A DNA stretch of 64,000 nucleotides from IMG/VR virus record IMGVR_UViG_3300043642_000037, positions 32,001-96,000 of that record; one strand, written 5' to 3'. The translations under genes and the position numbers were made by a program. The notes under the pieces are model-generated. The model worked only from the letters and a program-made list of their open reading frames with translations, made no database searches and was not told the DNA's origin. Below, piece by piece: positions 1-64,000 of the stretch (the first letter of the stretch is position 1; every line of letters starts with the position of its first letter). Origin of the DNA: a virus. Its lineage: Duplodnaviria > Caudoviricetes.

Positions 1-1
1 C

Positions 2-67
2 TGGACGGCCCTGGTGGACGCCGTTCGCGCGGAAGCTAAGGTCGTCGGCCTGTGGGTGACCGAGTGA
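2..67 (+). CDS. 3' end of a gene truncated by the window edge
   Basis: Open frame WTALVDAVRAEAKVVGLWVTE* whose TGA overlaps the next GTG (GTGA). Confidence 0.5.
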   Translation, partial: WTALVDAVRAEAKVVGLWVTE

Positions 68-930
68 GCGCCGTGTTCGTCTTCGGCAGCAACCTGGCCG
101 GCCGTCACGGCAAGGGCGCCGCGCTGGACGCTCGGGTCAAGCACGGAGCGCGGCTCGGCGTCGGCGAGGGGCGGACGGGAAACGCGTACGCCATCCCGAC
201 CAAGGACGCGCAGCTGCGCACGAGGCCCCTCGAGGGTGTTCGCGCTTCTGTGGAGACGTTCAAGCGCTATGCGACGGCCAATCCTGACCTTGTTTTTCAG
301 GTCACGCGGGTGGGCTGTGGGTTGGCGGGATACACAGATAGTCAGATTGGTCCGATGTTTTCGGATGCGCCGGATAATTGCATGCTGCCTGAGGAATGGG
401 TTTGTTTCCGAATGTCTGAAAAAGACCAACATGGTTCGTTTACGGACAAAATCGCGCAGGGAGAAGTCATCGCGTTCACTGGTCATCGACCGGACAAGCT
501 CGGTGGATGGAACCTGGCACATCCGGTCGTAGGCCAGGTCAAGCTCGCCATACGAGGCTCGCTAGTCGACCTTCAGCCGTCGATGGTGATATCGGGGATG
601 GCGCTTGGCGTGGACCAGTGGGCGGCCCGTGAGAGCGTCGCCATCGGCGTTCCGTTCACGGCCGCGCTGCCGTGCGACGACATGGACGCGGCCTGGCCCC
701 CGCGGTCGCGGGCTGAGTTTCGCGAGCTGCTGGCGCTCGCGGCGCGCGTGCACGTCGTCTCGCCTGGGCCGTATAGGCCGTGGAAGATGCAGCGAAGGAA
801 CGAGTGGATGGTGGACAACTCGCAGCGGCTCGTCACCGTGCACGACGGCTCGTCGGGCGGGACCTTCAACTGCATCATGTACGCCGAGAGCGTGGGACGC
901 CTGATCCACCCGCTTCGCTGGCGGGAATGA
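64..930 (+). CDS. Fusion of a phage 'VFVFGSN' (A1S_2505-like) domain and a YspA/DUF1273-like SLOG domain
   Basis: N-half VFVFGSNLAGRHGKGAA...YAIPTK...FQVTRVGCGLAG; C-half AFTGHRPDKL...ISGMALGVDQWAA...QRRNEWMVD...GGT. Confidence 0.75.
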   Translation: MSAVFVFGSNLAGRHGKGAALDARVKHGARLGVGEGRTGNAYAIPTKDAQLRTRPLEGVRASVETFKRYATANPDLVFQVTRVGCGLAGYTDSQIGPMFSDAPDNCMLPEEWVCFRMSEKDQHGSFTDKIAQGEVIAFTGHRPDKLGGWNLAHPVVGQVKLAIRGSLVDLQPSMVISGMALGVDQWAARESVAIGVPFTAALPCDDMDAAWPPRSRAEFRELLALAARVHVVSPGPYRPWKMQRRNEWMVDNSQRLVTVHDGSSGGTFNCIMYAESVGRLIHPLRWRE

Positions 931-977
931 TCCGATTCGCGTTGACGGACGCTCGTGGTCTACCCGATAAACATCAC

Positions 978-1205
978 ATGCCGAAGATTGCAACCAAATT
1001 CACCGCTGACACGATCATCAAGGTCGGTCGTCGGAGCCTAGTCGTGAAGACGCCGATCGATCTCGCGGACATCCGCGGCGACGACGCGGGCGCCGTCATG
1101 ACGGAGTTCGCGAGCGCCAAGGTCCGGGACTCGATGAAGGTGTCGATCGCCAACCTTCCGGCGTTGAAGAAGGCCCACAAGGCGTACAAGAAGGCGCATC
1201 CGTAG
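978..1205 (+). CDS. Small basic hypothetical protein (75 aa)
   Basis: ATG directly after GATAAACATC motif; phage-typical codon use. Confidence 0.6.
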   Translation: MPKIATKFTADTIIKVGRRSLVVKTPIDLADIRGDDAGAVMTEFASAKVRDSMKVSIANLPALKKAHKAYKKAHP

Positions 1206-1224
1206 CCCGCGAGGAGCCGCGGGG

Positions 1225-1282
1225 CCCCTGGTTGACCTTTTCCGGGCTGAGGCTGGAACAGGTCAACCAGGGGTTTATCTTT
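1225..1282 (+). terminator. Long hairpin followed by a T-rich tail
   Basis: CCCCTGGTTGACCT (1225-1238) pairs perfectly with AGGTCAACCAGGGG (1260-1273), then TTTATCTTTT. Confidence 0.55.
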
Positions 1283-1320
1283 TCCGGGCTGAGGCTGGAA
1301 CAGGTCAACCAGGGGTTTAT
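1237..1320. repeat. Exact 42-bp tandem duplication
   Basis: CTTTTCCGGGCTGAGGCTGGAACAGGTCAACCAGGGGTTTAT at 1237-1278 and 1279-1320. Confidence 0.95.
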
Positions 1321-1380
1321 CTTTTTGGAGGGGAGGCCAAAAAAGGTCGCCAAATCGGGCAAAAGACCCCGAGGAGAAAC

Positions 1381-1626
1381 ATGCCTGATCCCAAAACCCG
1401 CGAGCTTCCCAATCCGATCGAGGAGACCATCAACTGGTGCCGGCACAATCGGCCTGACTGCGTCGAGCATCTCGAGCGCATCTACAGGACCAATCGCAAC
1501 AAGTCGGACGAGAGCAGCCAGGCGTTCCTGCTCCTGATCTCGCTCGGCTTCGCCGCCGGGCGCGTGTTCCAGGCCGCGCCTGCTCACGATGAGGTCCCGC
1601 TGCTCAGCAAGTCGCCCTATCATTAG
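1381..1626 (+). CDS. Hypothetical protein
   Basis: GAGGAG SD before ATG; 81 aa. Confidence 0.7.
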   Translation: MPDPKTRELPNPIEETINWCRHNRPDCVEHLERIYRTNRNKSDESSQAFLLLISLGFAAGRVFQAAPAHDEVPLLSKSPYH

Positions 1627-1671
1627 AAACACCCCACAAAGGGGCATAAGGCATTGAGGAGGAAAACGTCC

Positions 1672-2508
1672 ATGAACGCTTTTGTTGCGGTGTTTCTAGT
1701 CATGTTTATGGCCGCCTGCAGCGCGGACGCGCAGGACGGCTCGGTGCTTCGAGGTCCCCCGGGGCCCGACGGGATGGTTGGTTCCGCAGGACCCGCGGGG
1801 CCCGCGGGGCCCGCGGGTCCTGCCGGGGTCGCTGGTCCCGCGGGCCGACAGGGTGATCACGGCGCACCCGGCGCGACGGGGTCACCCGGACCGCAAGGCT
1901 CGCCCGGCCCCCAGGGCTTTCCTGGGCCTCAGGGACCCCTCGGTCCTGTGGGACCCGCGGGCGCGTCGATCGTCGGCCCGTCAGGACCCACGGGCCTCCA
2001 GGGTCCGCAAGGCCCCTCGGGAACAGGCCCCGCGGGCCCCGCAGGACCTCGCGGCAATGCCGGACCCGCGGGCCCCGCGCCCATCGCGTACGCGAAGGAC
2101 GGTCACCGGCTCGGGCTGTTCGTGGGCAGCGTCAGCTTTCCTACGGCCAGCGTTGGGATGACCGGCTCGTTCGTGACGTTCGGTACCGATGCGTTCTCGG
2201 TGTCGGACGGGCTGTTCGTGTCGATGGCACCGACGCCGATCTACTTCACGCAGGCGGGATGTCTCGGCCAGGCGTTCATCGCGGCGGCCGACGCCGACGG
2301 CGGAATCGCGAACCAGCTCTGGTGGACGACGACGCAGATCTACCAGCGGGGCTCGACCACGGCGACGAACATACAGGCCGCGTCTAAAATGGTCGCGGAC
2401 ACGTGTGTGGGCGTCGGCATTACGACGATCTCGACCTACGTCGCCTTCGTCCTCCCCGTCGCGTACAACATGAAGTCCACGCTGCCGTGGACGATCGTCA
2501 TCGAGTAG
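1672..2508 (+). CDS. Collagen-like lipoprotein
   Basis: GAGGAGG SD; signal peptide ending MAAC (lipobox-like); long Gly-X-Y run; globular C-terminal domain. Confidence 0.85.
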
Positions 2509-2517
2509 CTCACACAA

Positions 2518-2688
2518 ACGTCGCCTTCGTCCTCCCCCGACGAAGCCGCAGGCGAAACCGGGTCGAGTCACCTCCCCCACTGAACGCTCGACCCGTTCCG
2601 GTCGGAACTGCCCTACCGACGCTGAAGAAGCCAGGGCACGTGGAAGGCAGTAAGCGCGTAGGCTATTCCGGCCTGCGCGAGTTGTTAC
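2518..2688 (+). ncRNA. Candidate structured RNA (C-rich-loop hairpins, type II hammerhead-like core)
   Basis: Stems 2525-2531/2539-2545, 2559-2567/2587-2595, 2601-2605/2616-2620, 2609-2614/2633-2638 and 2655-2663/2671-2679; GAAA at 2554-2557; CTGAAGA at 2622-2628. Confidence 0.5.
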
Positions 2689-2693
2689 CAAAC

Positions 2694-2711
2694 CGCCCTG
2701 TTCGGGCAAGG
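2694..2711 (+). promoter_or_regulatory. 18-bp hairpin+SD element, copy 1
   Basis: CGCCCTGTTCGGGCAAGG, 7 nt before ATG 2719. Confidence 0.8.
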
Positions 2712-2718
2712 AGATATT

Positions 2719-3546
2719 ATGCGTATTTCTCATCGCTGTGTTGTTTCGTTTATTGCAGTTCTGTTCATGTTGTTTATTTCATCCATGGCATATGCTGCGG
2801 ACACGGCGGCACCTGCGGGCGCGGCTCAGCCTGTTGGTGCCGCAGGCATCATTGCTGCCATCGCTGCGGGTCTTGCCGCGGTCGTGACAGCCGCTGCTGC
2901 GCTGGTGAGCGCATCCCGCAGTGGCCGCGCAGCCGCGGCCGCGACCGAACATGCCGCGACCGCAACTGCAACTGCAACGGTGGCTGTTGCGCAGTCTGCA
3001 GCTGCCGACGCTCGCGCTGCGGCGGCAGAGACCCGCGCGGCCGCGGCTGCGCAGTGGGCTGATCGCCTTGCTAGCGCGCATCAGGATGGTGTGGTTCTCT
3101 TATTGACTTATCCCGGCGTGGCCAAAAGTTCACGAGAGCTGCTGACGACTAACGGTTGGCGCGTTCTGGCGTACGCGGTGACAGATGCAGAGCTTGCACG
3201 CGGCGAACTGCTTCCGGGCGGTGAGCGTTTGCTTGCGGATGTCGCCGCGGCCGACGCTGTTGTTGTGGAGGGTCTCGATGAGGCACACGTGGCTCAGCTG
3301 GCTGGCATGCGCGACCTTCGTGATCGTGTGCGGGCGGGCGCGTCGGTGTGCTTGTACACCGGAGGTCGTAATTATCGGTATGATCTCACCCTCTGGGGGG
3401 AGTGTGACCAGGGCGTCACAATGCCCGTCACAGTTGAGGCGGCTGTTAGAGGGTCGCTTGCTCGTCGCGAGGCGACTAGTCGTCGTCAGGGTATTCGTCC
3501 AGGTCAGTTAGCCGCCGCGCGAGAGGCCCTGATTCATTGTCAGTAA
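2719..3546 (+). CDS. Ala-rich membrane-associated hypothetical protein
   Basis: Hydrophobic N-terminal segments; preceded by the 18-bp element. Confidence 0.7.
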   Translation: MRISHRCVVSFIAVLFMLFISSMAYAADTAAPAGAAQPVGAAGIIAAIAAGLAAVVTAAAALVSASRSGRAAAAATEHAATATATATVAVAQSAAADARAAAAETRAAAAAQWADRLASAHQDGVVLLLTYPGVAKSSRELLTTNGWRVLAYAVTDAELARGELLPGGERLLADVAAADAVVVEGLDEAHVAQLAGMRDLRDRVRAGASVCLYTGGRNYRYDLTLWGECDQGVTMPVTVEAAVRGSLARREATSRRQGIRPGQLAAAREALIHCQ

Positions 3547-3566
3547 AAACTACAGGAGAGACCCAA

Positions 3567-4430
3567 ATGAACGATCCATTCGGTGGTTATCAGCCTCAAG
3601 TGCCGCTTCGCACGCACCTCACGATGCAGATTGGTGGGTTCAGCTGCCAGTTGAACATGCCGGTCGCGACGCGCTCGCAGTACGTTGGCGGCGCCGAGGT
3701 GACCTCCCGTCTCGCGCCCTCCGCGCCGGTCGGGGTGCTTCGCGTCGACGACTATCCGGGATGCCCGGCCGACTGGGCTCGCAGCAACCATACGCGAGCG
3801 AGCTACTTCTTCGCGGCCCAGCCGGGCCACATGGTCTGGCTGGACCTGCGCGCGTGCGAGCAGAACACGCATCACGTCGCCGCGCTCATATCGGCGCAGG
3901 GCATCAACGCGATCACCGGCGCGCAGATGACCCCGCCGCCGCGCCTCGAGCAGCGACCGGCGCAGAACTACATCGCCACGACGTCGGTCAGCCCCGGTCG
4001 GTTCTGGCGCGACGGGTTCTGCGGGCGCGACGGACAGACCCGGGAGTTCCTGTTCACCGAGGACGTGGGGCGCGGCGTCGCCGCCCAGGTCATCGGCGAG
4101 GATCGCGTGCATGCGTTCGGCATCGCGCTGTTCAAGTCGGCCCAGCCCAAGCCGCGCCCGGCGTACAGCGGGTATCGCGGTGGCGGCCAGATGATGGGCG
4201 GCCTCGAGGGCGTGACCCGCGGCGCGAGCCGCGGCATGGAGGTCGGCGCCGGTGCGCTGGTCAGCCAGCAGGTGGAGCAGGACAGCAGCGCGCCGGGCTT
4301 CTGGCACGGGGCCCCCGACGCCGTGTTCGTGCTGTACTACGTCAGCGCGGAGGAGCTTGCGGCGATTGTTGGCCACGGCTCGACGCCGCAGTCCGAGGGA
4401 TTCATTCCGGGGCCTGTCGGCAACCCCTGA
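3567..4430 (+). CDS. Conserved hypothetical protein
   Basis: AGGAG SD; motifs VWLDL, GINAITG, QNYI, WRDGF, MEVGAGA recall an uncharacterised bacterial/fungal family (recollection only). Confidence 0.7.
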   Translation: MNDPFGGYQPQVPLRTHLTMQIGGFSCQLNMPVATRSQYVGGAEVTSRLAPSAPVGVLRVDDYPGCPADWARSNHTRASYFFAAQPGHMVWLDLRACEQNTHHVAALISAQGINAITGAQMTPPPRLEQRPAQNYIATTSVSPGRFWRDGFCGRDGQTREFLFTEDVGRGVAAQVIGEDRVHAFGIALFKSAQPKPRPAYSGYRGGGQMMGGLEGVTRGASRGMEVGAGALVSQQVEQDSSAPGFWHGAPDAVFVLYYVSAEELAAIVGHGSTPQSEGFIPGPVGNP

Positions 4431-4494
4431 GGCTGTCTCGAGACGGCTGACCTTCGGGAGAACGATAATCAGAGTCCTGATCGGACTCAAATCA

Positions 4495-4512
4495 CGCCCT
4501 GTTCGGGCAAGG
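4495..4512 (+). promoter_or_regulatory. 18-bp hairpin+SD element, copy 2
   Basis: CGCCCTGTTCGGGCAAGG, 8 nt before ATG 4521; preceded by hairpin GAGTCC-TGATC-GGACTC (4472-4488). Confidence 0.8.
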
Positions 4513-4520
4513 GACTAGAC

Positions 4521-6134
4521 ATGCTTTCAACCGAATTTGATGAATATGGAGTAGATTTTGCTGAGGGGCTCAAGGCACTGCGCCGGTGGGACCGGTCGAT
4601 TGCGCCGAGCGTCAAACAGTATTATACTGACCGGTCATATTCGCAAGCTGTTCGCCGATTGGCTCGATATAGCCAGTCTGGTATGGATGCCATCGACGGC
4701 AGGATCCTAGCGGCGGGTTGGTGCTGGGCGTCGCCCCGCAGGTTCCATGATGCGCTCCCGTCGTTTCTGCACTTCTGGCAGCGGGCCGTCGACCGACCCG
4801 CTATCGTTGGCAGCAGCCATAATATCGTCGACCCGGCCGACGCCTATGCTGCGTGGACTCTCGGTGTGCCGGCGGCTGCCCTGCGATTGGCGTTGATACG
4901 TGTGATCGTCCAGGAGGCGGGACGGGCCCGCCGTGCCTCGCCTGAGGCGCCTTACCCGCGTCGCATCACTCGGACGAGGCACGATAAATTGGTCCGCGCG
5001 GGGCGCGCCGCCGCTCGGACGTCAGCTGGCCTCGTCGTCGACTCGGGCGGTCATCCGCTGCGCGGTCACACCCTCGGTCTCGACGCGTGGGCGGCTCTTG
5101 GTAGGGTCTCTCCAGAGATGCAGCGCGCCGTCCTATGGTCCGTGCAGTTCATGGCGCCCGGACTGATTCGATCCAGGGATCTCCCATGGGACGTCGCGCG
5201 CCGTCGGTGCAGTGGGCCGGTTGCCCGCTCGGCATGGGCGACCGGGCGGCGACAGGTGGAGATACTCTGCGCGCAGGGGCGTCTGGGGCCATGGTCGCTA
5301 TGGTTGCCTAGCGATCGGCGCGCGCTCGAGCTTTCGCGCGGTGTCCCGCCAACTGAGATGGCGCGGTACGCCCTTATGCGGTCGCACTATCATATAGGTG
5401 AGCTTACTACGCGAGAGGCCGGAATTTGGGTGTCAGCGGGACGCCCTGAGATTAGGCAATGGTACGTTGACCGCGCGTGCGACGGAGTGCGGCCCGCGAT
5501 GGTCGCTGACATGCGATCGATCGTGGGTTCTGCGCGCAGTCTGCGTGTGATCAGGTGGCTGGAGTCCGTCAGCCGCCACCAGGCGCAGTGGGACGCGCTG
5601 ACGAGGCAGCGTCCGCTGCCCCCGGCGGTGGCGCGGCATGCCCCGCTCGGGGCAACGTACCAGCTGGCGGCGCGTGTCGACGAGATCACTGACGCCGACA
5701 TCCCGTTGCTATCGGCGGGCCCGGTGGCTGTCCTCGAGCGCGCTGCGGCGCGGTGGACACGTGAGCAGGAGGAGCGGCTCGTTGCAGATGCAACGCCATT
5801 CGCCGAAGTCGCGCCGTGGCGCGACGCTAAGGTTGTCATTGACACGACGGCGACGATCATCGTGTCCGTAATTCGGACACCGGCGTCACTGGTGCAACTT
5901 GGGCGCGAGGAGGGGCACTGCGTTGGCGGCTATGCCCAGCTGATCTCGGCCGGGACCTCGGTGATTTGTACCGCGACGGATGGTTCGGGACTCCGGTCGA
6001 CCGCGGAGATCGACCCGCGACGCATGCGCGTCGCACAGCACTTTGCGGCGGCCAATACGGCGCCATCATGGCTCTCAGCCCATCGTCAAGGATTGGATGC
6101 CTGGCTCCAAATGGGTCCAATACAGCACTACTGA
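4521..6134 (+). CDS. Protein with a C-terminal PcfJ-like domain
   Basis: LVQLGREEGHCVGGY...STAEI...VAQHFAAANTAP fits the PcfJ pattern. Confidence 0.65.
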   Translation: MLSTEFDEYGVDFAEGLKALRRWDRSIAPSVKQYYTDRSYSQAVRRLARYSQSGMDAIDGRILAAGWCWASPRRFHDALPSFLHFWQRAVDRPAIVGSSHNIVDPADAYAAWTLGVPAAALRLALIRVIVQEAGRARRASPEAPYPRRITRTRHDKLVRAGRAAARTSAGLVVDSGGHPLRGHTLGLDAWAALGRVSPEMQRAVLWSVQFMAPGLIRSRDLPWDVARRRCSGPVARSAWATGRRQVEILCAQGRLGPWSLWLPSDRRALELSRGVPPTEMARYALMRSHYHIGELTTREAGIWVSAGRPEIRQWYVDRACDGVRPAMVADMRSIVGSARSLRVIRWLESVSRHQAQWDALTRQRPLPPAVARHAPLGATYQLAARVDEITDADIPLLSAGPVAVLERAAARWTREQEERLVADATPFAEVAPWRDAKVVIDTTATIIVSVIRTPASLVQLGREEGHCVGGYAQLISAGTSVICTATDGSGLRSTAEIDPRRMRVAQHFAAANTAPSWLSAHRQGLDAWLQMGPIQHY

Positions 6135-6136
6135 AA

Positions 6137-6154
6137 CGCCCTGTTCGGGCAAGG
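6137..6154 (+). promoter_or_regulatory. 18-bp hairpin+SD element, copy 3
   Basis: CGCCCTGTTCGGGCAAGG, 7 nt before ATG 6162. Confidence 0.8.
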
Positions 6155-6161
6155 ATTCAAC

Positions 6162-7655
6162 ATGCGAAACTCAGATCGTCAGTACATTCCCACCATGCCG
6201 GCCAAGCCGGCTCCATCTCTCTGGCAGCGCGTCCGCAGCGCCGCCTCGACCGCGGTCGCCGCGGTGCGCTCGGCTGGCGCACGGGTCATCGCCTTCGTCG
6301 CGCGCAAGGCGACCGGCGCCCGCGCGGCACTTTCCCGCGTGGCCCGCGCCGCGATGACTCGGCGGCCCTGGGTCCTGACCCGTCAGGGCGCGGGCCACGC
6401 CGCCACCCGCGCCACCGTCTGGTGCCGGGACACGTGGCACCGCGTGGTTCGTCCGTTCATGCGCGTTCGCGTGACCGTGCTGGGTATTGGCGCGGCCGTG
6501 ATCGGGCTCGTTGCCGCGCCCATCACGACCCTCACGGTCATGGCGGGCGCGGGCGCGGCCCTGCTCGGGCTCTCTCGGCTCATTTCCGCTCTCGAGAGTT
6601 CGGATCGGCGCGCCGCCCGCGTCGCGCTGCTCGTCATCGAATACGCCGCCCAGGCGCTCCGCGCCGTCGCGTACGCGGTCGCCGGCGGCGTCGTGATCGC
6701 CATCAGCATGGTGTCGATTCCCTTCGCCCTGACGGAGATTGCCGAGCTGGTTCTGCGCTACCTCGACGTGCCGCATGCCACCTCGCTCGCGGCCCTCGCG
6801 TTCTTCGTGATGACCGCGAGCTGGGGGCTGGCCGTTATCGAGGTCGCCTGGCTGGCGCTCGTTCATGACAGCGTCCGCAAGCCGGGCGCCGGCGTGCGGC
6901 AGGAAATCCCGCTCATCCGCATCGACGCCGATTGCGCGTGGAATGGAACCGAGGTCGTTGATCTCGTTCCAGGCACCGCGTTGGCCAGCGAGGAAGAGAT
7001 GAAGAGCACGTTCGAGATGACGGACATCGAGTCCACCCCCGCCCCCGCGGGCACCCCGTGCGTGGGTTGCGATCTCGAGGATCGAAGCCCCCGGTACCGC
7101 ATCGGCAACATGTCGTCGCTGTGCGGCGACTGCTTCAAGTGCCTCGTCGACGACGAGCTGATCACCGCGGCTGACCGCGGCGAGGTCAGCGCGGAGGACG
7201 TGCTCGCCGCGGCTCGCGCGGGCATTCAGGTCCCGGCCTACGTCATCATCGCGACGGGTGCCCGCCTGCGCAGCACGCGCATCGACCTCGACCGCGAGGC
7301 GATTACTTGCCGGACCGAGGCTCGCGTGCTCAGCGAGCAGGACACGTCCAAGGTCCACTGGGCTGAGACGGGCTGGTGGTTCGACGCGCGGGGGAGCCGT
7401 CGGGCTCGCCGTTGGCACGGCTTCGTCGCGGGTCGCGCGGTCGCGGAAGTTGACTACGCGTACGAGCGCGACGTTCGTGGATTCTACGTCGTCTCTCCCT
7501 CGCGCGAGGGCTCGCCCGCGCGGGGGATGGGTCCGTACCGCGCGCTCGCGTACGCGCAGGAAGTCGCGGCTGACGAGATCGCGGATCGCGTCATGACGCC
7601 GATCATCAAGACGGCGCGCCCCCAAGCCGCGCCTGTCGCAGGGTTCGCGTGGTGA
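6162..7655 (+). CDS. Multi-pass membrane protein with a CxxC...CxxC segment
   Basis: Several hydrophobic helices; CVGC...CGDC. Confidence 0.7.
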   Translation: MRNSDRQYIPTMPAKPAPSLWQRVRSAASTAVAAVRSAGARVIAFVARKATGARAALSRVARAAMTRRPWVLTRQGAGHAATRATVWCRDTWHRVVRPFMRVRVTVLGIGAAVIGLVAAPITTLTVMAGAGAALLGLSRLISALESSDRRAARVALLVIEYAAQALRAVAYAVAGGVVIAISMVSIPFALTEIAELVLRYLDVPHATSLAALAFFVMTASWGLAVIEVAWLALVHDSVRKPGAGVRQEIPLIRIDADCAWNGTEVVDLVPGTALASEEEMKSTFEMTDIESTPAPAGTPCVGCDLEDRSPRYRIGNMSSLCGDCFKCLVDDELITAADRGEVSAEDVLAAARAGIQVPAYVIIATGARLRSTRIDLDREAITCRTEARVLSEQDTSKVHWAETGWWFDARGSRRARRWHGFVAGRAVAEVDYAYERDVRGFYVVSPSREGSPARGMGPYRALAYAQEVAADEIADRVMTPIIKTARPQAAPVAGFAW

Positions 7656-8110
7656 CCGTCGACGAGGCGCTGCGAGCCCTCCCCGATCTTCGCGCGCGCG
7701 TGGATGCCGACGACGACTATTTGCGCGAGGTCATCCGTCGGACCGAGCGCGTGCTGGGAGACCTCCGGCCCGGCTCACTCTTTGTTCCGTACTCGGTGAA
7801 CGGCTCGCGCCGACAGATCCAGCTCCGTCAGTCCCGTGACGCCCGATGGCACGTGGCATGGCAGGGTGAGGATGGTCACTCGGTCGCGCTGCTCAGCGCC
7901 CCGCGGGGCGTCCGCGTGGAGGCATTCACGTCGATGCCCTGGGACGGCCACGAGTCTCCGATTGCGCCGATCGAGGCGCTGGTCATCGGCGTCAACCGCG
8001 AGCTGTCCTCGGCCGTGACGAATCGCGGTCCGCTGATGGAGGTCGCCCGGCGATTGGAGGCCGTGATCGAGGTGGCCGCGCGCAAGCCCCGCGGCAAGGG
8101 TTCGGATTGA
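7652..8110 (+). CDS. Hypothetical protein
   Basis: GTGA overlap with the upstream stop. Confidence 0.65.
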   Translation: MTVDEALRALPDLRARVDADDDYLREVIRRTERVLGDLRPGSLFVPYSVNGSRRQIQLRQSRDARWHVAWQGEDGHSVALLSAPRGVRVEAFTSMPWDGHESPIAPIEALVIGVNRELSSAVTNRGPLMEVARRLEAVIEVAARKPRGKGSD

Positions 8111-8409
8111 CCCTCGCGTTTGACGACATCCGGCACGGGTCATGGTCGTGTCGGTGGGGTCAATGGCTGATTCTCGTGCGAGAGCAGCCGGCCGGCTGGG
8201 TCGTGGTAGTCTGGGAATTGCAACCGGACGCCTCCATGACGACTCGAAATCCAATCGCCACGGCGAAGGGCATGGACTCAGCGCAGCACGCGGTGACGCA
8301 CGCGTGCGACGTGCTCAGATCGGCCGGGGTCACCCTGCTGGTGTCCGGCGTGCCCCAACGGCTGGAGAAGTTCCTCTCGTTCACGCCCGCGCCGCAGGAG
8401 GTCCCGTGA
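8107..8409 (+). CDS. Hypothetical protein
   Basis: TTGA overlap coupling. Confidence 0.6.
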   Translation: MTLAFDDIRHGSWSCRWGQWLILVREQPAGWVVVVWELQPDASMTTRNPIATAKGMDSAQHAVTHACDVLRSAGVTLLVSGVPQRLEKFLSFTPAPQEVP

Positions 8410-8621
8410 GGCTGTTCGTGGTCGAAGACCTCGGCGAGCGGGGCGCGGATGGGCGCTACGAGACGATGGAATCGCTCACCGAGCGCCTTGGCCGCGACTG
8501 GACGGCGCCCAGCGTCCGCGCGCTGGACGAGGCGCTGCTCGCGACCATCAACGTCGCCCACGTCGGGATGGTCCTGCGGTATCGGCGGGGGTGGGTGTTC
8601 CTGGCGGAGGATTCAACGTGA
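8406..8621 (+). CDS. Hypothetical protein
   Basis: GTGA overlap; AGGAGG upstream. Confidence 0.6.
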   Translation: MRLFVVEDLGERGADGRYETMESLTERLGRDWTAPSVRALDEALLATINVAHVGMVLRYRRGWVFLAEDST

Positions 8622-8854
8622 GCAGGTTGCTCTACCTCCCCATCATCGGAGTGATCGCTCTGGTGCTTGGTAGCTGGGAGCAATCGAGCGAGAACGTGAA
8701 CGACGCAGGCTCGTGTCATTGTTCGCTCGCTCTTGCAGCAGGTGCTGTATGGGATCGCTCTTGGCAGCGGCGGTTCGCACTGACGCCGCGGATGACGCAG
8801 GGCATTCTCGGCGGTCACACCGCGGCGCGATGCGCGCACGAACTGTCGACGTGA
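8618..8854 (+). CDS. Small hypothetical protein with a hydrophobic N-terminus
   Basis: GTGA overlap; GGAGG upstream. Confidence 0.5.
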   Translation: MSRLLYLPIIGVIALVLGSWEQSSENVNDAGSCHCSLALAAGAVWDRSWQRRFALTPRMTQGILGGHTAARCAHELST

Positions 8855-8890
8855 GTCGAAGTCGAGTAGAGGAGGCGCATGTTTGCATGC

Positions 8891-8956
8891 ACGAGCGGCG
8901 AAGCGTTACTGGCGGGATAACCCCGGCACAGGTGCAGCTTCGCCGCTTGTTTTTTT
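8891..8956 (+). terminator. Branched stem-loop with U-tract
   Basis: ACGAGCGGCGAAGC (8891-8904) pairs with GCTTCGCCGCTTGT (8937-8950), followed by a T run. Confidence 0.6.
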
Positions 8957-8984
8957 GGCCGATGCTTATAAGATAAGCATCCCC

Positions 8985-9815
8985 ATGAAGGCCTCTCCGA
9001 TCGTGAAGTGGGCGGGCGGCAAGACCAAGCTGCTTCCTCGACTGATGGCCCGCGCGCCCGCGCGATTTCGCCGGTACTACGAGCCGTTCATGGGGGGTGC
9101 GGCGCTGTTCTTCGCGCTGGAGCCCGCAGCCGCGTCGATCGGCGACGTCAACGTCGCCCTGGTCACCCTGTATCGCGCGGTGGCCTCCGAGCTGAGCGAG
9201 GTGATTCGCGTCGCGCTCGCGCACAAGGCCGAGCACGCCGAGGTCTCGTACTACTACGACGTTCGTCGCCGATGGAACGACCCGACGGTCCGCGCCGCGA
9301 TGAGCCCGGCGGAGATCGCGGGGACGTTCGTCTACCTCAACAAGACGTGCTTCAACGGCCTGTGGCGAGAGAACAAGAGCGGCGGGTTCAACGTCCCCCG
9401 AGGCGACTACGCTAACCCCACGATCGTCGACGAGGACGAGCTTCGCGCCGCCGGCGCCGCCCTGGCCAAGGCTCGGATCACGTGCGGCACGTTCCAGGAC
9501 ACCACCGCGGACGCCGGGAGCGGCGACTTCGCGTACTTCGATCCGCCGTACGATCCGCTCTCCGAGACCTCGAGCTTCACGTCCTACGCGGCGACCCCCT
9601 TCGGCAAGAAGGAGCAGCGCGCGCTCGCCGAGCACGCCCGCGCGCTGGACGCCCGGGGCGTGTTCGTCATGCTCTCCAACAACGACACGCCGCTGATCCG
9701 GGATCTCTACGACGGGTTCGTGATCGAGACGGCCCCGTGCGCGAGGTCCATCAACAGCAAGGCGGAGGGGCGCGGCAAGGTTGACGAAGTGATCATCACC
9801 AGCAGGAGAGCGTGA
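8985..9815 (+). CDS. dam: DNA adenine methyltransferase (D12/Dam family)
   Basis: KWAGGK, EPFMGGAA, YLNKTCFNGLWREN, DPPY, MLSN. Confidence 0.92.
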   Translation: MKASPIVKWAGGKTKLLPRLMARAPARFRRYYEPFMGGAALFFALEPAAASIGDVNVALVTLYRAVASELSEVIRVALAHKAEHAEVSYYYDVRRRWNDPTVRAAMSPAEIAGTFVYLNKTCFNGLWRENKSGGFNVPRGDYANPTIVDEDELRAAGAALAKARITCGTFQDTTADAGSGDFAYFDPPYDPLSETSSFTSYAATPFGKKEQRALAEHARALDARGVFVMLSNNDTPLIRDLYDGFVIETAPCARSINSKAEGRGKVDEVIITSRRA

Positions 9816-10421
9816 ATGAAGCGACCCAGAATCCTGATCGACGTCGACGGCCCGATGGCCGACTTCGTGGCGCCGGCCCTCGAGGCCATATTCCAGGTCA
9901 CGGGCCGGAGGTTCAACGCCTCCGATCACGTGAACGGCTGGGATCTCTTCGCGGGGCTCGGTCTCTCCGACGAGGAGACCAAGGAGGTGTTCCGCGTCAT
10001 GCAGGTCCCGGGCTTGTGCCTCGGGATCCCGATGGTTCAGGGGGCTCGCGAGGGCATCGAGGAGCTGCGTAAGTTCGCTGACGTGTGGGCCGTGACCTCG
10101 CCGTTCGGCGGCGAGCACTGGATGCACGAGCGCGACGCTTGGCTCGTCCGAAACCTGGGATTCCAGAAGAAGGACGTCCTGCACGTGCGCGGGGAGTCGA
10201 AGCACGGCGTGTACGGCAACATGCTGATCGAGGACAAGACCGAGACGCTGCGGGCGTGGCAGGCCGCGTGGCCGATGGAGACGGCGCTGCTGTTCGAGCT
10301 GTCGTACAATCGCAACGACGGATGGGCCGGCGCGGCGGTCGACGACTGGCCAAGCCTGGTCTCCTGGGCCTCGACGTTCTTCACGGGGGACCACTCTAAG
10401 GCGCGCGAGCTGCGGACTTGA
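9816..10421 (+). CDS. 5'(3')-deoxyribonucleotidase-like HAD phosphatase
   Basis: ILIDVDGPMADF, VTSP, LIEDK, SYN. Confidence 0.85.
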   Translation: MKRPRILIDVDGPMADFVAPALEAIFQVTGRRFNASDHVNGWDLFAGLGLSDEETKEVFRVMQVPGLCLGIPMVQGAREGIEELRKFADVWAVTSPFGGEHWMHERDAWLVRNLGFQKKDVLHVRGESKHGVYGNMLIEDKTETLRAWQAAWPMETALLFELSYNRNDGWAGAAVDDWPSLVSWASTFFTGDHSKARELRT

Positions 10422-10696
10422 TCCTGGTCGTGCACTGCCGACGATCGCACTACGACGTCCTGATCGATCGGACCACGAAGTGGGGTAATCCGTTCACGCA
10501 CGTCCGTGATCGGCAGACCCGCGCGAGCTTCCTGATTCCGACGCGCGACGAGGCGATCGCCGCGTACGAAGCCTGGCTGCTGGCCCAGCCACACCTGGTT
10601 GCCTCGCTGCCCGAGCTTCGCGACAAGATCCTGGGGTGCTGGTGTCGACCGCAGACGTGCCACGGCGACGTCCTCGTTCGCCTGGCGAACCAATGA
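10418..10696 (+). CDS. DUF4326-family protein
   Basis: YDVLIDRTTKWGNPF...LGCWCRPQTCHGDVL. Confidence 0.85.
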   Translation: MILVVHCRRSHYDVLIDRTTKWGNPFTHVRDRQTRASFLIPTRDEAIAAYEAWLLAQPHLVASLPELRDKILGCWCRPQTCHGDVLVRLANQ

Positions 10697-10706
10697 AGGG
10701 CCCCGC

Positions 10707-10901
10707 ATGAGCAAGCTCGAGGATCTCCTCACGGATTTGACGACGCAGGTGTCCCGTCTGGCCTTCGCCGTCGAGGCGCTCGCGAGCAACCAAGGCGTCC
10801 CATCGCAGCACACCCCCTGCAGAGGCTGCGGATGCCGACTGACCGCCGTCTTTCTACCATTCACCACCTGCCCCGTGTGCAGGACGGAGAACGCACGATG
10901 A
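10707..10901 (+). CDS. Small zinc-ribbon protein
   Basis: CRGC...CPVC. Confidence 0.6.
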   Translation: MSKLEDLLTDLTTQVSRLAFAVEALASNQGVPSQHTPCRGCGCRLTAVFLPFTTCPVCRTENAR

Positions 10902-11167
10902 GCGACATCGAATCGAAGCTGAGCGACCTCCAGCTCAAGGTCTACGACCAAGTCCGGCTCGCCGGATGGGACGGAAAGACCACGGACGAGATCGAGGCGA
11001 CCCTCGGGCTCACGCATCAGTCGGTGTCGGCCCGGGTCAACGAGCTGAAGAACTGGAAGCCGGATCCCCTGATCGAGCGCCGGGGCGTCACGCGGAAGAC
11101 CCGCGCGGGCCGTCCCGCGGACGTGTACGTGCTGGCGGGCCTCCGCGCGGCCACCGAGCGGAAGTGA
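10898..11167 (+). CDS. Winged helix-turn-helix protein
   Basis: TTDEIEATLGLTHQSVSARVNEL...RKTRAGRPADVY. Confidence 0.75.
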   Translation: MSDIESKLSDLQLKVYDQVRLAGWDGKTTDEIEATLGLTHQSVSARVNELKNWKPDPLIERRGVTRKTRAGRPADVYVLAGLRAATERK

Positions 11168-12070
11168 CTACGGGGGCGACGACAGCGCGAAGCGCGTCGC
11201 GGCTCCGACCTTGCCGTCGGCCACCAGCCCGTGCCCGCGTTGGAACGTCCTGACTGCCTGATCGGTCATCGGACCGAACACGCCGTCCTGGGAGACCTTC
11301 ACGCCGTGAACTACGAGGTCGGCCTGCAGGACCATGACGTCCGTGCCGGTCATGCGCGGCTGCGCGAGGAGCAGCAGGCGAGGCTCAGCGGAGCCCGGAC
11401 GCTCGGAGCCGGGCCAGTGAGGTCCTCCGGTGACGCAGTCGTCGCCGTAGCCGTGGTCGACGATGTTGTCGGTGGTGTTGCGCTCCTTGTACGACGTCCA
11501 GTCCATTCGATATCGCTGGATCGTGAGCCTGGCGAACCCCATGCCCTTGTTGTGGGCGATGGCCAGGTAGGCGCGAATGACGCCCCCCGGCCAGCGACGA
11601 CCGCTGAGGTCCACGTGGTCGGGATCCGGCGTGGCGTCCGAGAGCCCGGCCGCGGCCCGGAGCCCTCGGCGGTTGTCCTCGGCCATGCGCACCATGCACT
11701 CCGTGGCCTTGTCGAGGTCGATCATGTCCTCCAGGCGGAACCCGTATCGCCGGGCCTCCTCGTCGCCGATCTGGTAGGGGCCCACCGACACGAAGCCGGG
11801 CGGGCACGACGCCGTCGCGATCTCGGTGTCCCACTCGTTCAGGCACCCGGCCTCGTGGAAGCAGGTCGCCACGTGGTATCGCGGGTCGACGGCGGTTTGG
11901 CCGAGGCGGGTCCGCGCGCGGACCACGGCGTCGAGCACCTGCTGGCCCGTCAGGCGCACGGCCGCGCGGCGGTCGGTGGTCGGCGGTAGGCCGTCGCGGA
12001 CGTACTCCTCGACTCGGGATGGGAGTAGCTTGGTCGGGTAGTGCTGCTCGTGTTGGGGGTAGATGACCAT
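11168..12070 (-). CDS. Endolysin-like protein with a C-terminal peptidoglycan-binding domain
   Basis: DVMVLQADL...DGVFGPMTDQAVRTFQRGHGLVADGKVG; N-part FHEAG...GPYQI...AHNKG is lysozyme/SLT-like. Confidence 0.75.
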   Translation of the reverse strand: MVIYPQHEQHYPTKLLPSRVEEYVRDGLPPTTDRRAAVRLTGQQVLDAVVRARTRLGQTAVDPRYHVATCFHEAGCLNEWDTEIATASCPPGFVSVGPYQIGDEEARRYGFRLEDMIDLDKATECMVRMAEDNRRGLRAAAGLSDATPDPDHVDLSGRRWPGGVIRAYLAIAHNKGMGFARLTIQRYRMDWTSYKERNTTDNIVDHGYGDDCVTGGPHWPGSERPGSAEPRLLLLAQPRMTGTDVMVLQADLVVHGVKVSQDGVFGPMTDQAVRTFQRGHGLVADGKVGAATRFALSSPP

Positions 12071-12077
12071 CGCCACA

Positions 12078-12130
12078 AGGATAGGTCGAAAGGGGCTCGC
12101 CCACTTTTTTTGGCCCTTCTAGCCTATACT
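12078..12130. promoter_or_regulatory. Divergent pair of CC-TAnnnT promoter-like motifs
   Basis: CCTATCCT on - (12085-12078) and CCTATACT on + (12123-12130). Confidence 0.6.
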
Positions 12131-12158
12131 TGTGACGACCTTCCCGGAGGAGATTCAC

Positions 12159-13049
12159 ATGCCCCTGCTGACCATAGTCAACTTGCACACCAGCTCCGTG
12201 TCGTTTCAGGATCCGACGGGATTGTACGGCACCACGATTTCCGTGGCTGGATCGGCCACGTTTGGCCCGTCGTCGATCTCGCTGCCCGCGCTCGGCGCCC
12301 TCGAGTCCCAGCTGATCGCGGAGACCCTCGCCGGGAATGTCACATGGACGGTGGCGGACGACCCCTCGTCTGCAGTCGACACGTTGCCGGAGCACGAGAC
12401 CACGGTTCTCATCACCCCATACAACGCCGTGGCGGGCGATCAGGACATTCTGACCAACCTGACCACGCCGGGCGCGGTGTCGGTGGTGCTATCTGCGTCC
12501 GCGAAGATCGGCCAGCTGGTCAAGATCATCGATCTCAAGGGTGACGCCGCCTCAAACAATATCACCGTCACCGTGGCCGGCGGAGGCACGATCAACGGGG
12601 GTGCCAGCGCAGTCATCAACGTCAACAAGGGGTGGGTGTTCTTGCTGAAGGTCAGCGCCACGGCGTGGGTGTCGATTGCGGCCGCGGTGGTATCTACGGC
12701 CGCGGCGGGTGGCGACCTTACGGGCAACTACCCCAACCCTACGCTGGCCGCGATTTTCGCGAGCGCGCCCCAGGCGCTGTCGGGCGCCGGCGCGGTCAAT
12801 GTCACGACACGCACGACGCTCTTCACGTCGACCGGCGCGGCGCAGGCGCTGACGCTCGCGAATGGCACCAAGACCGGGCAACGCAAGACCGTTCATCACA
12901 CGGTCGACGGAGGCTCGGGCGTTCTGACGCCGGCTACCGCGGGCAACTTCGCCACCGTGACGTTCACCAACGTTCACGACTGGGCCGAGCTGGAGTGGTC
13001 AGGCGCTGCGTGGAACGTCGTCGCCTTTGGCGGCGCGACCATTGCGTAG
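12159..13049 (+). CDS. Probable virion structural or fibre protein
   Basis: GGAGG SD; T/G/A/V-rich; AGGDLTGNYPNPT motif. Confidence 0.65.
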   Translation: MPLLTIVNLHTSSVSFQDPTGLYGTTISVAGSATFGPSSISLPALGALESQLIAETLAGNVTWTVADDPSSAVDTLPEHETTVLITPYNAVAGDQDILTNLTTPGAVSVVLSASAKIGQLVKIIDLKGDAASNNITVTVAGGGTINGGASAVINVNKGWVFLLKVSATAWVSIAAAVVSTAAAGGDLTGNYPNPTLAAIFASAPQALSGAGAVNVTTRTTLFTSTGAAQALTLANGTKTGQRKTVHHTVDGGSGVLTPATAGNFATVTFTNVHDWAELEWSGAAWNVVAFGGATIA

Positions 13050-13055
13050 TGTCGG

Positions 13056-13361
13056 ATGGCCGACCAGCATGCCGACACCGGCCGGCCGATGCCGGCCGAG
13101 CTTCAGTCCGACACGGAGCCGCGGTACCACGCACTCCCGACGACCGCCCGGCAGATCTCGCTGCGGAACACCGGGGTCAACACTCTGTGGGTGTCCTTCG
13201 ACAAGGAATCGTGGTTCGACGTCGCGTGCGGGACTTCGTGGGACGACCGGGTCAACGCGCCAGGCTTCTGGCACTGCACCCAGGTCGGGCGGACCTCGCT
13301 CGTGGTTAACGCGCTTGCGTTGAACTTTGTTGGCGTGCGACCCCCGAAAGACACGGTGTAA
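13056..13361 (+). CDS. Hypothetical protein
   Basis: Closely packed ORF. Confidence 0.6.
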   Translation: MADQHADTGRPMPAELQSDTEPRYHALPTTARQISLRNTGVNTLWVSFDKESWFDVACGTSWDDRVNAPGFWHCTQVGRTSLVVNALALNFVGVRPPKDTV

Positions 13362-13824
13362 TATTCCTTACACTCATTACCCCAAACTTTCGGCCAACAT
13401 CATTGCCGCGTGGGTTCAGCCGCCACCGCCGGACGCCGCGCCGTTTCTCAACTTCCCGCGGTTCTCGACTCTCAACAGGTTCGATCGCCCGATCGAGCCT
13501 GGCGAGTCGTCCGTTGTTCACCACGACGGACAGAACTTCACGCGCTTCTACGGCACCATCGCCGCGGACCAGCCGCTGGAGGTCACGTTCTCCTTCTCGA
13601 ATGAGGAGACCGATCCCGACGGACGATGGGTCACGGACGACAACGTCGATCGCCTCCACTACGACGGAGAGGCGCTGCGCCAGCTCTACGCCCCGGACAA
13701 GCAGGGCCCCTCGGGCAAGTACTTCGTCATGATCTACGGGCGGTGGCTGCGCATCGAGGTCAAGAACGTGGGGAAGGCCCCGACCAAGGAGCTGCGCGTG
13801 TTCGTGCGAGCCTCGGTGTTCTGA
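13327..13824 (+). CDS. Hypothetical protein (start uncertain)
   Basis: Strong codon bias in the 3' part; only an overlapping TTG start is available. Confidence 0.6.
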   Translation: MLACDPRKTRCNIPYTHYPKLSANIIAAWVQPPPPDAAPFLNFPRFSTLNRFDRPIEPGESSVVHHDGQNFTRFYGTIAADQPLEVTFSFSNEETDPDGRWVTDDNVDRLHYDGEALRQLYAPDKQGPSGKYFVMIYGRWLRIEVKNVGKAPTKELRVFVRASVF

Positions 13825-13849
13825 CCGTGCTCGTGTGATAAGCATCGGC

Positions 13850-14071
13850 ATGGCCAAGCACCCCGTGCGATCTCCTGTGGGCGGCAGCGTGTGGGCGCAC
13901 TCGGTCGGGGTCGGCCAGCAGGTGGTCGAGGGCGCCACGCTGATGATCGTCGAGGTGATGAAGACGGAGTTTCCCGTCGAGTCGCCCGTCGCGGGCGTCG
14001 TGACGTGGCTGGCCGCGTGCGGCGACGCGATAGACGCCGACGCGCTGGTCGCTATCGTAGATTTTTTTTGA
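13850..14071 (+). CDS. Stand-alone biotin/lipoyl carrier domain protein
   Basis: VRSPVGGSVW...VEVMKTEFPVESPVAGVV, matching the E-x-M-K biotinylation loop. Confidence 0.85.
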   Translation: MAKHPVRSPVGGSVWAHSVGVGQQVVEGATLMIVEVMKTEFPVESPVAGVVTWLAACGDAIDADALVAIVDFF

Positions 14072-16586
14072 AGAGAGATGACAGACGTCCCAGTAGACCC
14101 GGTGTTTGTTCACCTAGAATTGGTGCGCCTAATAGTTGTTTCGCGAAGGCGGGCGCATCGTGATGTAACGCGTTAACTGTCGGCGCGTGCTGCAATACGT
14201 GGGGAGGTAGGTCACCTCTTAGGACGTTAGGGCCTTTGGTCAGTTGAAATTTGCCTGGCGAAAGGAGTGGTTTGTAGGTCGAAAGCGGCTCAGCGGGTAT
14301 TGCTTTCGCATCAATGACTTTTTCGTAAATTGGAGAATTTCCAACCTCCGATTTTCCGGAGTTTTTGGGTTGGTGAATTTTTTGGCCTCTTGGGTCCTCC
14401 GATATATGAGGAGTCCATGAGCCTTGATTTTCATCAGGGATTTTAGCTAATTCATATGCGTTTAAACGTGCGGCGCTGGTTCCAGACTGACTTAGGCTTT
14501 GCGCGTATCCGCTAGATACGTTCGGGATCCCTGAAAACCACCTCGGGCCCGTTCCTTCGTGGCTGGTTGGATTTGCGCCCCGCCAAGCAATCCGATCAGG
14601 ATGCACCCCTGGTTGGGTTGATGCGACATTAGGATCATCTATGAATGGCACATGTACGACGTCTGTAGCTTTGTGTCTTCCTGAGGATTGAAGTTTGTCG
14701 ATTTCATCTGTGGGCCGTCCGACTGACCCTTTCAATGAATTCGGGATTTCTTTGTTTTGCCTTCTAAGCGCTCTGGTTTTTTCTCTGCCATCTTCGTAGG
14801 TCGGTGAAAAATCGTGCTGATATTTTTCGTTGGCCAGTTCTTGTGTAGGTGAAGTGTTGAAGTCGAGTAAATCAGGTGTCAACGCTTCGGAGGCGGGTCG
14901 CCAAAGTGGTCCTAGTGAATTGTTGGATGACGGCGTAATGGCGCGTCTTGCACTATTCGTGTTGCGCAGTGCTTGTTCAATTCTCGTCGTTTGGCGTTTC
15001 CCGATCGCAGTTTTTTCGTTCGCCATCTTCGAGGCTCTCGACATCGCGCGAGCCGCCATGACGCCCAGCGGGACCGAGGCGCCGAGCGCGAGGGTTTGGC
15101 CCGGCGACAGCGGATTCTTCAGGTACGGCGTCCAGCCTCCGCCGGTCGTGCGTCGGCCGGAGTGCAGGGTCAGCAGCTTCTCGTGACGGGACAGGCCTGA
15201 CGGGTCGATGCCGGCCGCCTGCAACCGTTGGTCAAGCTGGTTCCCCCAGCCCTCACGCGGTCGGAGCTTCATGACCGCCCCGTTGCCCATGTCGACCTCG
15301 TCCCCGTCAAGCGTGTCGAATCCGAGGTCCGCAACCCCGAGTGACTTGTCGAGGTCCATCATGTCCCCGATGTAGGCCGCGTTTCCTCGATGATTGAGCT
15401 GCTCGCGGAGCTTGCTCGGGTCGCGGCGCAGGTGAATCTGCGCGTCGAACAGCTCGGGGTCGTGCGTGCGGTTGAGGAGGTAGTGCTCCATGATCTCGCC
15501 GGCTCTCGGGGCGTGCGGCATCTTCTCGACGTTTCGTCCGAGCCCGATGGTCGACTTCCACGCGTTGCCGGGCTCCCAGTCGAGCCCGTAGTGAGTCATT
15601 CCGGTCTGGTGCGCGAGTGCGCGAGCGAGCGTCGTCTTGCCTGAGCCGGGCGGCGCGTCGATGCCGATCCGAAGCGTGCGAGGGTCCAGCCCGCGGCTCG
15701 TCAGGTGCTGGTGTATCGCCTGCGCCTGCTGAAGCACCTGGTCGGGGATCGCGCCGCTGGTGTCCTGGTCCTGCGTGGAGCCCTTCCCCGCCATCAGGTT
15801 GTGGAGGTTCGACTGAATGCCTGGCTTGGAGGCCAACATGCCTGCGCCAAGCGCGAGAGGGATGCCGACGCCAACCGCGGTCGGTAGTGCGGCGCCTGTC
15901 TTGCTCATCTGGAATTTCGCTCGAGGAAATTGTCGCGGTCCTGCTGCTGCTGCTGCGGCTTGTCCAGGAGGTACGCCGCGGGGCAATACCGCGGTGGGCA
16001 CGTCCCGCGGGGTCATTGGTTGTTGTGGCGCTATTGCTGCTTGACCTTTTGGCAGTACCGCTGTTGCTTGTCCTTGTTGCGGCGCTATTGCTGCTTGACC
16101 TTTTGGCAATACCGCTGTTGCTTGCCCTTGTTGTGGGCGGATGGCGGTGGGCTGCGCTTGTGCGTGTGCTCTTTCCTGTGCTACCCAATCGCCCCGGTCT
16201 GACCGCTGCCCGAACGCTGCGTCGATCCGCTGCTGCGCCGTGGGCTGCCCCGCAGGCGTGTTGTGCACCAATCTCCGTTGTTCCAGGACCCTGTCAAAGC
16301 GCGCTGGTGCCTTATCGGACATTGCTGACGTGGTGTGCTCCTCCCCCGCCCAGGGGAGACGATGAGCAAGATTCTGCATCGCCGACACTTGCGGAGTTTG
16401 AGGGAGCACGCCGGGTTCGCGCACGTAGGAGGACAGCCCCGGCTTGAAGATGGCCTGAGGCTGCGCTGCGATGTGGTCGAACGCGTTCGGGGCGAACGTG
16501 CGGCCTGCGCGCGTGCCTGCGTTCTGAAGGGCGCGCGCGTAGGTGCTGCCCGAGATCGCGAACTTCATCCACGGCTGCCAGGGCAC
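14052..16586 (-). CDS. Modular 844-aa putative internal virion polyprotein (repeats, P-loop kinase, ART-like domain)
   Basis: GIDAPPGSGKTT Walker A; C-terminal AWRG...RWFSG...GYA; modules begin at MSKTG and KMANEKTA. Confidence 0.7.
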   Translation of the reverse strand: MPWQPWMKFAISGSTYARALQNAGTRAGRTFAPNAFDHIAAQPQAIFKPGLSSYVREPGVLPQTPQVSAMQNLAHRLPWAGEEHTTSAMSDKAPARFDRVLEQRRLVHNTPAGQPTAQQRIDAAFGQRSDRGDWVAQERAHAQAQPTAIRPQQGQATAVLPKGQAAIAPQQGQATAVLPKGQAAIAPQQPMTPRDVPTAVLPRGVPPGQAAAAAAGPRQFPRAKFQMSKTGAALPTAVGVGIPLALGAGMLASKPGIQSNLHNLMAGKGSTQDQDTSGAIPDQVLQQAQAIHQHLTSRGLDPRTLRIGIDAPPGSGKTTLARALAHQTGMTHYGLDWEPGNAWKSTIGLGRNVEKMPHAPRAGEIMEHYLLNRTHDPELFDAQIHLRRDPSKLREQLNHRGNAAYIGDMMDLDKSLGVADLGFDTLDGDEVDMGNGAVMKLRPREGWGNQLDQRLQAAGIDPSGLSRHEKLLTLHSGRRTTGGGWTPYLKNPLSPGQTLALGASVPLGVMAARAMSRASKMANEKTAIGKRQTTRIEQALRNTNSARRAITPSSNNSLGPLWRPASEALTPDLLDFNTSPTQELANEKYQHDFSPTYEDGREKTRALRRQNKEIPNSLKGSVGRPTDEIDKLQSSGRHKATDVVHVPFIDDPNVASTQPGVHPDRIAWRGANPTSHEGTGPRWFSGIPNVSSGYAQSLSQSGTSAARLNAYELAKIPDENQGSWTPHISEDPRGQKIHQPKNSGKSEVGNSPIYEKVIDAKAIPAEPLSTYKPLLSPGKFQLTKGPNVLRGDLPPHVLQHAPTVNALHHDAPAFAKQLLGAPILGEQTPGLLGRLSSLFKKNLR
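16015..16135 (-). repeat. 54-bp coding tandem repeat (about 2 copies)
   Basis: Encodes QQGQATAVLPKGQAAIAP twice. Confidence 0.85.
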
Positions 16587-16587
16587 G

Positions 16588-16866
16588 CTAGCCTCCCGCG
16601 GGGTTCATCATGGGCGGGGGAGCCGACGGCGCGCCCGCAAGCTCGGGGGCCACCGTGGACCCCGCGCCGAACGATGGAAGCGGCGGCATGGGGGTCGTGC
16701 CATCCAGCGCCGCGGGCGGTCCGGGTGCGGGAGGCTGCGCGGCTTCGGGCAGGACGTCCTTCCCGCTCTCGACGTCGGCGACGAACTGGTCGACCTGCGT
16801 GGGTGGGCCGAGCGCGAACTTCCGGAACGCGGCCCGGCGGCCCTCGAGATATGCCGACTTGATCAT
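16588..16866 (-). CDS. Small Pro-rich protein with the shared helix motif
   Basis: MIKSAYLEGRRAAFRKFAL. Confidence 0.7.
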   Translation of the reverse strand: MIKSAYLEGRRAAFRKFALGPPTQVDQFVADVESGKDVLPEAAQPPAPGPPAALDGTTPMPPLPSFGAGSTVAPELAGAPSAPPPMMNPAGG

Positions 16867-17276
16867 TGGATGAAGCTCCCCGGCAGCGGCGCGTACGCCA
16901 GTCGCCCGTCGTCGCTGGGCTCGCGCGCGTGCAGCATGGACGCGCCGACGGCGCCGAGACCCATCAACCCGAGGGTTCCCGTTGACGGAATCGCCCGCTT
17001 CGCCGCGCGTCCGATGCTGGATCCCATCGCGAGACCGCGATCCAGCATCGAGGGTCCCGCGGGGGACGCCGCGGGGACGCGCGGGATGGCTGCCGGCGGA
17101 GACGCGGCGGCCGCGGGAGCCGGCATGCTCGACGGTCGCATGCTCGGCGCGGACATCACGCCGGGCCGCGCGATCGGCAGGGGCACGTGCGGGCTGAACC
17201 CGGCCACGCGGATCCCGAAGCGGGTCAGGGCCACCTGGCCTCCCGCGTGAACCGACTGACGAATGGCGCCCGACAC
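16863..17276 (-). CDS. Small protein with the shared helix motif and a hydrophobic segment
   Basis: SVHAGGQVALTRFGIRVA; GTLGLMGLGAVGA. Confidence 0.7.
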   Translation of the reverse strand: MSGAIRQSVHAGGQVALTRFGIRVAGFSPHVPLPIARPGVMSAPSMRPSSMPAPAAAASPPAAIPRVPAASPAGPSMLDRGLAMGSSIGRAAKRAIPSTGTLGLMGLGAVGASMLHAREPSDDGRLAYAPLPGSFIQ

Positions 17277-17277
17277 G

Positions 17278-17646
17278 CTAGCCCACCGCGATGAACACGA
17301 CGGTGGCCGCGCCCGTCGTGGTGATGAGCGCGGCGGTTAGGAAGCCCTGCGCGCTGTTCATCCACAGGAAGTAGCCGGTGCCCGCGGCTAGGGGCCAGGC
17401 GTCCGTGCCGCCGTTGAACTTGGCGGTGCAGGTGCCCGCCATGCACTTCACCATGACGCCCTTGGCGCCGCCCGACGTGAGCGTTCCGAGGTTGACGGTG
17501 TCATCGGTGACCGCGCCGTCGTACTTGCGGATGAAGTCTGCCTTGGCTCCGTACGGAAAATTGACACCCAGGTCGATGGGGGCCGACGGTCCGGCGTCCT
17601 CGAGAGGGGTCGACAGCTTGCCTGCGACGGTGAAGTTCTGCGCCAT
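17278..17646 (-). CDS. Probable structural protein
   Basis: ATG after GGAGG and the CCTATACT motif (17667-17674). Confidence 0.65.
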   Translation of the reverse strand: MAQNFTVAGKLSTPLEDAGPSAPIDLGVNFPYGAKADFIRKYDGAVTDDTVNLGTLTSGGAKGVMVKCMAGTCTAKFNGGTDAWPLAAGTGYFLWMNSAQGFLTAALITTTGAATVVFIAVG

Positions 17647-17689
17647 GGGTCCGGGCCTCCACCACAAGTATAGGGCGAGACCGACGACG

Positions 17690-18352
17690 TCAGCGACGTG
17701 CGTTTCGCCCGAGGCCGAGGCCGAACAGCGCTCGACGCGACGATCGCATCTGTCCGACCTGCTGCCATGTCCGGGTGTCCGAGTCGTAGCGCTGCGCGTA
17801 CCCGCCATCGCGAACCTCCCACGGACGACGACACAGGCCGAGATGGTCGTAGCGGGCGGCGGACGTCACGGACGGCGGCTCGCTCCACGCAGGGAGGCAG
17901 AAGTTCGACACCGAGACGCCGTCGATGGCGTACGTGTCCGCCTCGACCGCGTCGCAGATCTCCACCGCCCACCACGTGCCGTCGTCATCTTGAACGCCTC
18001 GCCGGAGCCACGGGTCCGCGAGGGTTTCGAGAATCTCGTGCGAGGCCGTGACGGTCCATGGGACGCCGTCCTGCGCGTCGAGCAGTGGGAAGTCGAACAT
18101 CAGTGGGGTCCCGGATGGCGTGACCTGGTGGACGCCGAGCGCGCCTTCCAGCGTCGGCGTCCTGCGCAGCTCGAGGACCCAGTCGCCCGCGCGGGCCGGT
18201 CCGGACAGCGCGACCGCGCGGACGGTCGCGGACACTCCCCAGCACGGGAAGAAGTGCTCGAGAACCTGCCGCTGCAGGGCGGACGCCGCGCGGGCCAGCT
18301 CCGCGGGCTCGACCCCCGTGTCGACGTCCACGATCGCGATCGCGAAGCTCAC
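17690..18352 (-). CDS. Zincin-like metallopeptidase candidate
   Basis: GALGVH...ASHEILETLADP...EICDAVE...VSNF; GTG overlaps the upstream TGA. Confidence 0.6.
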   Translation of the reverse strand: MSFAIAIVDVDTGVEPAELARAASALQRQVLEHFFPCWGVSATVRAVALSGPARAGDWVLELRRTPTLEGALGVHQVTPSGTPLMFDFPLLDAQDGVPWTVTASHEILETLADPWLRRGVQDDDGTWWAVEICDAVEADTYAIDGVSVSNFCLPAWSEPPSVTSAARYDHLGLCRRPWEVRDGGYAQRYDSDTRTWQQVGQMRSSRRALFGLGLGRNARR

Positions 18353-18717
18353 TTGTACGCGAAGCCCTGGGCGTCGATGAACGACCGTGCCCGACGAGCC
18401 GACACGGACGGCGCGGCGGCCTGCGCTCCGGCCGGATGGGCGGTGAGCGCGTCGTAGGTCGCCTTGGCGGCGCAGGCCAGCGTGTCCTTGCCGTACTTCG
18501 TTCCGATTTCGAGGAGCTTGTCGGTCCAGCCATCCGCGCCGGCCTGGATGACTGCCATGACGTCCTGGAAGATCGTCATGCCGACCTCCGGGACGGTTCT
18601 GCCGATGTCCACGGTGGCGCAGTCGTAGGCGACCTGCTTGACCTGCGCGGCCTGGGTTCCTCCGCAGCTGATCGATAGGGCGAGGACGAGGGTGATCATG
18701 CACGTGACGAGCTTCAT
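18349..18717 (-). CDS. Lipoprotein (possible o-spanin)
   Basis: Signal MKLVTCMITLVLALSIS-C; next to a holin-like gene. Confidence 0.6.
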   Translation of the reverse strand: MKLVTCMITLVLALSISCGGTQAAQVKQVAYDCATVDIGRTVPEVGMTIFQDVMAVIQAGADGWTDKLLEIGTKYGKDTLACAAKATYDALTAHPAGAQAAAPSVSARRARSFIDAQGFAYK

Positions 18718-19253
18718 GGAGCGATTCCTTGCGTGTTCGTGTTGACGATGGTTCCAGCGGCCGCCACCGCGGCGCCCGGCTGTATCACGGAAGTGATCTT
18801 CTCGACGCCGTACGACGGCTCGGTCTTGGTCGTTGTGGTCGTGACGGGTCCGTTCGCTACTTTCATAGACAACACTGAGCTTTCGATGTACGAGAGCAGC
18901 AGCCTGACGACCGCGTCATTGTCCTTCAGGCCGAGCACGACCATAAGCTCGCGGAGGCCCTTCTCCCCCAGGTGTGACTTGAGGGTCGCCAGCGCCTGAT
19001 CCCGCGCTGCCAGCAGCGCGGCCTTGTCCGCCTTGTCGGGCAGCGAGGACACGACGGTCTGCTGGACCTCCTGGACCACGTTGAAGGCGAGCTGCGCCAG
19101 ACGATCGAGCACGCCGGTGACCGCGTCGTTGCGCACCTTGGATCGGACCCAGGCGCCGAGATGGGCCGCCGCCCACGTGACGAACACGGCGAACGCCGGC
19201 GCGAGCACGCCCTTGATCAGCATCATTCCGAACGTCTCGATCTGGTCTTGCAT
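18714..19253 (-). CDS. Holin-like (LL-H type) membrane protein
   Basis: Single N-terminal TM then LAFNVVQEVQQTVV...ARDQALA. Confidence 0.5.
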   Translation of the reverse strand: MQDQIETFGMMLIKGVLAPAFAVFVTWAAAHLGAWVRSKVRNDAVTGVLDRLAQLAFNVVQEVQQTVVSSLPDKADKAALLAARDQALATLKSHLGEKGLRELMVVLGLKDNDAVVRLLLSYIESSVLSMKVANGPVTTTTTKTEPSYGVEKITSVIQPGAAVAAAGTIVNTNTQGIAP

Positions 19254-19510
19254 CAGAAGCTTCCTTTGTTGGCTGGGACGGACACGGACCGCCTCTCCGC
19301 GGGTCGATCTCCGTGGGAGTGGACGAAGCCCGCCTTCTTGGTCAGGGACTTGCGGTGCATCGGCACGATGATGTGGATCAGCTTGGCGCCCACGAGCGCG
19401 TCCGCGACGACGCCGCCGCAGGACGGGCACGGCACCGGCTCGTCGGACGTCATCCGCGTGAACTCGAACCGCTCCCCGCAGGGGCACTCGTAGTCGTCGA
19501 TCCTGGGCAT
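19253..19510 (-). CDS. FmdB-family zinc-ribbon protein
   Basis: MPRIDDYECPCGERFE...CPSCGG. Confidence 0.75.
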   Translation of the reverse strand: MPRIDDYECPCGERFEFTRMTSDEPVPCPSCGGVVADALVGAKLIHIIVPMHRKSLTKKAGFVHSHGDRPAERRSVSVPANKGSF

Positions 19511-19528
19511 GTACCCCGGAATGATAGG

Positions 19529-21283
19529 TCAACAGAGGTCGGACGTGGGGATCACGTTGGTCTCGCCCTGGTTCGGGTTCGCCGGGTCCTCGGCCGCCAC
19601 CGGGACGCCCCCGACGGATATCACCGGAGTGACCGGCGCGGGCGGGCGGCCAGTCAGAGGGTCGACGGCGACGGTCGACCCGCCGGCCGCCGGGGCGATC
19701 GGGCGCATCCCGGGCCCGAACACGGTCGCCTCCGCCTGCGTGACGACCGTGTCGATCGCGGTGAGCACGGACAGCAGAGGGTTGCCGTCGTCGGCGGGGC
19801 CGACCAGGGACCCGAACAGCGCGATGACCGGCGCCAGGTCGGCCAGTCGCGGCGCGCCGGCGACCACGCACACGCCGCACACGTATTCCCCGGCGTCGAA
19901 CGGCGGACGCGCGGGGTCCGACAGGTCGCCGAGCCGTCGCGCCAGCTCGGCGGCCAGGAAAGCGTTGCCGCCCGTGTCGCTGGTGAGCTGTATGGCGTGC
20001 AGCGAGGGCAGCGGGCGGGAAAGGGAGGCCTGCAGCCTGTCGACGTCGGCGAGCAGGTCTCCCGCGCGGGCCGACAGACGCTGGGCCATGTTGGCGGCGT
20101 CCTTCATCGCAGCCTTGAGTCTCGAGGTCGGGCTCGGTCGACCCTCGACAAGTGACTCGAGCTGCGCCAGGACGCGCCGGACCACGTCCGAGAGCCCGGG
20201 GAACACGTCCATCGCGGCGCCGACCGATCGCCAGTCGGGCGGAGATCCGGAGGCCGTGGGGGGCGGCGCGGAGGCCGCGACCTTGGCCATGCCCGACACC
20301 TGGTCGAACGGCATGACGACCGTTCCCGACGGCTCGACCACGTCGATCTCCCACGCGACGCAGTAGTACAGCGGTGCCGTCGGGTCCGGCGGCGGATCCG
20401 CGTCCAGGAACCTCGAGTTGAGGCCCGACCCGACCGCGACAACCTCGGCTCCGGGCGCGGTCATGCCCTCCGTGAGATCCTGCGTCGAAAACAGGTCCAG
20501 CACGCCGCGGACGGAGGTCGCCGCGCTCTTGGTGACGCGGAGGACGGCGTAGCGCCGCACGGCCATGGACAGCCCCGGGAAGTAGGGGAGCGCGATCACG
20601 CCCTGCGGAGGGTCCCACGACACTTGGACCGCGATTCGACCGCCCGCGGCCGCGGCGACGGGACGAGCGATCACGCCCTGCGGGATCGGAAGGACCCGAC
20701 CACCCGCGCCCCCGCCGGATCCCGCGGGACGGACCAGCTGGTCGATCACGGAGGCCGCGTGCGCCGCCGATGCGTAGGACGACGCCCCGGCCATGATGAC
20801 GGTCATCGTCACGGCGTCCGACTGGTTGACGAACTGAGGCCGGTTGGGATCCCCGACGTCGAACAGCGACTCGAGAAACGCCCGATAGAATCCCGCGTTC
20901 CCTCCGATGCCGGAGACGAGCGCCTGGTAGGCCTCGGCCGTGCCGGCCGTGGGTCCGAGCCGAACGTCGAGCCACGCCTGGAGGTCCTCCACGGTGGCGG
21001 GCGCTCTGGGCGGCGGTTGATCGGGGATGATTTTTGAGATGGGGATTAGCGCGACGTGAGCTTTGGTGCCGGTCACGAGCGCGTCGAGAGCCGCGACGAT
21101 TGCCCCCGCGGCCACCGATGCCGGATCCGGCAAGTTGGGCAGGGCGGGCACGGACGCGACCGCGTCGATGCCGTCCTGCATCGCCTGGATCGCGCCCGTC
21201 GCCAGGTGCGCCGCACTCCTCACGGCCGTGATGAGGTCAGCTGGAATCAGCTTGCCCGCGTCTATCACGCTCCACTGCGTCAT
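19529..21283 (-). CDS. Probable baseplate or tail-associated protein
   Basis: Downstream of the spike gene; GAGGAG SD. Confidence 0.55.
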   Translation of the reverse strand: MTQWSVIDAGKLIPADLITAVRSAAHLATGAIQAMQDGIDAVASVPALPNLPDPASVAAGAIVAALDALVTGTKAHVALIPISKIIPDQPPPRAPATVEDLQAWLDVRLGPTAGTAEAYQALVSGIGGNAGFYRAFLESLFDVGDPNRPQFVNQSDAVTMTVIMAGASSYASAAHAASVIDQLVRPAGSGGGAGGRVLPIPQGVIARPVAAAAGGRIAVQVSWDPPQGVIALPYFPGLSMAVRRYAVLRVTKSAATSVRGVLDLFSTQDLTEGMTAPGAEVVAVGSGLNSRFLDADPPPDPTAPLYYCVAWEIDVVEPSGTVVMPFDQVSGMAKVAASAPPPTASGSPPDWRSVGAAMDVFPGLSDVVRRVLAQLESLVEGRPSPTSRLKAAMKDAANMAQRLSARAGDLLADVDRLQASLSRPLPSLHAIQLTSDTGGNAFLAAELARRLGDLSDPARPPFDAGEYVCGVCVVAGAPRLADLAPVIALFGSLVGPADDGNPLLSVLTAIDTVVTQAEATVFGPGMRPIAPAAGGSTVAVDPLTGRPPAPVTPVISVGGVPVAAEDPANPNQGETNVIPTSDLC

Positions 21284-21284
21284 G

Positions 21285-21431
21285 TCACTCCTCGAGCAGG
21301 CGAACGGTCCTTGCGATCGCGGTCATTCGTTGAGCAGCCTCGAGACGGTCGAGGCGCGCCTTGAGGGATAGTAGGCGAACCAGAACCTCGCCAAGCGCGG
21401 GTCGACCCTTGGACCACCCGGGGTCAGTCAT
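21285..21431 (-). CDS. Small 48-aa protein not in the ORF track
   Basis: MTDPGWSKGRPALGEVLVRLLSLKARLDRLEAAQRMTAIARTVRLLEE fills the gap between two genes. Confidence 0.5.
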   Translation of the reverse strand: MTDPGWSKGRPALGEVLVRLLSLKARLDRLEAAQRMTAIARTVRLLEE

Positions 21432-22827
21432 TTCCGACCTTGGTGGACTCGTAGGGGAACCCCTGCGCGACGAGGATGATGAACTTTTGCATCAGCGCCA
21501 GCTGCGTCGCCAGCCCTATGGGGTTGCTCGGCACGAGGGCCCCGATTGCCGTTACCAGGTGGGTCATGAACTCCGCGTGGTCCCGCAGGTACGCGTCGAA
21601 CAGTGGCAGCGGGTGGCGACCGTTCGGCCCGAGCAGCACCTTGCTTCCGTCGATCCCGGCCCTTCCGGAGGCCTTGATCCTGGCGTCGCCCGTGATGTTG
21701 ACGTCCATGCCCCCGCCGATCTTCGCGGTCGCCTTGTCGCCGACGTCGAGGCTGGCGGTCTCGCCGACCTTCGCCGTCAGCTTTCCGGTCACCACGCCGA
21801 CCGCGTCGCCGCCAACGCTCTCCGCGGAGTCCCCGATCGTCGATCGCACGCGATCGGCGCCGGCGATCACCGTGTCGGTGCCGCCCACCTGGGTGGTCCT
21901 GTCCCCGTCGATCGTCGCGATCTTCACCCCGTGAACCGTGACCTGGTCGTCGCCTCCGATGTCCGTCCTGCGGTCCCGGGCCACGTCGTGACGCGTCTCG
22001 CCGACGCCAGCGGCCCCGGACGACACGTCCACGCCGCCGTCGCCGTACAGCTGAACGCGGCCATCCGATCCGGCGTGCAGGCGAAACAGGACGCGGCCCT
22101 TGGGCTCGGCGATGACGAAGTCGAGGATGTCCCCCGTGGACCCGAGGTCGAGCCGGATGGTCCAGTTCTGCTCGTCCATGCCGGTCTCGGTGGCCTGCAC
22201 GGATCCCGCGCGCAGGACGAACGACGTGCGTCCCTGGTCGTTCTGGACGCGGGACACCCCGAAGTCCGATATCGACTCGATTCGGCGGGCGACGTGCTGG
22301 AGCACGCCGGACATGCCGAACGATCGCGTCTGCGCGGTCGGGCTGCCAACCAAGGTCAGTCCGCCGCCCAGCACTGCGACGTGGTTGCCGTGGGCGCCCA
22401 CGTGGGCCCAGTCTCCCTGGCTCATGTCGGTGGGCGCGAGCGGTGGCTTGTAACTGTTCCCACCGGAGGTCGCTTGCGTTGGATCCGCGTCCCCGTATCC
22501 CTCGACGCCGGTGAGCGAGGGTGGCGAGATCGCAGTTTGGGGAGGCCCGACGAAATCGATGCATCCGACGATCACGGGAAACCCGAGGTCCCAGGAGACG
22601 ACGACGGACGTGCCGGTCTCGAGGTGATCGTAGCTCCCCCCCGAAGGCCTCATCTGCGGGACGTCGCGCAGCGGTTGACCGGCGTGAGTCCTGACGGTCG
22701 AGGTGTGGGTAGCGGAGTTGTACTCGACAACCACGCCCAGCTGCCAGCGCATCCCCTCCGGCGCGGTCCTGGAGAGTCCCGCGGCCCCGATGTTCGCGGC
22801 ACCCGGGGTGTGGAGAGGATCGCGCAC
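21424..22827 (-). CDS. Baseplate central spike (gp5/gpV/VgrG-like)
   Basis: OB-fold-like N-terminus; C-terminal IGGD/VGG 8-residue beta-helix repeats. Confidence 0.75.
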   Translation of the reverse strand: MRDPLHTPGAANIGAAGLSRTAPEGMRWQLGVVVEYNSATHTSTVRTHAGQPLRDVPQMRPSGGSYDHLETGTSVVVSWDLGFPVIVGCIDFVGPPQTAISPPSLTGVEGYGDADPTQATSGGNSYKPPLAPTDMSQGDWAHVGAHGNHVAVLGGGLTLVGSPTAQTRSFGMSGVLQHVARRIESISDFGVSRVQNDQGRTSFVLRAGSVQATETGMDEQNWTIRLDLGSTGDILDFVIAEPKGRVLFRLHAGSDGRVQLYGDGGVDVSSGAAGVGETRHDVARDRRTDIGGDDQVTVHGVKIATIDGDRTTQVGGTDTVIAGADRVRSTIGDSAESVGGDAVGVVTGKLTAKVGETASLDVGDKATAKIGGGMDVNITGDARIKASGRAGIDGSKVLLGPNGRHPLPLFDAYLRDHAEFMTHLVTAIGALVPSNPIGLATQLALMQKFIILVAQGFPYESTKVGND

Positions 22828-22841
22828 GCGGGAATCGTAGC

Positions 22842-23174
22842 CTAGTCGTCGCTCGGCTTCGACACGTTCATTGGAGGAATCGAGTACATGTCACGTCTTG
22901 CGTCGGGGAATCGCTGCCGGGACCAGTGAAACGAGAGGTAGAAGTTCACGATGACGAACGCGTTGACCGCGATCGTCAGCATGCGCACAGTCTCCCACGC
23001 GCCTTGGCCCATCGCGGTCAGCGCCGTCGTGATGTTTCCGTAGATCAGCGCGGAGATCGTCGCGCAGATCGCGAGGCTGACTGGGTTGCGCCGGCTGTGC
23101 CACCCGCGCAGGAAGCGGATGAGTAGGGGGACCCACGCGAGCGCGAGTGCCGTCGGGACGATGACGTAGACCAT
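22842..23174 (-). CDS. Small multi-pass membrane protein
   Basis: Three hydrophobic helices. Confidence 0.65.
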   Translation of the reverse strand: MVYVIVPTALALAWVPLLIRFLRGWHSRRNPVSLAICATISALIYGNITTALTAMGQGAWETVRMLTIAVNAFVIVNFYLSFHWSRQRFPDARRDMYSIPPMNVSKPSDD

Positions 23175-23184
23175 TGGACCTTCC

Positions 23185-23403
23185 TCACTTTTTCACGACG
23201 CTGGGATCCACCAGGGGAAATGTCCCGGTCGCGTCCTTCCCAAACATTTCCCGGTGTCGATCGAAGGTCAGCTTCGCGAGGTCGTTAATTTGCTGGGTGG
23301 TCTTCGCGAGCTTGATCTTACTCCGTCGGCCACTGCGAAGCTCGGCTCGCACGATCGCCGTCAGCACGACGACGAGCATGAGTGTTGAGATCCAGACCGC
23401 CAT
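23185..23403 (-). CDS. Small single-TM protein
   Basis: GGAGG SD; MAVWISTLMLVVVLTAIV. Confidence 0.6.
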   Translation of the reverse strand: MAVWISTLMLVVVLTAIVRAELRSGRRSKIKLAKTTQQINDLAKLTFDRHREMFGKDATGTFPLVDPSVVKK

Positions 23404-23414
23404 GGTGCCTCCGT

Positions 23415-23720
23415 TTACGCTACGTCTTTCCCGCCGACCTGACCCAGCCCCGTCCTCGTTCGCGTTCGCCCCATCGACAGCTCGTCCACGGACCGCGACA
23501 TGATGGTGACGATGGTCAGCAGCTTGTTGATGCTCTCGGTGAACGCGTCCATCCGGCGCTCGAGACGCCACATGAACCACACCGACACGAATATCGGGAA
23601 CCCGAACTCTCGAAGCAGCCCGGTGACGTCGGTCAGGCTCACGCCGGCCTCGCCTCCCCCCGTCGCGCCCGTCAACAACAGGACGATCAGGATCAGCAGC
23701 GTGACGTTGAAGACCCGCAT
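23415..23720 (-). CDS. YvrJ-like (holin-like) membrane protein
   Basis: LLREFGFPIFVSVWFMWRLERRMDAFTESINKL. Confidence 0.7.
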   Translation of the reverse strand: MRVFNVTLLILIVLLLTGATGGGEAGVSLTDVTGLLREFGFPIFVSVWFMWRLERRMDAFTESINKLLTIVTIMSRSVDELSMGRTRTRTGLGQVGGKDVA

Positions 23721-23723
23721 GCC

Positions 23724-24488
23724 TCAGACCGCCGTGACGCCCGGCGACGCCGTGGCGTCCGCGTTCTCGATGTCGGTCTCCGTGCCGTCGATGAAGTTGA
23801 GCACCCTGTCGAGATCGGTCTTCACGATGCCGTTGCCTGCCGCGTGCGGGCGAACGCCGGCCGGCGTGTCTGCGCCGTAGGGCAGGAGACGATCCGCCAT
23901 GCCGGACACGTTCTCGAGGATCAGATTTTGCCCGGCGTTGAACCCGATGGCGTAGCTGGTGATCATGCTCAGCTCCGCGTAGAAGCCGCCGCAGAACGCA
24001 TGCGACTTGTCGCGGAACACGGTGGCGAGTCCGACCGGGACGAGGAAAAGCTCGCTGTCCAGGTTGATGTAGAACTTCTGCCCGCTCCGGTTGGTGTCGG
24101 CCGCCGGGTCATCGAACTGGCTGGGGTCGATCCCCCCGATGACCGCGTTGTGATAGAGCACGCGCAGCAGGTTCCTGCCGTTGACGAACAGGCGACCCAT
24201 CGACCACTGGGTCTGCGCCTTGCCGGAGACGTAGAACGACCTGCCCGACCCGATCGCCATCATCGGCTGCGTCGGCTTGGTCTGCGTGAAGTTGACGGCC
24301 TGGAGCATGCCGATCGGCAGCATGTTCGCCGCGCCACCCTCCTTGAGGCTGTGCTTTCGCGCCGGCCCCGCGAGGGTGAGCGTGTCGTCCGGATGCGCGG
24401 CCGTGTAGGCCGCGTTGTCCATCACCCGCTCGACGTACGACTCCTGGAACCGCCAGGTATCGAAACTCTTCACTACACCGAGTGCCAT
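23724..24488 (-). CDS. Probable tail tube protein
   Basis: IGMLQAVNFTQ...MMAIGSGRSFYVSG; lies downstream of the sheath gene. Confidence 0.6.
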   Translation of the reverse strand: MALGVVKSFDTWRFQESYVERVMDNAAYTAAHPDDTLTLAGPARKHSLKEGGAANMLPIGMLQAVNFTQTKPTQPMMAIGSGRSFYVSGKAQTQWSMGRLFVNGRNLLRVLYHNAVIGGIDPSQFDDPAADTNRSGQKFYINLDSELFLVPVGLATVFRDKSHAFCGGFYAELSMITSYAIGFNAGQNLILENVSGMADRLLPYGADTPAGVRPHAAGNGIVKTDLDRVLNFIDGTETDIENADATASPGVTAV

Positions 24489-24496
24489 GGTGCTCC

Positions 24497-25084
24497 TTAC
24501 CGTCGAGCGAACTCGAGCCCTTTGACGTTACCCATCGTAGCGCCCAGCCCAGAGAGAATTGTGGTGAGAGGAATGTTCAGGGGCCCCATGACGGGGTGAC
24601 CGACGATCTTGTCGATGACGTGACCGACGCCGTGACCGACGAGACCTCCGCCGAGCGTGCCCAGTCCCTGTCCGGCGACGTTCTTGGCGATGTCGCCGGT
24701 GGACTGGTTGTTGCGGATGCCATCGGCGACGGGCCAGCCCAGGCCGCCAAGGTCCCCACCGACGATGTCTCCGAAGTGGCTGCCCTGCTTCATTGCGGGC
24801 TGCAGCATGTGTGCGCCCTGGAGCGCCCACGGCGGAATGTCCATGGACGTCGAGTCGATCGCGTACGGCGCACCTGGTGGCACGTTCTCGACGCGCTCTC
24901 GGATGAGTTGCCCCCCGATGCCGCCACTGATAGCACCGAGTACGCCACCGAGTTCCGGGCCAAGTCCGGGGTACCGCGCGCCGAGGGCCCGACCCGCGTA
25001 GCCGCCGAGCGCTGGCGCGGCGACGGAGGGTACGATGCCTGCGAAGCTGGCGGTTCGCCGGAAGAACTGCTCGGGTCCGCTCAT
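24497..25084 (-). CDS. Glycine-zipper protein
   Basis: Repeated GxxxG helices (LGGVLGAISGGIGG, LGGGLVGHGVGH). Confidence 0.7.
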   Translation of the reverse strand: MSGPEQFFRRTASFAGIVPSVAAPALGGYAGRALGARYPGLGPELGGVLGAISGGIGGQLIRERVENVPPGAPYAIDSTSMDIPPWALQGAHMLQPAMKQGSHFGDIVGGDLGGLGWPVADGIRNNQSTGDIAKNVAGQGLGTLGGGLVGHGVGHVIDKIVGHPVMGPLNIPLTTILSGLGATMGNVKGLEFARR

Positions 25085-25386
25085 AGGATCCTCGGCGCGC
25101 CGGGCGGAACGCGCGGCAGGCTCGCCTTGGAGAGGTGCTTGACCAGGGCGTCGGCGGGCGTCTGCACGGGGCTGACGACGCGACGAAGCGCGTTGACCGG
25201 GGCCGCGCCGAAGCTCTCGAGCGCTGGCAGCACGCGGGGTGACACGGCGTTGAGCGCGCCGCGCGCGACCGAGCCGCCGGCTGCCGTGCCGAGGACCCCG
25301 AGGATCGTCTCGAGCGTCGAGGCCTCGCGAATGGCGAAGCGTCGAGCAGCCTTGAGGGCGCCATCTTTCACGGCGTCACGCATCAT
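25081..25386 (-). CDS. Small protein with the shared helix motif
   Basis: AVKDGALKAARRFAIREA. Confidence 0.7.
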   Translation of the reverse strand: MMRDAVKDGALKAARRFAIREASTLETILGVLGTAAGGSVARGALNAVSPRVLPALESFGAAPVNALRRVVSPVQTPADALVKHLSKASLPRVPPGAPRIL

Positions 25387-26120
25387 CCCATCGGTCCCTG
25401 GGACTGCAGCTTGTTGCCGAGCGCGCCTCCCGCCATGCTGGATGCGGCGTCGAACGCCATGCCGCCCATCCCACCGCCGATGCGCGGCAGGATCTTGCCG
25501 GCCATGCCGCCGAGCGCGGCGCCGCCGGCGCCCTTGGCGAGGGCTCCCACGCCGGCACGCGCCAGGGCGGGTCCCGCGATCGAGCCGAGCAGGGGTCCGA
25601 TGAAGGCTTCCTTGACGCCGTATCGCGCGGCCGCGGCCCGCGTGCCGCTGTCCCGCGCGGCGCCGAGCTTGTCAGCGATGCTGTCCTTGTGGCCGCTCTT
25701 CTGCGCGCCGTACATCATGCCGCCCAGGCCGCCGACTCCCGCGCCCACGCCGGCACCCAGCTGCGCGCCGAGCCCCGGGTTGTGCGCGAGCGCGCCGAGC
25801 AGCGCGCCCAGGCCTCCGCCGCTCGCCGCGCCGAGCCCGGCACCTCCGACGCCGCCCAGAACCGAGCCGATGGCCGCGCTGCCCCGCTGGCCGTCGTCGG
25901 CACCCATGGCCGCCCCGATGGGCGCGCCGATGCCGGGGAGCATCAGGCCTCCCGCGAGCGCGCCGAGCCCGGCGTGGTTGGCCAGCTTGTGGCCGGTGCT
26001 TCCGCTGACCTCGACGTGGAGCGTCTCACCGGGCTGTCGTCGGGGGCTTCGCGCGAAGCTCTCCTTGGCGGCCTTGATGATGTCCGCGATGAACTGGTCG
26101 GTCGTTGAGTGCAGGGACAC
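25383..26120 (-). CDS. Glycine-zipper protein with an internal shared helix motif
   Basis: Long G/A hydrophobic repeats; ARDSGTRAAAARYGVKEA. Confidence 0.7.
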   Translation of the reverse strand: MSLHSTTDQFIADIIKAAKESFARSPRRQPGETLHVEVSGSTGHKLANHAGLGALAGGLMLPGIGAPIGAAMGADDGQRGSAAIGSVLGGVGGAGLGAASGGGLGALLGALAHNPGLGAQLGAGVGAGVGGLGGMMYGAQKSGHKDSIADKLGAARDSGTRAAAARYGVKEAFIGPLLGSIAGPALARAGVGALAKGAGGAALGGMAGKILPRIGGGMGGMAFDAASSMAGGALGNKLQSQGPMG

Positions 26121-26129
26121 GTGATCTCC

Positions 26130-28493
26130 TCAGGCGACGAGATGCAGCTCGATGACGTTGAGGGGCTTGGGCAGCCCGATGCCGAGGTGGGTGACCACCC
26201 GATCACCCGACGTGGGGCTGACCCCCAGATCGTTGATCTGGAACGAGGTGAGCGGCGCGCCGATCTTGGCGACCGAGCGGAGCTTGAGGACGTCGCCTCC
26301 GGTGTTCAGGGCCGCCTGCAGGTACGTCAGGGTGTCCTGCGTGACGTTGTACACGCCGAGGAACACTTGGAGGATGTCGACGAAGAACAGCGCGACGAAG
26401 TCGAAGTTCTTGACCACGGAGTACTCGCCGCTCTCGAGCGTCGTCGTGTCCGTGGTCAGCTGGTGAATGGAGAACGGCAGCGAGGTCGGGGTCGACTGCG
26501 CGAACACGAACCACCCGCCGTTGCTGATGTCGGTCAGCTGGCGATCGGTGAAGTACGTGTTGCTGTCGTAGATCTGGCTGACGCCCGCGATGCCGAGATT
26601 GGTGAAGCCCTGCTGGCTGGGCAGGCCGGCCGTCATGCCGCCGACGGCGGACGCCAGGTACCAGCCAGGCTGCTTGCTGCCGCCGGTCACGCCGGCGACG
26701 TCGCACTTGTCCGGCCACACCAGGATCGTGCGCTTGGATCGGAAGGACTGCGACTGGGCCACCAGCTCCAGCACCTGCTGGTCCTTCGAGAGCGTGCGGA
26801 CGACCTGGTAGTTGACGGTGGAGGTCGAGACCACGGCCCCGCCCGCGCGCTTGACTCCGTGCGGAAGCTCGTTGATGACCGTCGACGCGTCCGGACCGCC
26901 GTTGACGATCTGCAGGCGGTTCTCGCTGAGGACGGCCGCCACGATGACGGTCGTGAATGTGCTCGTGGCGGTGATGGTGGCGTTGGGGTCGACCGGGATG
27001 CGAACGAGGTCGCCGGCGGCCACGCCGCTGGACACGAAGGTGCCGCTGTTGTCCTTCAGGATGAGGAAGAGATCATCGCCTGCGGAGGTGACGACGCCCG
27101 TCAAGGCCGCGGACGCGATGCGCGGCGTCGTCCCGTCGGACTGGGTGATCGAGGCGGTCACGTTGCACGTGCCGGCCCCGGCGAACGGGGTCGAGACGTC
27201 GACCTCGAGGGTGGTCGCGTCGGTCACGGACGCCACCGGGTAGGTCCCCAGCGCGATCGTCCCCGCCGCGCTCGTGACCGTCACGATGAGCTTGTCGCCG
27301 GGAATGACGCCGCCGGTGACCATGCTAGCGATTCCGGTCAGCACGATCTTGGTCAGCGTCGCCGGCGCCGACGAGGTCAGCTGGGTGGACTGGCCCGTGG
27401 CCGACGGCTGGATCAAGGTCTTGGTGATCGGGAGCGTCCCGTTGCCCAGCACGACACGGAAGCGCTGCGGCCGGCCCGTGTTCTCGTCGGGCGTCGCGAG
27501 GCCGAGATTGTCGGCGTTCCACATCGCGAACACGGACACGTTGGTCGTCAGCGGCACGATCGCGTAGACGTCCGGCCGCGCGGTGATGTGGTCGCGCGCC
27601 TGCGTGTGGCCGGGCAGGTCGTCGGTCAGGACGCCGATGAACTGCACGACCGTCGTCGTGTTCTGGAGCGCGACGAACGCGGCCGCGCCGAGCGGGTTGC
27701 GCGCGTCCAGCCGACCGATCTTGGTCTTGATCTGATCGGTCGACTCGACCGTGTCGAGGTCGACCAGGTCCTGTCGCAGCGTCCGGTACTGCACGAAGAC
27801 CTTGGCGTACGACACGGTCTTCGAGCCCTGTCCGACGACGGGGACCGTCACCGAGCCGTTGATCTTGACCGCGTTGCCGCTGATCGTGAAGAACGACGGA
27901 TCGATCTTGACGTCGTTGATCTGCCGCTCGATCCGATACGTCTGGCCGCTGCCCGGGGTGAACCCGGAGGACGGCAGATCCGCGGTGAACCGCAGGCTGG
28001 TGTCGCTGTCGACCGCCAGCACCGTGCGCGCGATGACGTTGGTCGTCCCGTCCTTGACGATCACGCGGTCGCCCGACTTGACCTGTCCGACGCCGGCGGT
28101 GTTCCACGTGGTGCCGGTCGCGGTGAAGGTGTTCGGCGTCGAGGCCGAGGTCACCCCGGTTCCCGCGGTGTTCACGATCGCGCGGGCCTCGTCGAAGAAC
28201 ACGACGACGCTCGCCGCGTCGAGCAGGGCGCCCGGCTTGTTGCTGGGCGGCTCGGCTACCGTGATCACGGCGGAGCCGACCGGCGTCGCCGTGGAGGGGT
28301 TGCCCTCCAGCGCGCCGTAGTCGCTGACGCGAATGTCCGCCTTGTCGGCGTTGGTCGTCGTCCCCGGTTGGAAGTAATCCTGAATCCAGTACGCCGGGCC
28401 GACGACCAGGCAGTTGAGATCCGGGGTCGACGGAGTCACCGTCGGCGTCGCGATCTCTTGGAAGACGAGAACGACCGGTCGAATCAGCGCCAT
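26130..28493 (-). CDS. Contractile tail sheath protein
   Basis: 787 aa; C-terminal LTDISNGGWFVF...EYSVVKNFDFV...LPKPLNVIELHL. Confidence 0.8.
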   Translation of the reverse strand: MALIRPVVLVFQEIATPTVTPSTPDLNCLVVGPAYWIQDYFQPGTTTNADKADIRVSDYGALEGNPSTATPVGSAVITVAEPPSNKPGALLDAASVVVFFDEARAIVNTAGTGVTSASTPNTFTATGTTWNTAGVGQVKSGDRVIVKDGTTNVIARTVLAVDSDTSLRFTADLPSSGFTPGSGQTYRIERQINDVKIDPSFFTISGNAVKINGSVTVPVVGQGSKTVSYAKVFVQYRTLRQDLVDLDTVESTDQIKTKIGRLDARNPLGAAAFVALQNTTTVVQFIGVLTDDLPGHTQARDHITARPDVYAIVPLTTNVSVFAMWNADNLGLATPDENTGRPQRFRVVLGNGTLPITKTLIQPSATGQSTQLTSSAPATLTKIVLTGIASMVTGGVIPGDKLIVTVTSAAGTIALGTYPVASVTDATTLEVDVSTPFAGAGTCNVTASITQSDGTTPRIASAALTGVVTSAGDDLFLILKDNSGTFVSSGVAAGDLVRIPVDPNATITATSTFTTVIVAAVLSENRLQIVNGGPDASTVINELPHGVKRAGGAVVSTSTVNYQVVRTLSKDQQVLELVAQSQSFRSKRTILVWPDKCDVAGVTGGSKQPGWYLASAVGGMTAGLPSQQGFTNLGIAGVSQIYDSNTYFTDRQLTDISNGGWFVFAQSTPTSLPFSIHQLTTDTTTLESGEYSVVKNFDFVALFFVDILQVFLGVYNVTQDTLTYLQAALNTGGDVLKLRSVAKIGAPLTSFQINDLGVSPTSGDRVVTHLGIGLPKPLNVIELHLVA

Positions 28494-28545
28494 GGGTGGG
28501 TCTCCGCTGCCATTTGAACGTTGGAAGTATAGGACAGCGCGGGGA

Positions 28546-29247
28546 TCATTCCCTGCGCCGGAGCGCGACGGCCTCGAAGAACTCGGTGGCCGACGACGCG
28601 CCCGACGACGCGATCGCGGTCTCGATCTCCTCGAGCAGAGGGCCTGTGGGCGCGTTGGTGTACCGCACGTTGTTTTGGACGGTGAACGTCACGGGGGTGA
28701 TGAACGTGCCCTTGTCCCTCGGGAACGGCTGGGTGCGTCCGACCGTCGTCGGGGTCATGTCGTGGAAGCCGAACTTGCCCTGGATGAGCCTGTTGCTGGC
28801 GAGCAGAAAGATGCTGACCTGATCGCCGATGATGGCGCTCTCGAGCCGCTTCGCCGCCACGCACTCGATGAGAATCGGAACGGTCTCAAGGTGCCAGAAG
28901 CCGGAGAGCCCGGTGACGTTGTTCTTGCCGACGAAGTCGCCCAGCACGGTTCGGCTGTTGACCTGATCGTCGGCGTCGACGTAGACCGCGGGTCGCTTGT
29001 TCTTGGCCGGGTTCTCCTCGTTGAACGCGCTCTCGATCTCGATCCGGCTGGTGTTGGGATCCGGGTCCCACGGCCAGGGAAAGTCGGCTCCCACGGTCAC
29101 GCGCGCGAACCGCCGGCGTATCACCTCGACGAACACGCCGATCACCGCCAGCTTGGAGCCCGGTCGGATGCTGTCGACCTGCCGCCCCTCGGGCGACGGC
29201 AGAACCTTGGGGTCGGGGACGTATCCTGGATGGATCAGGTCGCTCAT
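28546..29247 (-). CDS. Probable tail completion/terminator protein
   Basis: Sits between neck genes and the sheath. Confidence 0.5.
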   Translation of the reverse strand: MSDLIHPGYVPDPKVLPSPEGRQVDSIRPGSKLAVIGVFVEVIRRRFARVTVGADFPWPWDPDPNTSRIEIESAFNEENPAKNKRPAVYVDADDQVNSRTVLGDFVGKNNVTGLSGFWHLETVPILIECVAAKRLESAIIGDQVSIFLLASNRLIQGKFGFHDMTPTTVGRTQPFPRDKGTFITPVTFTVQNNVRYTNAPTGPLLEEIETAIASSGASSATEFFEAVALRRRE

Positions 29248-30093
29248 CTAGTACAGCCCCGGGCTCTCTATGAGGTCGACCGGGACCTCGTACTCGACGG
29301 CGTTCCTGCCGAGAAGCGACGCGGTCAACTTCTGGTGTACGGTGACCCCCTTCAGCTCGGTCGGCGTCATGCGCTGGACCTCGTAGCGGTCTCCCGATCT
29401 CAGGTCGACAACGACGTCCTTGTACTCCAGCCGTGGGAAGTCCAGCAGGATGTAGTCGGCGTACTTGACGTCGGTTTCGCCGTGGGCGGAGAGCTGCGTC
29501 TGGACGGTCGCTGCCTCGCGGCGCCCTCGCACGCGCACCGGGGACCAGTATCCGTCCTCGAACCCGGTGCCGAAGCAGGTCAGGCAGTGCTCCTGCGTGG
29601 CCTCGCGCAGCGTCGGATCCCAGCAGACGGGGCAACGCGAGCCCCAGCGACGCCGCTTGAGCAGCGACAGCGGAACCCCGTTGAGACGGCGAAACCCCAC
29701 CGACAGATCGCGTAGGAGCTTGCGCTTGAGGAGGCGTGTCCGCTTGTCGAGCCCGGGTTCCACGGGCACGGCCGGGCTCGAGAACGCCGCGGCCCCGCCC
29801 GAGGGCGGGGTCACCGTCACCTTGTAGAATATCTCCCTCGACAGGGAGAATAGGGTGACGGGTTCCCGACCGTTGGCGTTGCTTGGCGGCGACGGCGGGA
29901 GGCCGAACGCCTCGTCGACGAAGTTGTAGGCCTCGCGGAGGCCGACGGCTATCGACTCCCACGGGCCGGCGGGTCCGCCGGCGCGAAACACGTCGACGAA
30001 GAATGCGCCGCTCTCGTCGGACGCCACGTCCCACTGCACGAATACCTTCGTCGGGTACAGCGCGGTCGTGCGCGTGATCGACACGCTGCTCAC
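29248..30093 (-). CDS. Probable neck/head-closure protein with Zn-finger
   Basis: RCPVCWD...CLTCFGTGFEDGY; position in the module. Confidence 0.55.
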   Translation of the reverse strand: MSSVSITRTTALYPTKVFVQWDVASDESGAFFVDVFRAGGPAGPWESIAVGLREAYNFVDEAFGLPPSPPSNANGREPVTLFSLSREIFYKVTVTPPSGGAAAFSSPAVPVEPGLDKRTRLLKRKLLRDLSVGFRRLNGVPLSLLKRRRWGSRCPVCWDPTLREATQEHCLTCFGTGFEDGYWSPVRVRGRREAATVQTQLSAHGETDVKYADYILLDFPRLEYKDVVVDLRSGDRYEVQRMTPTELKGVTVHQKLTASLLGRNAVEYEVPVDLIESPGLY

Positions 30094-30812
30094 GGCGCGA
30101 CGCTCTCGACGCAGGTCGAGTCGACGGCGTTGTCGACTCCGTTGAAGGCTCGATCGATTCGCTGCGAGCCCTCGTCGCCCCAGGCCACCGGCGGCGTCCT
30201 TACCGCGGCGCGCTCTTCATACGGGTTGACGGAGGGTCCACGCTTCTCGGATCCCGGCTGGACCAGACCCGAGACTTTATCGAGCCCCGAGGTCATCTGG
30301 GCAGGCTCGTCGGCGACGCTGTTGATGCCGAGGTGTCGAAGCAGGTCCGCGAACGCGGACGACGCCTGCTCGTCCGCAGGCCTGCCGTCGCGAGCCCGGG
30401 CCAGCGAGCTGTCCGCGCTGGTGGCCGAGCTGTAGTGCGGGCTGGTCGAGGGCCCGCCCTCCTGGGCGTCGTCAGCGGTCATGCCGAGGTTGAAGTTCGC
30501 GCGCTTGATGGGCACCGGGCGCTTGCAGGGCCCGTAGTGCTTGGGCTTGCGGCACGTGCCGCAGACGTCGCTGGCGGACAGCTTTCGCCGCGGCTCCATC
30601 CGCGTCTCGCCCTGCTCGTGACGATCGAAGGTCTGGCTGAGCACCGCCGGCGTCGACGTCGGCGATGGCACCGGCACCGGTGGCGGCGGCGGCTGGCTCT
30701 TCAGGACGGCGCTCTGCTGAACCACCGGGTTGGTCGTGGATGGCCACGCCAGCTTGTGGCGCCGCAGCGCCGCCAGCTGACCGTCGGCGTACGCGCGCTC
30801 GAGGACGCTCAC
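30090..30812 (-). CDS. Low-complexity protein with the shared helix motif
   Basis: AYADGQLAALRRHKLA; CGTC...HYGPC; RIDRAF. Confidence 0.7.
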   Translation of the reverse strand: MSVLERAYADGQLAALRRHKLAWPSTTNPVVQQSAVLKSQPPPPPVPVPSPTSTPAVLSQTFDRHEQGETRMEPRRKLSASDVCGTCRKPKHYGPCKRPVPIKRANFNLGMTADDAQEGGPSTSPHYSSATSADSSLARARDGRPADEQASSAFADLLRHLGINSVADEPAQMTSGLDKVSGLVQPGSEKRGPSVNPYEERAAVRTPPVAWGDEGSQRIDRAFNGVDNAVDSTCVESVAP

Positions 30813-31162
30813 GGGGAGACCACCGCGCCCGGCAGCGGCATGGACGAGGTGGCGAAGTCGTCCTCGTTGCGCTGGAAGGCCCTGTCGATCACGCTGCGCT
30901 GCCTGCGTCCCTGATCGACCGGGTCCGCGGCACCTGCGCCCGCGCCATCCGTCGAGGTCGACGCGCCCATCCCGACGTTGAACGCGGTCTTCGCCGGCGT
31001 GACGTCGCCTCCGGTCAGCCGCGAGGGCGCCGATCCGGGCTTGGGGATTCCCGGGATCTTGGGCACGCCGATGCCGGCCGACGCGAGCGTCGGTTGACCC
31101 GGCAGGCCGAACGTCGCCAGCGCGACGCGGCCGCCCTGCAGCGCTGCCTGCCGTAGGTTCAC
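30809..31162 (-). CDS. Small protein with the shared helix motif
   Basis: AALQGGRVALATFGL; KTAFNVGM; VIDRAF. Confidence 0.7.
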   Translation of the reverse strand: MNLRQAALQGGRVALATFGLPGQPTLASAGIGVPKIPGIPKPGSAPSRLTGGDVTPAKTAFNVGMGASTSTDGAGAGAADPVDQGRRQRSVIDRAFQRNEDDFATSSMPLPGAVVSP

Positions 31163-31173
31163 GAGGTGAAGTC

Positions 31174-31347
31174 CTAGCGCTTGACGAGACCCGCGATCAG
31201 GCCGTCGAGGCCGTGAGCCTGCGGCGTCTGGCTCGGCAGCAATCCGATCTCCTGGGCCTCCTTGTAGACGTCCTCGAGGGACGCGTAGCCTGCTTCCTTG
31301 ATCGCCTTCTGGACGCCGATATCACGCGCGGTTTTGATGTGGCTCAT
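31174..31347 (-). CDS. 57-aa protein not in the ORF track, motif variant
   Basis: MSHIKTARDIGVQKAIKEAGYASLEDVYKEAQEIGLL...; AGGAG SD and GCTACAAT upstream. Confidence 0.7.
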   Translation of the reverse strand: MSHIKTARDIGVQKAIKEAGYASLEDVYKEAQEIGLLPSQTPQAHGLDGLIAGLVKR

Positions 31348-31372
31348 CGAAGTCTCCTGGCTGGATTGTAGC

Positions 31373-31645
31373 TCATCCGATGACCTCCTGGCCGTACGTG
31401 CCGTCGGCGCGCCCGGGCGCGAGGTGATCGACGTCGGAGACGTTCCACAGCCAGTCGGGCATGTTGGGATCCTGCCCGCCGGGGGCGGATGCCGGCGATC
31501 TCGAGGGGTACTGGAGTCGCTCGGTGCCGTGGCTCTGCTCGTCGCCGCGCGGCGCGACGCCGGGGCTCGCGCCCATGGCGCCGGACAGCTTGAAGCGCGC
31601 CAGCGCGCTCGCGACGCCGGCGCTCCGTGCCGCCCTCAGGCTCAT
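31373..31645 (-). CDS. Small protein with the shared helix motif
   Basis: MSLRAARSAGVASALARFKLS; ATGA overlap. Confidence 0.7.
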   Translation of the reverse strand: MSLRAARSAGVASALARFKLSGAMGASPGVAPRGDEQSHGTERLQYPSRSPASAPGGQDPNMPDWLWNVSDVDHLAPGRADGTYGQEVIG

Positions 31646-32118
31646 CGGTTGAATCTCGACACGTTCCGGTACCCCGATCCCAGGGTGCCGTACGCCGACT
31701 CGAGGTTGTTCTGCGTCTTGACGCCTCGCGCCTGCTCGTCCCACTCCTCCTTGAGTCCCTTCGCGAGCTGCGAGTACAGCGCGGACTTGTCGTCGATCCC
31801 GATCGGGCTGACGTCGCCGTCCTGCACGGTGGCCTGGTTCCTCGCCTGGAGGAACGACTCCGTCATGAGCAGGAACCTCGCCGTGCCCACCAGGAGGAGG
31901 TAGCGCAGATGCCGGGGGAACGACATCGGAGTCAGGTTGGTCTGCGGCGTGATCCCGTTGTAGGCGCTGACGGCCATCTCGAGCGCGAAGTTGACTTCCT
32001 TGTCGGTGAACTGGACCTCGTCGAGCAGGATGTTGTTGTCCGCGCGGTCCCGGAGGAACATGCGAACCTGGTCCCTCGAGAGGATGACGGGCGTGGTTGG
32101 CGTCGCTACGACCGGCAT
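31642..32118 (-). CDS. Probable head-tail connector/adaptor
   Basis: VRMFLRD...FTDKEVNFAL helical pattern; position. Confidence 0.55.
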   Translation of the reverse strand: MPVVATPTTPVILSRDQVRMFLRDRADNNILLDEVQFTDKEVNFALEMAVSAYNGITPQTNLTPMSFPRHLRYLLLVGTARFLLMTESFLQARNQATVQDGDVSPIGIDDKSALYSQLAKGLKEEWDEQARGVKTQNNLESAYGTLGSGYRNVSRFNR

Positions 32119-32618
32119 CAGCGCACGAACGTCCTCTCCAGGCTGGCGACGACCCGAGCGATCTGCGCGGCTGCGTTCGCGGTGCTCACGATTTTGATGG
32201 CCTGGTAGGGGAACACCACCACCTTGAGCTTGGTTTCATCCAGCGCCAGAAACGTCACGCCGGTGGCCTGCTCGATCGTGATGTCCTCCCCGGCGACGGT
32301 CGTCGGGAGGTCGTCGTTGACCGTGGACGGTACGAGGTTGCAGAGCTTGACTACGACGTCGCTCGCGGCACCGAAGTCGACGTGGATCTGCGTGCACATC
32401 AACGGCTCGTTGGCGTTCCAGAAGAACAACCCGCCCTTGGCCGCGGCTGGGTACTTGTACACTGCGTTCGCCTGGCTGAGCGGGCTGTCGGCTCGAACGC
32501 CCGCGGCCTGCGGAAGGGTCCCGTCGAAGTTGCCCGCCGCCGAGATCCTCTGCTGGATGACGGTGGACCAGCTGAACGCCTGACGAGAGGCTACCGGGGT
32601 GACGGAGGGTGACGCCAT
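32118..32618 (-). CDS. Probable structural protein
   Basis: CCTACAAT motif 8 nt upstream of ATG. Confidence 0.6.
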   Translation of the reverse strand: MASPSVTPVASRQAFSWSTVIQQRISAAGNFDGTLPQAAGVRADSPLSQANAVYKYPAAAKGGLFFWNANEPLMCTQIHVDFGAASDVVVKLCNLVPSTVNDDLPTTVAGEDITIEQATGVTFLALDETKLKVVVFPYQAIKIVSTANAAAQIARVVASLERTFVR

Positions 32619-32800
32619 ACCGTTGTATTGTAGGCCATGAACAAGTGCAAGGAGCTTGAAGTCGCACGTAACATGGAAGCCGCATGCACGTTAGGAGCTG
32701 GCGCGCGGTCTCGTCGGCATCTAGATGGGCGTAGATGGGCAGAGGCCGATGTCACCATCGGCTCACGTGAACCCCCTCGACGTCTTTGGCGTGGCGATGA

Positions 32801-33451
32801 CTAGGCGAAGGTCTCGCGCGTGTCGGGCCCGAATTCGTCCGACTTCTCGAAGCGCACGACGTACGAGAAGCCGGGGTTGACCAGGATCGGATTTCGCCAT
32901 CGCCCGCCCGCGTCGGTTGTGGTTACGCCCACCGGACGCGTCAGGTTGCCGGCCGCGTAGTCGCTCTTGAAGTACACGCGGATCTGCGCGTTCTCGATCG
33001 GGGACCCGCCGGGCGTCACGTACGACAGCTCGCCGGGCAGCTGGTAGTCGTGATCGATCTTGGTCGTGTTCTCGAACGGCGGCGGAGGCACCGCGGACGA
33101 GCCACCGAGGCCGACGTCGAATGGGCTCCACTGGATCGCGTCCGATACGGTCCCGTCCTGGAGCACGACGCGGAGACGGTAGAAGTAGGTCTGCAGCGCG
33201 AGCGGGATCGTGTCGGACGGGACGAGGGCCAGGTTGACGGCGGCGCGCTCGAGGCGAAACGACAGGCCGGACGGGTTGTCGACGGTCGTCAACTGCACGG
33301 CGTTCGTGCTCGAGTCGGGGCTCGTTCGGACGAGGAACTCCGCAGTCGCGCCGAGGAGCCGCTCGACGGGAAGGGGTTGACCGTTCACGTCGACGAGGTC
33401 GACGATCTTCGAGAAGGACGCGCCTCGGATGACATCGATTCGATTAGACAT
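32801..33451 (-). CDS. Probable structural protein (beta-sandwich)
   Basis: IDVIRGASFSKIVDLVD N-terminus, BppU-like by recollection. Confidence 0.55.
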   Translation of the reverse strand: MSNRIDVIRGASFSKIVDLVDVNGQPLPVERLLGATAEFLVRTSPDSSTNAVQLTTVDNPSGLSFRLERAAVNLALVPSDTIPLALQTYFYRLRVVLQDGTVSDAIQWSPFDVGLGGSSAVPPPPFENTTKIDHDYQLPGELSYVTPGGSPIENAQIRVYFKSDYAAGNLTRPVGVTTTDAGGRWRNPILVNPGFSYVVRFEKSDEFGPDTRETFA

Positions 33452-35636
33452 CGTTCTTGCTCCTGATCACGCCGAACAGGTGGACCTGTTCGGACGCTCG
33501 CGACTCGATGGACGGCACCACTACGCGACCCTCGAGCTTGCCCGCGGCGCGTCCGGGCGGGATCGACGGGACCACGGCGGACACGCCCTCCCCGACCTGC
33601 GTCTGCACCTCGGACCCACGCAGCGATATCGCAGCCGGCACGATCGGCACGGCGTAGGTCACGCGCGTCTGGAGCACGGCTCCGACGAGCACCAGCACGG
33701 CCGGCGTCACCGCGTCCTGCGCGCCGGACGTTACAAGGTCCTGCACGTTTCCGCCCAGGAGCGTCACGGCCGCGGGCCCCACCGAGACCTTTCGCGCGAC
33801 GCGAGCAGGGACCTGTCCTCCGGACAGCGAGATCCCCGCAGGTTGAATCGCGACACGCCGAGCGACGGCGACCGGCACGACACCGCCGACCAGCGCGACC
33901 AGCGCCGGCGTGATCGAGTCCTTCTGGCTGTTGGACACCTGGTCCTGCACGTCGCCGCCGACGATCGACAGGGCCGCGGGCGCCACGGACACGACACGCG
34001 TCACGCGATCGGGGACGCTGCCGCCGACGAGCGCGATCGCGGCAGGCACCACCGTGTCCATGCGCTCGACGCCTTCGACGACCGTCCCTCCCGTGATCAC
34101 CAGCGACGCCGGGGTGACTGCGACGCGGTACGCGACTCGCTCGCCGACGACCTGACCAACCAGGGAGGTCGACGCAGACGTTACGGGCTCAGAGAACGCC
34201 GGTTGGATCGCGACCAGACGGAGCTGCGCGCCCTGCGCGGGCGAGTGAGTCCACGTGACGCTGCGCGTGCTCGGGCCGGCGCCCGCGGGGACGTACAGGT
34301 ACGCCATCGCGCCTTGGACCTCGCCGAACTCGTTGTTCACCAAGTACGACTGCGCGACCGTGAATCCGCCATCAGGCACGGCGGTGTACGGGGTTCCCAC
34401 GCCCGGTGACGGGCTCGAGAACGGTGGAACCACCGGGGACGATCCCCACCAGTAGGCGACGAGCAGGGCCTCTCCGTCGATCGATATCGTCGGGCTGATC
34501 TGCTGCGTCGTGCCCGACGCGTTGGCGACGTTGTTGTGGACCTCCGTGACCCGGGGATGTCCGCCGGCGACGACCGCGACGAGCGCGAACGTCGTGTTCT
34601 CGTCGCTCGTGGTGACGGGCTGCGTGAAGGTTTGCCCGACGTCGCCGACCATCGGGGCCGGCGTGAGCGCCACGACGGTTCCGTATCCCGGGAAGTCGGG
34701 ATAGTCGACGACGACGCCCACGATGACCGCTGAGGCCACGTTCTTGCTGTCGGTCCACGCCACGGACACGTCGCTGCTCTTGCCGCCGGCGCACAGCAGC
34801 ACCACGGCACCCGACGTCGGGGTGTCCACGGTCACGCTCGATGAGCGATTCGCGAAGGCGAAACGCTGGAAGTCGACAGCCGTTGGGCCGAGCGAAATCA
34901 GGCCGCCCTGACCCTCCGGCACGCTTCCGCCGGCGATCGTCACGAGCGCGGAAGACACGGAGTCCGCGTAGGACCTCTTGACCGACACTGATCCGCCGAC
35001 CAGGGTGACGGAGGCCGGCGTCACCCCGTCCGAGTTTCCCCCGCGCCCCTCGCTGACGCTCCCGCCGACCATGGTCAACGTCGCAGGCGACACGACGTCC
35101 TTGAGGCCGAGCTTCTCGCCGATCGCGCCTCCCGCGATCACGATTGCGGCCGGCGTGATCGTGTCCCCCGACACGCCGTCGTCGATCGCGCTCACGCCGC
35201 CGATGAACTCGAAGTTCGTGCCGCCTCCCTGGCGACCGATCTCGAGAAGCAGCGTCGGGTCGAGAAACGGGCCGGGGAAGTCCACGCTCAGCGTGGTGTT
35301 TCCGGTCGTCGCGCCGGTGACCGTCGCGGTCAGGTGGCCAACGTCGGCGTCGACAACCAGCGTGATCGGCTGGCCCGGAGACCACGTCAGCGGGAATGAG
35401 AAGGCCAGATTGTCGTCTGGGTTGGTGTACAGCTCGAGGTTCTTGTCGTTGAACCAGAGCCCGCCGTGAAGCTGACCGAGGATCGCGTGGAAGTTGCCGC
35501 CGGTGTACGCGACGCTTCCGTCGGTCGGCGTGATGACGATGCGCCACTTCCCGGCGTTGATCGTGGACGCGGCCGCGTCGAAGGTTCCCCCGGTGAAGTC
35601 CTGGGGAACCGTCGTTATGTTGAGGACGACGGTCAC
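33444..35636 (-). CDS. Fibre-like protein with about 13 V(T/S)PA..h..GG.V repeats
   Basis: Repeats such as ITPAAIVIAGGAI, VTPASVTLVGGSV and VVPAAIALVGGSV flank a globular domain. Confidence 0.65.
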   Translation of the reverse strand: MTVVLNITTVPQDFTGGTFDAAASTINAGKWRIVITPTDGSVAYTGGNFHAILGQLHGGLWFNDKNLELYTNPDDNLAFSFPLTWSPGQPITLVVDADVGHLTATVTGATTGNTTLSVDFPGPFLDPTLLLEIGRQGGGTNFEFIGGVSAIDDGVSGDTITPAAIVIAGGAIGEKLGLKDVVSPATLTMVGGSVSEGRGGNSDGVTPASVTLVGGSVSVKRSYADSVSSALVTIAGGSVPEGQGGLISLGPTAVDFQRFAFANRSSSVTVDTPTSGAVVLLCAGGKSSDVSVAWTDSKNVASAVIVGVVVDYPDFPGYGTVVALTPAPMVGDVGQTFTQPVTTSDENTTFALVAVVAGGHPRVTEVHNNVANASGTTQQISPTISIDGEALLVAYWWGSSPVVPPFSSPSPGVGTPYTAVPDGGFTVAQSYLVNNEFGEVQGAMAYLYVPAGAGPSTRSVTWTHSPAQGAQLRLVAIQPAFSEPVTSASTSLVGQVVGERVAYRVAVTPASLVITGGTVVEGVERMDTVVPAAIALVGGSVPDRVTRVVSVAPAALSIVGGDVQDQVSNSQKDSITPALVALVGGVVPVAVARRVAIQPAGISLSGGQVPARVARKVSVGPAAVTLLGGNVQDLVTSGAQDAVTPAVLVLVGAVLQTRVTYAVPIVPAAISLRGSEVQTQVGEGVSAVVPSIPPGRAAGKLEGRVVVPSIESRASEQVHLFGVIRSKNDV

Positions 35637-35649
35637 GACCGCCTCTCGG

Positions 35650-36078
35650 CTAGGTCGCGGTCATCGTCCAGAGGTTGGACGACAGGATCTGATACGTCTC
35701 GCCGGTTACGCCGTTCAGCGTAATGGAGGACCCGTGGTCGATGAATCCCAGCACGGGCTTGCCGGACGCCGTGTCGTCGTAGAACACGACATAGCGGAAC
35801 GCGGCCATGCTTCCGGTGTTGGCGGTCCAGGTCGGGTTCGACGGGGCGATGGCGATCGTCTCGACGTTGCTGGACCTGGACTTGGTGCAGTTCACGTTGA
35901 CGCCGCCAGCCGCGTAGCCGTTGCCGGCCGAGATCTCGGTGATGTCGGTCTTGACCGCGGTCGTCGCCTGGACCGGCGCGACGTTGGTCAGCATCGCCTT
36001 GATGACGTTGGTGCCGAAGACGTGCGCGCCTATCGACAGGTTGTCGACGAGGACGTTGACGGGCAGGAAAGTGGCCAT
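35650..36078 (-). CDS. Conserved phage structural protein
   Basis: IKAMLTN...EISAGNGYAAGG...FRYVVFYDDT. Confidence 0.65.
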   Translation of the reverse strand: MATFLPVNVLVDNLSIGAHVFGTNVIKAMLTNVAPVQATTAVKTDITEISAGNGYAAGGVNVNCTKSRSSNVETIAIAPSNPTWTANTGSMAAFRYVVFYDDTASGKPVLGFIDHGSSITLNGVTGETYQILSSNLWTMTAT

Positions 36079-36101
36079 GACCGATTACCTTTCCGGGTCG
36101 G

Positions 36102-36581
36102 CTACGAGCGCCGACCAGCCTTTCGGGAGTCCGACCTGCCGGATGGCTTGTTGGACCCCTCGGGCTTGGTGGACATGTCGGTCATCGCGTCGTCTTCCGG
36201 CGGCTGGGCGGGGCCGACGTCGTCGACATGATCGGCCGCGCCGGGTGGGCTGACGCTCTCGACGGACGACGCCTCGGAGGTCTCGGGCGGGGCCTCTGTC
36301 CCGGCGGCTTCGGGGTCTCCGGACGGCTCCGGGTCGTTGGTGACAACCGGGGCCTCGGGTGGGCCGAGGTCGCTGGGCGGATCGTCATCCGGGACGTCGA
36401 CCGGAAGGCGGGCAAGGGTCACCCACTGCGCGGCCACGACGCGCTGCAGAACCGGATTGCTCCCCTCGCGGTCCGGAACGTCCCGATGCGACGGGCCGTT
36501 CAAGACCACGGGAAGCCCGTGCTCGTCCTTGACCGCTGACAGGTCAAGGACACCAGGGCTGGTTTTGGCGATCCTCAGCAT
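36102..36581 (-). CDS. Hypothetical protein with an acidic disordered tail
   Basis: Immediately downstream of the capsid gene. Confidence 0.6.
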   Translation of the reverse strand: MLRIAKTSPGVLDLSAVKDEHGLPVVLNGPSHRDVPDREGSNPVLQRVVAAQWVTLARLPVDVPDDDPPSDLGPPEAPVVTNDPEPSGDPEAAGTEAPPETSEASSVESVSPPGAADHVDDVGPAQPPEDDAMTDMSTKPEGSNKPSGRSDSRKAGRRS

Positions 36582-36585
36582 GCGA

Positions 36586-37530
36586 TCACAGGGGGAAGTC
36601 GATGCGCTGGAAGGCCAGGGTGTTGCCGATGCCGATGCCGGGAGCGGCGTAGCTCCAGAACTCGATCAGATCCGCCTCCTGTTTGATGTACAGCGTCGCG
36701 TCCTGGAGCAGGAAGAACACGCCGAGGTAGTTCTGCGGCGCGAAGATGTACGCGCTGCGGCGGCCGATCGTCGGATCCGTCGACGGGTTGTCGATGATCT
36801 CGTTCTTGATCGAAGAAACCACTGGGATGCCCCAGAGCTTCTCCTCTGCCTCGATGCCGAGGTCGTAGTGCCGCGACGCCACGTCGTTGCCGACCGAGGT
36901 GGCGGGCAGGTCGATGGCCTCGTAGTACAGCTCCTTGGACATCAGCATCTTGCCGATCGGCTGCTTGCGACGGACGAGCGCCTGGAATCCCTTCTTGAAG
37001 GCGGACGAGCCGAAGCTCGCGGCCTGGGTGCGCTGGGTGGCCAGGTTGAGCGCGATCAGGCCGTTGATCGTGTCCGTGAACTTCTGGTCTTCCTGGTCCG
37101 ACATGTCCTTGACGGAGTTGTCGGACAGGATCTTCCTGATGTCGTTCTGGTACGTCATCAGGTTCCACTTCCGGGTCTTGAAGTGCTGGCTCTCCGTCTT
37201 GCCGAAGTAGACGGCGAAGCGCTTGCCCCGGAAGAACGTCGAGCGGCCGCTGCCGTTGAAGGGAACGAACGTGGCGATGGAGTCGGGCTCCTTCTCCACG
37301 ATCTTCTTCGGCATGTCGCTGTTCTCGTCGCGATCCAGCTCGTCGTCCTGGAGCAGGATCGGCTCGATGATCTCGCGGGCGAAGCTCTCCTGTCGGAGCC
37401 GCTGGCGGACGAACGCGCTGCCCTCGGCCTCCGCCTCCTTGGTGCGGCCCTCCTCGAGCTTGCGAACGAAGTTGCTGTTGATGTACTGGGCCGAAACCTG
37501 CTGGGTCTCGGTCTTGTAGGCTGCCGACAT
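36586..37530 (-). CDS. Major capsid protein (HK97-fold, probable)
   Basis: 314 aa; AGGAG SD; very strong codon bias; follows protease, scaffold-like and decoration genes. Confidence 0.75.
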   Translation of the reverse strand: MSAAYKTETQQVSAQYINSNFVRKLEEGRTKEAEAEGSAFVRQRLRQESFAREIIEPILLQDDELDRDENSDMPKKIVEKEPDSIATFVPFNGSGRSTFFRGKRFAVYFGKTESQHFKTRKWNLMTYQNDIRKILSDNSVKDMSDQEDQKFTDTINGLIALNLATQRTQAASFGSSAFKKGFQALVRRKQPIGKMLMSKELYYEAIDLPATSVGNDVASRHYDLGIEAEEKLWGIPVVSSIKNEIIDNPSTDPTIGRRSAYIFAPQNYLGVFFLLQDATLYIKQEADLIEFWSYAAPGIGIGNTLAFQRIDFPL

Positions 37531-37578
37531 TCAGATCTCCTGGGGGTCTTCGAGGGTTGATGGTTGCCCGGCCGAAGG

Positions 37579-38040
37579 CTACTTGGCGGCCGTGTCGCCG
37601 CCGGAGTAGTAGACGACGATCGTGCCATCGGTCGCGGTGTTGTCCTCGAGGACCTCGCCGATGATCTGGTTGTTGGTGACCGCCGGCTGCCACTTGCCGG
37701 CGGAGAACGTGAGGCGCGTGCTCGGCGGGTAGCTGCCCGCGCCGAGGTTGCTCGGGTCGAGCCGGAACACCGCGTTGGCGCGGAGGCAGACGGCCTTCTG
37801 GAGGAAGGCGCCGGCTGGATCGTCGTTGCCTTCGACGACGACCCAGGTGGAGATCGCCTCGACGGTCGACCGATCCGGGGTGGTGGCGGCGATGACCGCG
37901 CCATCGGTGCCGAGCTTGACCACCATGCCCAGGACGATGGAATCGAAGGTCCCGGTGGTGACGTGGATCGGGTACGTCTCGTCGATCGCACCCTCCTTGG
38001 GATACCCGCGCAGAATGTCGAACTTCGAGTTGAGCAGCAT
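37579..38040 (-). CDS. Probable capsid decoration/cement protein
   Basis: Directly upstream of the capsid gene; GGAGG SD. Confidence 0.6.
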   Translation of the reverse strand: MLLNSKFDILRGYPKEGAIDETYPIHVTTGTFDSIVLGMVVKLGTDGAVIAATTPDRSTVEAISTWVVVEGNDDPAGAFLQKAVCLRANAVFRLDPSNLGAGSYPPSTRLTFSAGKWQPAVTNNQIIGEVLEDNTATDGTIVVYYSGGDTAAK

Positions 38041-38064
38041 GTCAGTTTCCTCCGTGGGTGCGAG

Positions 38065-38412
38065 CTACGAGAGAATCCAGTTTCCGAAGCGGCCGAAGGC
38101 GTCGTCCGACGCCTGCTTGATGCCTCGGGATTCGTTGGTTTCGGGATCCGCAGGCGAGCCGAGGGCCTCGACAACGCCAGACTGCTTCTGGAGCACGTTC
38201 TCGACGTACGCCAGGACGGACGGGTCGGTCTCCGCCAGCTTCCGTCGGATGTCGTCCGGGATGGCCTCGCCGTGCGCGGACGCGTGCGCGGACGCGACTT
38301 TGTCGACGCGAGCCAGACGAACGGACTCGGCGGCGGCTTGCTTCTCGCCCTCGACCGCATCCACGTACGTGGCCACGGCATCGAACACGTTGGCGACCTT
38401 GCGAAGGTTCAC
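38065..38412 (-). CDS. Scaffold-like helical protein, K-x-A rich
   Basis: KVA, KQA, KVA, KLA, KQA in 115 aa. Confidence 0.65.
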   Translation of the reverse strand: MNLRKVANVFDAVATYVDAVEGEKQAAAESVRLARVDKVASAHASAHGEAIPDDIRRKLAETDPSVLAYVENVLQKQSGVVEALGSPADPETNESRGIKQASDDAFGRFGNWILS

Positions 38413-38561
38413 GAGCGCCCTCCTGCGAGCTTGCGCAGCGCGGTGATTCCGGCCGCGGCGGTGATGATGCGGACGGACTGGATCCTCCGGTGAGCGTCAC
38501 GCAGGTCCGCTTCGGCGCGGAGGTCGCTGGCGATCTTCCTGAGCGCGTCGGAATCACGCAT
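38409..38561 (-). CDS. Small head-module protein
   Basis: MRDSDALRKIASDL...RKLAGGRS. Confidence 0.6.
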   Translation of the reverse strand: MRDSDALRKIASDLRAEADLRDAHRRIQSVRIITAAAGITALRKLAGGRS

Positions 38562-38733
38562 GGCCGTCACCGTCCTGTCGCAGGGCGGAGGCCATCCGGC
38601 GAAGCGCCTGCGCGAGGTCCGTGCGCGGCTGCGCGGCGGCTTCCTTGACGGCGGAGCGCTCCTCGCGCCGCCGACGATCCGCCTCGCGAGCGCCGCGGAC
38701 GGCGTCGTCGATCGCGTCGACAATCCTGGTCAT
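38554..38733 (-). CDS. 59-aa head-module protein not in the ORF track
   Basis: MTRIVDAIDDAVRGAREADRRRREERSAVKEAAAQ...; overlaps both neighbours. Confidence 0.6.
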   Translation of the reverse strand: MTRIVDAIDDAVRGAREADRRRREERSAVKEAAAQPRTDLAQALRRMASALRQDGDGHA

Positions 38734-39005
38734 TGCCCCGGCTCCCTGGTCATGCTGTGGAGACCCCTGATGATGCTGGGCGCGGCGAGCCCGGTTGCGA
38801 CGCCGGCGCCGTACCCGACGTTTCGCGCGCGGGCGCGTGCCTCGCGCTCGTGGGCGCGCATCATGAGCGCGATCGGGATGCCGGCCGCGGCGGCGCCCAT
38901 GCCGCCGGCCGCCACCAGCGGGCCCAGGTCCGACGCCGTCCGGACAACGGACAACGCCGCGGCGCGGAGCCGATCAATCACGCACATGTCCGAGTCACCC
39001 GACAT
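38730..39005 (-). CDS. Small protein with two hydrophobic Gly/Ala segments
   Basis: VRTASDLGPLVAAGGMGAAAAGIPIAL...GYGAGVATGLAA. Confidence 0.6.
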   Translation of the reverse strand: MSGDSDMCVIDRLRAAALSVVRTASDLGPLVAAGGMGAAAAGIPIALMMRAHEREARARARNVGYGAGVATGLAAPSIIRGLHSMTREPGQ

Positions 39006-39007
39006 GC

Positions 39008-39607
39008 TCAGCGCGCGGCCTCGATGAGTCGAGCCGTGTCCGCGAAGCCGGCGACGAAGCTGTCGCTGGCCGTCTTGTGGATCCACTGGACGGTGCCGTT
39101 GTGGCCGTACAGCCACGCGGCCTCGGCGAGCTTGGTGAGGTCGATCTTGGTCTGCTCGTAGCCCAGGTCGTGGGCGTCGCGGACGATGTCCGGGTTCGCC
39201 GAGGCGAACTTCTCGAAGTCGTCGACGCCACCCGAGACCGCCGCGGTCTTCACGGCTGGCAGGGTTGTCGCGGTCCTCTGCGCGGCCTCGTCGTACTGGG
39301 CGAGGCGGGCCATGAATCCGTCGCACACCGCGGCGCCGTACAGGTTCGCCTCCTTGATGGTCGCGGCGTGCTCGTCCGCGACGACGCTCGCCGCGAGCTT
39401 GGTGAGGTCGTCGAGCGGCGAGGACTGCCCCGCCGTCTTGGTCGACGCCTCGACCTCGGCGGTCGCTTCCTTGAGGGCCTGCCGAAGCCCGGCCGCCGCG
39501 GCGTCGCTGGGCGACCCCCCGCTCGAAATGGCACGAGGAGACGGAGCCGCGGCGGCCGTCTTCTCGGCCTCGGGCTCCAGTAGCTGAAACGCTTGCGTGA
39601 GCATCAT
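39008..39607 (-). CDS. Scaffold/core-like protein, very K-x-A rich
   Basis: KTA, KEA, KTA, KLA, KEA, KTA, KFA, KLA, KTA in about 200 aa; CCTATCAT upstream. Confidence 0.7.
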   Translation of the reverse strand: MMLTQAFQLLEPEAEKTAAAAPSPRAISSGGSPSDAAAAGLRQALKEATAEVEASTKTAGQSSPLDDLTKLAASVVADEHAATIKEANLYGAAVCDGFMARLAQYDEAAQRTATTLPAVKTAAVSGGVDDFEKFASANPDIVRDAHDLGYEQTKIDLTKLAEAAWLYGHNGTVQWIHKTASDSFVAGFADTARLIEAAR

Positions 39608-39659
39608 GTGCGGTCTCCGTTGCAACGAGATGATAGGGCGGTTGTCGAAAATCCCCAAG

Positions 39660-42527
39660 TCAGCCGATGACGACCGACCCCAGGAAGTCCACCACGTGCT
39701 CGACGTCGAGCACCAGGCCGACTATCGGATCCACGACGGATCCGATCTTCGCACGAGAAATGTCGAGCGCGCCCGACGAGGGCGATCTGCACTCGACCAT
39801 GCTGATCAGCGCGGCCATCTTGGGCGCGGTCTCGGTGACGTCCGGCACGTCCACGCCCTCGGCGGTGCCCCGCGTCGATCCGGGGCGAGGAGACAGCGCG
39901 GCCTGCCCCAGCGCGCCGATGCCGACCGCGAGCGGGGCCCGCGCCTTGCGGAGCCACGGATAGGCCGTCAGCATCTTGTAGCTTCCCAGCATGAGCGCCG
40001 TGCCTCCCAGCACCTTGCGCATGTGGGCGCGCGTGACCGCGTCCTGCGCCTCGAGAGCCGCCCCCCTGGTGGTGACCTCGTTCCCCGCGTGAAGGAGGTC
40101 CGTGGTCGGCGCGGCGTCGGGGCGCAGACCCGCCCCCTCGGGCACGAGGCGCCGGTACAGCATGTCGCCGGCGTAGGCGCGCTTCTCGCGGATCCTGGCG
40201 AGGGCGGACGCCAGGGCGGCGTCGACGTTGGACGCCTCGCCGAGCTTGCACTCGTCGAGCACGTGGTCGAGCAGCGACGGCGACTCGGAGAAAAGCTCCA
40301 GCGCCGCGTCAGCTGCGGCCGCGAGGCGGACCAGAACGTCGTGGGCGACCCTGGTCGGCCGGCCGGTCAGCTGGCTGATGGCCGCCTCGGCGAACTCCGC
40401 GTCCTTGAGGACCACGCCGGCTCGATCCGCGGTCGTGACGACGCCGCGGAGACCCACGCCGGGTGACAGCGCCGCGGCCTGCACGACGCGAGACGGCAAC
40501 CCCGGTGATCCCGACAGCCGGTCGCCCGCGTAGTCGCGAAACCGAACCGCGAGGTCCCTCTCGCCACGCGAAACGGTCGAGATCGCGATCGGCTCGCCGC
40601 GGATCACCTTGCTCATCTCCGACAGCTTTCGCGCCGCGGCCGTCTTCCGCGCCGCCGCGTCCGCCTCGACGCCGAGATCCGCCGCCAGGCGACCCCCGGC
40701 GTCCGCGACCTTCTTGAGCGTGTAGCCGATGCGGTCGGCCGGACGAAACACGCGGCTGATGTCGAAGAAGTCGGAGTCGGGGTTGTAGACGAAGTTCTTC
40801 GTGCCGTCGGGGTTGACCTGGTTCATCGCCAGCGCATGCTTGCAGTACTCGGCGCGGGACGGGGCCTTGTTGCCACACCGGGAGCACACGTCGTATTTGA
40901 TCTTGCAATTGTGAACAGCGAGGCCCTCGATGAGATAGCTCTCGTCTTCCTCAACTTCGAGATTGAACACTTGCGTCTCTGCGTACTGCGTTTCGATTTC
41001 CCGTATCGGAACGCAAACATAGTCTCCAACGATCTTTCTACTTTCCTTGCGGGCCAAGACCTCCCTTGCCTCGACCTTTGCGCAGGTAGTTTTCAGCTTA
41101 TATGCCCACTGTACACCGATGTGGATGACCCATTCAAACGTGTCTTCCGTGCTGAATCCGCTGCCAGCTTTGTGTGTCAGCTGATTGCAGGACGCGAGGA
41201 TTCCAAGCCGAAGAAGCATGTGACGCCACTGAGACGCTAAGTCACTCGAAGCGGTCGATACCTTCAACCAGCCGTCCCTACCGCAACCATCTCCGTTCGC
41301 GTACGCACCAAACAGCTCGCGCTGCATTTCAGGCGGCCAGTGCATTACGGCCTTCGATAATTTCTTTTGGCGGGCTGATACGCCTCCGTGCGTGAGGCAA
41401 AGCGCGGCTAGCTTGTCATCGCAAATCATGATTCCGCGCGCTGATTCACAATTCGCACGAACATACGTCCATGGTGCGTTTCGCGTTCCGAACTCCGCGC
41501 AGAGTTGACAAATTTCCGTGTGGATTGCGTCAGACTGATTCGTGGTCAGTTCGATGCCGTAAGGCGATCCTTCTCGCCAAATGATGTGACCTTCCGCCAC
41601 GTAATAGCCGAGCAGTCGAGCGAACGTACGGGACAGCTCAGGGGTTGTCGCTTCCGTTCGATCAATCGGAGCCAGCAGGAGTTGCGATTCCAGGCATGAT
41701 GCGTGCGTCCATTCACCTTCGACGCGAGCGTCTGGCCGCCAGCGTACGTTGCCTTTGGCTCGTTCTTTTTCTTTTACGGAGCCCCACGCGGTCGTCCAAA
41801 ATGGATGTTCGTCCGTTGCGTAGATGGTCGCGTGCGCTTCGCCGCGGATGGCGTGGATGTTTCCACGGTAAGGACGTTTGTGAGTGCTTGAGACGCGACG
41901 CGCTCTGCCTCGATGTGTAATGACCTCGTCGCCTTCGATGATCTCTTCGATGGCTTTTTGCGTCCCGTCAGCCAGGGTGACTCGGGCACCTGCCAAGAAG
42001 CAGCCCATCGACACTGCCGGGAACTCGCCCTGCTCGACGCGGTCCACCCACTCCGCGTCCTTTTCGTTGTCGATGACCGTCAGCAGCTCCACGCGGTGCA
42101 TGCGCGGGTTCCAGAACGCGCGTTTGACGTAGCCCGACGCCTTGGCAGGATCCTTGTTCTGGTGGTGCTTGAACGTGTGCGCCGGGTTGGTCTCGAACGT
42201 CCGATAGGTCTGGGTCAGCTCCTGGCCCGGGGCGACCCACCAGCGCTCGCCGCGAGCCGTGGCCTCCTTGCCGCGGGCGGGGACCGGATACTCCGAGAAG
42301 CCGTCACCGTTGCGGTTGGGCCCGTAGGTCTCCTCCGCGCCCATGGCGAGGAGCAGCAGGTGGGTCTTTCCGGGCTCCGGGCTGACGTTCTTGATGTAGT
42401 CGAGCGCGTCGGACGCGTGCTTGGTCACCCTGCCGACGTCGAACCGCCCTCCTCGCAGGGGCAGCACGAGCTGGAGGGTCAGCTCTCCCGTCGGAAACGT
42501 GTCCGCGAACTCGATGATCTTCTTCAC
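39660..42527 (-). CDS. Prohead maturation protease (intein-containing)
   Basis: NRNGDGF, HHQNKD, AVSMG|C, FFDISRVFRPAD fit an HK97/T4-like prohead serine protease. Confidence 0.8.
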   Translation of the reverse strand: MKKIIEFADTFPTGELTLQLVLPLRGGRFDVGRVTKHASDALDYIKNVSPEPGKTHLLLLAMGAEETYGPNRNGDGFSEYPVPARGKEATARGERWWVAPGQELTQTYRTFETNPAHTFKHHQNKDPAKASGYVKRAFWNPRMHRVELLTVIDNEKDAEWVDRVEQGEFPAVSMGCFLAGARVTLADGTQKAIEEIIEGDEVITHRGRARRVSSTHKRPYRGNIHAIRGEAHATIYATDEHPFWTTAWGSVKEKERAKGNVRWRPDARVEGEWTHASCLESQLLLAPIDRTEATTPELSRTFARLLGYYVAEGHIIWREGSPYGIELTTNQSDAIHTEICQLCAEFGTRNAPWTYVRANCESARGIMICDDKLAALCLTHGGVSARQKKLSKAVMHWPPEMQRELFGAYANGDGCGRDGWLKVSTASSDLASQWRHMLLRLGILASCNQLTHKAGSGFSTEDTFEWVIHIGVQWAYKLKTTCAKVEAREVLARKESRKIVGDYVCVPIREIETQYAETQVFNLEVEEDESYLIEGLAVHNCKIKYDVCSRCGNKAPSRAEYCKHALAMNQVNPDGTKNFVYNPDSDFFDISRVFRPADRIGYTLKKVADAGGRLAADLGVEADAAARKTAAARKLSEMSKVIRGEPIAISTVSRGERDLAVRFRDYAGDRLSGSPGLPSRVVQAAALSPGVGLRGVVTTADRAGVVLKDAEFAEAAISQLTGRPTRVAHDVLVRLAAAADAALELFSESPSLLDHVLDECKLGEASNVDAALASALARIREKRAYAGDMLYRRLVPEGAGLRPDAAPTTDLLHAGNEVTTRGAALEAQDAVTRAHMRKVLGGTALMLGSYKMLTAYPWLRKARAPLAVGIGALGQAALSPRPGSTRGTAEGVDVPDVTETAPKMAALISMVECRSPSSGALDISRAKIGSVVDPIVGLVLDVEHVVDFLGSVVIG
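40908..42002 (-). mobile_element. Intein with LAGLIDADG homing endonuclease (365 aa)
   Basis: Starts CFLAGARVTLADG; TDEHPF block B; LLGYYVAEG and LFGAYANGDG; ends LAVHN before C; AT-richer than flanks. Confidence 0.93.
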
Positions 42528-43066
42528 GGAAGGATTCCCCGCACCGCGCGCATCGCGTCGAGCCTGTGCCCGATGAGGTGCACCAGCGCGGCGTGCTTAT
42601 CCGCGGCGGCGCCCGATCGGCAGGCGTCCTCGAGCAGGTCGTCGACGCGCAGGTCGGCGGCTAGCCGCTGCATCGGGTCGACCGGTCCCTGATCCGGCTG
42701 CGCGCGAGAGCGAACCGCCGACTGCAGCATGCCGCCCAGTGATTGCATGCCGCCGACGCCGGCCGCGGTCAGCAGCGCCTGGTTTCGGGCGTCGCGGACC
42801 AGGTCCTTGGCGTGCGAGTGCGCGTCCGAGATCAGGGCGTGCCCCACTCCGAGCGCCGGAAGCCCGAGACCGAGGCCCCACGCCAGCGGGCGCTTGGCCA
42901 GGGACAGCGTCTCCTCCAGGCCGGCGGTCTTGACGCTGGCGTACGCCCCGAAGTCGAACACGGCCTGCCTCTCGCGCAGCTCAGCCGCGCGGGGATCGCC
43001 GTGTCTCAGCGCGGCCCGCTTCTCGGCGAGCGCGGCGGACGCGCGTATGACGTCGGCGAGGTTCAC
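42524..43066 (-). CDS. Head-module protein with hydrophobic segments
   Basis: KRA, KTA, KHA; WGLGLGLPALGVG. Confidence 0.65.
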   Translation of the reverse strand: MNLADVIRASAALAEKRAALRHGDPRAAELRERQAVFDFGAYASVKTAGLEETLSLAKRPLAWGLGLGLPALGVGHALISDAHSHAKDLVRDARNQALLTAAGVGGMQSLGGMLQSAVRSRAQPDQGPVDPMQRLAADLRVDDLLEDACRSGAAADKHAALVHLIGHRLDAMRAVRGILP

Positions 43067-43069
43067 GCG

Positions 43070-43342
43070 TCACGCGTCCCGCGCGGGCGACACCGAGTCG
43101 CGGATCCGACGCTCGCCCTCCGCGGACAGGCGCTCGCCGCTCGCAGCTGCCAGCGACAGGATGCCGCCGGCGACGAGCCTCGCGGTCTTCCTTCGGACGA
43201 ACGATCGCGCGCCGATGAGACCCGCCACCTTTCCCGGGTGAAGCTCGCCCACGCCCGCGATCTCGCCGACGATACGATGCAGGCCCGCGGCCTTGACGAT
43301 CGCGACTGTTTCGGGCCTCAGGAGGTTGTCGAGAGTGGCCAT
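43070..43342 (-). CDS. Small head-module protein
   Basis: KAA, KVA, KTA. Confidence 0.6.
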   Translation of the reverse strand: MATLDNLLRPETVAIVKAAGLHRIVGEIAGVGELHPGKVAGLIGARSFVRRKTARLVAGGILSLAAASGERLSAEGERRIRDSVSPARDA

Positions 43343-43344
43343 CG

Positions 43345-44181
43345 CTACTTGTCCTTTCCGCCGCCGGTAACCGAGCGCTCGGAGTCCGCGATCAACTTGA
43401 TCGACATGTAGTCCGGCCCAGACCCCGACATCACCGCCTGTCGGAGGAACGAGCGGACCGCGTTCTTGTCGGTGGATAGGGTCGGCGCGAATCGAGCCAT
43501 CGTATGGTAGGCCTCCATCAGCGTCCTGTCGTCGGCGGCGGACAGAACCGGGTCGCTCTGCTTGAGGTCGCCCAGGATCGCGTGGCGCGCGGACTCGTCG
43601 CCGGCGCGGCTGACCGACTCCATGGCCTTGTTCGCGATGTCCCGGAGGAGGTTCGCGCCCGTGGTGCCCATCTCCTTGCCGAACGCGGATATCGCGGCCG
43701 ACCCGCCCATGTGCATGGGGTCCTTGCGCTCGCCGAACTCCCGGCCGAGGAGCATGCGCTTGATCGACTCTCCGATGCCCCCGCTGATCCCGGAGGCCAC
43801 GCCCTGAAGCGGCGCCGCGCCAACCTGGCTCAGCCCTCCCATCAGGCCGGATGGCTTGCCTGAGTGCATGCCTTGGCCCAGCATCTGGTCCCCGACGTTG
43901 CCCGCGAACTCCCCGATCGCACTGCCGGCACGCCTCACGGGCCCGTTGGAGGACATGGCCTGCGTGAAGGGCAGCGCGAACTGCGGAGGCAGCGCCGCGA
44001 CCTTGGACCCTGCCGCGCGATCCAGCGCCTTCTCGGTGCCCGACGCCCGGTGCACCGCCTTCTCCGCGATTCCCGGCAGCATGGCGCCGACCGCGAGGGG
44101 GAGAACGACGCCGGCCCGCTTCCGGACGAAGCGGTCCGCGCCGTGACGAGCGACCATGCCGACGATGTCTTTCAGCTGCAC
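43345..44181 (-). CDS. Head-module protein, Gly-rich
   Basis: KRA, KVA; C-terminal helical domain YHTMARFAPTL. Confidence 0.65.
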   Translation of the reverse strand: MQLKDIVGMVARHGADRFVRKRAGVVLPLAVGAMLPGIAEKAVHRASGTEKALDRAAGSKVAALPPQFALPFTQAMSSNGPVRRAGSAIGEFAGNVGDQMLGQGMHSGKPSGLMGGLSQVGAAPLQGVASGISGGIGESIKRMLLGREFGERKDPMHMGGSAAISAFGKEMGTTGANLLRDIANKAMESVSRAGDESARHAILGDLKQSDPVLSAADDRTLMEAYHTMARFAPTLSTDKNAVRSFLRQAVMSGSGPDYMSIKLIADSERSVTGGGKDK

Positions 44182-45038
44182 AGGGACCTCACGTGTGTCG
44201 CGGCGTCGCGGACTCGCGCGGCCTGACGGGCCACCTTGACGAGCGCGCAGAACTCGCGAAGCGGTGGGGTGTCGTCGACGACGTGGCGGTCTCTGAGCTG
44301 GGCCGTCTTCTCGAGAGCCTCGCGCCCGCGCAGAGGGAGCCCGCGCTCGCGTCGCATGAGGTTGATGACGGCGAGCCCGTGTGAGTCGCCCTCGACGGAC
44401 ATCGCGTCCTTCTCGAAGTCTTCGAAGCGAGGAGCCCCGTGCGCGAGCTTGAACAGCCGCGCCAGACGGCCGTAGCCGTCGTCGAATGCCATCTCGGCTT
44501 CGACCAGCTGGTCGTCGAACACCGTCGCCAGCTTGGCCAGGCGATGACCCTTGACCATCGCCTCCTTCTGCGTGTCCTTGTCGCGGGCCCTGGCCGGCGG
44601 CTTGTCGCCGGCTTTCGGCTCGCCGGAGGGTCCGCTGCGCCCCAGGATCGCCTCGCCCTCCCCGACGGGCTGCTTGCGCAGCGAACCCATCTCATCCGGA
44701 AGCGGCGCGTCGTCCCCGTCCGGCGGGGACGGCGCCGACGGCTCGGCGCCGTCGAGCTGCGGGCCCGAGTCGATGATGGACTTGATGACGGATCGGGTCT
44801 CGAGCGGCTCGAACTCGTGGGTCATGTCCCGCTGACCGTCGGCCTTGCGCGCCTCCATCATGCGCAGGAACGCCATCGTGTTGGCCGCCTGAACGAGGCG
44901 CTCGATCTGGTCGGCGTTGAGCTGGCCGTGAACGGCTTCCTCGACGGCCGCGTCGGCCATCTTGACCCCGCGCGCGAGGAATCCGTCGACAACGCGGCCA
45001 GCCATCTCGTCGTAGTCTTGTTCCCTGAGAGCCCGCAT
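44172..45038 (-). CDS. Head-module protein
   Basis: LNADQIERLVQAANT; several K-x-A sites. Confidence 0.7.
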   Translation of the reverse strand: MRALREQDYDEMAGRVVDGFLARGVKMADAAVEEAVHGQLNADQIERLVQAANTMAFLRMMEARKADGQRDMTHEFEPLETRSVIKSIIDSGPQLDGAEPSAPSPPDGDDAPLPDEMGSLRKQPVGEGEAILGRSGPSGEPKAGDKPPARARDKDTQKEAMVKGHRLAKLATVFDDQLVEAEMAFDDGYGRLARLFKLAHGAPRFEDFEKDAMSVEGDSHGLAVINLMRRERGLPLRGREALEKTAQLRDRHVVDDTPPLREFCALVKVARQAARVRDAATHVRSLCS

Positions 45039-45706
45039 CAGTGGAGAACCTCCGCCGTCTTGTCGACGAATTCAATCGAGGACGTCATCTCTCGATGTTT
45101 GATTTTGAGCGCGACGCTCTCGGTCATCGGCGCCCGCTTGGCGAGAACGGCGGCCTGCGCGACCGCCATCTGCTGGTGCTTGAGGGCCTCGCGCGCCACG
45201 CCGCTGTCCAGTCCGGCCTCGCGCCCCATCAACGCCTTGAAGTGCCCGTCGACCATGGCCTGCGTCTGGACGACTCCCGGGTCGATGATGACCGGCAGGC
45301 CCGACAGGTACGCGACCGCCTCGACGCCGTACATGACAGCCCAGCGAACGTACTGCGTTGATCCCACGACCGCGTCGGGCGCCTCGCTCGCCTCGCGCAC
45401 CCACTCGACCAGGTCGATGTGGTCCCGGAACACCGCGACGTCGAAGAACAGGTGACGGAAGGCCCTGATGACGTCGAAGGACAGTCGCGTCCGTCGGCTG
45501 ATCTCCTCATCGTTCGAGGTCGCGAGCAGCCACCCGCGCATGCAATCGCACGCCTTGCCCGCGCTCAGCTCGAGAGCCCTGACCACCGACTCGTCGGCTG
45601 GCTGACCCCTGCGGGACAACCACAGCGCCCGCTCGAAAGGATGCTCCGGCTGGTCGCGGGACGCGATCGCGGCAATCGCTCGATGGTCGGGGTTACGGCG
45701 TGGCAT
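45038..45706 (-). CDS. Hypothetical protein
   Basis: MPRRNPDH...FRHLFFDV; overlaps neighbours. Confidence 0.65.
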   Translation of the reverse strand: MPRRNPDHRAIAAIASRDQPEHPFERALWLSRRGQPADESVVRALELSAGKACDCMRGWLLATSNDEEISRRTRLSFDVIRAFRHLFFDVAVFRDHIDLVEWVREASEAPDAVVGSTQYVRWAVMYGVEAVAYLSGLPVIIDPGVVQTQAMVDGHFKALMGREAGLDSGVAREALKHQQMAVAQAAVLAKRAPMTESVALKIKHREMTSSIEFVDKTAEVLH

Positions 45707-48536
45707 AGCCCTCAGGGTCCTTCGCGCCCTGAACGCCACGCGCCAGACGAAGCACGATGTCCCCCAGGCTCTTGAACGTGGAGCCCAAGCTCTGCTCGAG
45801 AGCGTCGAACACCGACTCGCCCACGCGCTCCTTGAGATCCGACTCCTGCATCCACAACGTGAGCTGGACACGCGCGAGATTGTCGACCGCCTTCTCGAGG
45901 TTCGGCAGGTGCTGGCCGACAACCGCGTGAAGCTCCGGCGACTGCACGAGCGTCGCGACGGCGGCGACGTCGAAGATGTCCGGAGGCAGCGCGCTCGCCT
46001 GCTGAAGGAACTGCGGGTTGACCTCCGCGTCCAGCGCGTGCCCGTTGGGGCCGTCGACAGGCATCAAAGCGCCGGGCGCGGGGCCTTGTCCGCCCATCGG
46101 ACCCATGCCGGAAGCGCCCATGCCCTGATCACCCATCGGGTCGCTCATCGGGTCCGCGCCCATGGGCGGCATACCCGGATCTCCACCCATCGAAGCCGGA
46201 TCCATCGGTCCAGCACCCATGCCCGGAGCGCCGCCCATCGGGTCTGCGCCCATGCCTGGAGCGCCGCCCATCGAAGCCGGATCCATCGGTCCGGCACCCA
46301 TGCCTGGAGCACCACCCATCGGATCGCCGCCGGGCGCCCCCGGCATCCCGGGGTTCATCGGCTGGCCCGTGGCGAGGTTCGCCGATGACGGCGGCGCACC
46401 CATCATCTGGGTCTGCGTCGAGGCCGACATCGGTGCTCCACCCGCGATCTCGTGCGAGCGCTGGACAAGCGTGGCGAGCATCTGCTGCTTGTCCTGGAGC
46501 TTCTGCATCTCGGCTTGGATCGCCTGGTCCATCTCCATCGCCGCCAGCTCGACGGGCGACGGAGGGGGTGGGGCCGGAGGCGGACCCATCACGGCCTGTG
46601 CCGCGCCGGCGGCCAGGTCGGGTTCGGGGGCGGGTTCTGCGGAGGCGGGCGGCTTCCGCTTCTTTCCGCCGCCGCGGTCGCCGCTCTTGTCGCCGCCCTT
46701 GTCGCCGCCCTTGTCGTCGTCAGCAGCCAGCTTGTCGACGGCCATCTGCGCGCGCGCGACCTGCTCGGTCGACACGACCCACGCGCGGGCCGAGCCGTCT
46801 CGCGTCGCCTGGTCGAGCAGCATGCCGGCGGCCGCGACCTTGATTCCGTAGTCGGCCGCGACCTTGCGGAGAGCCTGCACGCGACCGACACCGGGACGGC
46901 CGTCGACGGAGAACTGCCGAGCCCCCGCGTCTTTGATCGACACCTTTCGCGCTCCGACCGCGGCGAGCGACGACGACACGCATCGCGCCAGGTCGTGCGC
47001 CGACTGGAACCACGCCCTCTCGTCGAGGCGCTCCCGCAACGGAATCCATATGAAGTCAGGCGGGATGTACACCACGTCCGCGCCCTTCGGCATCACGATT
47101 CCGCCGAGCGGGCTGCGCGGGTCCGTGACCAGCGTTTTTTCCTCGGTGAATCCGCGCACCGCGGTGACCCGCATGCGGCGAACGCCGTCGGCGCCGGTGG
47201 TGACCGACTTGATGTCGAGCGGGATGGTGGCCTGGAACGTCGAGCCCTTCTGGCGCACGAACAGGCCCTTGCCCGCGCGCGGCTGACCGTCGACGTCCTT
47301 GAACAAGCGCTTGTGCAGCGGGCCGGACAGCTCGTCCGCGACCGAGTCGCGACCGACCAGGCGATCCGGCTCGATGTAGTCCCCGTCGCCGAACACGGCC
47401 ACGTACTTCGAGACGTTCCACCGCCTGCGCGTGACGTAGTCGGTCTCGTCGGGCCTGCCCATCGGGTAGACCTTGTTGGCGCTGCGTCCGACGCCGCCGG
47501 GGCGACGCTCGTTGAGCAGGGGGTTGTGGCCCGCGACGGCAGGACGTCGCCCGTACTGCGTTCCCTCCCCGAGGACGTCGATCGGGTCGGAGACAACGAG
47601 CGCCGGACGCTCCTTGCCCGTGGACTCGTAGAGAACGTACACACCCGGCTGGTTCGGCTCGATCCAGCGCTCGTAGGGCTGGACCTGCACGGTCAGGTTG
47701 TGGGACGCGCGGTCGTCGCGAACCGCGTAGCCCTCGCGACGAACCCCGGCGTACGCCTCGCCCGCCTTGTCGCCGAACATGCGATGGAACTCCGACGGGG
47801 TGGTGTCCTTGTCGGCGATCCACAGCGCGCCGCCGAAGCTCTGCTTGGCGGCGACTTTCTCGAGGCCGGGGCGCAAGGCGTGCGACAGCTCCGACATGCC
47901 GTACGCGGCCGCGGCTGCCTTCAGGATGCGAGGATTGTGCGCGAGCACGTGTTGAAAGGCCGACTTGACGCGGTTGGACGCGGACCGCAGAAGAGGCAAA
48001 AGCAACTCGGGCTGCTTGTCGTCGCCCTCCTTGGTCAGGTTACTCGGCGACATGACCTGCTCGAGGTCCAGCATGGCTGACGCGTAGGAGAACCTGCCCG
48101 TGATGGGCGGCACCACGATGTTCCGTATGTCGACGTCCGTGTACAGCGTCTCGGGCGTCTTCACGCCGGTTCCCAGCGACGCCAGCCCGGCCTTGGCTAG
48201 CTCGTCCAGCCACCCCTTGTTGAGGGGGAGGAACATGTTGAGTGCCTTGTGGTACATGATGTCCAGCGGCTTGATCGCGCTGTTGGACATCACGACGGGG
48301 ACGTACAGCGACTGGCCGTGGCGCGAGACTACGAAGGCGCCCACGCCGTAGCCCTTGTCGACGTCGGTCGACAGGACCTTGAAGGTCACCACGTCCGGGA
48401 CCAGGTCCGGGACCCTCTGCGTGAGCAGCTGGTACGCCATCTCGCTCAGTCCGGACTCGAACAAGCTGGTGGCCTGGTCGGGACTTTGGCCCGTTCCTCC
48501 TTGGAGTTGCTGCATGCGCGGGCTGAGCGGGGGCAT
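45693..48536 (-). CDS. Large head-module protein with an M/G/P-rich repeat region
   Basis: 947 aa; GAPGMGAGPMDPASMG repeats (~46130-46360); several K-x-A sites. Confidence 0.75.
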   Translation of the reverse strand: MPPLSPRMQQLQGGTGQSPDQATSLFESGLSEMAYQLLTQRVPDLVPDVVTFKVLSTDVDKGYGVGAFVVSRHGQSLYVPVVMSNSAIKPLDIMYHKALNMFLPLNKGWLDELAKAGLASLGTGVKTPETLYTDVDIRNIVVPPITGRFSYASAMLDLEQVMSPSNLTKEGDDKQPELLLPLLRSASNRVKSAFQHVLAHNPRILKAAAAAYGMSELSHALRPGLEKVAAKQSFGGALWIADKDTTPSEFHRMFGDKAGEAYAGVRREGYAVRDDRASHNLTVQVQPYERWIEPNQPGVYVLYESTGKERPALVVSDPIDVLGEGTQYGRRPAVAGHNPLLNERRPGGVGRSANKVYPMGRPDETDYVTRRRWNVSKYVAVFGDGDYIEPDRLVGRDSVADELSGPLHKRLFKDVDGQPRAGKGLFVRQKGSTFQATIPLDIKSVTTGADGVRRMRVTAVRGFTEEKTLVTDPRSPLGGIVMPKGADVVYIPPDFIWIPLRERLDERAWFQSAHDLARCVSSSLAAVGARKVSIKDAGARQFSVDGRPGVGRVQALRKVAADYGIKVAAAGMLLDQATRDGSARAWVVSTEQVARAQMAVDKLAADDDKGGDKGGDKSGDRGGGKKRKPPASAEPAPEPDLAAGAAQAVMGPPPAPPPPSPVELAAMEMDQAIQAEMQKLQDKQQMLATLVQRSHEIAGGAPMSASTQTQMMGAPPSSANLATGQPMNPGMPGAPGGDPMGGAPGMGAGPMDPASMGGAPGMGADPMGGAPGMGAGPMDPASMGGDPGMPPMGADPMSDPMGDQGMGASGMGPMGGQGPAPGALMPVDGPNGHALDAEVNPQFLQQASALPPDIFDVAAVATLVQSPELHAVVGQHLPNLEKAVDNLARVQLTLWMQESDLKERVGESVFDALEQSLGSTFKSLGDIVLRLARGVQGAKDPEGYATP

Positions 48537-48546
48537 TGGTTCCTTG

Positions 48547-48747
48547 CTACGTGGCGGGAAAGCTCACAACTTTTGGGATGTTCGCATCGGGAATGGCTCT
48601 TGCCTTCTCGACCTCGACGACCTTCTTGGCGTGCTCATGTCCCAGCGTGTGCGTTGCGATCTCGGCGCTCGGCCTCCGGTGATGGTCGTGTGCGAGATGA
48701 TGTTCGATCTGCCGGAGGCCCTCGTGACGGACGTGTCGCGGCAGCAC
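48547..48747 (-). CDS. Small His-rich protein
   Basis: 66-aa ORF filling the gap between two genes. Confidence 0.5.
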   Translation of the reverse strand: MLPRHVRHEGLRQIEHHLAHDHHRRPSAEIATHTLGHEHAKKVVEVEKARAIPDANIPKVVSFPAT

Positions 48748-48750
48748 GGA

Positions 48751-50088
48751 CTACCTCGTGCCGGCTCGCATGGCGTGCTCGATGCGCCGGACGTGGTCGC
48801 GCATCGCCGCCTCCTTGCCCTTCTCGTCGTCGCCGTCCTTGTCGTCCTTGTCGTCTTTCTTCGCGAAGGGGTTCTCACCCTTCTTGTCGTCCTTGTCGTC
48901 GTCCTTCTTCTCGCCCTTGTCCTCCTCCTTGCGCATGAAGAACGGCAGACCGCTCTCCTCGGCGGCCTTGCTCTGGTTGTTCTTGCGGCCGTCGTAGGCG
49001 CCCGGGCGCGAGTGGGTCGCGTCGGAGCTGTGCTGCGCGTACCCGTCGGACCGCGAGCCCGGCGGAACCGCGGCGGGCGCCGCCGCCGCCGTGCGCTCCT
49101 GGACGGAGGTCTGCAGGCCCGTGAGGTAGGCGGCCTTCTCGGCGACCTGCATTCCCATGCACGCGCGGACGTGAGCCACCTTCTCGTCCTCGGACAGGGA
49201 GGCGGGAATGTAGGGGAAGCACTCGGCCGCCGTCTTCTTGAAGACGGCGATCCACGGGTCCTCGGCCGCGGCCTTCGACGAGTGCTGAGTGACCGAGTTC
49301 GATCCGCTCGGCGACTCGCTGGGACCGTTGGGCTGCGGGGTCTCGCGACCGATGATCGCCGGGCCCTTGGCCTGGCTCATCAGTTCGCCGAGTCCGCCCT
49401 GCATGGGGAGCACGGCGTATCCGGATGGACGCTGCGACATGTCCATCTTGCCCTCCGCGGTGGTCGGCTCCTTGTTGCCCTTGTCCCCACCGAGGATGGT
49501 GGTGCCCTCCGCGATCTTCCGCATCATGTCGGCGAGCGACGCGGTCCTGGACTGCTCGGTCACCGAGTTCTCTCCCGAGGGAGACTCGTGCGGGCGGTTC
49601 GGCTGGTCCTGCTCCTTGCCGACCGCCCCGGCGCGGGTGTCGACCTCGGTCTTACCGAGGCTGTTCTCGGCGTAGCCGGGCGGGCGCTGCGCCGCGTCCA
49701 TCTTGGTCTCGCCCTGACCCGACTCGGCCTGCGTGTTGCCCTTGTCGCCGCCCTCGATCGTGCTGCCCTCCGCGCGCTTCTCGGCTTCCTCCATCAGGTG
49801 CGTGGCGTTGGCCTGCGCGATCTTCTCGAGGTCGGCCTGGTTCTCGACGCGGTTGAACGAGGCGGCCTTGAAGCCGGGCCGCTGCTGGCGGATCCTGTTC
49901 GACGCGTCGATGACCGTGTTCGCGATCTTCGCCGTCGCGTCCCCGGGGCTCGCGGGATCGAAGTCCAGCTGGTCCGCGACGTAGTCCGCGACCTTGATCG
50001 CGTCGCCGCCGTCCTCGAACTGGGCGCGCCCGCCCTGGATCACTGCCAGCGCGACACCGCGGGCGTATGCTTGCTTGAACATGGTCAT
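48751..50088 (-). CDS. Scaffold/inner-core-like protein with an internal duplication
   Basis: AGGAG SD; CCTATCAT motif; more than ten K-x-A sites; two GGDKGN...ESPSG.NSVT repeats. Confidence 0.75.
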   Translation of the reverse strand: MTMFKQAYARGVALAVIQGGRAQFEDGGDAIKVADYVADQLDFDPASPGDATAKIANTVIDASNRIRQQRPGFKAASFNRVENQADLEKIAQANATHLMEEAEKRAEGSTIEGGDKGNTQAESGQGETKMDAAQRPPGYAENSLGKTEVDTRAGAVGKEQDQPNRPHESPSGENSVTEQSRTASLADMMRKIAEGTTILGGDKGNKEPTTAEGKMDMSQRPSGYAVLPMQGGLGELMSQAKGPAIIGRETPQPNGPSESPSGSNSVTQHSSKAAAEDPWIAVFKKTAAECFPYIPASLSEDEKVAHVRACMGMQVAEKAAYLTGLQTSVQERTAAAAPAAVPPGSRSDGYAQHSSDATHSRPGAYDGRKNNQSKAAEESGLPFFMRKEEDKGEKKDDDKDDKKGENPFAKKDDKDDKDGDDEKGKEAAMRDHVRRIEHAMRAGTR

Positions 50089-50144
50089 CTAGTGCTCCTG
50101 GGTCGCGATCGTGTTTCGTTGTGGATGATAGGTCAGATCGTCGG

Positions 50145-50558
50145 TTATCCCAAGACCTTGGCCTTGGCCGCGCCCGCCGCCATCGGTGGAGACGGCGGGG
50201 CCGGAGGCTTCATCGAGGGCGGAGACATCGCCCCACCCATCGACTGGCCGTTGAGGGTCGGATTGTACCCGGCGGCGCCCGCCTGCATGTTGGACATCTT
50301 GTACCGAGCAAGAGCCGCAGCTTTGCCAGCTTCAAATGCGTTGTTCATGGGTTTGAAATTGTCCTCGAAGTATTTCTTGGCGACCAACCACTGGTCTGTG
50401 TGGTCTTTTGGATTTCGAGCGATCATGTCTCCGGACTTCGGAGAGCCGTTTTTTCGATCTGCGGCGCTGATGCTGACGTCTACAAGTCGTTCTTCTGGTT
50501 TATAGGGACGCAGCTCCGCTACGTCTGTTCGACGATACTTTTCAAATTCGTCTGTCAC
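50145..50558 (-). CDS. AT-richer phage domain fused to a helix-motif peptide
   Basis: KYRRTDVAELRPY...GDMIARNPKDHTDQWLVAKKYF then MNNAFEAGKAAALARYKMS. Confidence 0.7.
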   Translation of the reverse strand: MTDEFEKYRRTDVAELRPYKPEERLVDVSISAADRKNGSPKSGDMIARNPKDHTDQWLVAKKYFEDNFKPMNNAFEAGKAAALARYKMSNMQAGAAGYNPTLNGQSMGGAMSPPSMKPPAPPSPPMAAGAAKAKVLG

Positions 50559-51130
50559 GGAAGGTCCTGTCTGGGAGTGGTCCCCAACACGTGGTCCAGC
50601 CCGCGCCCGACGACGTGACCGAGGCCCCTGCCGACCCCGAGACCGATTGGGGTTCCAATCATGCCGCCGGCGGTGCCGCCGTACATCATGCCGGCAAGGC
50701 CGCCCACGCCGCCGAGGAGACGCGACATTCGGCCCTCCGAGGCGTCCTGGCGCATCATGCTCGGCAGCGCCGCGGCGGTCAGCAGGGTGCCCGCGCGTCC
50801 GGCGGCCTGCATGAATGGCCGGCCGGGCATCGAGGGCCACAGGACGTTGCGCCAGTGGAGAGAGCCGCCGGGTGCGAACGTCCTGGCGCCCTCGACGAAG
50901 GCGTTGGGTCCCTGCCCGAAGGCGACGAGCTTGGCGGTGCCGGCCGCGGAGTCGACGAGGCCCTGGCCCAGGTAGGCCAGCTTGGCGGCGCGAACCCCCT
51001 CGGTGAGGGCCTGCACGATTGTCGACAGCTCCGTCGAAGGTTTTGCATGTTGGTGCGGCCGATGTCCGTGTCTTGCGAAGTGTTCGCGCATGGTGTCGAC
51101 GGAGTACCCTGGGTCGTTCGGACCGAACAC
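50555..51130 (-). CDS. Glycine-zipper protein with a weak helix motif
   Basis: ALTEGVRAAKLAY; GGVGGLAGMMYGGTAGGMIG. Confidence 0.65.
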   Translation of the reverse strand: MFGPNDPGYSVDTMREHFARHGHRPHQHAKPSTELSTIVQALTEGVRAAKLAYLGQGLVDSAAGTAKLVAFGQGPNAFVEGARTFAPGGSLHWRNVLWPSMPGRPFMQAAGRAGTLLTAAALPSMMRQDASEGRMSRLLGGVGGLAGMMYGGTAGGMIGTPIGLGVGRGLGHVVGRGLDHVLGTTPRQDLP

Positions 51131-52908
51131 TAGTACCTTCCTTCCGGGCCCTGCCCGAACTCGGTTCCGGCGGCGTACGCCGGAACGGGCGAGTAGCCGT
51201 GAACGTCGGCGTGGTCGCCGCGGTGGGCGCCGGCCAGCAGGCTCTCCTTCAGGTACCGGTGACCAAGACGCGCCATCCAGTCTGGGTTCAGCAACGGGGT
51301 TCTCGACGCGGGCCGCATGAGCGGGGCCGCCATCGGAGCGTTGTCCGCCACGTTCACCTCGTGAACCCCGCGACGCGCGAGCACGCTTGCGACGTCGGGC
51401 GTCACCCGGGTTCCGGCGGTGAAGTGGAACGCGTCCTGCGCGAGCGTCTCGCCCGCTGCCTCGGCCAGGCCGACACGCCTGTGGGACGCGGCGAGCGCGG
51501 CGCGGAACCTGTTGTAGTCGATCACGTCGCCCTTCATGAAGGCGTCGTCCGGCCCCGGATCGATGATCTGGACGTGGGACAGCACGCTTCTCGCGAGCGT
51601 CTCGAGGTGGCGCTTGTCGACGTCCGCGCCGGCGCGCCGGTACACGTCGTGAAGAGCGTCGACCAGGTAGCGCCTGCCCTCGCCGAGCCCCTTGTGACGG
51701 ACGATCTCGTCGGGACGAGGCACGCCGTCCGACAGCGTGTCGCCGGCGAACAACGGCTGGCCTACGGCCACCGTCACCCGCTGGTCCGGCGGGACGTAGT
51801 GGCGCGACCCCTCGACGGTGACGTAGGCGCCTCCCTGTGGGGCGGGCTCGACGATCCCGACCTTGCCGTCCCTGTCCGCGAGCACGGCCTTGTGGAGGAA
51901 TGAGGTCGGTATCTCGAGGAGCTGGCGGACCCCCTTTATCCCCTCGAGCTGCTTCTTGTCGGTCGCGGCCGCAGCGACGCGGCCGCCGTGCTTGGCGTTC
52001 AGGCTGAACTGGGTCAACGGCTCACTGAGCGCCTGCGCCGCGCGCATGCCGACGTTGGTGCCCAGCACGTGCGGGTGTCCCGAGGGGTCGAGACCCTGGC
52101 AGCGCTGGCAGATGCCGTGCGGCGCCTCGCAGGTCATCGGCGATCGGACTGTGACGGGGTCCCCCTTCGCCGCGATTGACGATGCGAGCCCAGGAGTCAC
52201 CAGACGACCGTCGGTCAGGTAGCGATCGATCAGGTGCGGATCGGCCGCGGCCATCTCGATCCCGTTCCGCGTGCCGCAGTCGAGGGTCGTGATGAGCTTG
52301 TCGCCCATATTGTTGACGAGGATCTTCGCCAGGTCCCCCGGCTCGACGACCGAGATGTTCGACCTCACCGCGTTGACTCGAGCCTCGCCGCCCGCGACCC
52401 AGGCGTCGGCGGGCGTCAGGCCCTCGGAGAAGCTCTTCTTGATCAACCAGGGCACCGTTCGGTCCCTGGAGTCCCTGGCCAGGACCGGAGAGCCGACCGC
52501 GCGCATGAGCTGGGCCGCGTTGCCGCGTCCGCCCGACCTCACCATCTCCCCCATCGCCCCCTTGTCGCGCTTGGCGAGCGAGAGCATCGCGTCCTGCGCC
52601 GCGAACAAGGCCTTCTCCCTGTCCGCGTGCGTCCTCGCCGCGTGGAAGGCGTCAACGTGCGGCGCCAGCATGGCGTCCCGCTCCGGGTGCGGCGCGATGT
52701 CGTCGAGCCCGACCGAGATGCCCTCCAGCGTCGCGACCTCGTCGCCGAGCCGCTTGAGCCTGGTGACGACCTCGGGATACGCGGAGGGATCGGACTTCGC
52801 CAGGCGAACCAGGCTGTCGTTGAGCACGCCCTTGGTCAGGGCCTGGTCGTCGTGTCGCCAGCCCTTCGGCAGCACCGCGTCGACGAGATGTTGTCCCAGC
52901 GTTCGCAT
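51130..52908 (-). CDS. Phage RNA polymerase, beta' C-terminal part
   Basis: SGGRG, SFSEGL, DCGT, VRSPMTC..GICQRC, AAQALSEPLTQFSLNAKHGG (bridge helix, Zn site, trigger loop). Confidence 0.9.
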   Translation of the reverse strand: MRTLGQHLVDAVLPKGWRHDDQALTKGVLNDSLVRLAKSDPSAYPEVVTRLKRLGDEVATLEGISVGLDDIAPHPERDAMLAPHVDAFHAARTHADREKALFAAQDAMLSLAKRDKGAMGEMVRSGGRGNAAQLMRAVGSPVLARDSRDRTVPWLIKKSFSEGLTPADAWVAGGEARVNAVRSNISVVEPGDLAKILVNNMGDKLITTLDCGTRNGIEMAAADPHLIDRYLTDGRLVTPGLASSIAAKGDPVTVRSPMTCEAPHGICQRCQGLDPSGHPHVLGTNVGMRAAQALSEPLTQFSLNAKHGGRVAAAATDKKQLEGIKGVRQLLEIPTSFLHKAVLADRDGKVGIVEPAPQGGAYVTVEGSRHYVPPDQRVTVAVGQPLFAGDTLSDGVPRPDEIVRHKGLGEGRRYLVDALHDVYRRAGADVDKRHLETLARSVLSHVQIIDPGPDDAFMKGDVIDYNRFRAALAASHRRVGLAEAAGETLAQDAFHFTAGTRVTPDVASVLARRGVHEVNVADNAPMAAPLMRPASRTPLLNPDWMARLGHRYLKESLLAGAHRGDHADVHGYSPVPAYAAGTEFGQGPEGRY

Positions 52909-52909
52909 G

Positions 52910-53323
52910 TCACATCGACGGCGGGTAGCCCGGGGGCGATCCATAGCCCTGCTGGGCCATCATGGCTCGACGTCGCGCCTGCTCATCCTGCTCCTGGTTG
53001 CGTCGGTGCCACATGTACAACCCGCCGGCGGCGAGCGTCGGCGCGAGCTTGCCCGCGTTTCCGATGGCCTGCTGTCGGTGAGTCGCGCGCGCGAGGTCCA
53101 TGCTCTGCGGTGGCACGGCCCCTGTGATCAGGGTGGGGTTCATCTGTCCGCCCAGGCCGCCTCGCAGGTTGCGAAACAGGTCCTTGGCCGCGCCGGCCTG
53201 ACCCGCGCCGAACGTCTTCAGCTTGTCGAGGATGCCGGCCGGCGCGACGTCGGCCATCTTGAACCTCGCCAGGGCGTGTCGGACGCCCGCATGCGCAAAC
53301 GGGGTGACGTGTGTCGTCGACAT
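52910..53323 (-). CDS. Small protein with the shared helix motif
   Basis: FAHAGVRHALARFKMA; LAPTLAAGGLYMW. Confidence 0.7.
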   Translation of the reverse strand: MSTTHVTPFAHAGVRHALARFKMADVAPAGILDKLKTFGAGQAGAAKDLFRNLRGGLGGQMNPTLITGAVPPQSMDLARATHRQQAIGNAGKLAPTLAAGGLYMWHRRNQEQDEQARRRAMMAQQGYGSPPGYPPSM

Positions 53324-53790
53324 CAGACGCCTCCAAACGCGGATGGGCCGACGCCCGATCGGCCGCCGGCGTCGCCCGCGGCCGTGCTGCTGGGCGGACC
53401 CCAGTTGGTCGATCGATCGAGCGGGTTCTTGGCCGCGACGGGCGCCCCCGGCTGCGGCGGCTCGTCGAGCGCCTGGAGCATTCGAGCCAGGTCCTCCGAC
53501 GATCGTCGATCGCCGTACTCGTTCGCCTTCTTGGCGTGGCCCTTCGCCGCCACCGTCTTGCCCGCCGCGTCGAACCCGTGAAAGGTCCGATCCGGGATCT
53601 TGAGCCGAAGCTCCTCCCCCGCGCGCTTGAGGCCGAAGCGCTCCAGCGCGGCGATCGCGCCGGACGCTCTCGCGTGCTTGACGTGCTCGGGCAACGTCAC
53701 GTCCTTGGGCGTGTGGTCCGCGAACTCCCGTGCCACCTCCGGGTGGTTGGCCCAGAGGTACTTTCGTTGCGCGTCGGATCGGAAGGGCAC
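53323..53790 (-). CDS. Small protein with an MPFRS.AQR N-terminal domain and the helix motif
   Basis: MPFRSDAQRKYLWANHPEVA...KHARASGAIAALERFGLKRA; CCTATACT at 53800-53807. Confidence 0.7.
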   Translation of the reverse strand: MPFRSDAQRKYLWANHPEVAREFADHTPKDVTLPEHVKHARASGAIAALERFGLKRAGEELRLKIPDRTFHGFDAAGKTVAAKGHAKKANEYGDRRSSEDLARMLQALDEPPQPGAPVAAKNPLDRSTNWGPPSSTAAGDAGGRSGVGPSAFGGV

Positions 53791-53810
53791 GGCACCCCAA
53801 GTATAGGCCG

Positions 53811-56800
53811 TCACTCGCCGATGTGGATATGGTCGTTCAGGGCAACCTCTCCGCGGTGATACGCGGCGCGGGCGTCCTGCAGGGACGCGAACCTCTTCGC
53901 CGTTCGACCGGAGGCCGGCTGGGTGGCCCTGTGGAGACCGAGCACGGCCTCCATGTCGGGCGCGACGTTGAGCATGCCCGGCCTTCGATCCGCGAAGATC
54001 TGGTGCGAGAGCGTCATCCGCTTGACGTCCTCCACGCCCGCGGGTGTCACCGGGGCGTGGATCTGCATCGCGTCGCCATCGTAATCCGCGTTGGTCCCTC
54101 GCTCAGCGAAGGGGTTGAGTGTGATCGTCTTGCCTTCGGTCATCCTTGGGTAAGCGCCGATGATGTTGTGGCGGGTCAACGAGGGCGCACGGTTGACCAT
54201 GACCGGGCGCTCTCGTGTCTCGTTGATCAACTCGTCTTTGGCGATCGGCGCTTTGTCCTCGACCAGCTTTTGCGCGTCGATAGCCGAGTAACCCCGCCGT
54301 ACGAGCCGTCCAATTACGAACTTGGAATACATGCCCCAGAGCATGTCGGTGGGTACGCCGATCTCATCCATGGATAGCGTGGGGTCTGGCGCGATGGTCG
54401 CGCGTCCGCTGACGTCCTGCTGGCGCTTCATGAGCTTCGATTGGAAGAACCCTGAGCCAGGCCGGCTTCCGGTGATCGTTGCGATGTATCCCTTGGCACC
54501 TCGGCGCAGCACCCCGGGGCTAACGGGGTCACCGACGCCGAACAACGCGCTGACAGCGTCGAACAGGTGTCTGCGCGGCGCGTGAAGCTCGGATTCCGGT
54601 AGGACCTTCGTCGAGTCCTTGAGCTGGTCGTTTGCCAGGAACGCGTCGCGGTACAGCAGGTTCGCGTCGCCGACCTGGAGCCTGCCGTCCTTGAGGGGAA
54701 GGATCGGTCGAATGATCGGCGGCGTGACAGGGACCTTGCTGATCACGTAGGCATCCGCGGGCTTCAATCCGTGCGCCTGGAGGGCCGCCAGGTACTTCGC
54801 CTGCTTGACCGCGTCGTCGAGCGCCGCGCCGCGCAGGTGCCTGGATCGATCGCGCAGCTCCTCGAGACGGGACGGCACGTCGATGCGGCCCAGCTCGCTG
54901 CGAAACCACTCTCCGCCGCGGCCGGTTCTCTCCGCGAACTCCTTCTGGGTCAGGCCGAGGAGCCGGCGCACGGGCTCCTCGAACACGGGGTTGACGATCG
55001 ACTCGGACAGCTCGACGTGCGACCACTTGGTGCCGGCCATTCCGCCGGTCCTCGCGGGGTCGAACATCCCGCCGGTCTCCGGGCGCAGGTCCTTGGCTCG
55101 AATCATCTTGCTCGGGTCGGGCAGCTCGCCGGAGGACATCTTCAGGATGTCCGCGTCGGTGAGCGGCCCTAGGGCCAGCCTCGAGCCCGCCTTGGAGATC
55201 TTGACGCCGGCGCCCGAGAGCATCGCGTGCAGCTTGTCGTACGCGAACGGCGTGCGCGGGGCGGGCGCGGGGGTGCCGAGCTGCACCGAGCGCCAGAACT
55301 CGTCGTTGCGCTGGCTCTTGATCGCCGCGGACTCGCGGAGCACGGCCCTCGCGTTGTGCGCGACGAGACCGTCGAACTCCATCTTGCCGATGCCCTTGGC
55401 GCCGTCGTCGCCGCCTCGCGCGGGCTGCTGGTTGTAGTCGTAGCGCTCGGCGCCGTGCGCCGCCCAGTTGCTGTCGGTCGTCTTGAAGAGCTTGAGGAAG
55501 TACGACTTGCCGACGAACACGCCCGGCACGCTCTTGCCCGTCATCGGGTCGACCACCGTCTCCTTGTCCGACAGGCCGTTGCTCTTGAGCAGGCCCTTGG
55601 CGTATGCGACGGCGTCCCGCGCGGCGAACTGCGGGACGAGAATGGGCTCGCCCCGGTGGTCGGCGACCTTGCCGAGCGACGCCTCGACCAGCTGCGCGGG
55701 GTTGATGCGCGTGATGATGCCGGCGCTGGTGAGGATGACGTCGACCGGGCGTCCCTTCTCGTCATGAATCATTTGTGCATCTGGGATTATTTTGGCGACT
55801 ACGCCTTTTGCGCCAAACCTGTTCGAGATCTTGTCGCCGACCTGCAGGGTCTCCTGCGTCTTGACCGTGGCGCTGTGGCGCTCGCCGGTCTTCGAGACGT
55901 CCGTCACGACTCCGGGGTGGTCGTGGGTCCACGTCTCGACGATTTCGGCGTAGGGACGAACGAGCGACTTGGAGAGCTTCCCCAGGAGCGCCGCGTCGCC
56001 CGTCGCCGTCTCGGGCCTCACGCCGATGATGATCGGGTCGCCCTTCTGCAGGACGGTGCCAGGCCGGGCGACGCCGCTCTCGTCGAGCGCGTCGTACTGC
56101 CGGGCGGAGTAGCGCCCGCCGAAGTACGCCCGATGCTTCTCCCTGCTGGTCTCGACGTCGCCCGCCTTGCTGAGCACGTGATGGAACATGTGCTCGGACG
56201 TGAGCTTGTCCGCCGCGCCTTGGCTGACCACGATCCCGTCGTTGGTGTTCAGGCCTCGGTACGGCATGTACGCGACGCGCAGGTTCGTCCCCAGCGCCAG
56301 CACACCGTCCCTGGTGAAGTTGGACTCGGCGAGCGGCTGTCCCTCGCGCACCAGGTCCCCCTCCTTCACCGTCAGCTTGTTGTTGAGGTAGGTCTTGGCC
56401 GCGAGCGGGAAGTCGTGATCGTAGTGCAGTCGAAGGGGGCCGTCAGCGGCGTGCTTCTCGCCGCCCGGAACGAAGTGAATGTAGTCGGCGTCGATCTTGT
56501 CGATGCGGCCGGCCGACGGCGCGGTCGGCACGATGAGTCGAACCATCTCGCGCTCGACCGACATTCCAGGATTCCAGGACTCGACCTGCACCAGAGGCGC
56601 CTCGCGATGCGTCAGAGGGAGCGCCTGGCCCTGGTGCTTGGACGCCATCAGGGCGCGGTTTCCCTGCATGCCGTTGAGGAGGGGAAGGAGGTTGGTCGTC
56701 GCGCCGTACATGTCCGACGCGTGCCGCACCTGGTGCGTCACCTCGGACGACGCGACGCGCTGCACGGATCCGTCCTTCATCACGTCGACGATTCGTCCCG

Positions 56801-58187
56801 CGCCGAGGTCGCCCCCGGGGAACGCGACCACGGCCCTCGCCATGTCCGCGGCCTTGAGGTACTCGTCCTTACCCGTCCGGACGTTTCGCACCGGCGCGTA
56901 CAGGTTGCCGTGATCGTCTCGTCTCGTGCCCACGCCGACGCGCAGGTCCACGCCGACCTTGAAGGACTCGGGCACGCGCGTGGGATCGATGATGCCGAGA
57001 TGCGTGGGATGGACGTCCCGCGCCTCGAGGGGAATGGCGCGCTCGGACGCGATCGCACCCTCGCCCAGCAGGGTGACGCGCGACGCCTCGTCGATAAGCT
57101 CCATCGGGTTTATCTGCATCGGGACCGCCGACAACGAGCTTGTCGTCAGGAACCCGGTGACGGCCCGCGTGAGAGGCGCGGCAGGCAGGGCGTCCTTGAT
57201 CGAGCCGCGGCTGGCGTCCAGCTTCCAGCCCAGCTTGTTGCGCATGGCCCGGGCGTTCAGCTGCAGGCGCTCCTTGACGAAGTCGTCCACCGAGTGGAAC
57301 GTCTTGAACGCGAGGCTGTCGCGGTCGTCCACGTCCGCGGCCTTGCGATGAATCTCGAGGATCTTGTTCGACGCGGCGAGCATCGCCTGTCCCGACGCCT
57401 TGTCGAACGGCGCGCCGAGCGTCACGCGGTTGACCTCCGGGTCCATCGACGTCGCGTCGAGGTACTCGCGAATGGCTCCGACGCGGGCCTCGGGCGTCGC
57501 GTGGTTCCGCTTGGCCGGGTGGATCAGGGCCTCGTAGAGACGCCCGACGTGGGCGTCAGGCGATCGAAAGGCGTCGCGATTGACGGCCGCGACCTGCGAT
57601 CCCCAGCTTCGAACGATGTCCGGATGCGGGACGTCGAGGGCGCGAAGGACCGGGTAGAGCGCGACGCGGGCGGTCGTGTGCCCCGGCTGCATGTACAGCA
57701 GGCCCTTCTCGGGCTCCATCATGACCTTGAAGTTCGCGCCCTTCGACAGGTTGAAGGCGGCCTCCAGCTCCTCGTTGCCCCGTCGCCTGACGTAGACGCC
57801 CGGCTTGGTCCGGAGCTGGTTGGACACCGAGTACTCGGTGCCGTCGAGAATGAACGTGTGGCGCGGTGTGAAGTAGGGAAGGTGGAGCAGCGTGAATCCC
57901 TGCGCGCGACTGGTCACCGCGCCCTGGGCGTCGCGCACGGTCAGGTCGCCGCGGACGCGCTCGGACAGCGTCTTTCCCTCGAGGATGGCCACCTTCTGCT
58001 CGCGCGACGAGAACTCGCGCGGCTCGACCCTGGCGTCGGCCAGCTCGACCGTCCACTTGCCCGCCTTCATGGGGAAGGCCCTGCCGAGCCCCTGAATGGC
58101 CGCCTGGCGGATCTTCTCCCGGCGCGTGGCGCTGTCCTCGAGGACCGGCCTTAGAACCGGCTGCGTTTTGGTAGAAGCATCCGTCAT
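53811..58187 (-). CDS. Phage RNA polymerase, beta fused to the beta' N-terminal (catalytic) part
   Basis: RDVHPTHLG, NRALMASKHQGQA, GDKISNRFGAKGVV, GKMEF; then DVSGRATI, NRAPSL, NADYDGD. Confidence 0.93.
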   Translation of the reverse strand: MTDASTKTQPVLRPVLEDSATRREKIRQAAIQGLGRAFPMKAGKWTVELADARVEPREFSSREQKVAILEGKTLSERVRGDLTVRDAQGAVTSRAQGFTLLHLPYFTPRHTFILDGTEYSVSNQLRTKPGVYVRRRGNEELEAAFNLSKGANFKVMMEPEKGLLYMQPGHTTARVALYPVLRALDVPHPDIVRSWGSQVAAVNRDAFRSPDAHVGRLYEALIHPAKRNHATPEARVGAIREYLDATSMDPEVNRVTLGAPFDKASGQAMLAASNKILEIHRKAADVDDRDSLAFKTFHSVDDFVKERLQLNARAMRNKLGWKLDASRGSIKDALPAAPLTRAVTGFLTTSSLSAVPMQINPMELIDEASRVTLLGEGAIASERAIPLEARDVHPTHLGIIDPTRVPESFKVGVDLRVGVGTRRDDHGNLYAPVRNVRTGKDEYLKAADMARAVVAFPGGDLGAGRIVDVMKDGSVQRVASSEVTHQVRHASDMYGATTNLLPLLNGMQGNRALMASKHQGQALPLTHREAPLVQVESWNPGMSVEREMVRLIVPTAPSAGRIDKIDADYIHFVPGGEKHAADGPLRLHYDHDFPLAAKTYLNNKLTVKEGDLVREGQPLAESNFTRDGVLALGTNLRVAYMPYRGLNTNDGIVVSQGAADKLTSEHMFHHVLSKAGDVETSREKHRAYFGGRYSARQYDALDESGVARPGTVLQKGDPIIIGVRPETATGDAALLGKLSKSLVRPYAEIVETWTHDHPGVVTDVSKTGERHSATVKTQETLQVGDKISNRFGAKGVVAKIIPDAQMIHDEKGRPVDVILTSAGIITRINPAQLVEASLGKVADHRGEPILVPQFAARDAVAYAKGLLKSNGLSDKETVVDPMTGKSVPGVFVGKSYFLKLFKTTDSNWAAHGAERYDYNQQPARGGDDGAKGIGKMEFDGLVAHNARAVLRESAAIKSQRNDEFWRSVQLGTPAPAPRTPFAYDKLHAMLSGAGVKISKAGSRLALGPLTDADILKMSSGELPDPSKMIRAKDLRPETGGMFDPARTGGMAGTKWSHVELSESIVNPVFEEPVRRLLGLTQKEFAERTGRGGEWFRSELGRIDVPSRLEELRDRSRHLRGAALDDAVKQAKYLAALQAHGLKPADAYVISKVPVTPPIIRPILPLKDGRLQVGDANLLYRDAFLANDQLKDSTKVLPESELHAPRRHLFDAVSALFGVGDPVSPGVLRRGAKGYIATITGSRPGSGFFQSKLMKRQQDVSGRATIAPDPTLSMDEIGVPTDMLWGMYSKFVIGRLVRRGYSAIDAQKLVEDKAPIAKDELINETRERPVMVNRAPSLTRHNIIGAYPRMTEGKTITLNPFAERGTNADYDGDAMQIHAPVTPAGVEDVKRMTLSHQIFADRRPGMLNVAPDMEAVLGLHRATQPASGRTAKRFASLQDARAAYHRGEVALNDHIHIGE

Positions 58188-58552
58188 GGGATCCTGAATG
58201 GCCTGATCTCGGCCTCCTCCGCGCCCCCGCCGCCACCCGCTGCGGGCTGCGGACGCTGAGCCGGCGCGTCAGTGAAGTAGGACAGGATGATCACGACTTC
58301 GCCCTCCTTGGTGAAGGTTCGATCCTCGAATCGGATCTTGCCGCGCCCGGCCCACAGCTCGTTGCAAAGCTCGTCGTACGCTCCGATGTCGCGCGGCAGG
58401 TTGAACACCTGGGTCGTCTGCCGGATCGGCAGGCGCGGGCCCTGCGCCAGGGCCTGCTGCGGAATGCCGAAGGGGCTCGCGATCGGGCTCTGCGTCATCT
58501 GGTTGGCCTGATCGATCACGTCCTGAAAGCCGCCCGGATTTGGCTTGTTCAT
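58184..58552 (-). CDS. Hypothetical protein
   Basis: Between portal and RNAP; TAGGAT 6 nt before ATG. Confidence 0.65.
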   Translation of the reverse strand: MNKPNPGGFQDVIDQANQMTQSPIASPFGIPQQALAQGPRLPIRQTTQVFNLPRDIGAYDELCNELWAGRGKIRFEDRTFTKEGEVVIILSYFTDAPAQRPQPAAGGGGGAEEAEIRPFRIP

Positions 58553-58556
58553 GCCG

Positions 58557-60353
58557 CTATCCTATCTGACCCGAGGCGCCGACGCCGTCCATGTCGGCCC
58601 CGCCCGCGGTCGGATCCTGTCCGGTCCGCGCCACGCTGATCGCGGCGCGGTTCTGCTGGTTGACCGCGTTCTCCATCCGCTCCTTGATCAGCGCGTACAT
58701 CGGCAGGTCGGTGGTCTGGAGCTGGTGCATCTGCGACTGGCGGGTGCCCTGGTCGAGCGGCATGAGCTGCTCCACGACGCTGTCGGCCTGGGCGATCATC
58801 TGCTGCGGATCGTAGGCGGCGCCCTGCTGGCCGAGCTGTGCCTGCGCGCGGACGCGGGCGCCAAGCTCGGTCTGGCGCTTCTGCATCTCGACCTGCGTCT
58901 CCGCGGCCATGCGCGCGTCGTCGAGCATCTCCTGCTTCCGCTTCTTGCGCTCCTCGATCGGGTCGACGTTGAACGGCTTGCCCATCGTGGTCTTGGAGAT
59001 CCAGGGGCCGCCCTGGGGATCCGCCATGTTGAGCTGCATCAGCAGCGCCTTCTGCTGGACGTCGTCGATGAACCTGAACGGCGCAAGCTCGGTCGGCATC
59101 GGTCCCCAGCCGAGCTTGCGGCCCGCGTTGTCGGTGATCCACTGCAGGAAGTCGTTGAGGTCGCCGGTCTGGTGGACGAGCTGGTTCTCCAGGACGCGGA
59201 GCTGGATGCCCGAGCCCATCGCGGAGAACCCGCCGTAGATGAACTCCTTGGGCAGGCCCATGGCCGCGATGATGTTGTCCTCGGCGGCCTGAACCTCGCC
59301 CAGCGTCATGAGGGCGCGCGCCTGGCCGCCGAGGTGCGTGACCTCCGCGGGGACCGGGGACCACATGATGTGCAGCGGGTCGCGGCGCCAGCGCTTGACC
59401 GAGTGCTTCATCTCGTTGGTCCAGGTCGCCAGGTTCATCGACAGGAGCGGGTCGGCGTTGCCGGTCGACTGCTTCGGGCTGACGATGCGAAGCGGCACGA
59501 TGTAGTCCAGCGCGATCGCCTCGTTGGCCTTGCGCAAGACCGCGGCGTAGAAAAACAACTTAATGGTCGACGCCAGCGGCGGGAAGCCCCACTGGGCCTC
59601 GATGCCCGCGGGCGCGTCCATCTTCATGTGGAAGACCTGGTTCTCCGCGAACTTGAAGATCTTGTCGTCCCTCATCGCCTTGAGGAACTCCATGGGCAGG
59701 CTGTCGATCAGGTGCTTGTTGTTCTTGGCGACCCGCTCCTTCATCTCCTTGGGGATCGTCCAGAAGTACTCGCTGTGCCCGGTGATCGGGTTGTAGTCGA
59801 TGTCGACCAGCTTGGGGTCCCACCGGATGATCGCGATCTTGTCGGGGCGCGTGATCGGCTTGTCGACGACCGCGTCGGGGCCGACGTCGACCTTGGTCCG
59901 GCACGACGCGCACTCGTAGCTGAACGAGAGCTTCTTGAGGCGGAACTTGTAGCTGACCGATCCGGCGTTGGACAGTTGGCGGCACGCCGGGCACCGCAGG
60001 AACCGCACGAACGGCGAGTACATCGAGTAGAAGGCGTTGCCGTAGACGAACTTGTCGATGGCCGCCTTGATCAGCCAGCGCTTGGTCTTGAGCTTCTTGT
60101 TGTGCAGGTCCTCGTACTTGGACTTGAGCCCCTCGTTGGTCGTGTCGTACACGATGTCGGTGATGGGGTACGTGCAGAACTTCTGCAGCGCGGCGAATAT
60201 CTGGCTGCAGTTGAAGTAGAGGTATTCGCACAGCCTGAAGAGGTCCTTCAGCTTCCTCGGCGCGAACGCCGTGAGGAAGTCGAACAACGGCGACCCGTGG
60301 CTCGACACGTTGTGGAAGGAGAGATCTGCGGCACCGGGATCGCTGTCCAGCAT
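58557..60353 (-). CDS. Portal protein (probable) with a Zn-ribbon insert
   Basis: About 600 aa at the head of the virion module; WGFPPL...VLRKANEAIA...IIAAMGLPKEFIYGG; CPAC...CASC. Confidence 0.7.
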   Translation of the reverse strand: MLDSDPGAADLSFHNVSSHGSPLFDFLTAFAPRKLKDLFRLCEYLYFNCSQIFAALQKFCTYPITDIVYDTTNEGLKSKYEDLHNKKLKTKRWLIKAAIDKFVYGNAFYSMYSPFVRFLRCPACRQLSNAGSVSYKFRLKKLSFSYECASCRTKVDVGPDAVVDKPITRPDKIAIIRWDPKLVDIDYNPITGHSEYFWTIPKEMKERVAKNNKHLIDSLPMEFLKAMRDDKIFKFAENQVFHMKMDAPAGIEAQWGFPPLASTIKLFFYAAVLRKANEAIALDYIVPLRIVSPKQSTGNADPLLSMNLATWTNEMKHSVKRWRRDPLHIMWSPVPAEVTHLGGQARALMTLGEVQAAEDNIIAAMGLPKEFIYGGFSAMGSGIQLRVLENQLVHQTGDLNDFLQWITDNAGRKLGWGPMPTELAPFRFIDDVQQKALLMQLNMADPQGGPWISKTTMGKPFNVDPIEERKKRKQEMLDDARMAAETQVEMQKRQTELGARVRAQAQLGQQGAAYDPQQMIAQADSVVEQLMPLDQGTRQSQMHQLQTTDLPMYALIKERMENAVNQQNRAAISVARTGQDPTAGGADMDGVGASGQIG

Positions 60354-60426
60354 GGGGATGTTTATCCTATAAACTTTGTAGACATTGCCGCGCGCGTCGT
60401 GTAACGGTGCGCAGGAGGTTTTCCGC

Positions 60427-62388
60427 GTGAACCTTGAGATTCGAGTCGGCGCCGCGGGCAACGGGACGCCCGTGTTCATGGCGACCGGAAGCCACCCGGC
60501 GCTGGGTCGCCCGTTCGGGGCGGTCTACGACTCCGGTCGTCGGCTCTGGATGTACCCGGCGTTCTACCCGGCCTCGAAGAAGGTGCTGGCCGACCTGGAC
60601 GTGATGTCCAAGGACTTCCACGTCACGTTCTCCGATGTCGCGCGGCGCCACGTTGGGGATCTCGAGCACGTCGAGGAGAGTGTAGCGAATCGAGCGCTCC
60701 CCGTGGGGTTCGAGTACGTGACGCGGCCCTACGATCACCAGGTCCTGGGGCTGTGCCACGCGTGGTGGATGCTTCGTGCCGCGGTGTTCTTCGACCCGGG
60801 GCTGGGGAAGTCCAAGATCGCGGTCGACCTCATCCGGCTGATGCGGCACGTCGGCCGGCGCGGCACGGTCCTCGTCCTTGGCCCCCTGGTCACCGTGACC
60901 AACTGGGGTCGGGAGATCGACCGGCACTCCGGCGGCCAGCTCCGGTGGGTGATCCTTCACGGGTCCCCGGACGAGCGCGCGGACATCCTGTCCTCGATCG
61001 TGGAGTCGCCGCCGGACGTCGTGCTTCTCACGTACGACGTGGCCCGCGTGATGTCCGTCGACCTCGTGCGACGGGTGCCGTACGAGGCGATCATATGCGA
61101 CGAGTCCCATCTGGTGAAGTCGTGGGACTCGGGTAGGACGGTCGCGACCTACGACATCGCGCAGAAGGCGTCCCGGCGGGTCCTGATGACGGGGTCCCCG
61201 ACGCAGGGAGACCCGCGGGACACGTACGGCCAGTACAAGATCCTCGGCGACTGCTTCATGCCGGAGGACTACGCGCGGTTCAAGCGCCAGTTCCTGGTGA
61301 CGCCGAGCCCGCGGTCCCACGCGGTCACCGGGTTCAAGAACCTGGACGTGCTGAACGGTCGGGTGACGTTCCTGTCGCTGCGCAAGACGAAGGAGGAGTG
61401 CCTCGATCTCCCGGAGCAGGTTGTCGTGGACGTCCCCTACTCGCTGTCCAGGACGCAGAAGGTGCTGCACAACCAGCTCGTCGAGCAGATGGAGGTCGAT
61501 CCCGACGTCCTCGCGATCCTCATGTTCGGGCGACAGGCGACGCTCCCGCCGGCGTCCCGCATGCCGCATCGCGCGGCCATGCTGCTCAAGCTGCTGCAGA
61601 TCGCGTCCGGGTTCCTCATCACCAACCCGATCGACGACGCGTTCTGCGACCAGGCCGAGCCGGGCGGCTGCCGGTACCTCGAGGCCTGCGTGGAGGCCCG
61701 GGTTCGCCCGCACACGCCGCGCTGCCTGGTCGACTCGTCGCGACTTCCCGACGTGCTCACGACGTTCGACGAGAACCCCAAGCTCGACGCGACGGAGGAA
61801 CTGCTCGAAACAATCCTGGTCAACCCGACCAACAAGGCGATCATCTGGTGCACGTTCGAGAACGAGCTGAATATCGTGTCCGCCATGCTCGACCGCCGAG
61901 GGTGGGGCCACGTCCGCGTCGACGGGTCCAACAGCCGGGAGGCCCAGGACCTCATCGATCAGTTCACCGTCGACAACGGGCTCCGCGTGTACCTGGCGCA
62001 GGTGTCGACCGGCGTCGGCGTGACGATCAACGCGGCGTCATACATGATCTACTTCGCGCTCCCGTTCTCGCTGATCGTCTACGAGCAGTCCAAGGATCGA
62101 AACTACCGGATCGGGCAGACGCGGAAGGCCACGGTGTATAGGATGCAGGGCGAGGGGACGCCTGAGCCGGCGATCGCGCGCCTTCTCGACGTCAAGATCG
62201 ACGTCGACGACGCGCTCACGCGGCGCACCGACTGCCTGCGCTGCGAGCACAATCCCACGTGCATTCCGGCGGGCGTTCACCCGTTCGACGCCGGGTGCTC
62301 CGTGTACAAGAGAAACATTGACAGACCGGTCACGCGAGCCCGCTCGTTCGAGGGGGCCGACGCGCCGGACGAGACGGAGGAACCTTGA
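60427..62388 (+). CDS. SNF2-family helicase
   Basis: FDPGLGKS, ICDESH, MTGSP, QSKDRNYRIGQ; GGAGG SD before GTG. Confidence 0.9.
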   Translation: MNLEIRVGAAGNGTPVFMATGSHPALGRPFGAVYDSGRRLWMYPAFYPASKKVLADLDVMSKDFHVTFSDVARRHVGDLEHVEESVANRALPVGFEYVTRPYDHQVLGLCHAWWMLRAAVFFDPGLGKSKIAVDLIRLMRHVGRRGTVLVLGPLVTVTNWGREIDRHSGGQLRWVILHGSPDERADILSSIVESPPDVVLLTYDVARVMSVDLVRRVPYEAIICDESHLVKSWDSGRTVATYDIAQKASRRVLMTGSPTQGDPRDTYGQYKILGDCFMPEDYARFKRQFLVTPSPRSHAVTGFKNLDVLNGRVTFLSLRKTKEECLDLPEQVVVDVPYSLSRTQKVLHNQLVEQMEVDPDVLAILMFGRQATLPPASRMPHRAAMLLKLLQIASGFLITNPIDDAFCDQAEPGGCRYLEACVEARVRPHTPRCLVDSSRLPDVLTTFDENPKLDATEELLETILVNPTNKAIIWCTFENELNIVSAMLDRRGWGHVRVDGSNSREAQDLIDQFTVDNGLRVYLAQVSTGVGVTINAASYMIYFALPFSLIVYEQSKDRNYRIGQTRKATVYRMQGEGTPEPAIARLLDVKIDVDDALTRRTDCLRCEHNPTCIPAGVHPFDAGCSVYKRNIDRPVTRARSFEGADAPDETEEP

Positions 62389-62837
62389 AGAACAAGACCA
62401 CCTACGAGATGAGCGACATCATGGGTCTCATCACCAGAGACCTCGAGGAGAAGGGTCTCGCGCCCGACTCCGCGTCGGTCGAGATCTGGGGCCGCGTGGA
62501 CGGAGCCCGCATCAGCGTAAAGGAGATCGAGATCGAGGCCAACGTGTCCTGGGTCGGGGTTCCCGAGCAGGGCGATGCCAGGGCCGCCGCGCCCCGGGCG
62601 CGCAACCGTCGCGAGCCGGACCTGGAGGCGGAGCCCGCCCCGCAGGACCTTCTCGATGAAGCGCCCCGACCCGGCGGCGGGCCCGCGCTCGAGATCGGAA
62701 TCGACGAGGTCACGGCCGCCAGCACTCGCATCGCGCGGTCGGGCGGGCCAGGTCCGTTCTCGCCGGAGCGCGTGAAGCGCCGGCTGACGGAGGGCGAGTC
62801 GACCGAGTATCCGGGCACCACCCCGAGGGAGCGCTGA
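62385..62837 (+). CDS. Hypothetical protein
   Basis: GGAGG SD; TTGA overlap. Confidence 0.65.
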   Translation: MKNKTTYEMSDIMGLITRDLEEKGLAPDSASVEIWGRVDGARISVKEIEIEANVSWVGVPEQGDARAAAPRARNRREPDLEAEPAPQDLLDEAPRPGGGPALEIGIDEVTAASTRIARSGGPGPFSPERVKRRLTEGESTEYPGTTPRER

Positions 62838-63757
62838 TGGCGACCGGGATGGAGGACGTCGAGGATCTCATCGATCCGGCGATCAGCATGCCGTCCGAGG
62901 TCGAGCCGGAGATGTCCGACCTCCTGCCGCGCGGGTATCTGTCGGTGTCGCAGGCCGCGACGTTCATCAAGTGCCCGCGCCAGTGGGCGCTGCTGTACGT
63001 CGAGCAGAAGGCGCGACGGGCGTCCGCGCGGATGCTTCAGGGCGTGTTCGTTCACACGGCCGTGGAGATTGTCCTCAAGGAGATTCTGGCCACCGGAAAG
63101 CTCCCGCCGCTGGCGCTGGCGACGGACACGTTCGCGGACACCTTCGAGGCCAACAAGAGCCTCATCGACGACTGGGAGGACTCGCAACCCGGCCTCGTCA
63201 AGGACGTTGGCATCGAGTGCGCGAAGATCTTCCACCAGAACGCGGGACCGACCTCCACGCCGGTCTCGGTCGAGACCACGTTCCACGTGGTGATCAGGTC
63301 CGAGGACGGCAAGGTCCGGCTCCCGATCCTGGGGCGCATCGACAGCACGCAGGTCCAGGCGCACACCGACGCCGAGTACCAGCAGATTCGAGAGGACCTC
63401 GCCGCGGGGAAGCCGTCACGCAAGCCGCTGAGGATCCACGACCTCAAGGTGTCCGCGGACAAGAAGAACGAGGCCGACATCGAGAACAGCCTCCAGTTCG
63501 CCACGTACGCGCACGTCGAGGGCATCCCCGACGTTCAAATCGACAACCTGGTCAAGGGACGCGCCAAGGTCCCGAGGCCTCGCTACGAGAAGGTCACCGG
63601 CGTCATCACGCCGCGACAGGCCAAGCACGCGCTGCGAGTCCTCGAGGGCGCCGCCCGCTCCATCGCGCTAGGTCACTTTCCGTGCACCGATCCGGACAAC
63701 TGGTGGTGCTCCTCGAAGTGGTGCCCCGTGTGGAAACATTGCAGGGGTGCCGACTGA
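62837..63757 (+). CDS. PD-(D/E)XK (RecB/Cas4-like) nuclease
   Basis: LSVSQ..CPRQW, GRID, IHDLK, QFATY, C-terminal Cys cluster. Confidence 0.85.
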   Translation: MATGMEDVEDLIDPAISMPSEVEPEMSDLLPRGYLSVSQAATFIKCPRQWALLYVEQKARRASARMLQGVFVHTAVEIVLKEILATGKLPPLALATDTFADTFEANKSLIDDWEDSQPGLVKDVGIECAKIFHQNAGPTSTPVSVETTFHVVIRSEDGKVRLPILGRIDSTQVQAHTDAEYQQIREDLAAGKPSRKPLRIHDLKVSADKKNEADIENSLQFATYAHVEGIPDVQIDNLVKGRAKVPRPRYEKVTGVITPRQAKHALRVLEGAARSIALGHFPCTDPDNWWCSSKWCPVWKHCRGAD

Positions 63758-64000
63758 TGGTGAGCCTGAATGACCAGGTGGAATTCCGTGTTTTTCTGGT
63801 TTGGAAACTCATGGACCATGGCCCTGTTCTCGTGGCCATCGACACAAGTCAGTCCCGTGCAGATCAACATGTCCTCCTTGTTCGGGATGAGGCTCGATGC
63901 CTCGAGAAACCAATCCCCGAAACGTTCGTCGAGGAATCGAAGCTGAACCATCTGTACGGGCAAACGGTTTCAGACATCTCGAGCTTCAAGTACGCTTCTG
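63757..64000 (+). CDS. Hypothetical protein, truncated by the window end
   Basis: TGATG overlap; frame MVSLNDQVEFRVFLVW... stays open to the edge. Confidence 0.55.
   Translation, partial: MVSLNDQVEFRVFLVWKLMDHGPVLVAIDTSQSRADQHVLLVRDEARCLEKPIPETFVEESKLNHLYGQTVSDISSFKYAS

Follow-up and report, generated by a model that had tools for sequence, protein, structure and literature searches.

A bacterial-type phage RNA polymerase with β joined to the catalytic half of β′ and a separate second half of β′, encoded between portal and capsid genes

Phages that encode a multisubunit RNA polymerase (RNAP) do not all divide its subunits in the same way, and the locus described here raises the question of what enzyme results when β is joined to one half of β′, the other half is a gene of its own, and both lie among the head genes. 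The source phage is uncultured and GC-rich, with a genome of at least 156 kb and a record that is ~84% complete; the window, i.e. the whole stretch analysed, comprises 64,000 nucleotides (positions 32,001 to 96,000 of IMG/VR record IMGVR_UViG_3300043642_000037), to which the coordinates in Table 1 refer. We propose, with a probability of roughly 0.6, that the locus encodes a late-made, virion-carried, σ-dependent two-chain RNAP that does without α and ω and would serve early phage transcription.

Table 1. Features of the RNAP locus and its surroundings, in window coordinates
Feature	Position	Strand	Details
Major capsid protein homologue	36586..37530	(-)	37% identity to Arash gp226 MCP, E 2e-62
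β′C	51130..52908	(-)	592 aa from ATG 52908; 604 aa if ATG 52944
137-aa protein between RNAP halves	52910..53323	(-)	ATG overlaps preceding stop; helix motif near N-terminus HAGVRHALARFKM
163-aa protein between RNAP halves	53323..53814	(-)	start overlaps fusion-gene stop; helix motif ASGAIAALERFGL
β::β′N fusion	53811..58187	(-)	1458-aa ORF; complete β plus N-half of β′
Catalytic NADYDGD	54072..54092	(-)	residues 1366-1372 of fusion
Site of deleted β′ zinc-binding domain	55008..55073	(-)	GGMFDPARTGGMAGTKWSHVEL
122-aa protein between portal and RNAP	58184..58552	(-)	ORF, GC3 0.85; stop overlaps RNAP start
Portal protein homologue	58557..60353	(-)	598 aa from ATG 60353; ORF to ATG 60479 = 640 aa
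Divergent intergenic region, portal operon (-) vs SNF2-type helicase (+)	60354..60426	.	candidate control region

The larger chain joins β to β′ head to tail. Pfam places Rpb2_3 at residues 358-412, Rpb2_6 at 617-916 (146 bits) and Rpb1_2 at 1325-1391; Rpb1_1, at 1134-1216, scores 30.3 bits, under its cut-off of 39.7. Alignment puts the junction at about residue 1001 (nt ~55185), and identity to Salmonella β plus β′ is ~25%. The β portion is undivided, as judged by Pfam and residue mapping, and lacks SI1, SI2 and the 1126-1179 insert; the β′ portion runs from about β′ residue 18 through the double-psi β-barrel. The β barrel with its two catalytic lysines (GDK...GxKG) is present, GDKISNRFGAKGV aligning to Salmonella β 1063-1075, and all three Asp of NADYDGD are invariant in both of our alignments (A1 and A2). 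The 22 Cys-free residues of GGMFDPARTGGMAGTKWSHVEL stand where Salmonella β′ has 54 residues with a Cys4 site, replacing the zinc finger at β′ 68-99; this deletion is common to every family member aligned and to the single-chain consensus. No N-terminal targeting extension is visible on either RNAP chain in the alignment to Salmonella β and β′.

The rest of β′ is encoded separately. β′C carries Rpb1_5, a bridge helix, a trigger loop that lacks SI3 and, in DCGT, TCE and ICQRC, the second zinc site; residues 490-531 form a 42-aa insert. By PDB match and Salmonella mapping, both the bridge helix and the His of the trigger loop align with known RNAPs. Its likely start is ATG 52908, one base past the stop of the 137-aa gene. 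The cut falls after the barrel, in the loop matching Salmonella β′ 553-572, and exactly two small genes separate the halves. In the single-chain relatives P0191 and P0224, residues 1457-2072 align to residues 15-597 of β′C (P0002) and directly adjoin the end of the part that resembles our fusion chain (P0001); by this alignment, the two chains are shown to be exactly colinear with their single-chain relatives. In the PDB, both halves find matches among cyanobacterial/plastid-type RNAP subunits (8h3v_E, 8gzg_Z). Our domain, motif and alignment results show that β::β′N and β′C are, at the level of sequence, the two chains of one bacterial-type RNAP core of ~2050 residues with all catalytic elements present. 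The sequence-only reading from which we started had described a 1458-aa protein uniting β with the catalytic N-half of β′, a bridge-helix/trigger-loop half as a separate gene, two motif-tagged small genes between them, loss of the β′ zinc domain, and a place in the head module. The ORF, Pfam matches and motif position uphold the first of these, and Rpb1_5 in the 51130-52944 (-) ORF the second; both small genes carry the helix motif, GGMFDPARTGGMAGTKWSHVEL replaces the zinc finger, and a portal homologue upstream and a capsid homologue downstream lie on the same strand.

This arrangement recurs well beyond the source phage. At least 500 close relatives carry β and β′ domains in one protein, on contigs of up to ~210 kb; among 150 representatives of 50% clusters, 79 are split, 41 single-chain, 6 fused in other ways and 0 unfused. 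The split has the same end position in all 79 of the split clusters, single-chain forms measure 2000-2900 aa, and at least 126 full-length clusters carry the β::β′ join. Inteins are common in the family, which has proteins of 1800-2900 aa, a LAGLIDADG domain and interruptions at NADYDGD. Both a FastTree (125 rows) and an IQ-TREE (52 rows) phylogeny, rooted on bacteria and mReC polymerases with the root resting on long outgroup branches, recover one split clade (support 99-100) inside a single-chain grade, and the phage clade branches apart from bacteria. Since the split forms make up a single clade set within the single-chain ones, the split looks derived. Chance is far from explaining the feature, which is a conserved gene family, and, to judge from these homologues, β::β′N with a separate β′C is how a large and almost undescribed lineage of phages normally arranges the enzyme. 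Searched at the nucleotide level against 50,697 phage records, the region gave zero matches, and the literature on fused RNAPs of phages, on rpoBC fusions and on mReC, together with jumbo-phage reviews searched by keyword, yielded no paper on a phage β::β′ join. The claim of a distinct architecture stands in so far as the papers found describe it for no phage group, but the layout is standard in a large clade. A split that is standard in a described phage family had been named as counting against the claim; this applies in part, as the clade includes four sequenced isolates, although no family is described for them. Likewise, the enzyme is bacterial-type, as had been claimed, but its low identity to Salmonella and its placement in the phylogeny that had been suggested as a check, with bacterial and mReC polymerases, qualify the further claim that it stays close to the bacterial enzyme.

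The four isolates are Salmonella phage Arash (gp206 and gp216; OQ632216, PMC10585845) and Vibrio phages D69, D148 and D181, which encode the same β::β′N (1525-1527 aa) and β′C (606-609 aa) in the same portal-small gene-RNAP order, at 33-35% full-length identity and within the same split clade; the capsid module is syntenic with that of the source phage. They differ in what separates the halves, namely nine genes in Arash, spread over both strands, and two small genes in D69 that are unrelated to ours, and Arash has AADYDGD instead of NADYDGD. The Arash paper labels the RNAP genes plainly β and β′, and the fusion goes unmentioned (PMC10585845). The single-chain polymerases of uncultured phages (e.g. 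P0191, P0224 and IMG/VR loci L012-L066) belong to the family too, with the same junction, the same loss of the zinc finger and a portal gene nearby; each is one polypeptide, whereas in the source phage the chain is cut and two genes are inserted.

Comparison with more distant systems sets the lineage apart. phiKZ/AR9 RNAPs are, like ours, phage two-barrel enzymes without α and ω, with β′ split after the double-psi barrel (a site given there by description, ours being mapped to the Salmonella loop) and with one enzyme in the virion (PMC7598289); in contrast, they have β in two or three pieces, never fused to β′, two paralogous sets and no σ. Their sequences are far more diverged (23-27% identity, partial matches). 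mReC RNAPs are also bacterial-like, deep-branching and from uncultured tailed phages, but have separate β (900-1520 aa) and β′ (900-1390 aa) in the table entries covered here (Weinheimer and Aylward 2020, PMC7481178), and in our trees they form their own clade with a support of 100; we reject mReC membership on both grounds. In cyanobacterial and plastid RpoC1 (γ)/RpoC2, β′ is likewise divided after the catalytic barrel; our own coordinates put the cyanobacterial cut roughly 20-50 residues downstream of the phage one, and the phage split, as the trees place it, is of independent origin, its ancestor being a phage enzyme of one chain. The cellular fusions of rpoB to rpoC (Helicobacter, Wolbachia) also join the β C-terminus to the β′ N-terminus, and these enzymes keep α, ω, the zinc finger and an undivided β′. 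The N4 virion RNA polymerase is a T7-like single-subunit enzyme. It and the crAss-like gp62-type enzymes offer a functional analogy, that of a large, particle-carried polymerase for early transcription; rpoB/rpoC models do not reach the crAss enzyme, so far has it diverged (PMC7481178), whereas Pfam RNAP domains match the source phage RNAP with up to 146 bits.

We found no match in the record to the α and ω models PF01000, PF01193 and PF01192 at E≤10, with controls positive in 14 of 14 genomes. In cellular RNAPs, an α dimer is needed to unite β and β′; here, the covalent β-β′ join would take over the role of this assembly platform. With either chain as tblastn query, the whole record yields only the chains themselves, by which a second RNAP set in the sequenced part is rejected. 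A search for a T7-like RNAP gave no match, but its positive control stayed silent as well, so that this result carries no information. Given that the record is ~84% complete, α, ω or a second polymerase could sit in the missing part.

The surroundings of the RNAP genes point to the virus particle. On one strand, the genes lie between the portal gene (two genes upstream) and the capsid gene (downstream), flanked by further homologues of virion proteins detected by mass spectrometry in Arash; gene starts and stops overlap, and no (-)-strand terminator-like site occurs in 48000-61500. The portal homologue, for which ATG 60353 is the more likely start, has 30% identity to the Arash gp204 portal and the D69_0259 product (E 2e-78 to 3e-91); it has no Pfam or PHROG match, and its role is assigned by similarity to Arash, as are those of most structural proteins here, on which Pfam and PHROGs are uninformative. 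The 122-aa protein has same-position homologues in loci L006-L009; Arash gp205 and D69_0260 are small genes at the same position with no detectable similarity to it. A portal homologue also lies upstream in most IMG/VR loci of the family.

From this synteny and the proteomics of one relative, the enzyme is probably carried in the virus particle of the source phage. We envisage that the RNAP genes would form one tight operon with those for portal and head, transcribed late in infection; that the enzyme would be packed into the capsid together with a phage σ-like protein; and that, once ejected, it would start at phage promoters and transcribe early genes without the host polymerase. Newly made enzyme, perhaps with a second phage σ, may also serve later transcription, a role that we propose because the record has only one β/β′ set. 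In Arash virion preparations, Gp206 gave 3516 spectra, the most of all proteins, Gp216 1210 (fifth), and the σ Gp10 467 (PMC10585845).

An alternative reading holds that the polymerase is not in the virion but is made in the infected cell, solely for middle or late transcription, the Arash detection being contamination by an abundant protein; we consider it unlikely, though to be taken seriously. The sole proteomics are those of Arash, a 35%-identical relative, and its virion preparation comprised 116 of 272 proteins, many of them plainly non-structural, such as ribonucleotide reductases, primase and helicases (PMC10585845). Since such enzymes were present and the Arash paper, as far as we found, does not mention a CsCl/cesium gradient (PMC10585845), carry-over of an abundant late protein may explain the counts. 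Further, phiKZ-type phages need a second, non-virion enzyme (PMC7598289) and the record has one set; and the helix motif of the small head-module proteins, a possible packaging tag, is absent from both RNAP chains. Against this stand the location of the RNAP genes in an overlapping operon between portal and capsid genes, a neighbourhood kept in most family loci, and the top spectral count of Gp206; moreover, an enzyme made only with late structural genes cannot start the phage programme unless it is carried in.

Whether the enzyme uses σ bears on a second alternative, namely that two σ-like proteins redirect the host RNAP and that the phage polymerase is σ-free, like the phiKZ/AR9 enzymes. Both genes lie outside the window, so that the initial observation of no α or σ gene is right about σ for the window but not for the genome. 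One (G000:C1:132531-133286) is the Arash gp10 orthologue (33% identity, E 6e-31); the other (G000:C1:98558-99439) is of σ70 type, with regions 2 and 4, and was rejected as the gp10 orthologue, which is the former gene. A complex model of β′N (residues 1001-1458) with the gp10-like σ scored 0.76 (best of 3 controls 0.00); of the solved complexes, 58 of 80 attained that mark, as did 2 of 110 mismatched pairs, rates that hold only roughly here because our own alignments were used for the model. At least 60% of contacts agree between runs, partner pLDDT is at least 69, and the modelled interface sets the β′ clamp helices (1176-1211) against σ residues 33-74 and 105-115. As this is the textbook σ region 2 contact, the score may reflect likeness to solved holoenzymes, and the model would probably also pass with a bacterial β′; moreover, many large phages encode σ factors for the host enzyme (PMC7824862). 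What makes a σ-free phage polymerase improbable is that the gp10-like σ recurs on the contigs that carry the RNAP, at matching identity levels, that Gp10 was found with the RNAP in Arash virions (PMC10585845), and that the clamp helices are retained in the phage β′ and a flap-tip-like helix throughout the family.

Although single-chain relatives exist and inteins are common in the family, we dismiss with near certainty the idea that the split arose artefactually, through a frameshift, a faulty assembly or recent pseudogenisation, or is healed by a split intein, given the same end residue in 79 representative clusters, the two conserved coding genes in the gap, the identical split in the finished genomes of Arash and the Vibrio phages, and chain ends that border so directly on the single-chain sequence that intein fragments would not fit between; trans-splicing was rejected for want of intein remnants at these ends.

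The two proteins at the cut share the helix motif G-x3-[AG]-h-x-[RK]-[FYH]-x-h, which occurs 11 times in coding frames, always on the (-) strand, from 11 to 54 kb of the window. Same-position homologues of the 163-aa protein are found in L006-L009, and homologues of the 137-aa protein in L006-L008; neither has an informative family match, and ESM Atlas matches are all below threshold. It is conceivable, though we regard it as doubtful, that phages of this lineage pack a whole σ-dependent holoenzyme (a one- or two-chain core lacking α and ω, plus phage σ) and eject it into the host, that the chain was secondarily cut in a subclade, and that the two motif-tagged proteins help to load the halves into the prohead. 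If so, no smaller bacterial-type transcription machine would be known, and this would be the first σ70-type holoenzyme to be injected.

These findings describe a very large natural family of enzymes without α, in which subunits are joined covalently, a second cut in β′ is tolerated and σ-type factors are apparently used. The family forms a natural series (separate subunits, single chain, re-split chain) for the evolution of subunit boundaries, and the minimal polymerase of the source phage could be used in studies of assembly, initiation and drug insensitivity. Alignment of the rifampicin pocket reveals the substitutions Q513A, F514V, D516M, H526E and S531T (E. coli numbering); because these are the main contact positions, the enzyme is predicted to be rifampicin-insensitive. 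The packaging and early-transcription hypotheses are directly testable, since some members are in culture, namely Arash (grown on Salmonella) and the D69-type phages (grown on Vibrio).

A scan of AT-rich islands for promoters showed no clear shared early promoter. The divergent region upstream of the portal gene contains an AT-rich imperfect palindrome (TGTTTA-TCCTA-TAAACT, 60359-60375) and is a candidate control region of the RNAP-carrying operon; on its other side, AGGAGG precedes GTG 60427 of the SNF2-type helicase gene (Pfam SNF2-rel_dom and Helicase_C).

Both RNAP chains were assigned by domain content and by PDB matches. P0001, a single 1458-aa chain, carries four Pfam domains (Rpb2_3; Rpb2_6, 146 bits; Rpb1_1, 30.3 bits, under the 39.7 cut-off; and Rpb1_2), and P0002 carries Rpb1_5. 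In PDB searches, P0001 1088–1456 aligns with residues ~180 to ~550 of bacterial β′, and P0002 with bacterial β′ from residue ~610 on; these alignments take in the F-loop as well as the bridge helix and trigger loop. Together with the family alignment (1976 columns, including Salmonella and Acinetobacter subunits), they confirm the sequence-only reading of a β::β′N fusion and a separate β′C half with two small genes between them. In that alignment, the β C-terminus passes into β′ at about residue 18 without a linker (P0001 residue ~1001), and the P0001 chain ends in the loop matching Salmonella β′ 553–572. Phage β lacks SI1 (225–356), SI2 (937–1048) and the 1126–1179 insert (Salmonella numbering); in P0002, SI3 is missing, as are the 42 C-terminal residues of β′, and a 42-residue insert stands at 490–531. 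The proposed loss of the N-terminal Cys zinc domain is borne out, as a short Cys-free loop (nt 55008–55073, the stretch quoted beforehand) replaces the Cys4 zinc finger of Salmonella β′ 68–99; the second zinc site (DCGT, TCE, ICQRC) is kept. The suggested closeness to the bacterial enzyme needs qualifying: NADYDGD (nt 54072–54092), the GDK...GxKG lysines, clamp helices, a flap-tip-like helix, bridge helix and trigger-loop His are all kept, but identity to Salmonella β plus β′ is about 25% over the 1976 columns. Because phage β carries Q513A, F514V, D516M, H526E and S531T in rifampicin cluster I, where established rpoB genetics ties substitutions to drug insensitivity, the phage RNAP is predicted to be insensitive to rifampicin.

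The earlier interpretation holds in part: the architecture, described beforehand as distinct, does exist and stands out from what is published, yet it is how a large phage lineage normally builds its RNAP rather than a trait peculiar to this phage. Among phage records, tblastn matches that are full-length and in one piece come from Salmonella phage Arash (35%) and from three Vibrio phages, D69, D148 and D181 (33–34%), where the annotated order is portal, a small gene, a fusion gene of 1525–1527 aa, a few genes and a C-half of 606–609 aa. At least 500 metagenome proteins are related to P0001; among the matches listed, all 120 relatives hold β and β′ domains in one protein (contigs up to 197 kb), and some carry GNAT or intein-type inserts. 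In most IMG/VR loci (contigs up to 210 kb), the RNAP has a portal homologue upstream of it. With the junction-spanning P0001 700–1458 as query, an exhaustive search yielded 150 sequences, each representing a 50% cluster, with identities as low as 36%. BLAST classed them as 79 split forms with the same end point, 41 single chains running into the β′C module, 24 fragments and 6 fused forms of other kinds; no unfused form was seen among them. The single-chain form occurs in no isolate of the phage collection. P0002 15–597 is colinear with 1457–2072 in the single-chain proteins P0191 and P0224, and thus the cut removes nothing. In six relatives (P0062, P0064, P0074, P0076, P0079 and P0083; about 1560–1940 aa), a GNAT acetyltransferase domain (PF00583, PF13508) lies inside the fusion polymerase.

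Phylogenies, proposed beforehand as a check, were built with FastTree (125 rows, 1405 columns) and IQ-TREE LG+G4 (52 rows, 1392 columns), with Salmonella and Acinetobacter β plus β′ as outgroups in both and four mReC-type phage polymerases added in IQ-TREE only. The fused family forms one clade (100) apart from mReC (100) in the IQ-TREE analysis; in both trees the split forms, including this phage, Arash and D69, form one clade (99–100) whose sole single-chain member is P0178, and single-chain forms make up the basal grade (nodes at 94–98). It is therefore probable that β and β′ were first joined into one chain that was later cut once, inside β′; this order is probable rather than certain because the root rests on long branches, as a program warning indicated. 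Inteins are abundant in the fused family, including at the NADYDGD site, which fits the published proposal that phage RNAP genes are split through the action of mobile elements (PMC7598289); no intein was found at the β′N/β′C cut itself. In P0178, P0196, P0222, P0265, P0276, P0280 and P0282, the BLAST match to P0001 breaks at residue ~1372–1374 in NADYDGD and large inserts follow, which suggests that this active-site motif is an intein hot spot.

In design, this RNAP differs from the phiKZ/AR9 enzymes (fragmented β, two sets, no sigma), from the crAss, YonO and N4 enzymes and from the mReC enzymes (separate subunits in the published entries examined, separate clade). It shares the β to β′ join with the cellular enzyme of Helicobacter, and its β′ cut lies near the cyanobacterial rpoC1/rpoC2 boundary, 20–50 residues upstream by our coordinates; it thus unites two traits known separately in cells. 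We found no paper in the literature describing the join in phages.

Genes from portal to P0002 overlap at stops and starts (GTGA, TGATG) or are spaced by 1 base, and no terminator-like site was found on the minus strand in window 48000–61500, so that portal, small genes and both RNAP genes look like one operon; more structural genes follow P0002. The short intergenic stretch from which the portal operon and an SNF2 helicase gene diverge holds an imperfect AT-rich palindrome (TGTTTA-TCCTA-TAAACT, 60359–60375), which may serve this operon as operator or promoter element; similar sites (GTTTA-N5-TAAAC) are present in the genome at ~4580, ~16650 and ~142960. The 191-aa protein encoded immediately after β′C (50555–51130) weakly resembles a tape-measure segment in PHROGs (phrog_794, E 1e-4).

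Features around the polymerase, homologues of proteins detected in the Arash virion preparation, and sigma-like genes (window positions; G000:C1, coordinates of the whole record)
Feature	Position	Strand	Remark
Portal homologue	58557-60353, or to 60479	minus	598 or 640 aa
Unknown protein	58184-58552	minus	122 aa
RNAP fusion protein P0001	53811-58187	minus	1458 aa
Small protein P0003	53323-53814	minus	163 aa
Small protein (second gap gene)	52910-53323	minus	137 aa
RNAP protein P0002	51130-52908, or to 52944	minus	592 or 604 aa
Arash gp218 homologue	45693-48536	minus
Arash gp219 homologue	45038-45922	minus
Arash gp220 homologue	44172-45038	minus
Arash gp222 homologue	about 40.7-42.4 kb	minus
Arash MCP gp226 homologue	36586-37530	minus	37% identity, E 2e-62
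Arash gp233 homologue	about 31.7-32.1 kb	minus
Arash gp234 homologue	about 29.3-29.7 kb	minus
Arash gp236 homologue	about 26.1-28.1 kb	minus
Arash gp237 homologue	about 23.9-24.5 kb	minus
Sigma-like protein, regions 2 and 4	G000:C1:98558-99439		293 aa; outside window
Arash gp10 orthologue, region 3	G000:C1:132531-133286		251 aa; 33% identity, E 6e-31; outside window

Homologues of proteins detected in the Arash virion preparation align on the same strand as the RNAP genes, placing these between portal and capsid genes; the claimed embedding in the head module stands, with the portal upstream and the MCP homologue downstream on the same strand. In Arash particles, Gp206 (β::β′N) was the most detected protein (3516 spectra), with 1210 spectra for Gp216 (β′C) and 467 for the sigma factor Gp10 (PMC10585845). 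These spectra lend moderate support to a virion RNAP, because the 116 proteins of the preparation include clearly non-structural enzymes and no mention of a CsCl or cesium gradient was found in the paper (PMC10585845). For this phage, we infer that the RNAP is probably carried in the virion. The structural protein gp222 of Arash matches two separated pieces (42000–42440 and 40680–40946); window 39658–42524 has no clean ORF by GC3-based gene call, with G+C dipping to 0.625, and the homologue may be interrupted by an intein, intron or mobile insert.

One short helix motif is found in both gap proteins (as ASGAIAALERFGL and HAGVRHALARFKM) and in neither RNAP chain. A six-frame scan of the whole 156-kb record gave 11 coding-frame instances of the pattern G-x3-[AG]-h-x-[RK]-[FYH]-x-h, all on the minus strand within the structural block (window 11–54 kb; 11215–53661) and none elsewhere; for a narrower pattern, shuffles averaged 0.1 hits. 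The motif is a possible tag for capsid targeting or scaffold binding, and in small proteins it often sits close to the N-terminus. Both gap genes are positionally conserved in 57–65% identical relatives; in Arash and D69 their position is filled by other, unrelated genes. We regard the gap proteins as likelier components of the head interior than of the polymerase; that they act as loading adaptors is speculative.

No model match to alpha or omega was found in the source record, a single linear 156,126-bp IMG/VR virus entry of 67% G+C with CheckV completeness of about 84%. The earlier remark that no alpha or sigma gene was seen in the window holds for alpha across this record and for sigma within the window only, as two sigma-like genes are encoded elsewhere in the record. 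The gp10-type protein and RNAP occur on the same large contigs with matching identity levels. A complex model of P0001 1001–1458 with the gp10-type sigma scored 0.76 (best control 0.00), passing a mark that 58 of 80 solved complexes, and 2 of 110 mismatched pairs, also reach (rough counts, own alignments used); runs share at least 60% of contacts, with partner pLDDT of at least 69. The modelled interface sets the β′ clamp helices (1176–1211) against sigma residues 33–74 and 105–115. Because sigma region 2 against these helices is the canonical holoenzyme contact, the pass shows likeness to known holoenzymes, not binding of this pair nor a preference of the sigma for the phage over the host core. 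The gp10-type gene sits in a second structural block (G000:C1:132531–141832; window 100531–109832, i.e. outside) syntenic with Arash gp4, gp6, gp10 and gp13, together with two ORFs of about 1200 aa, and its start and the stop of the 1206-aa ORF upstream of it overlap.
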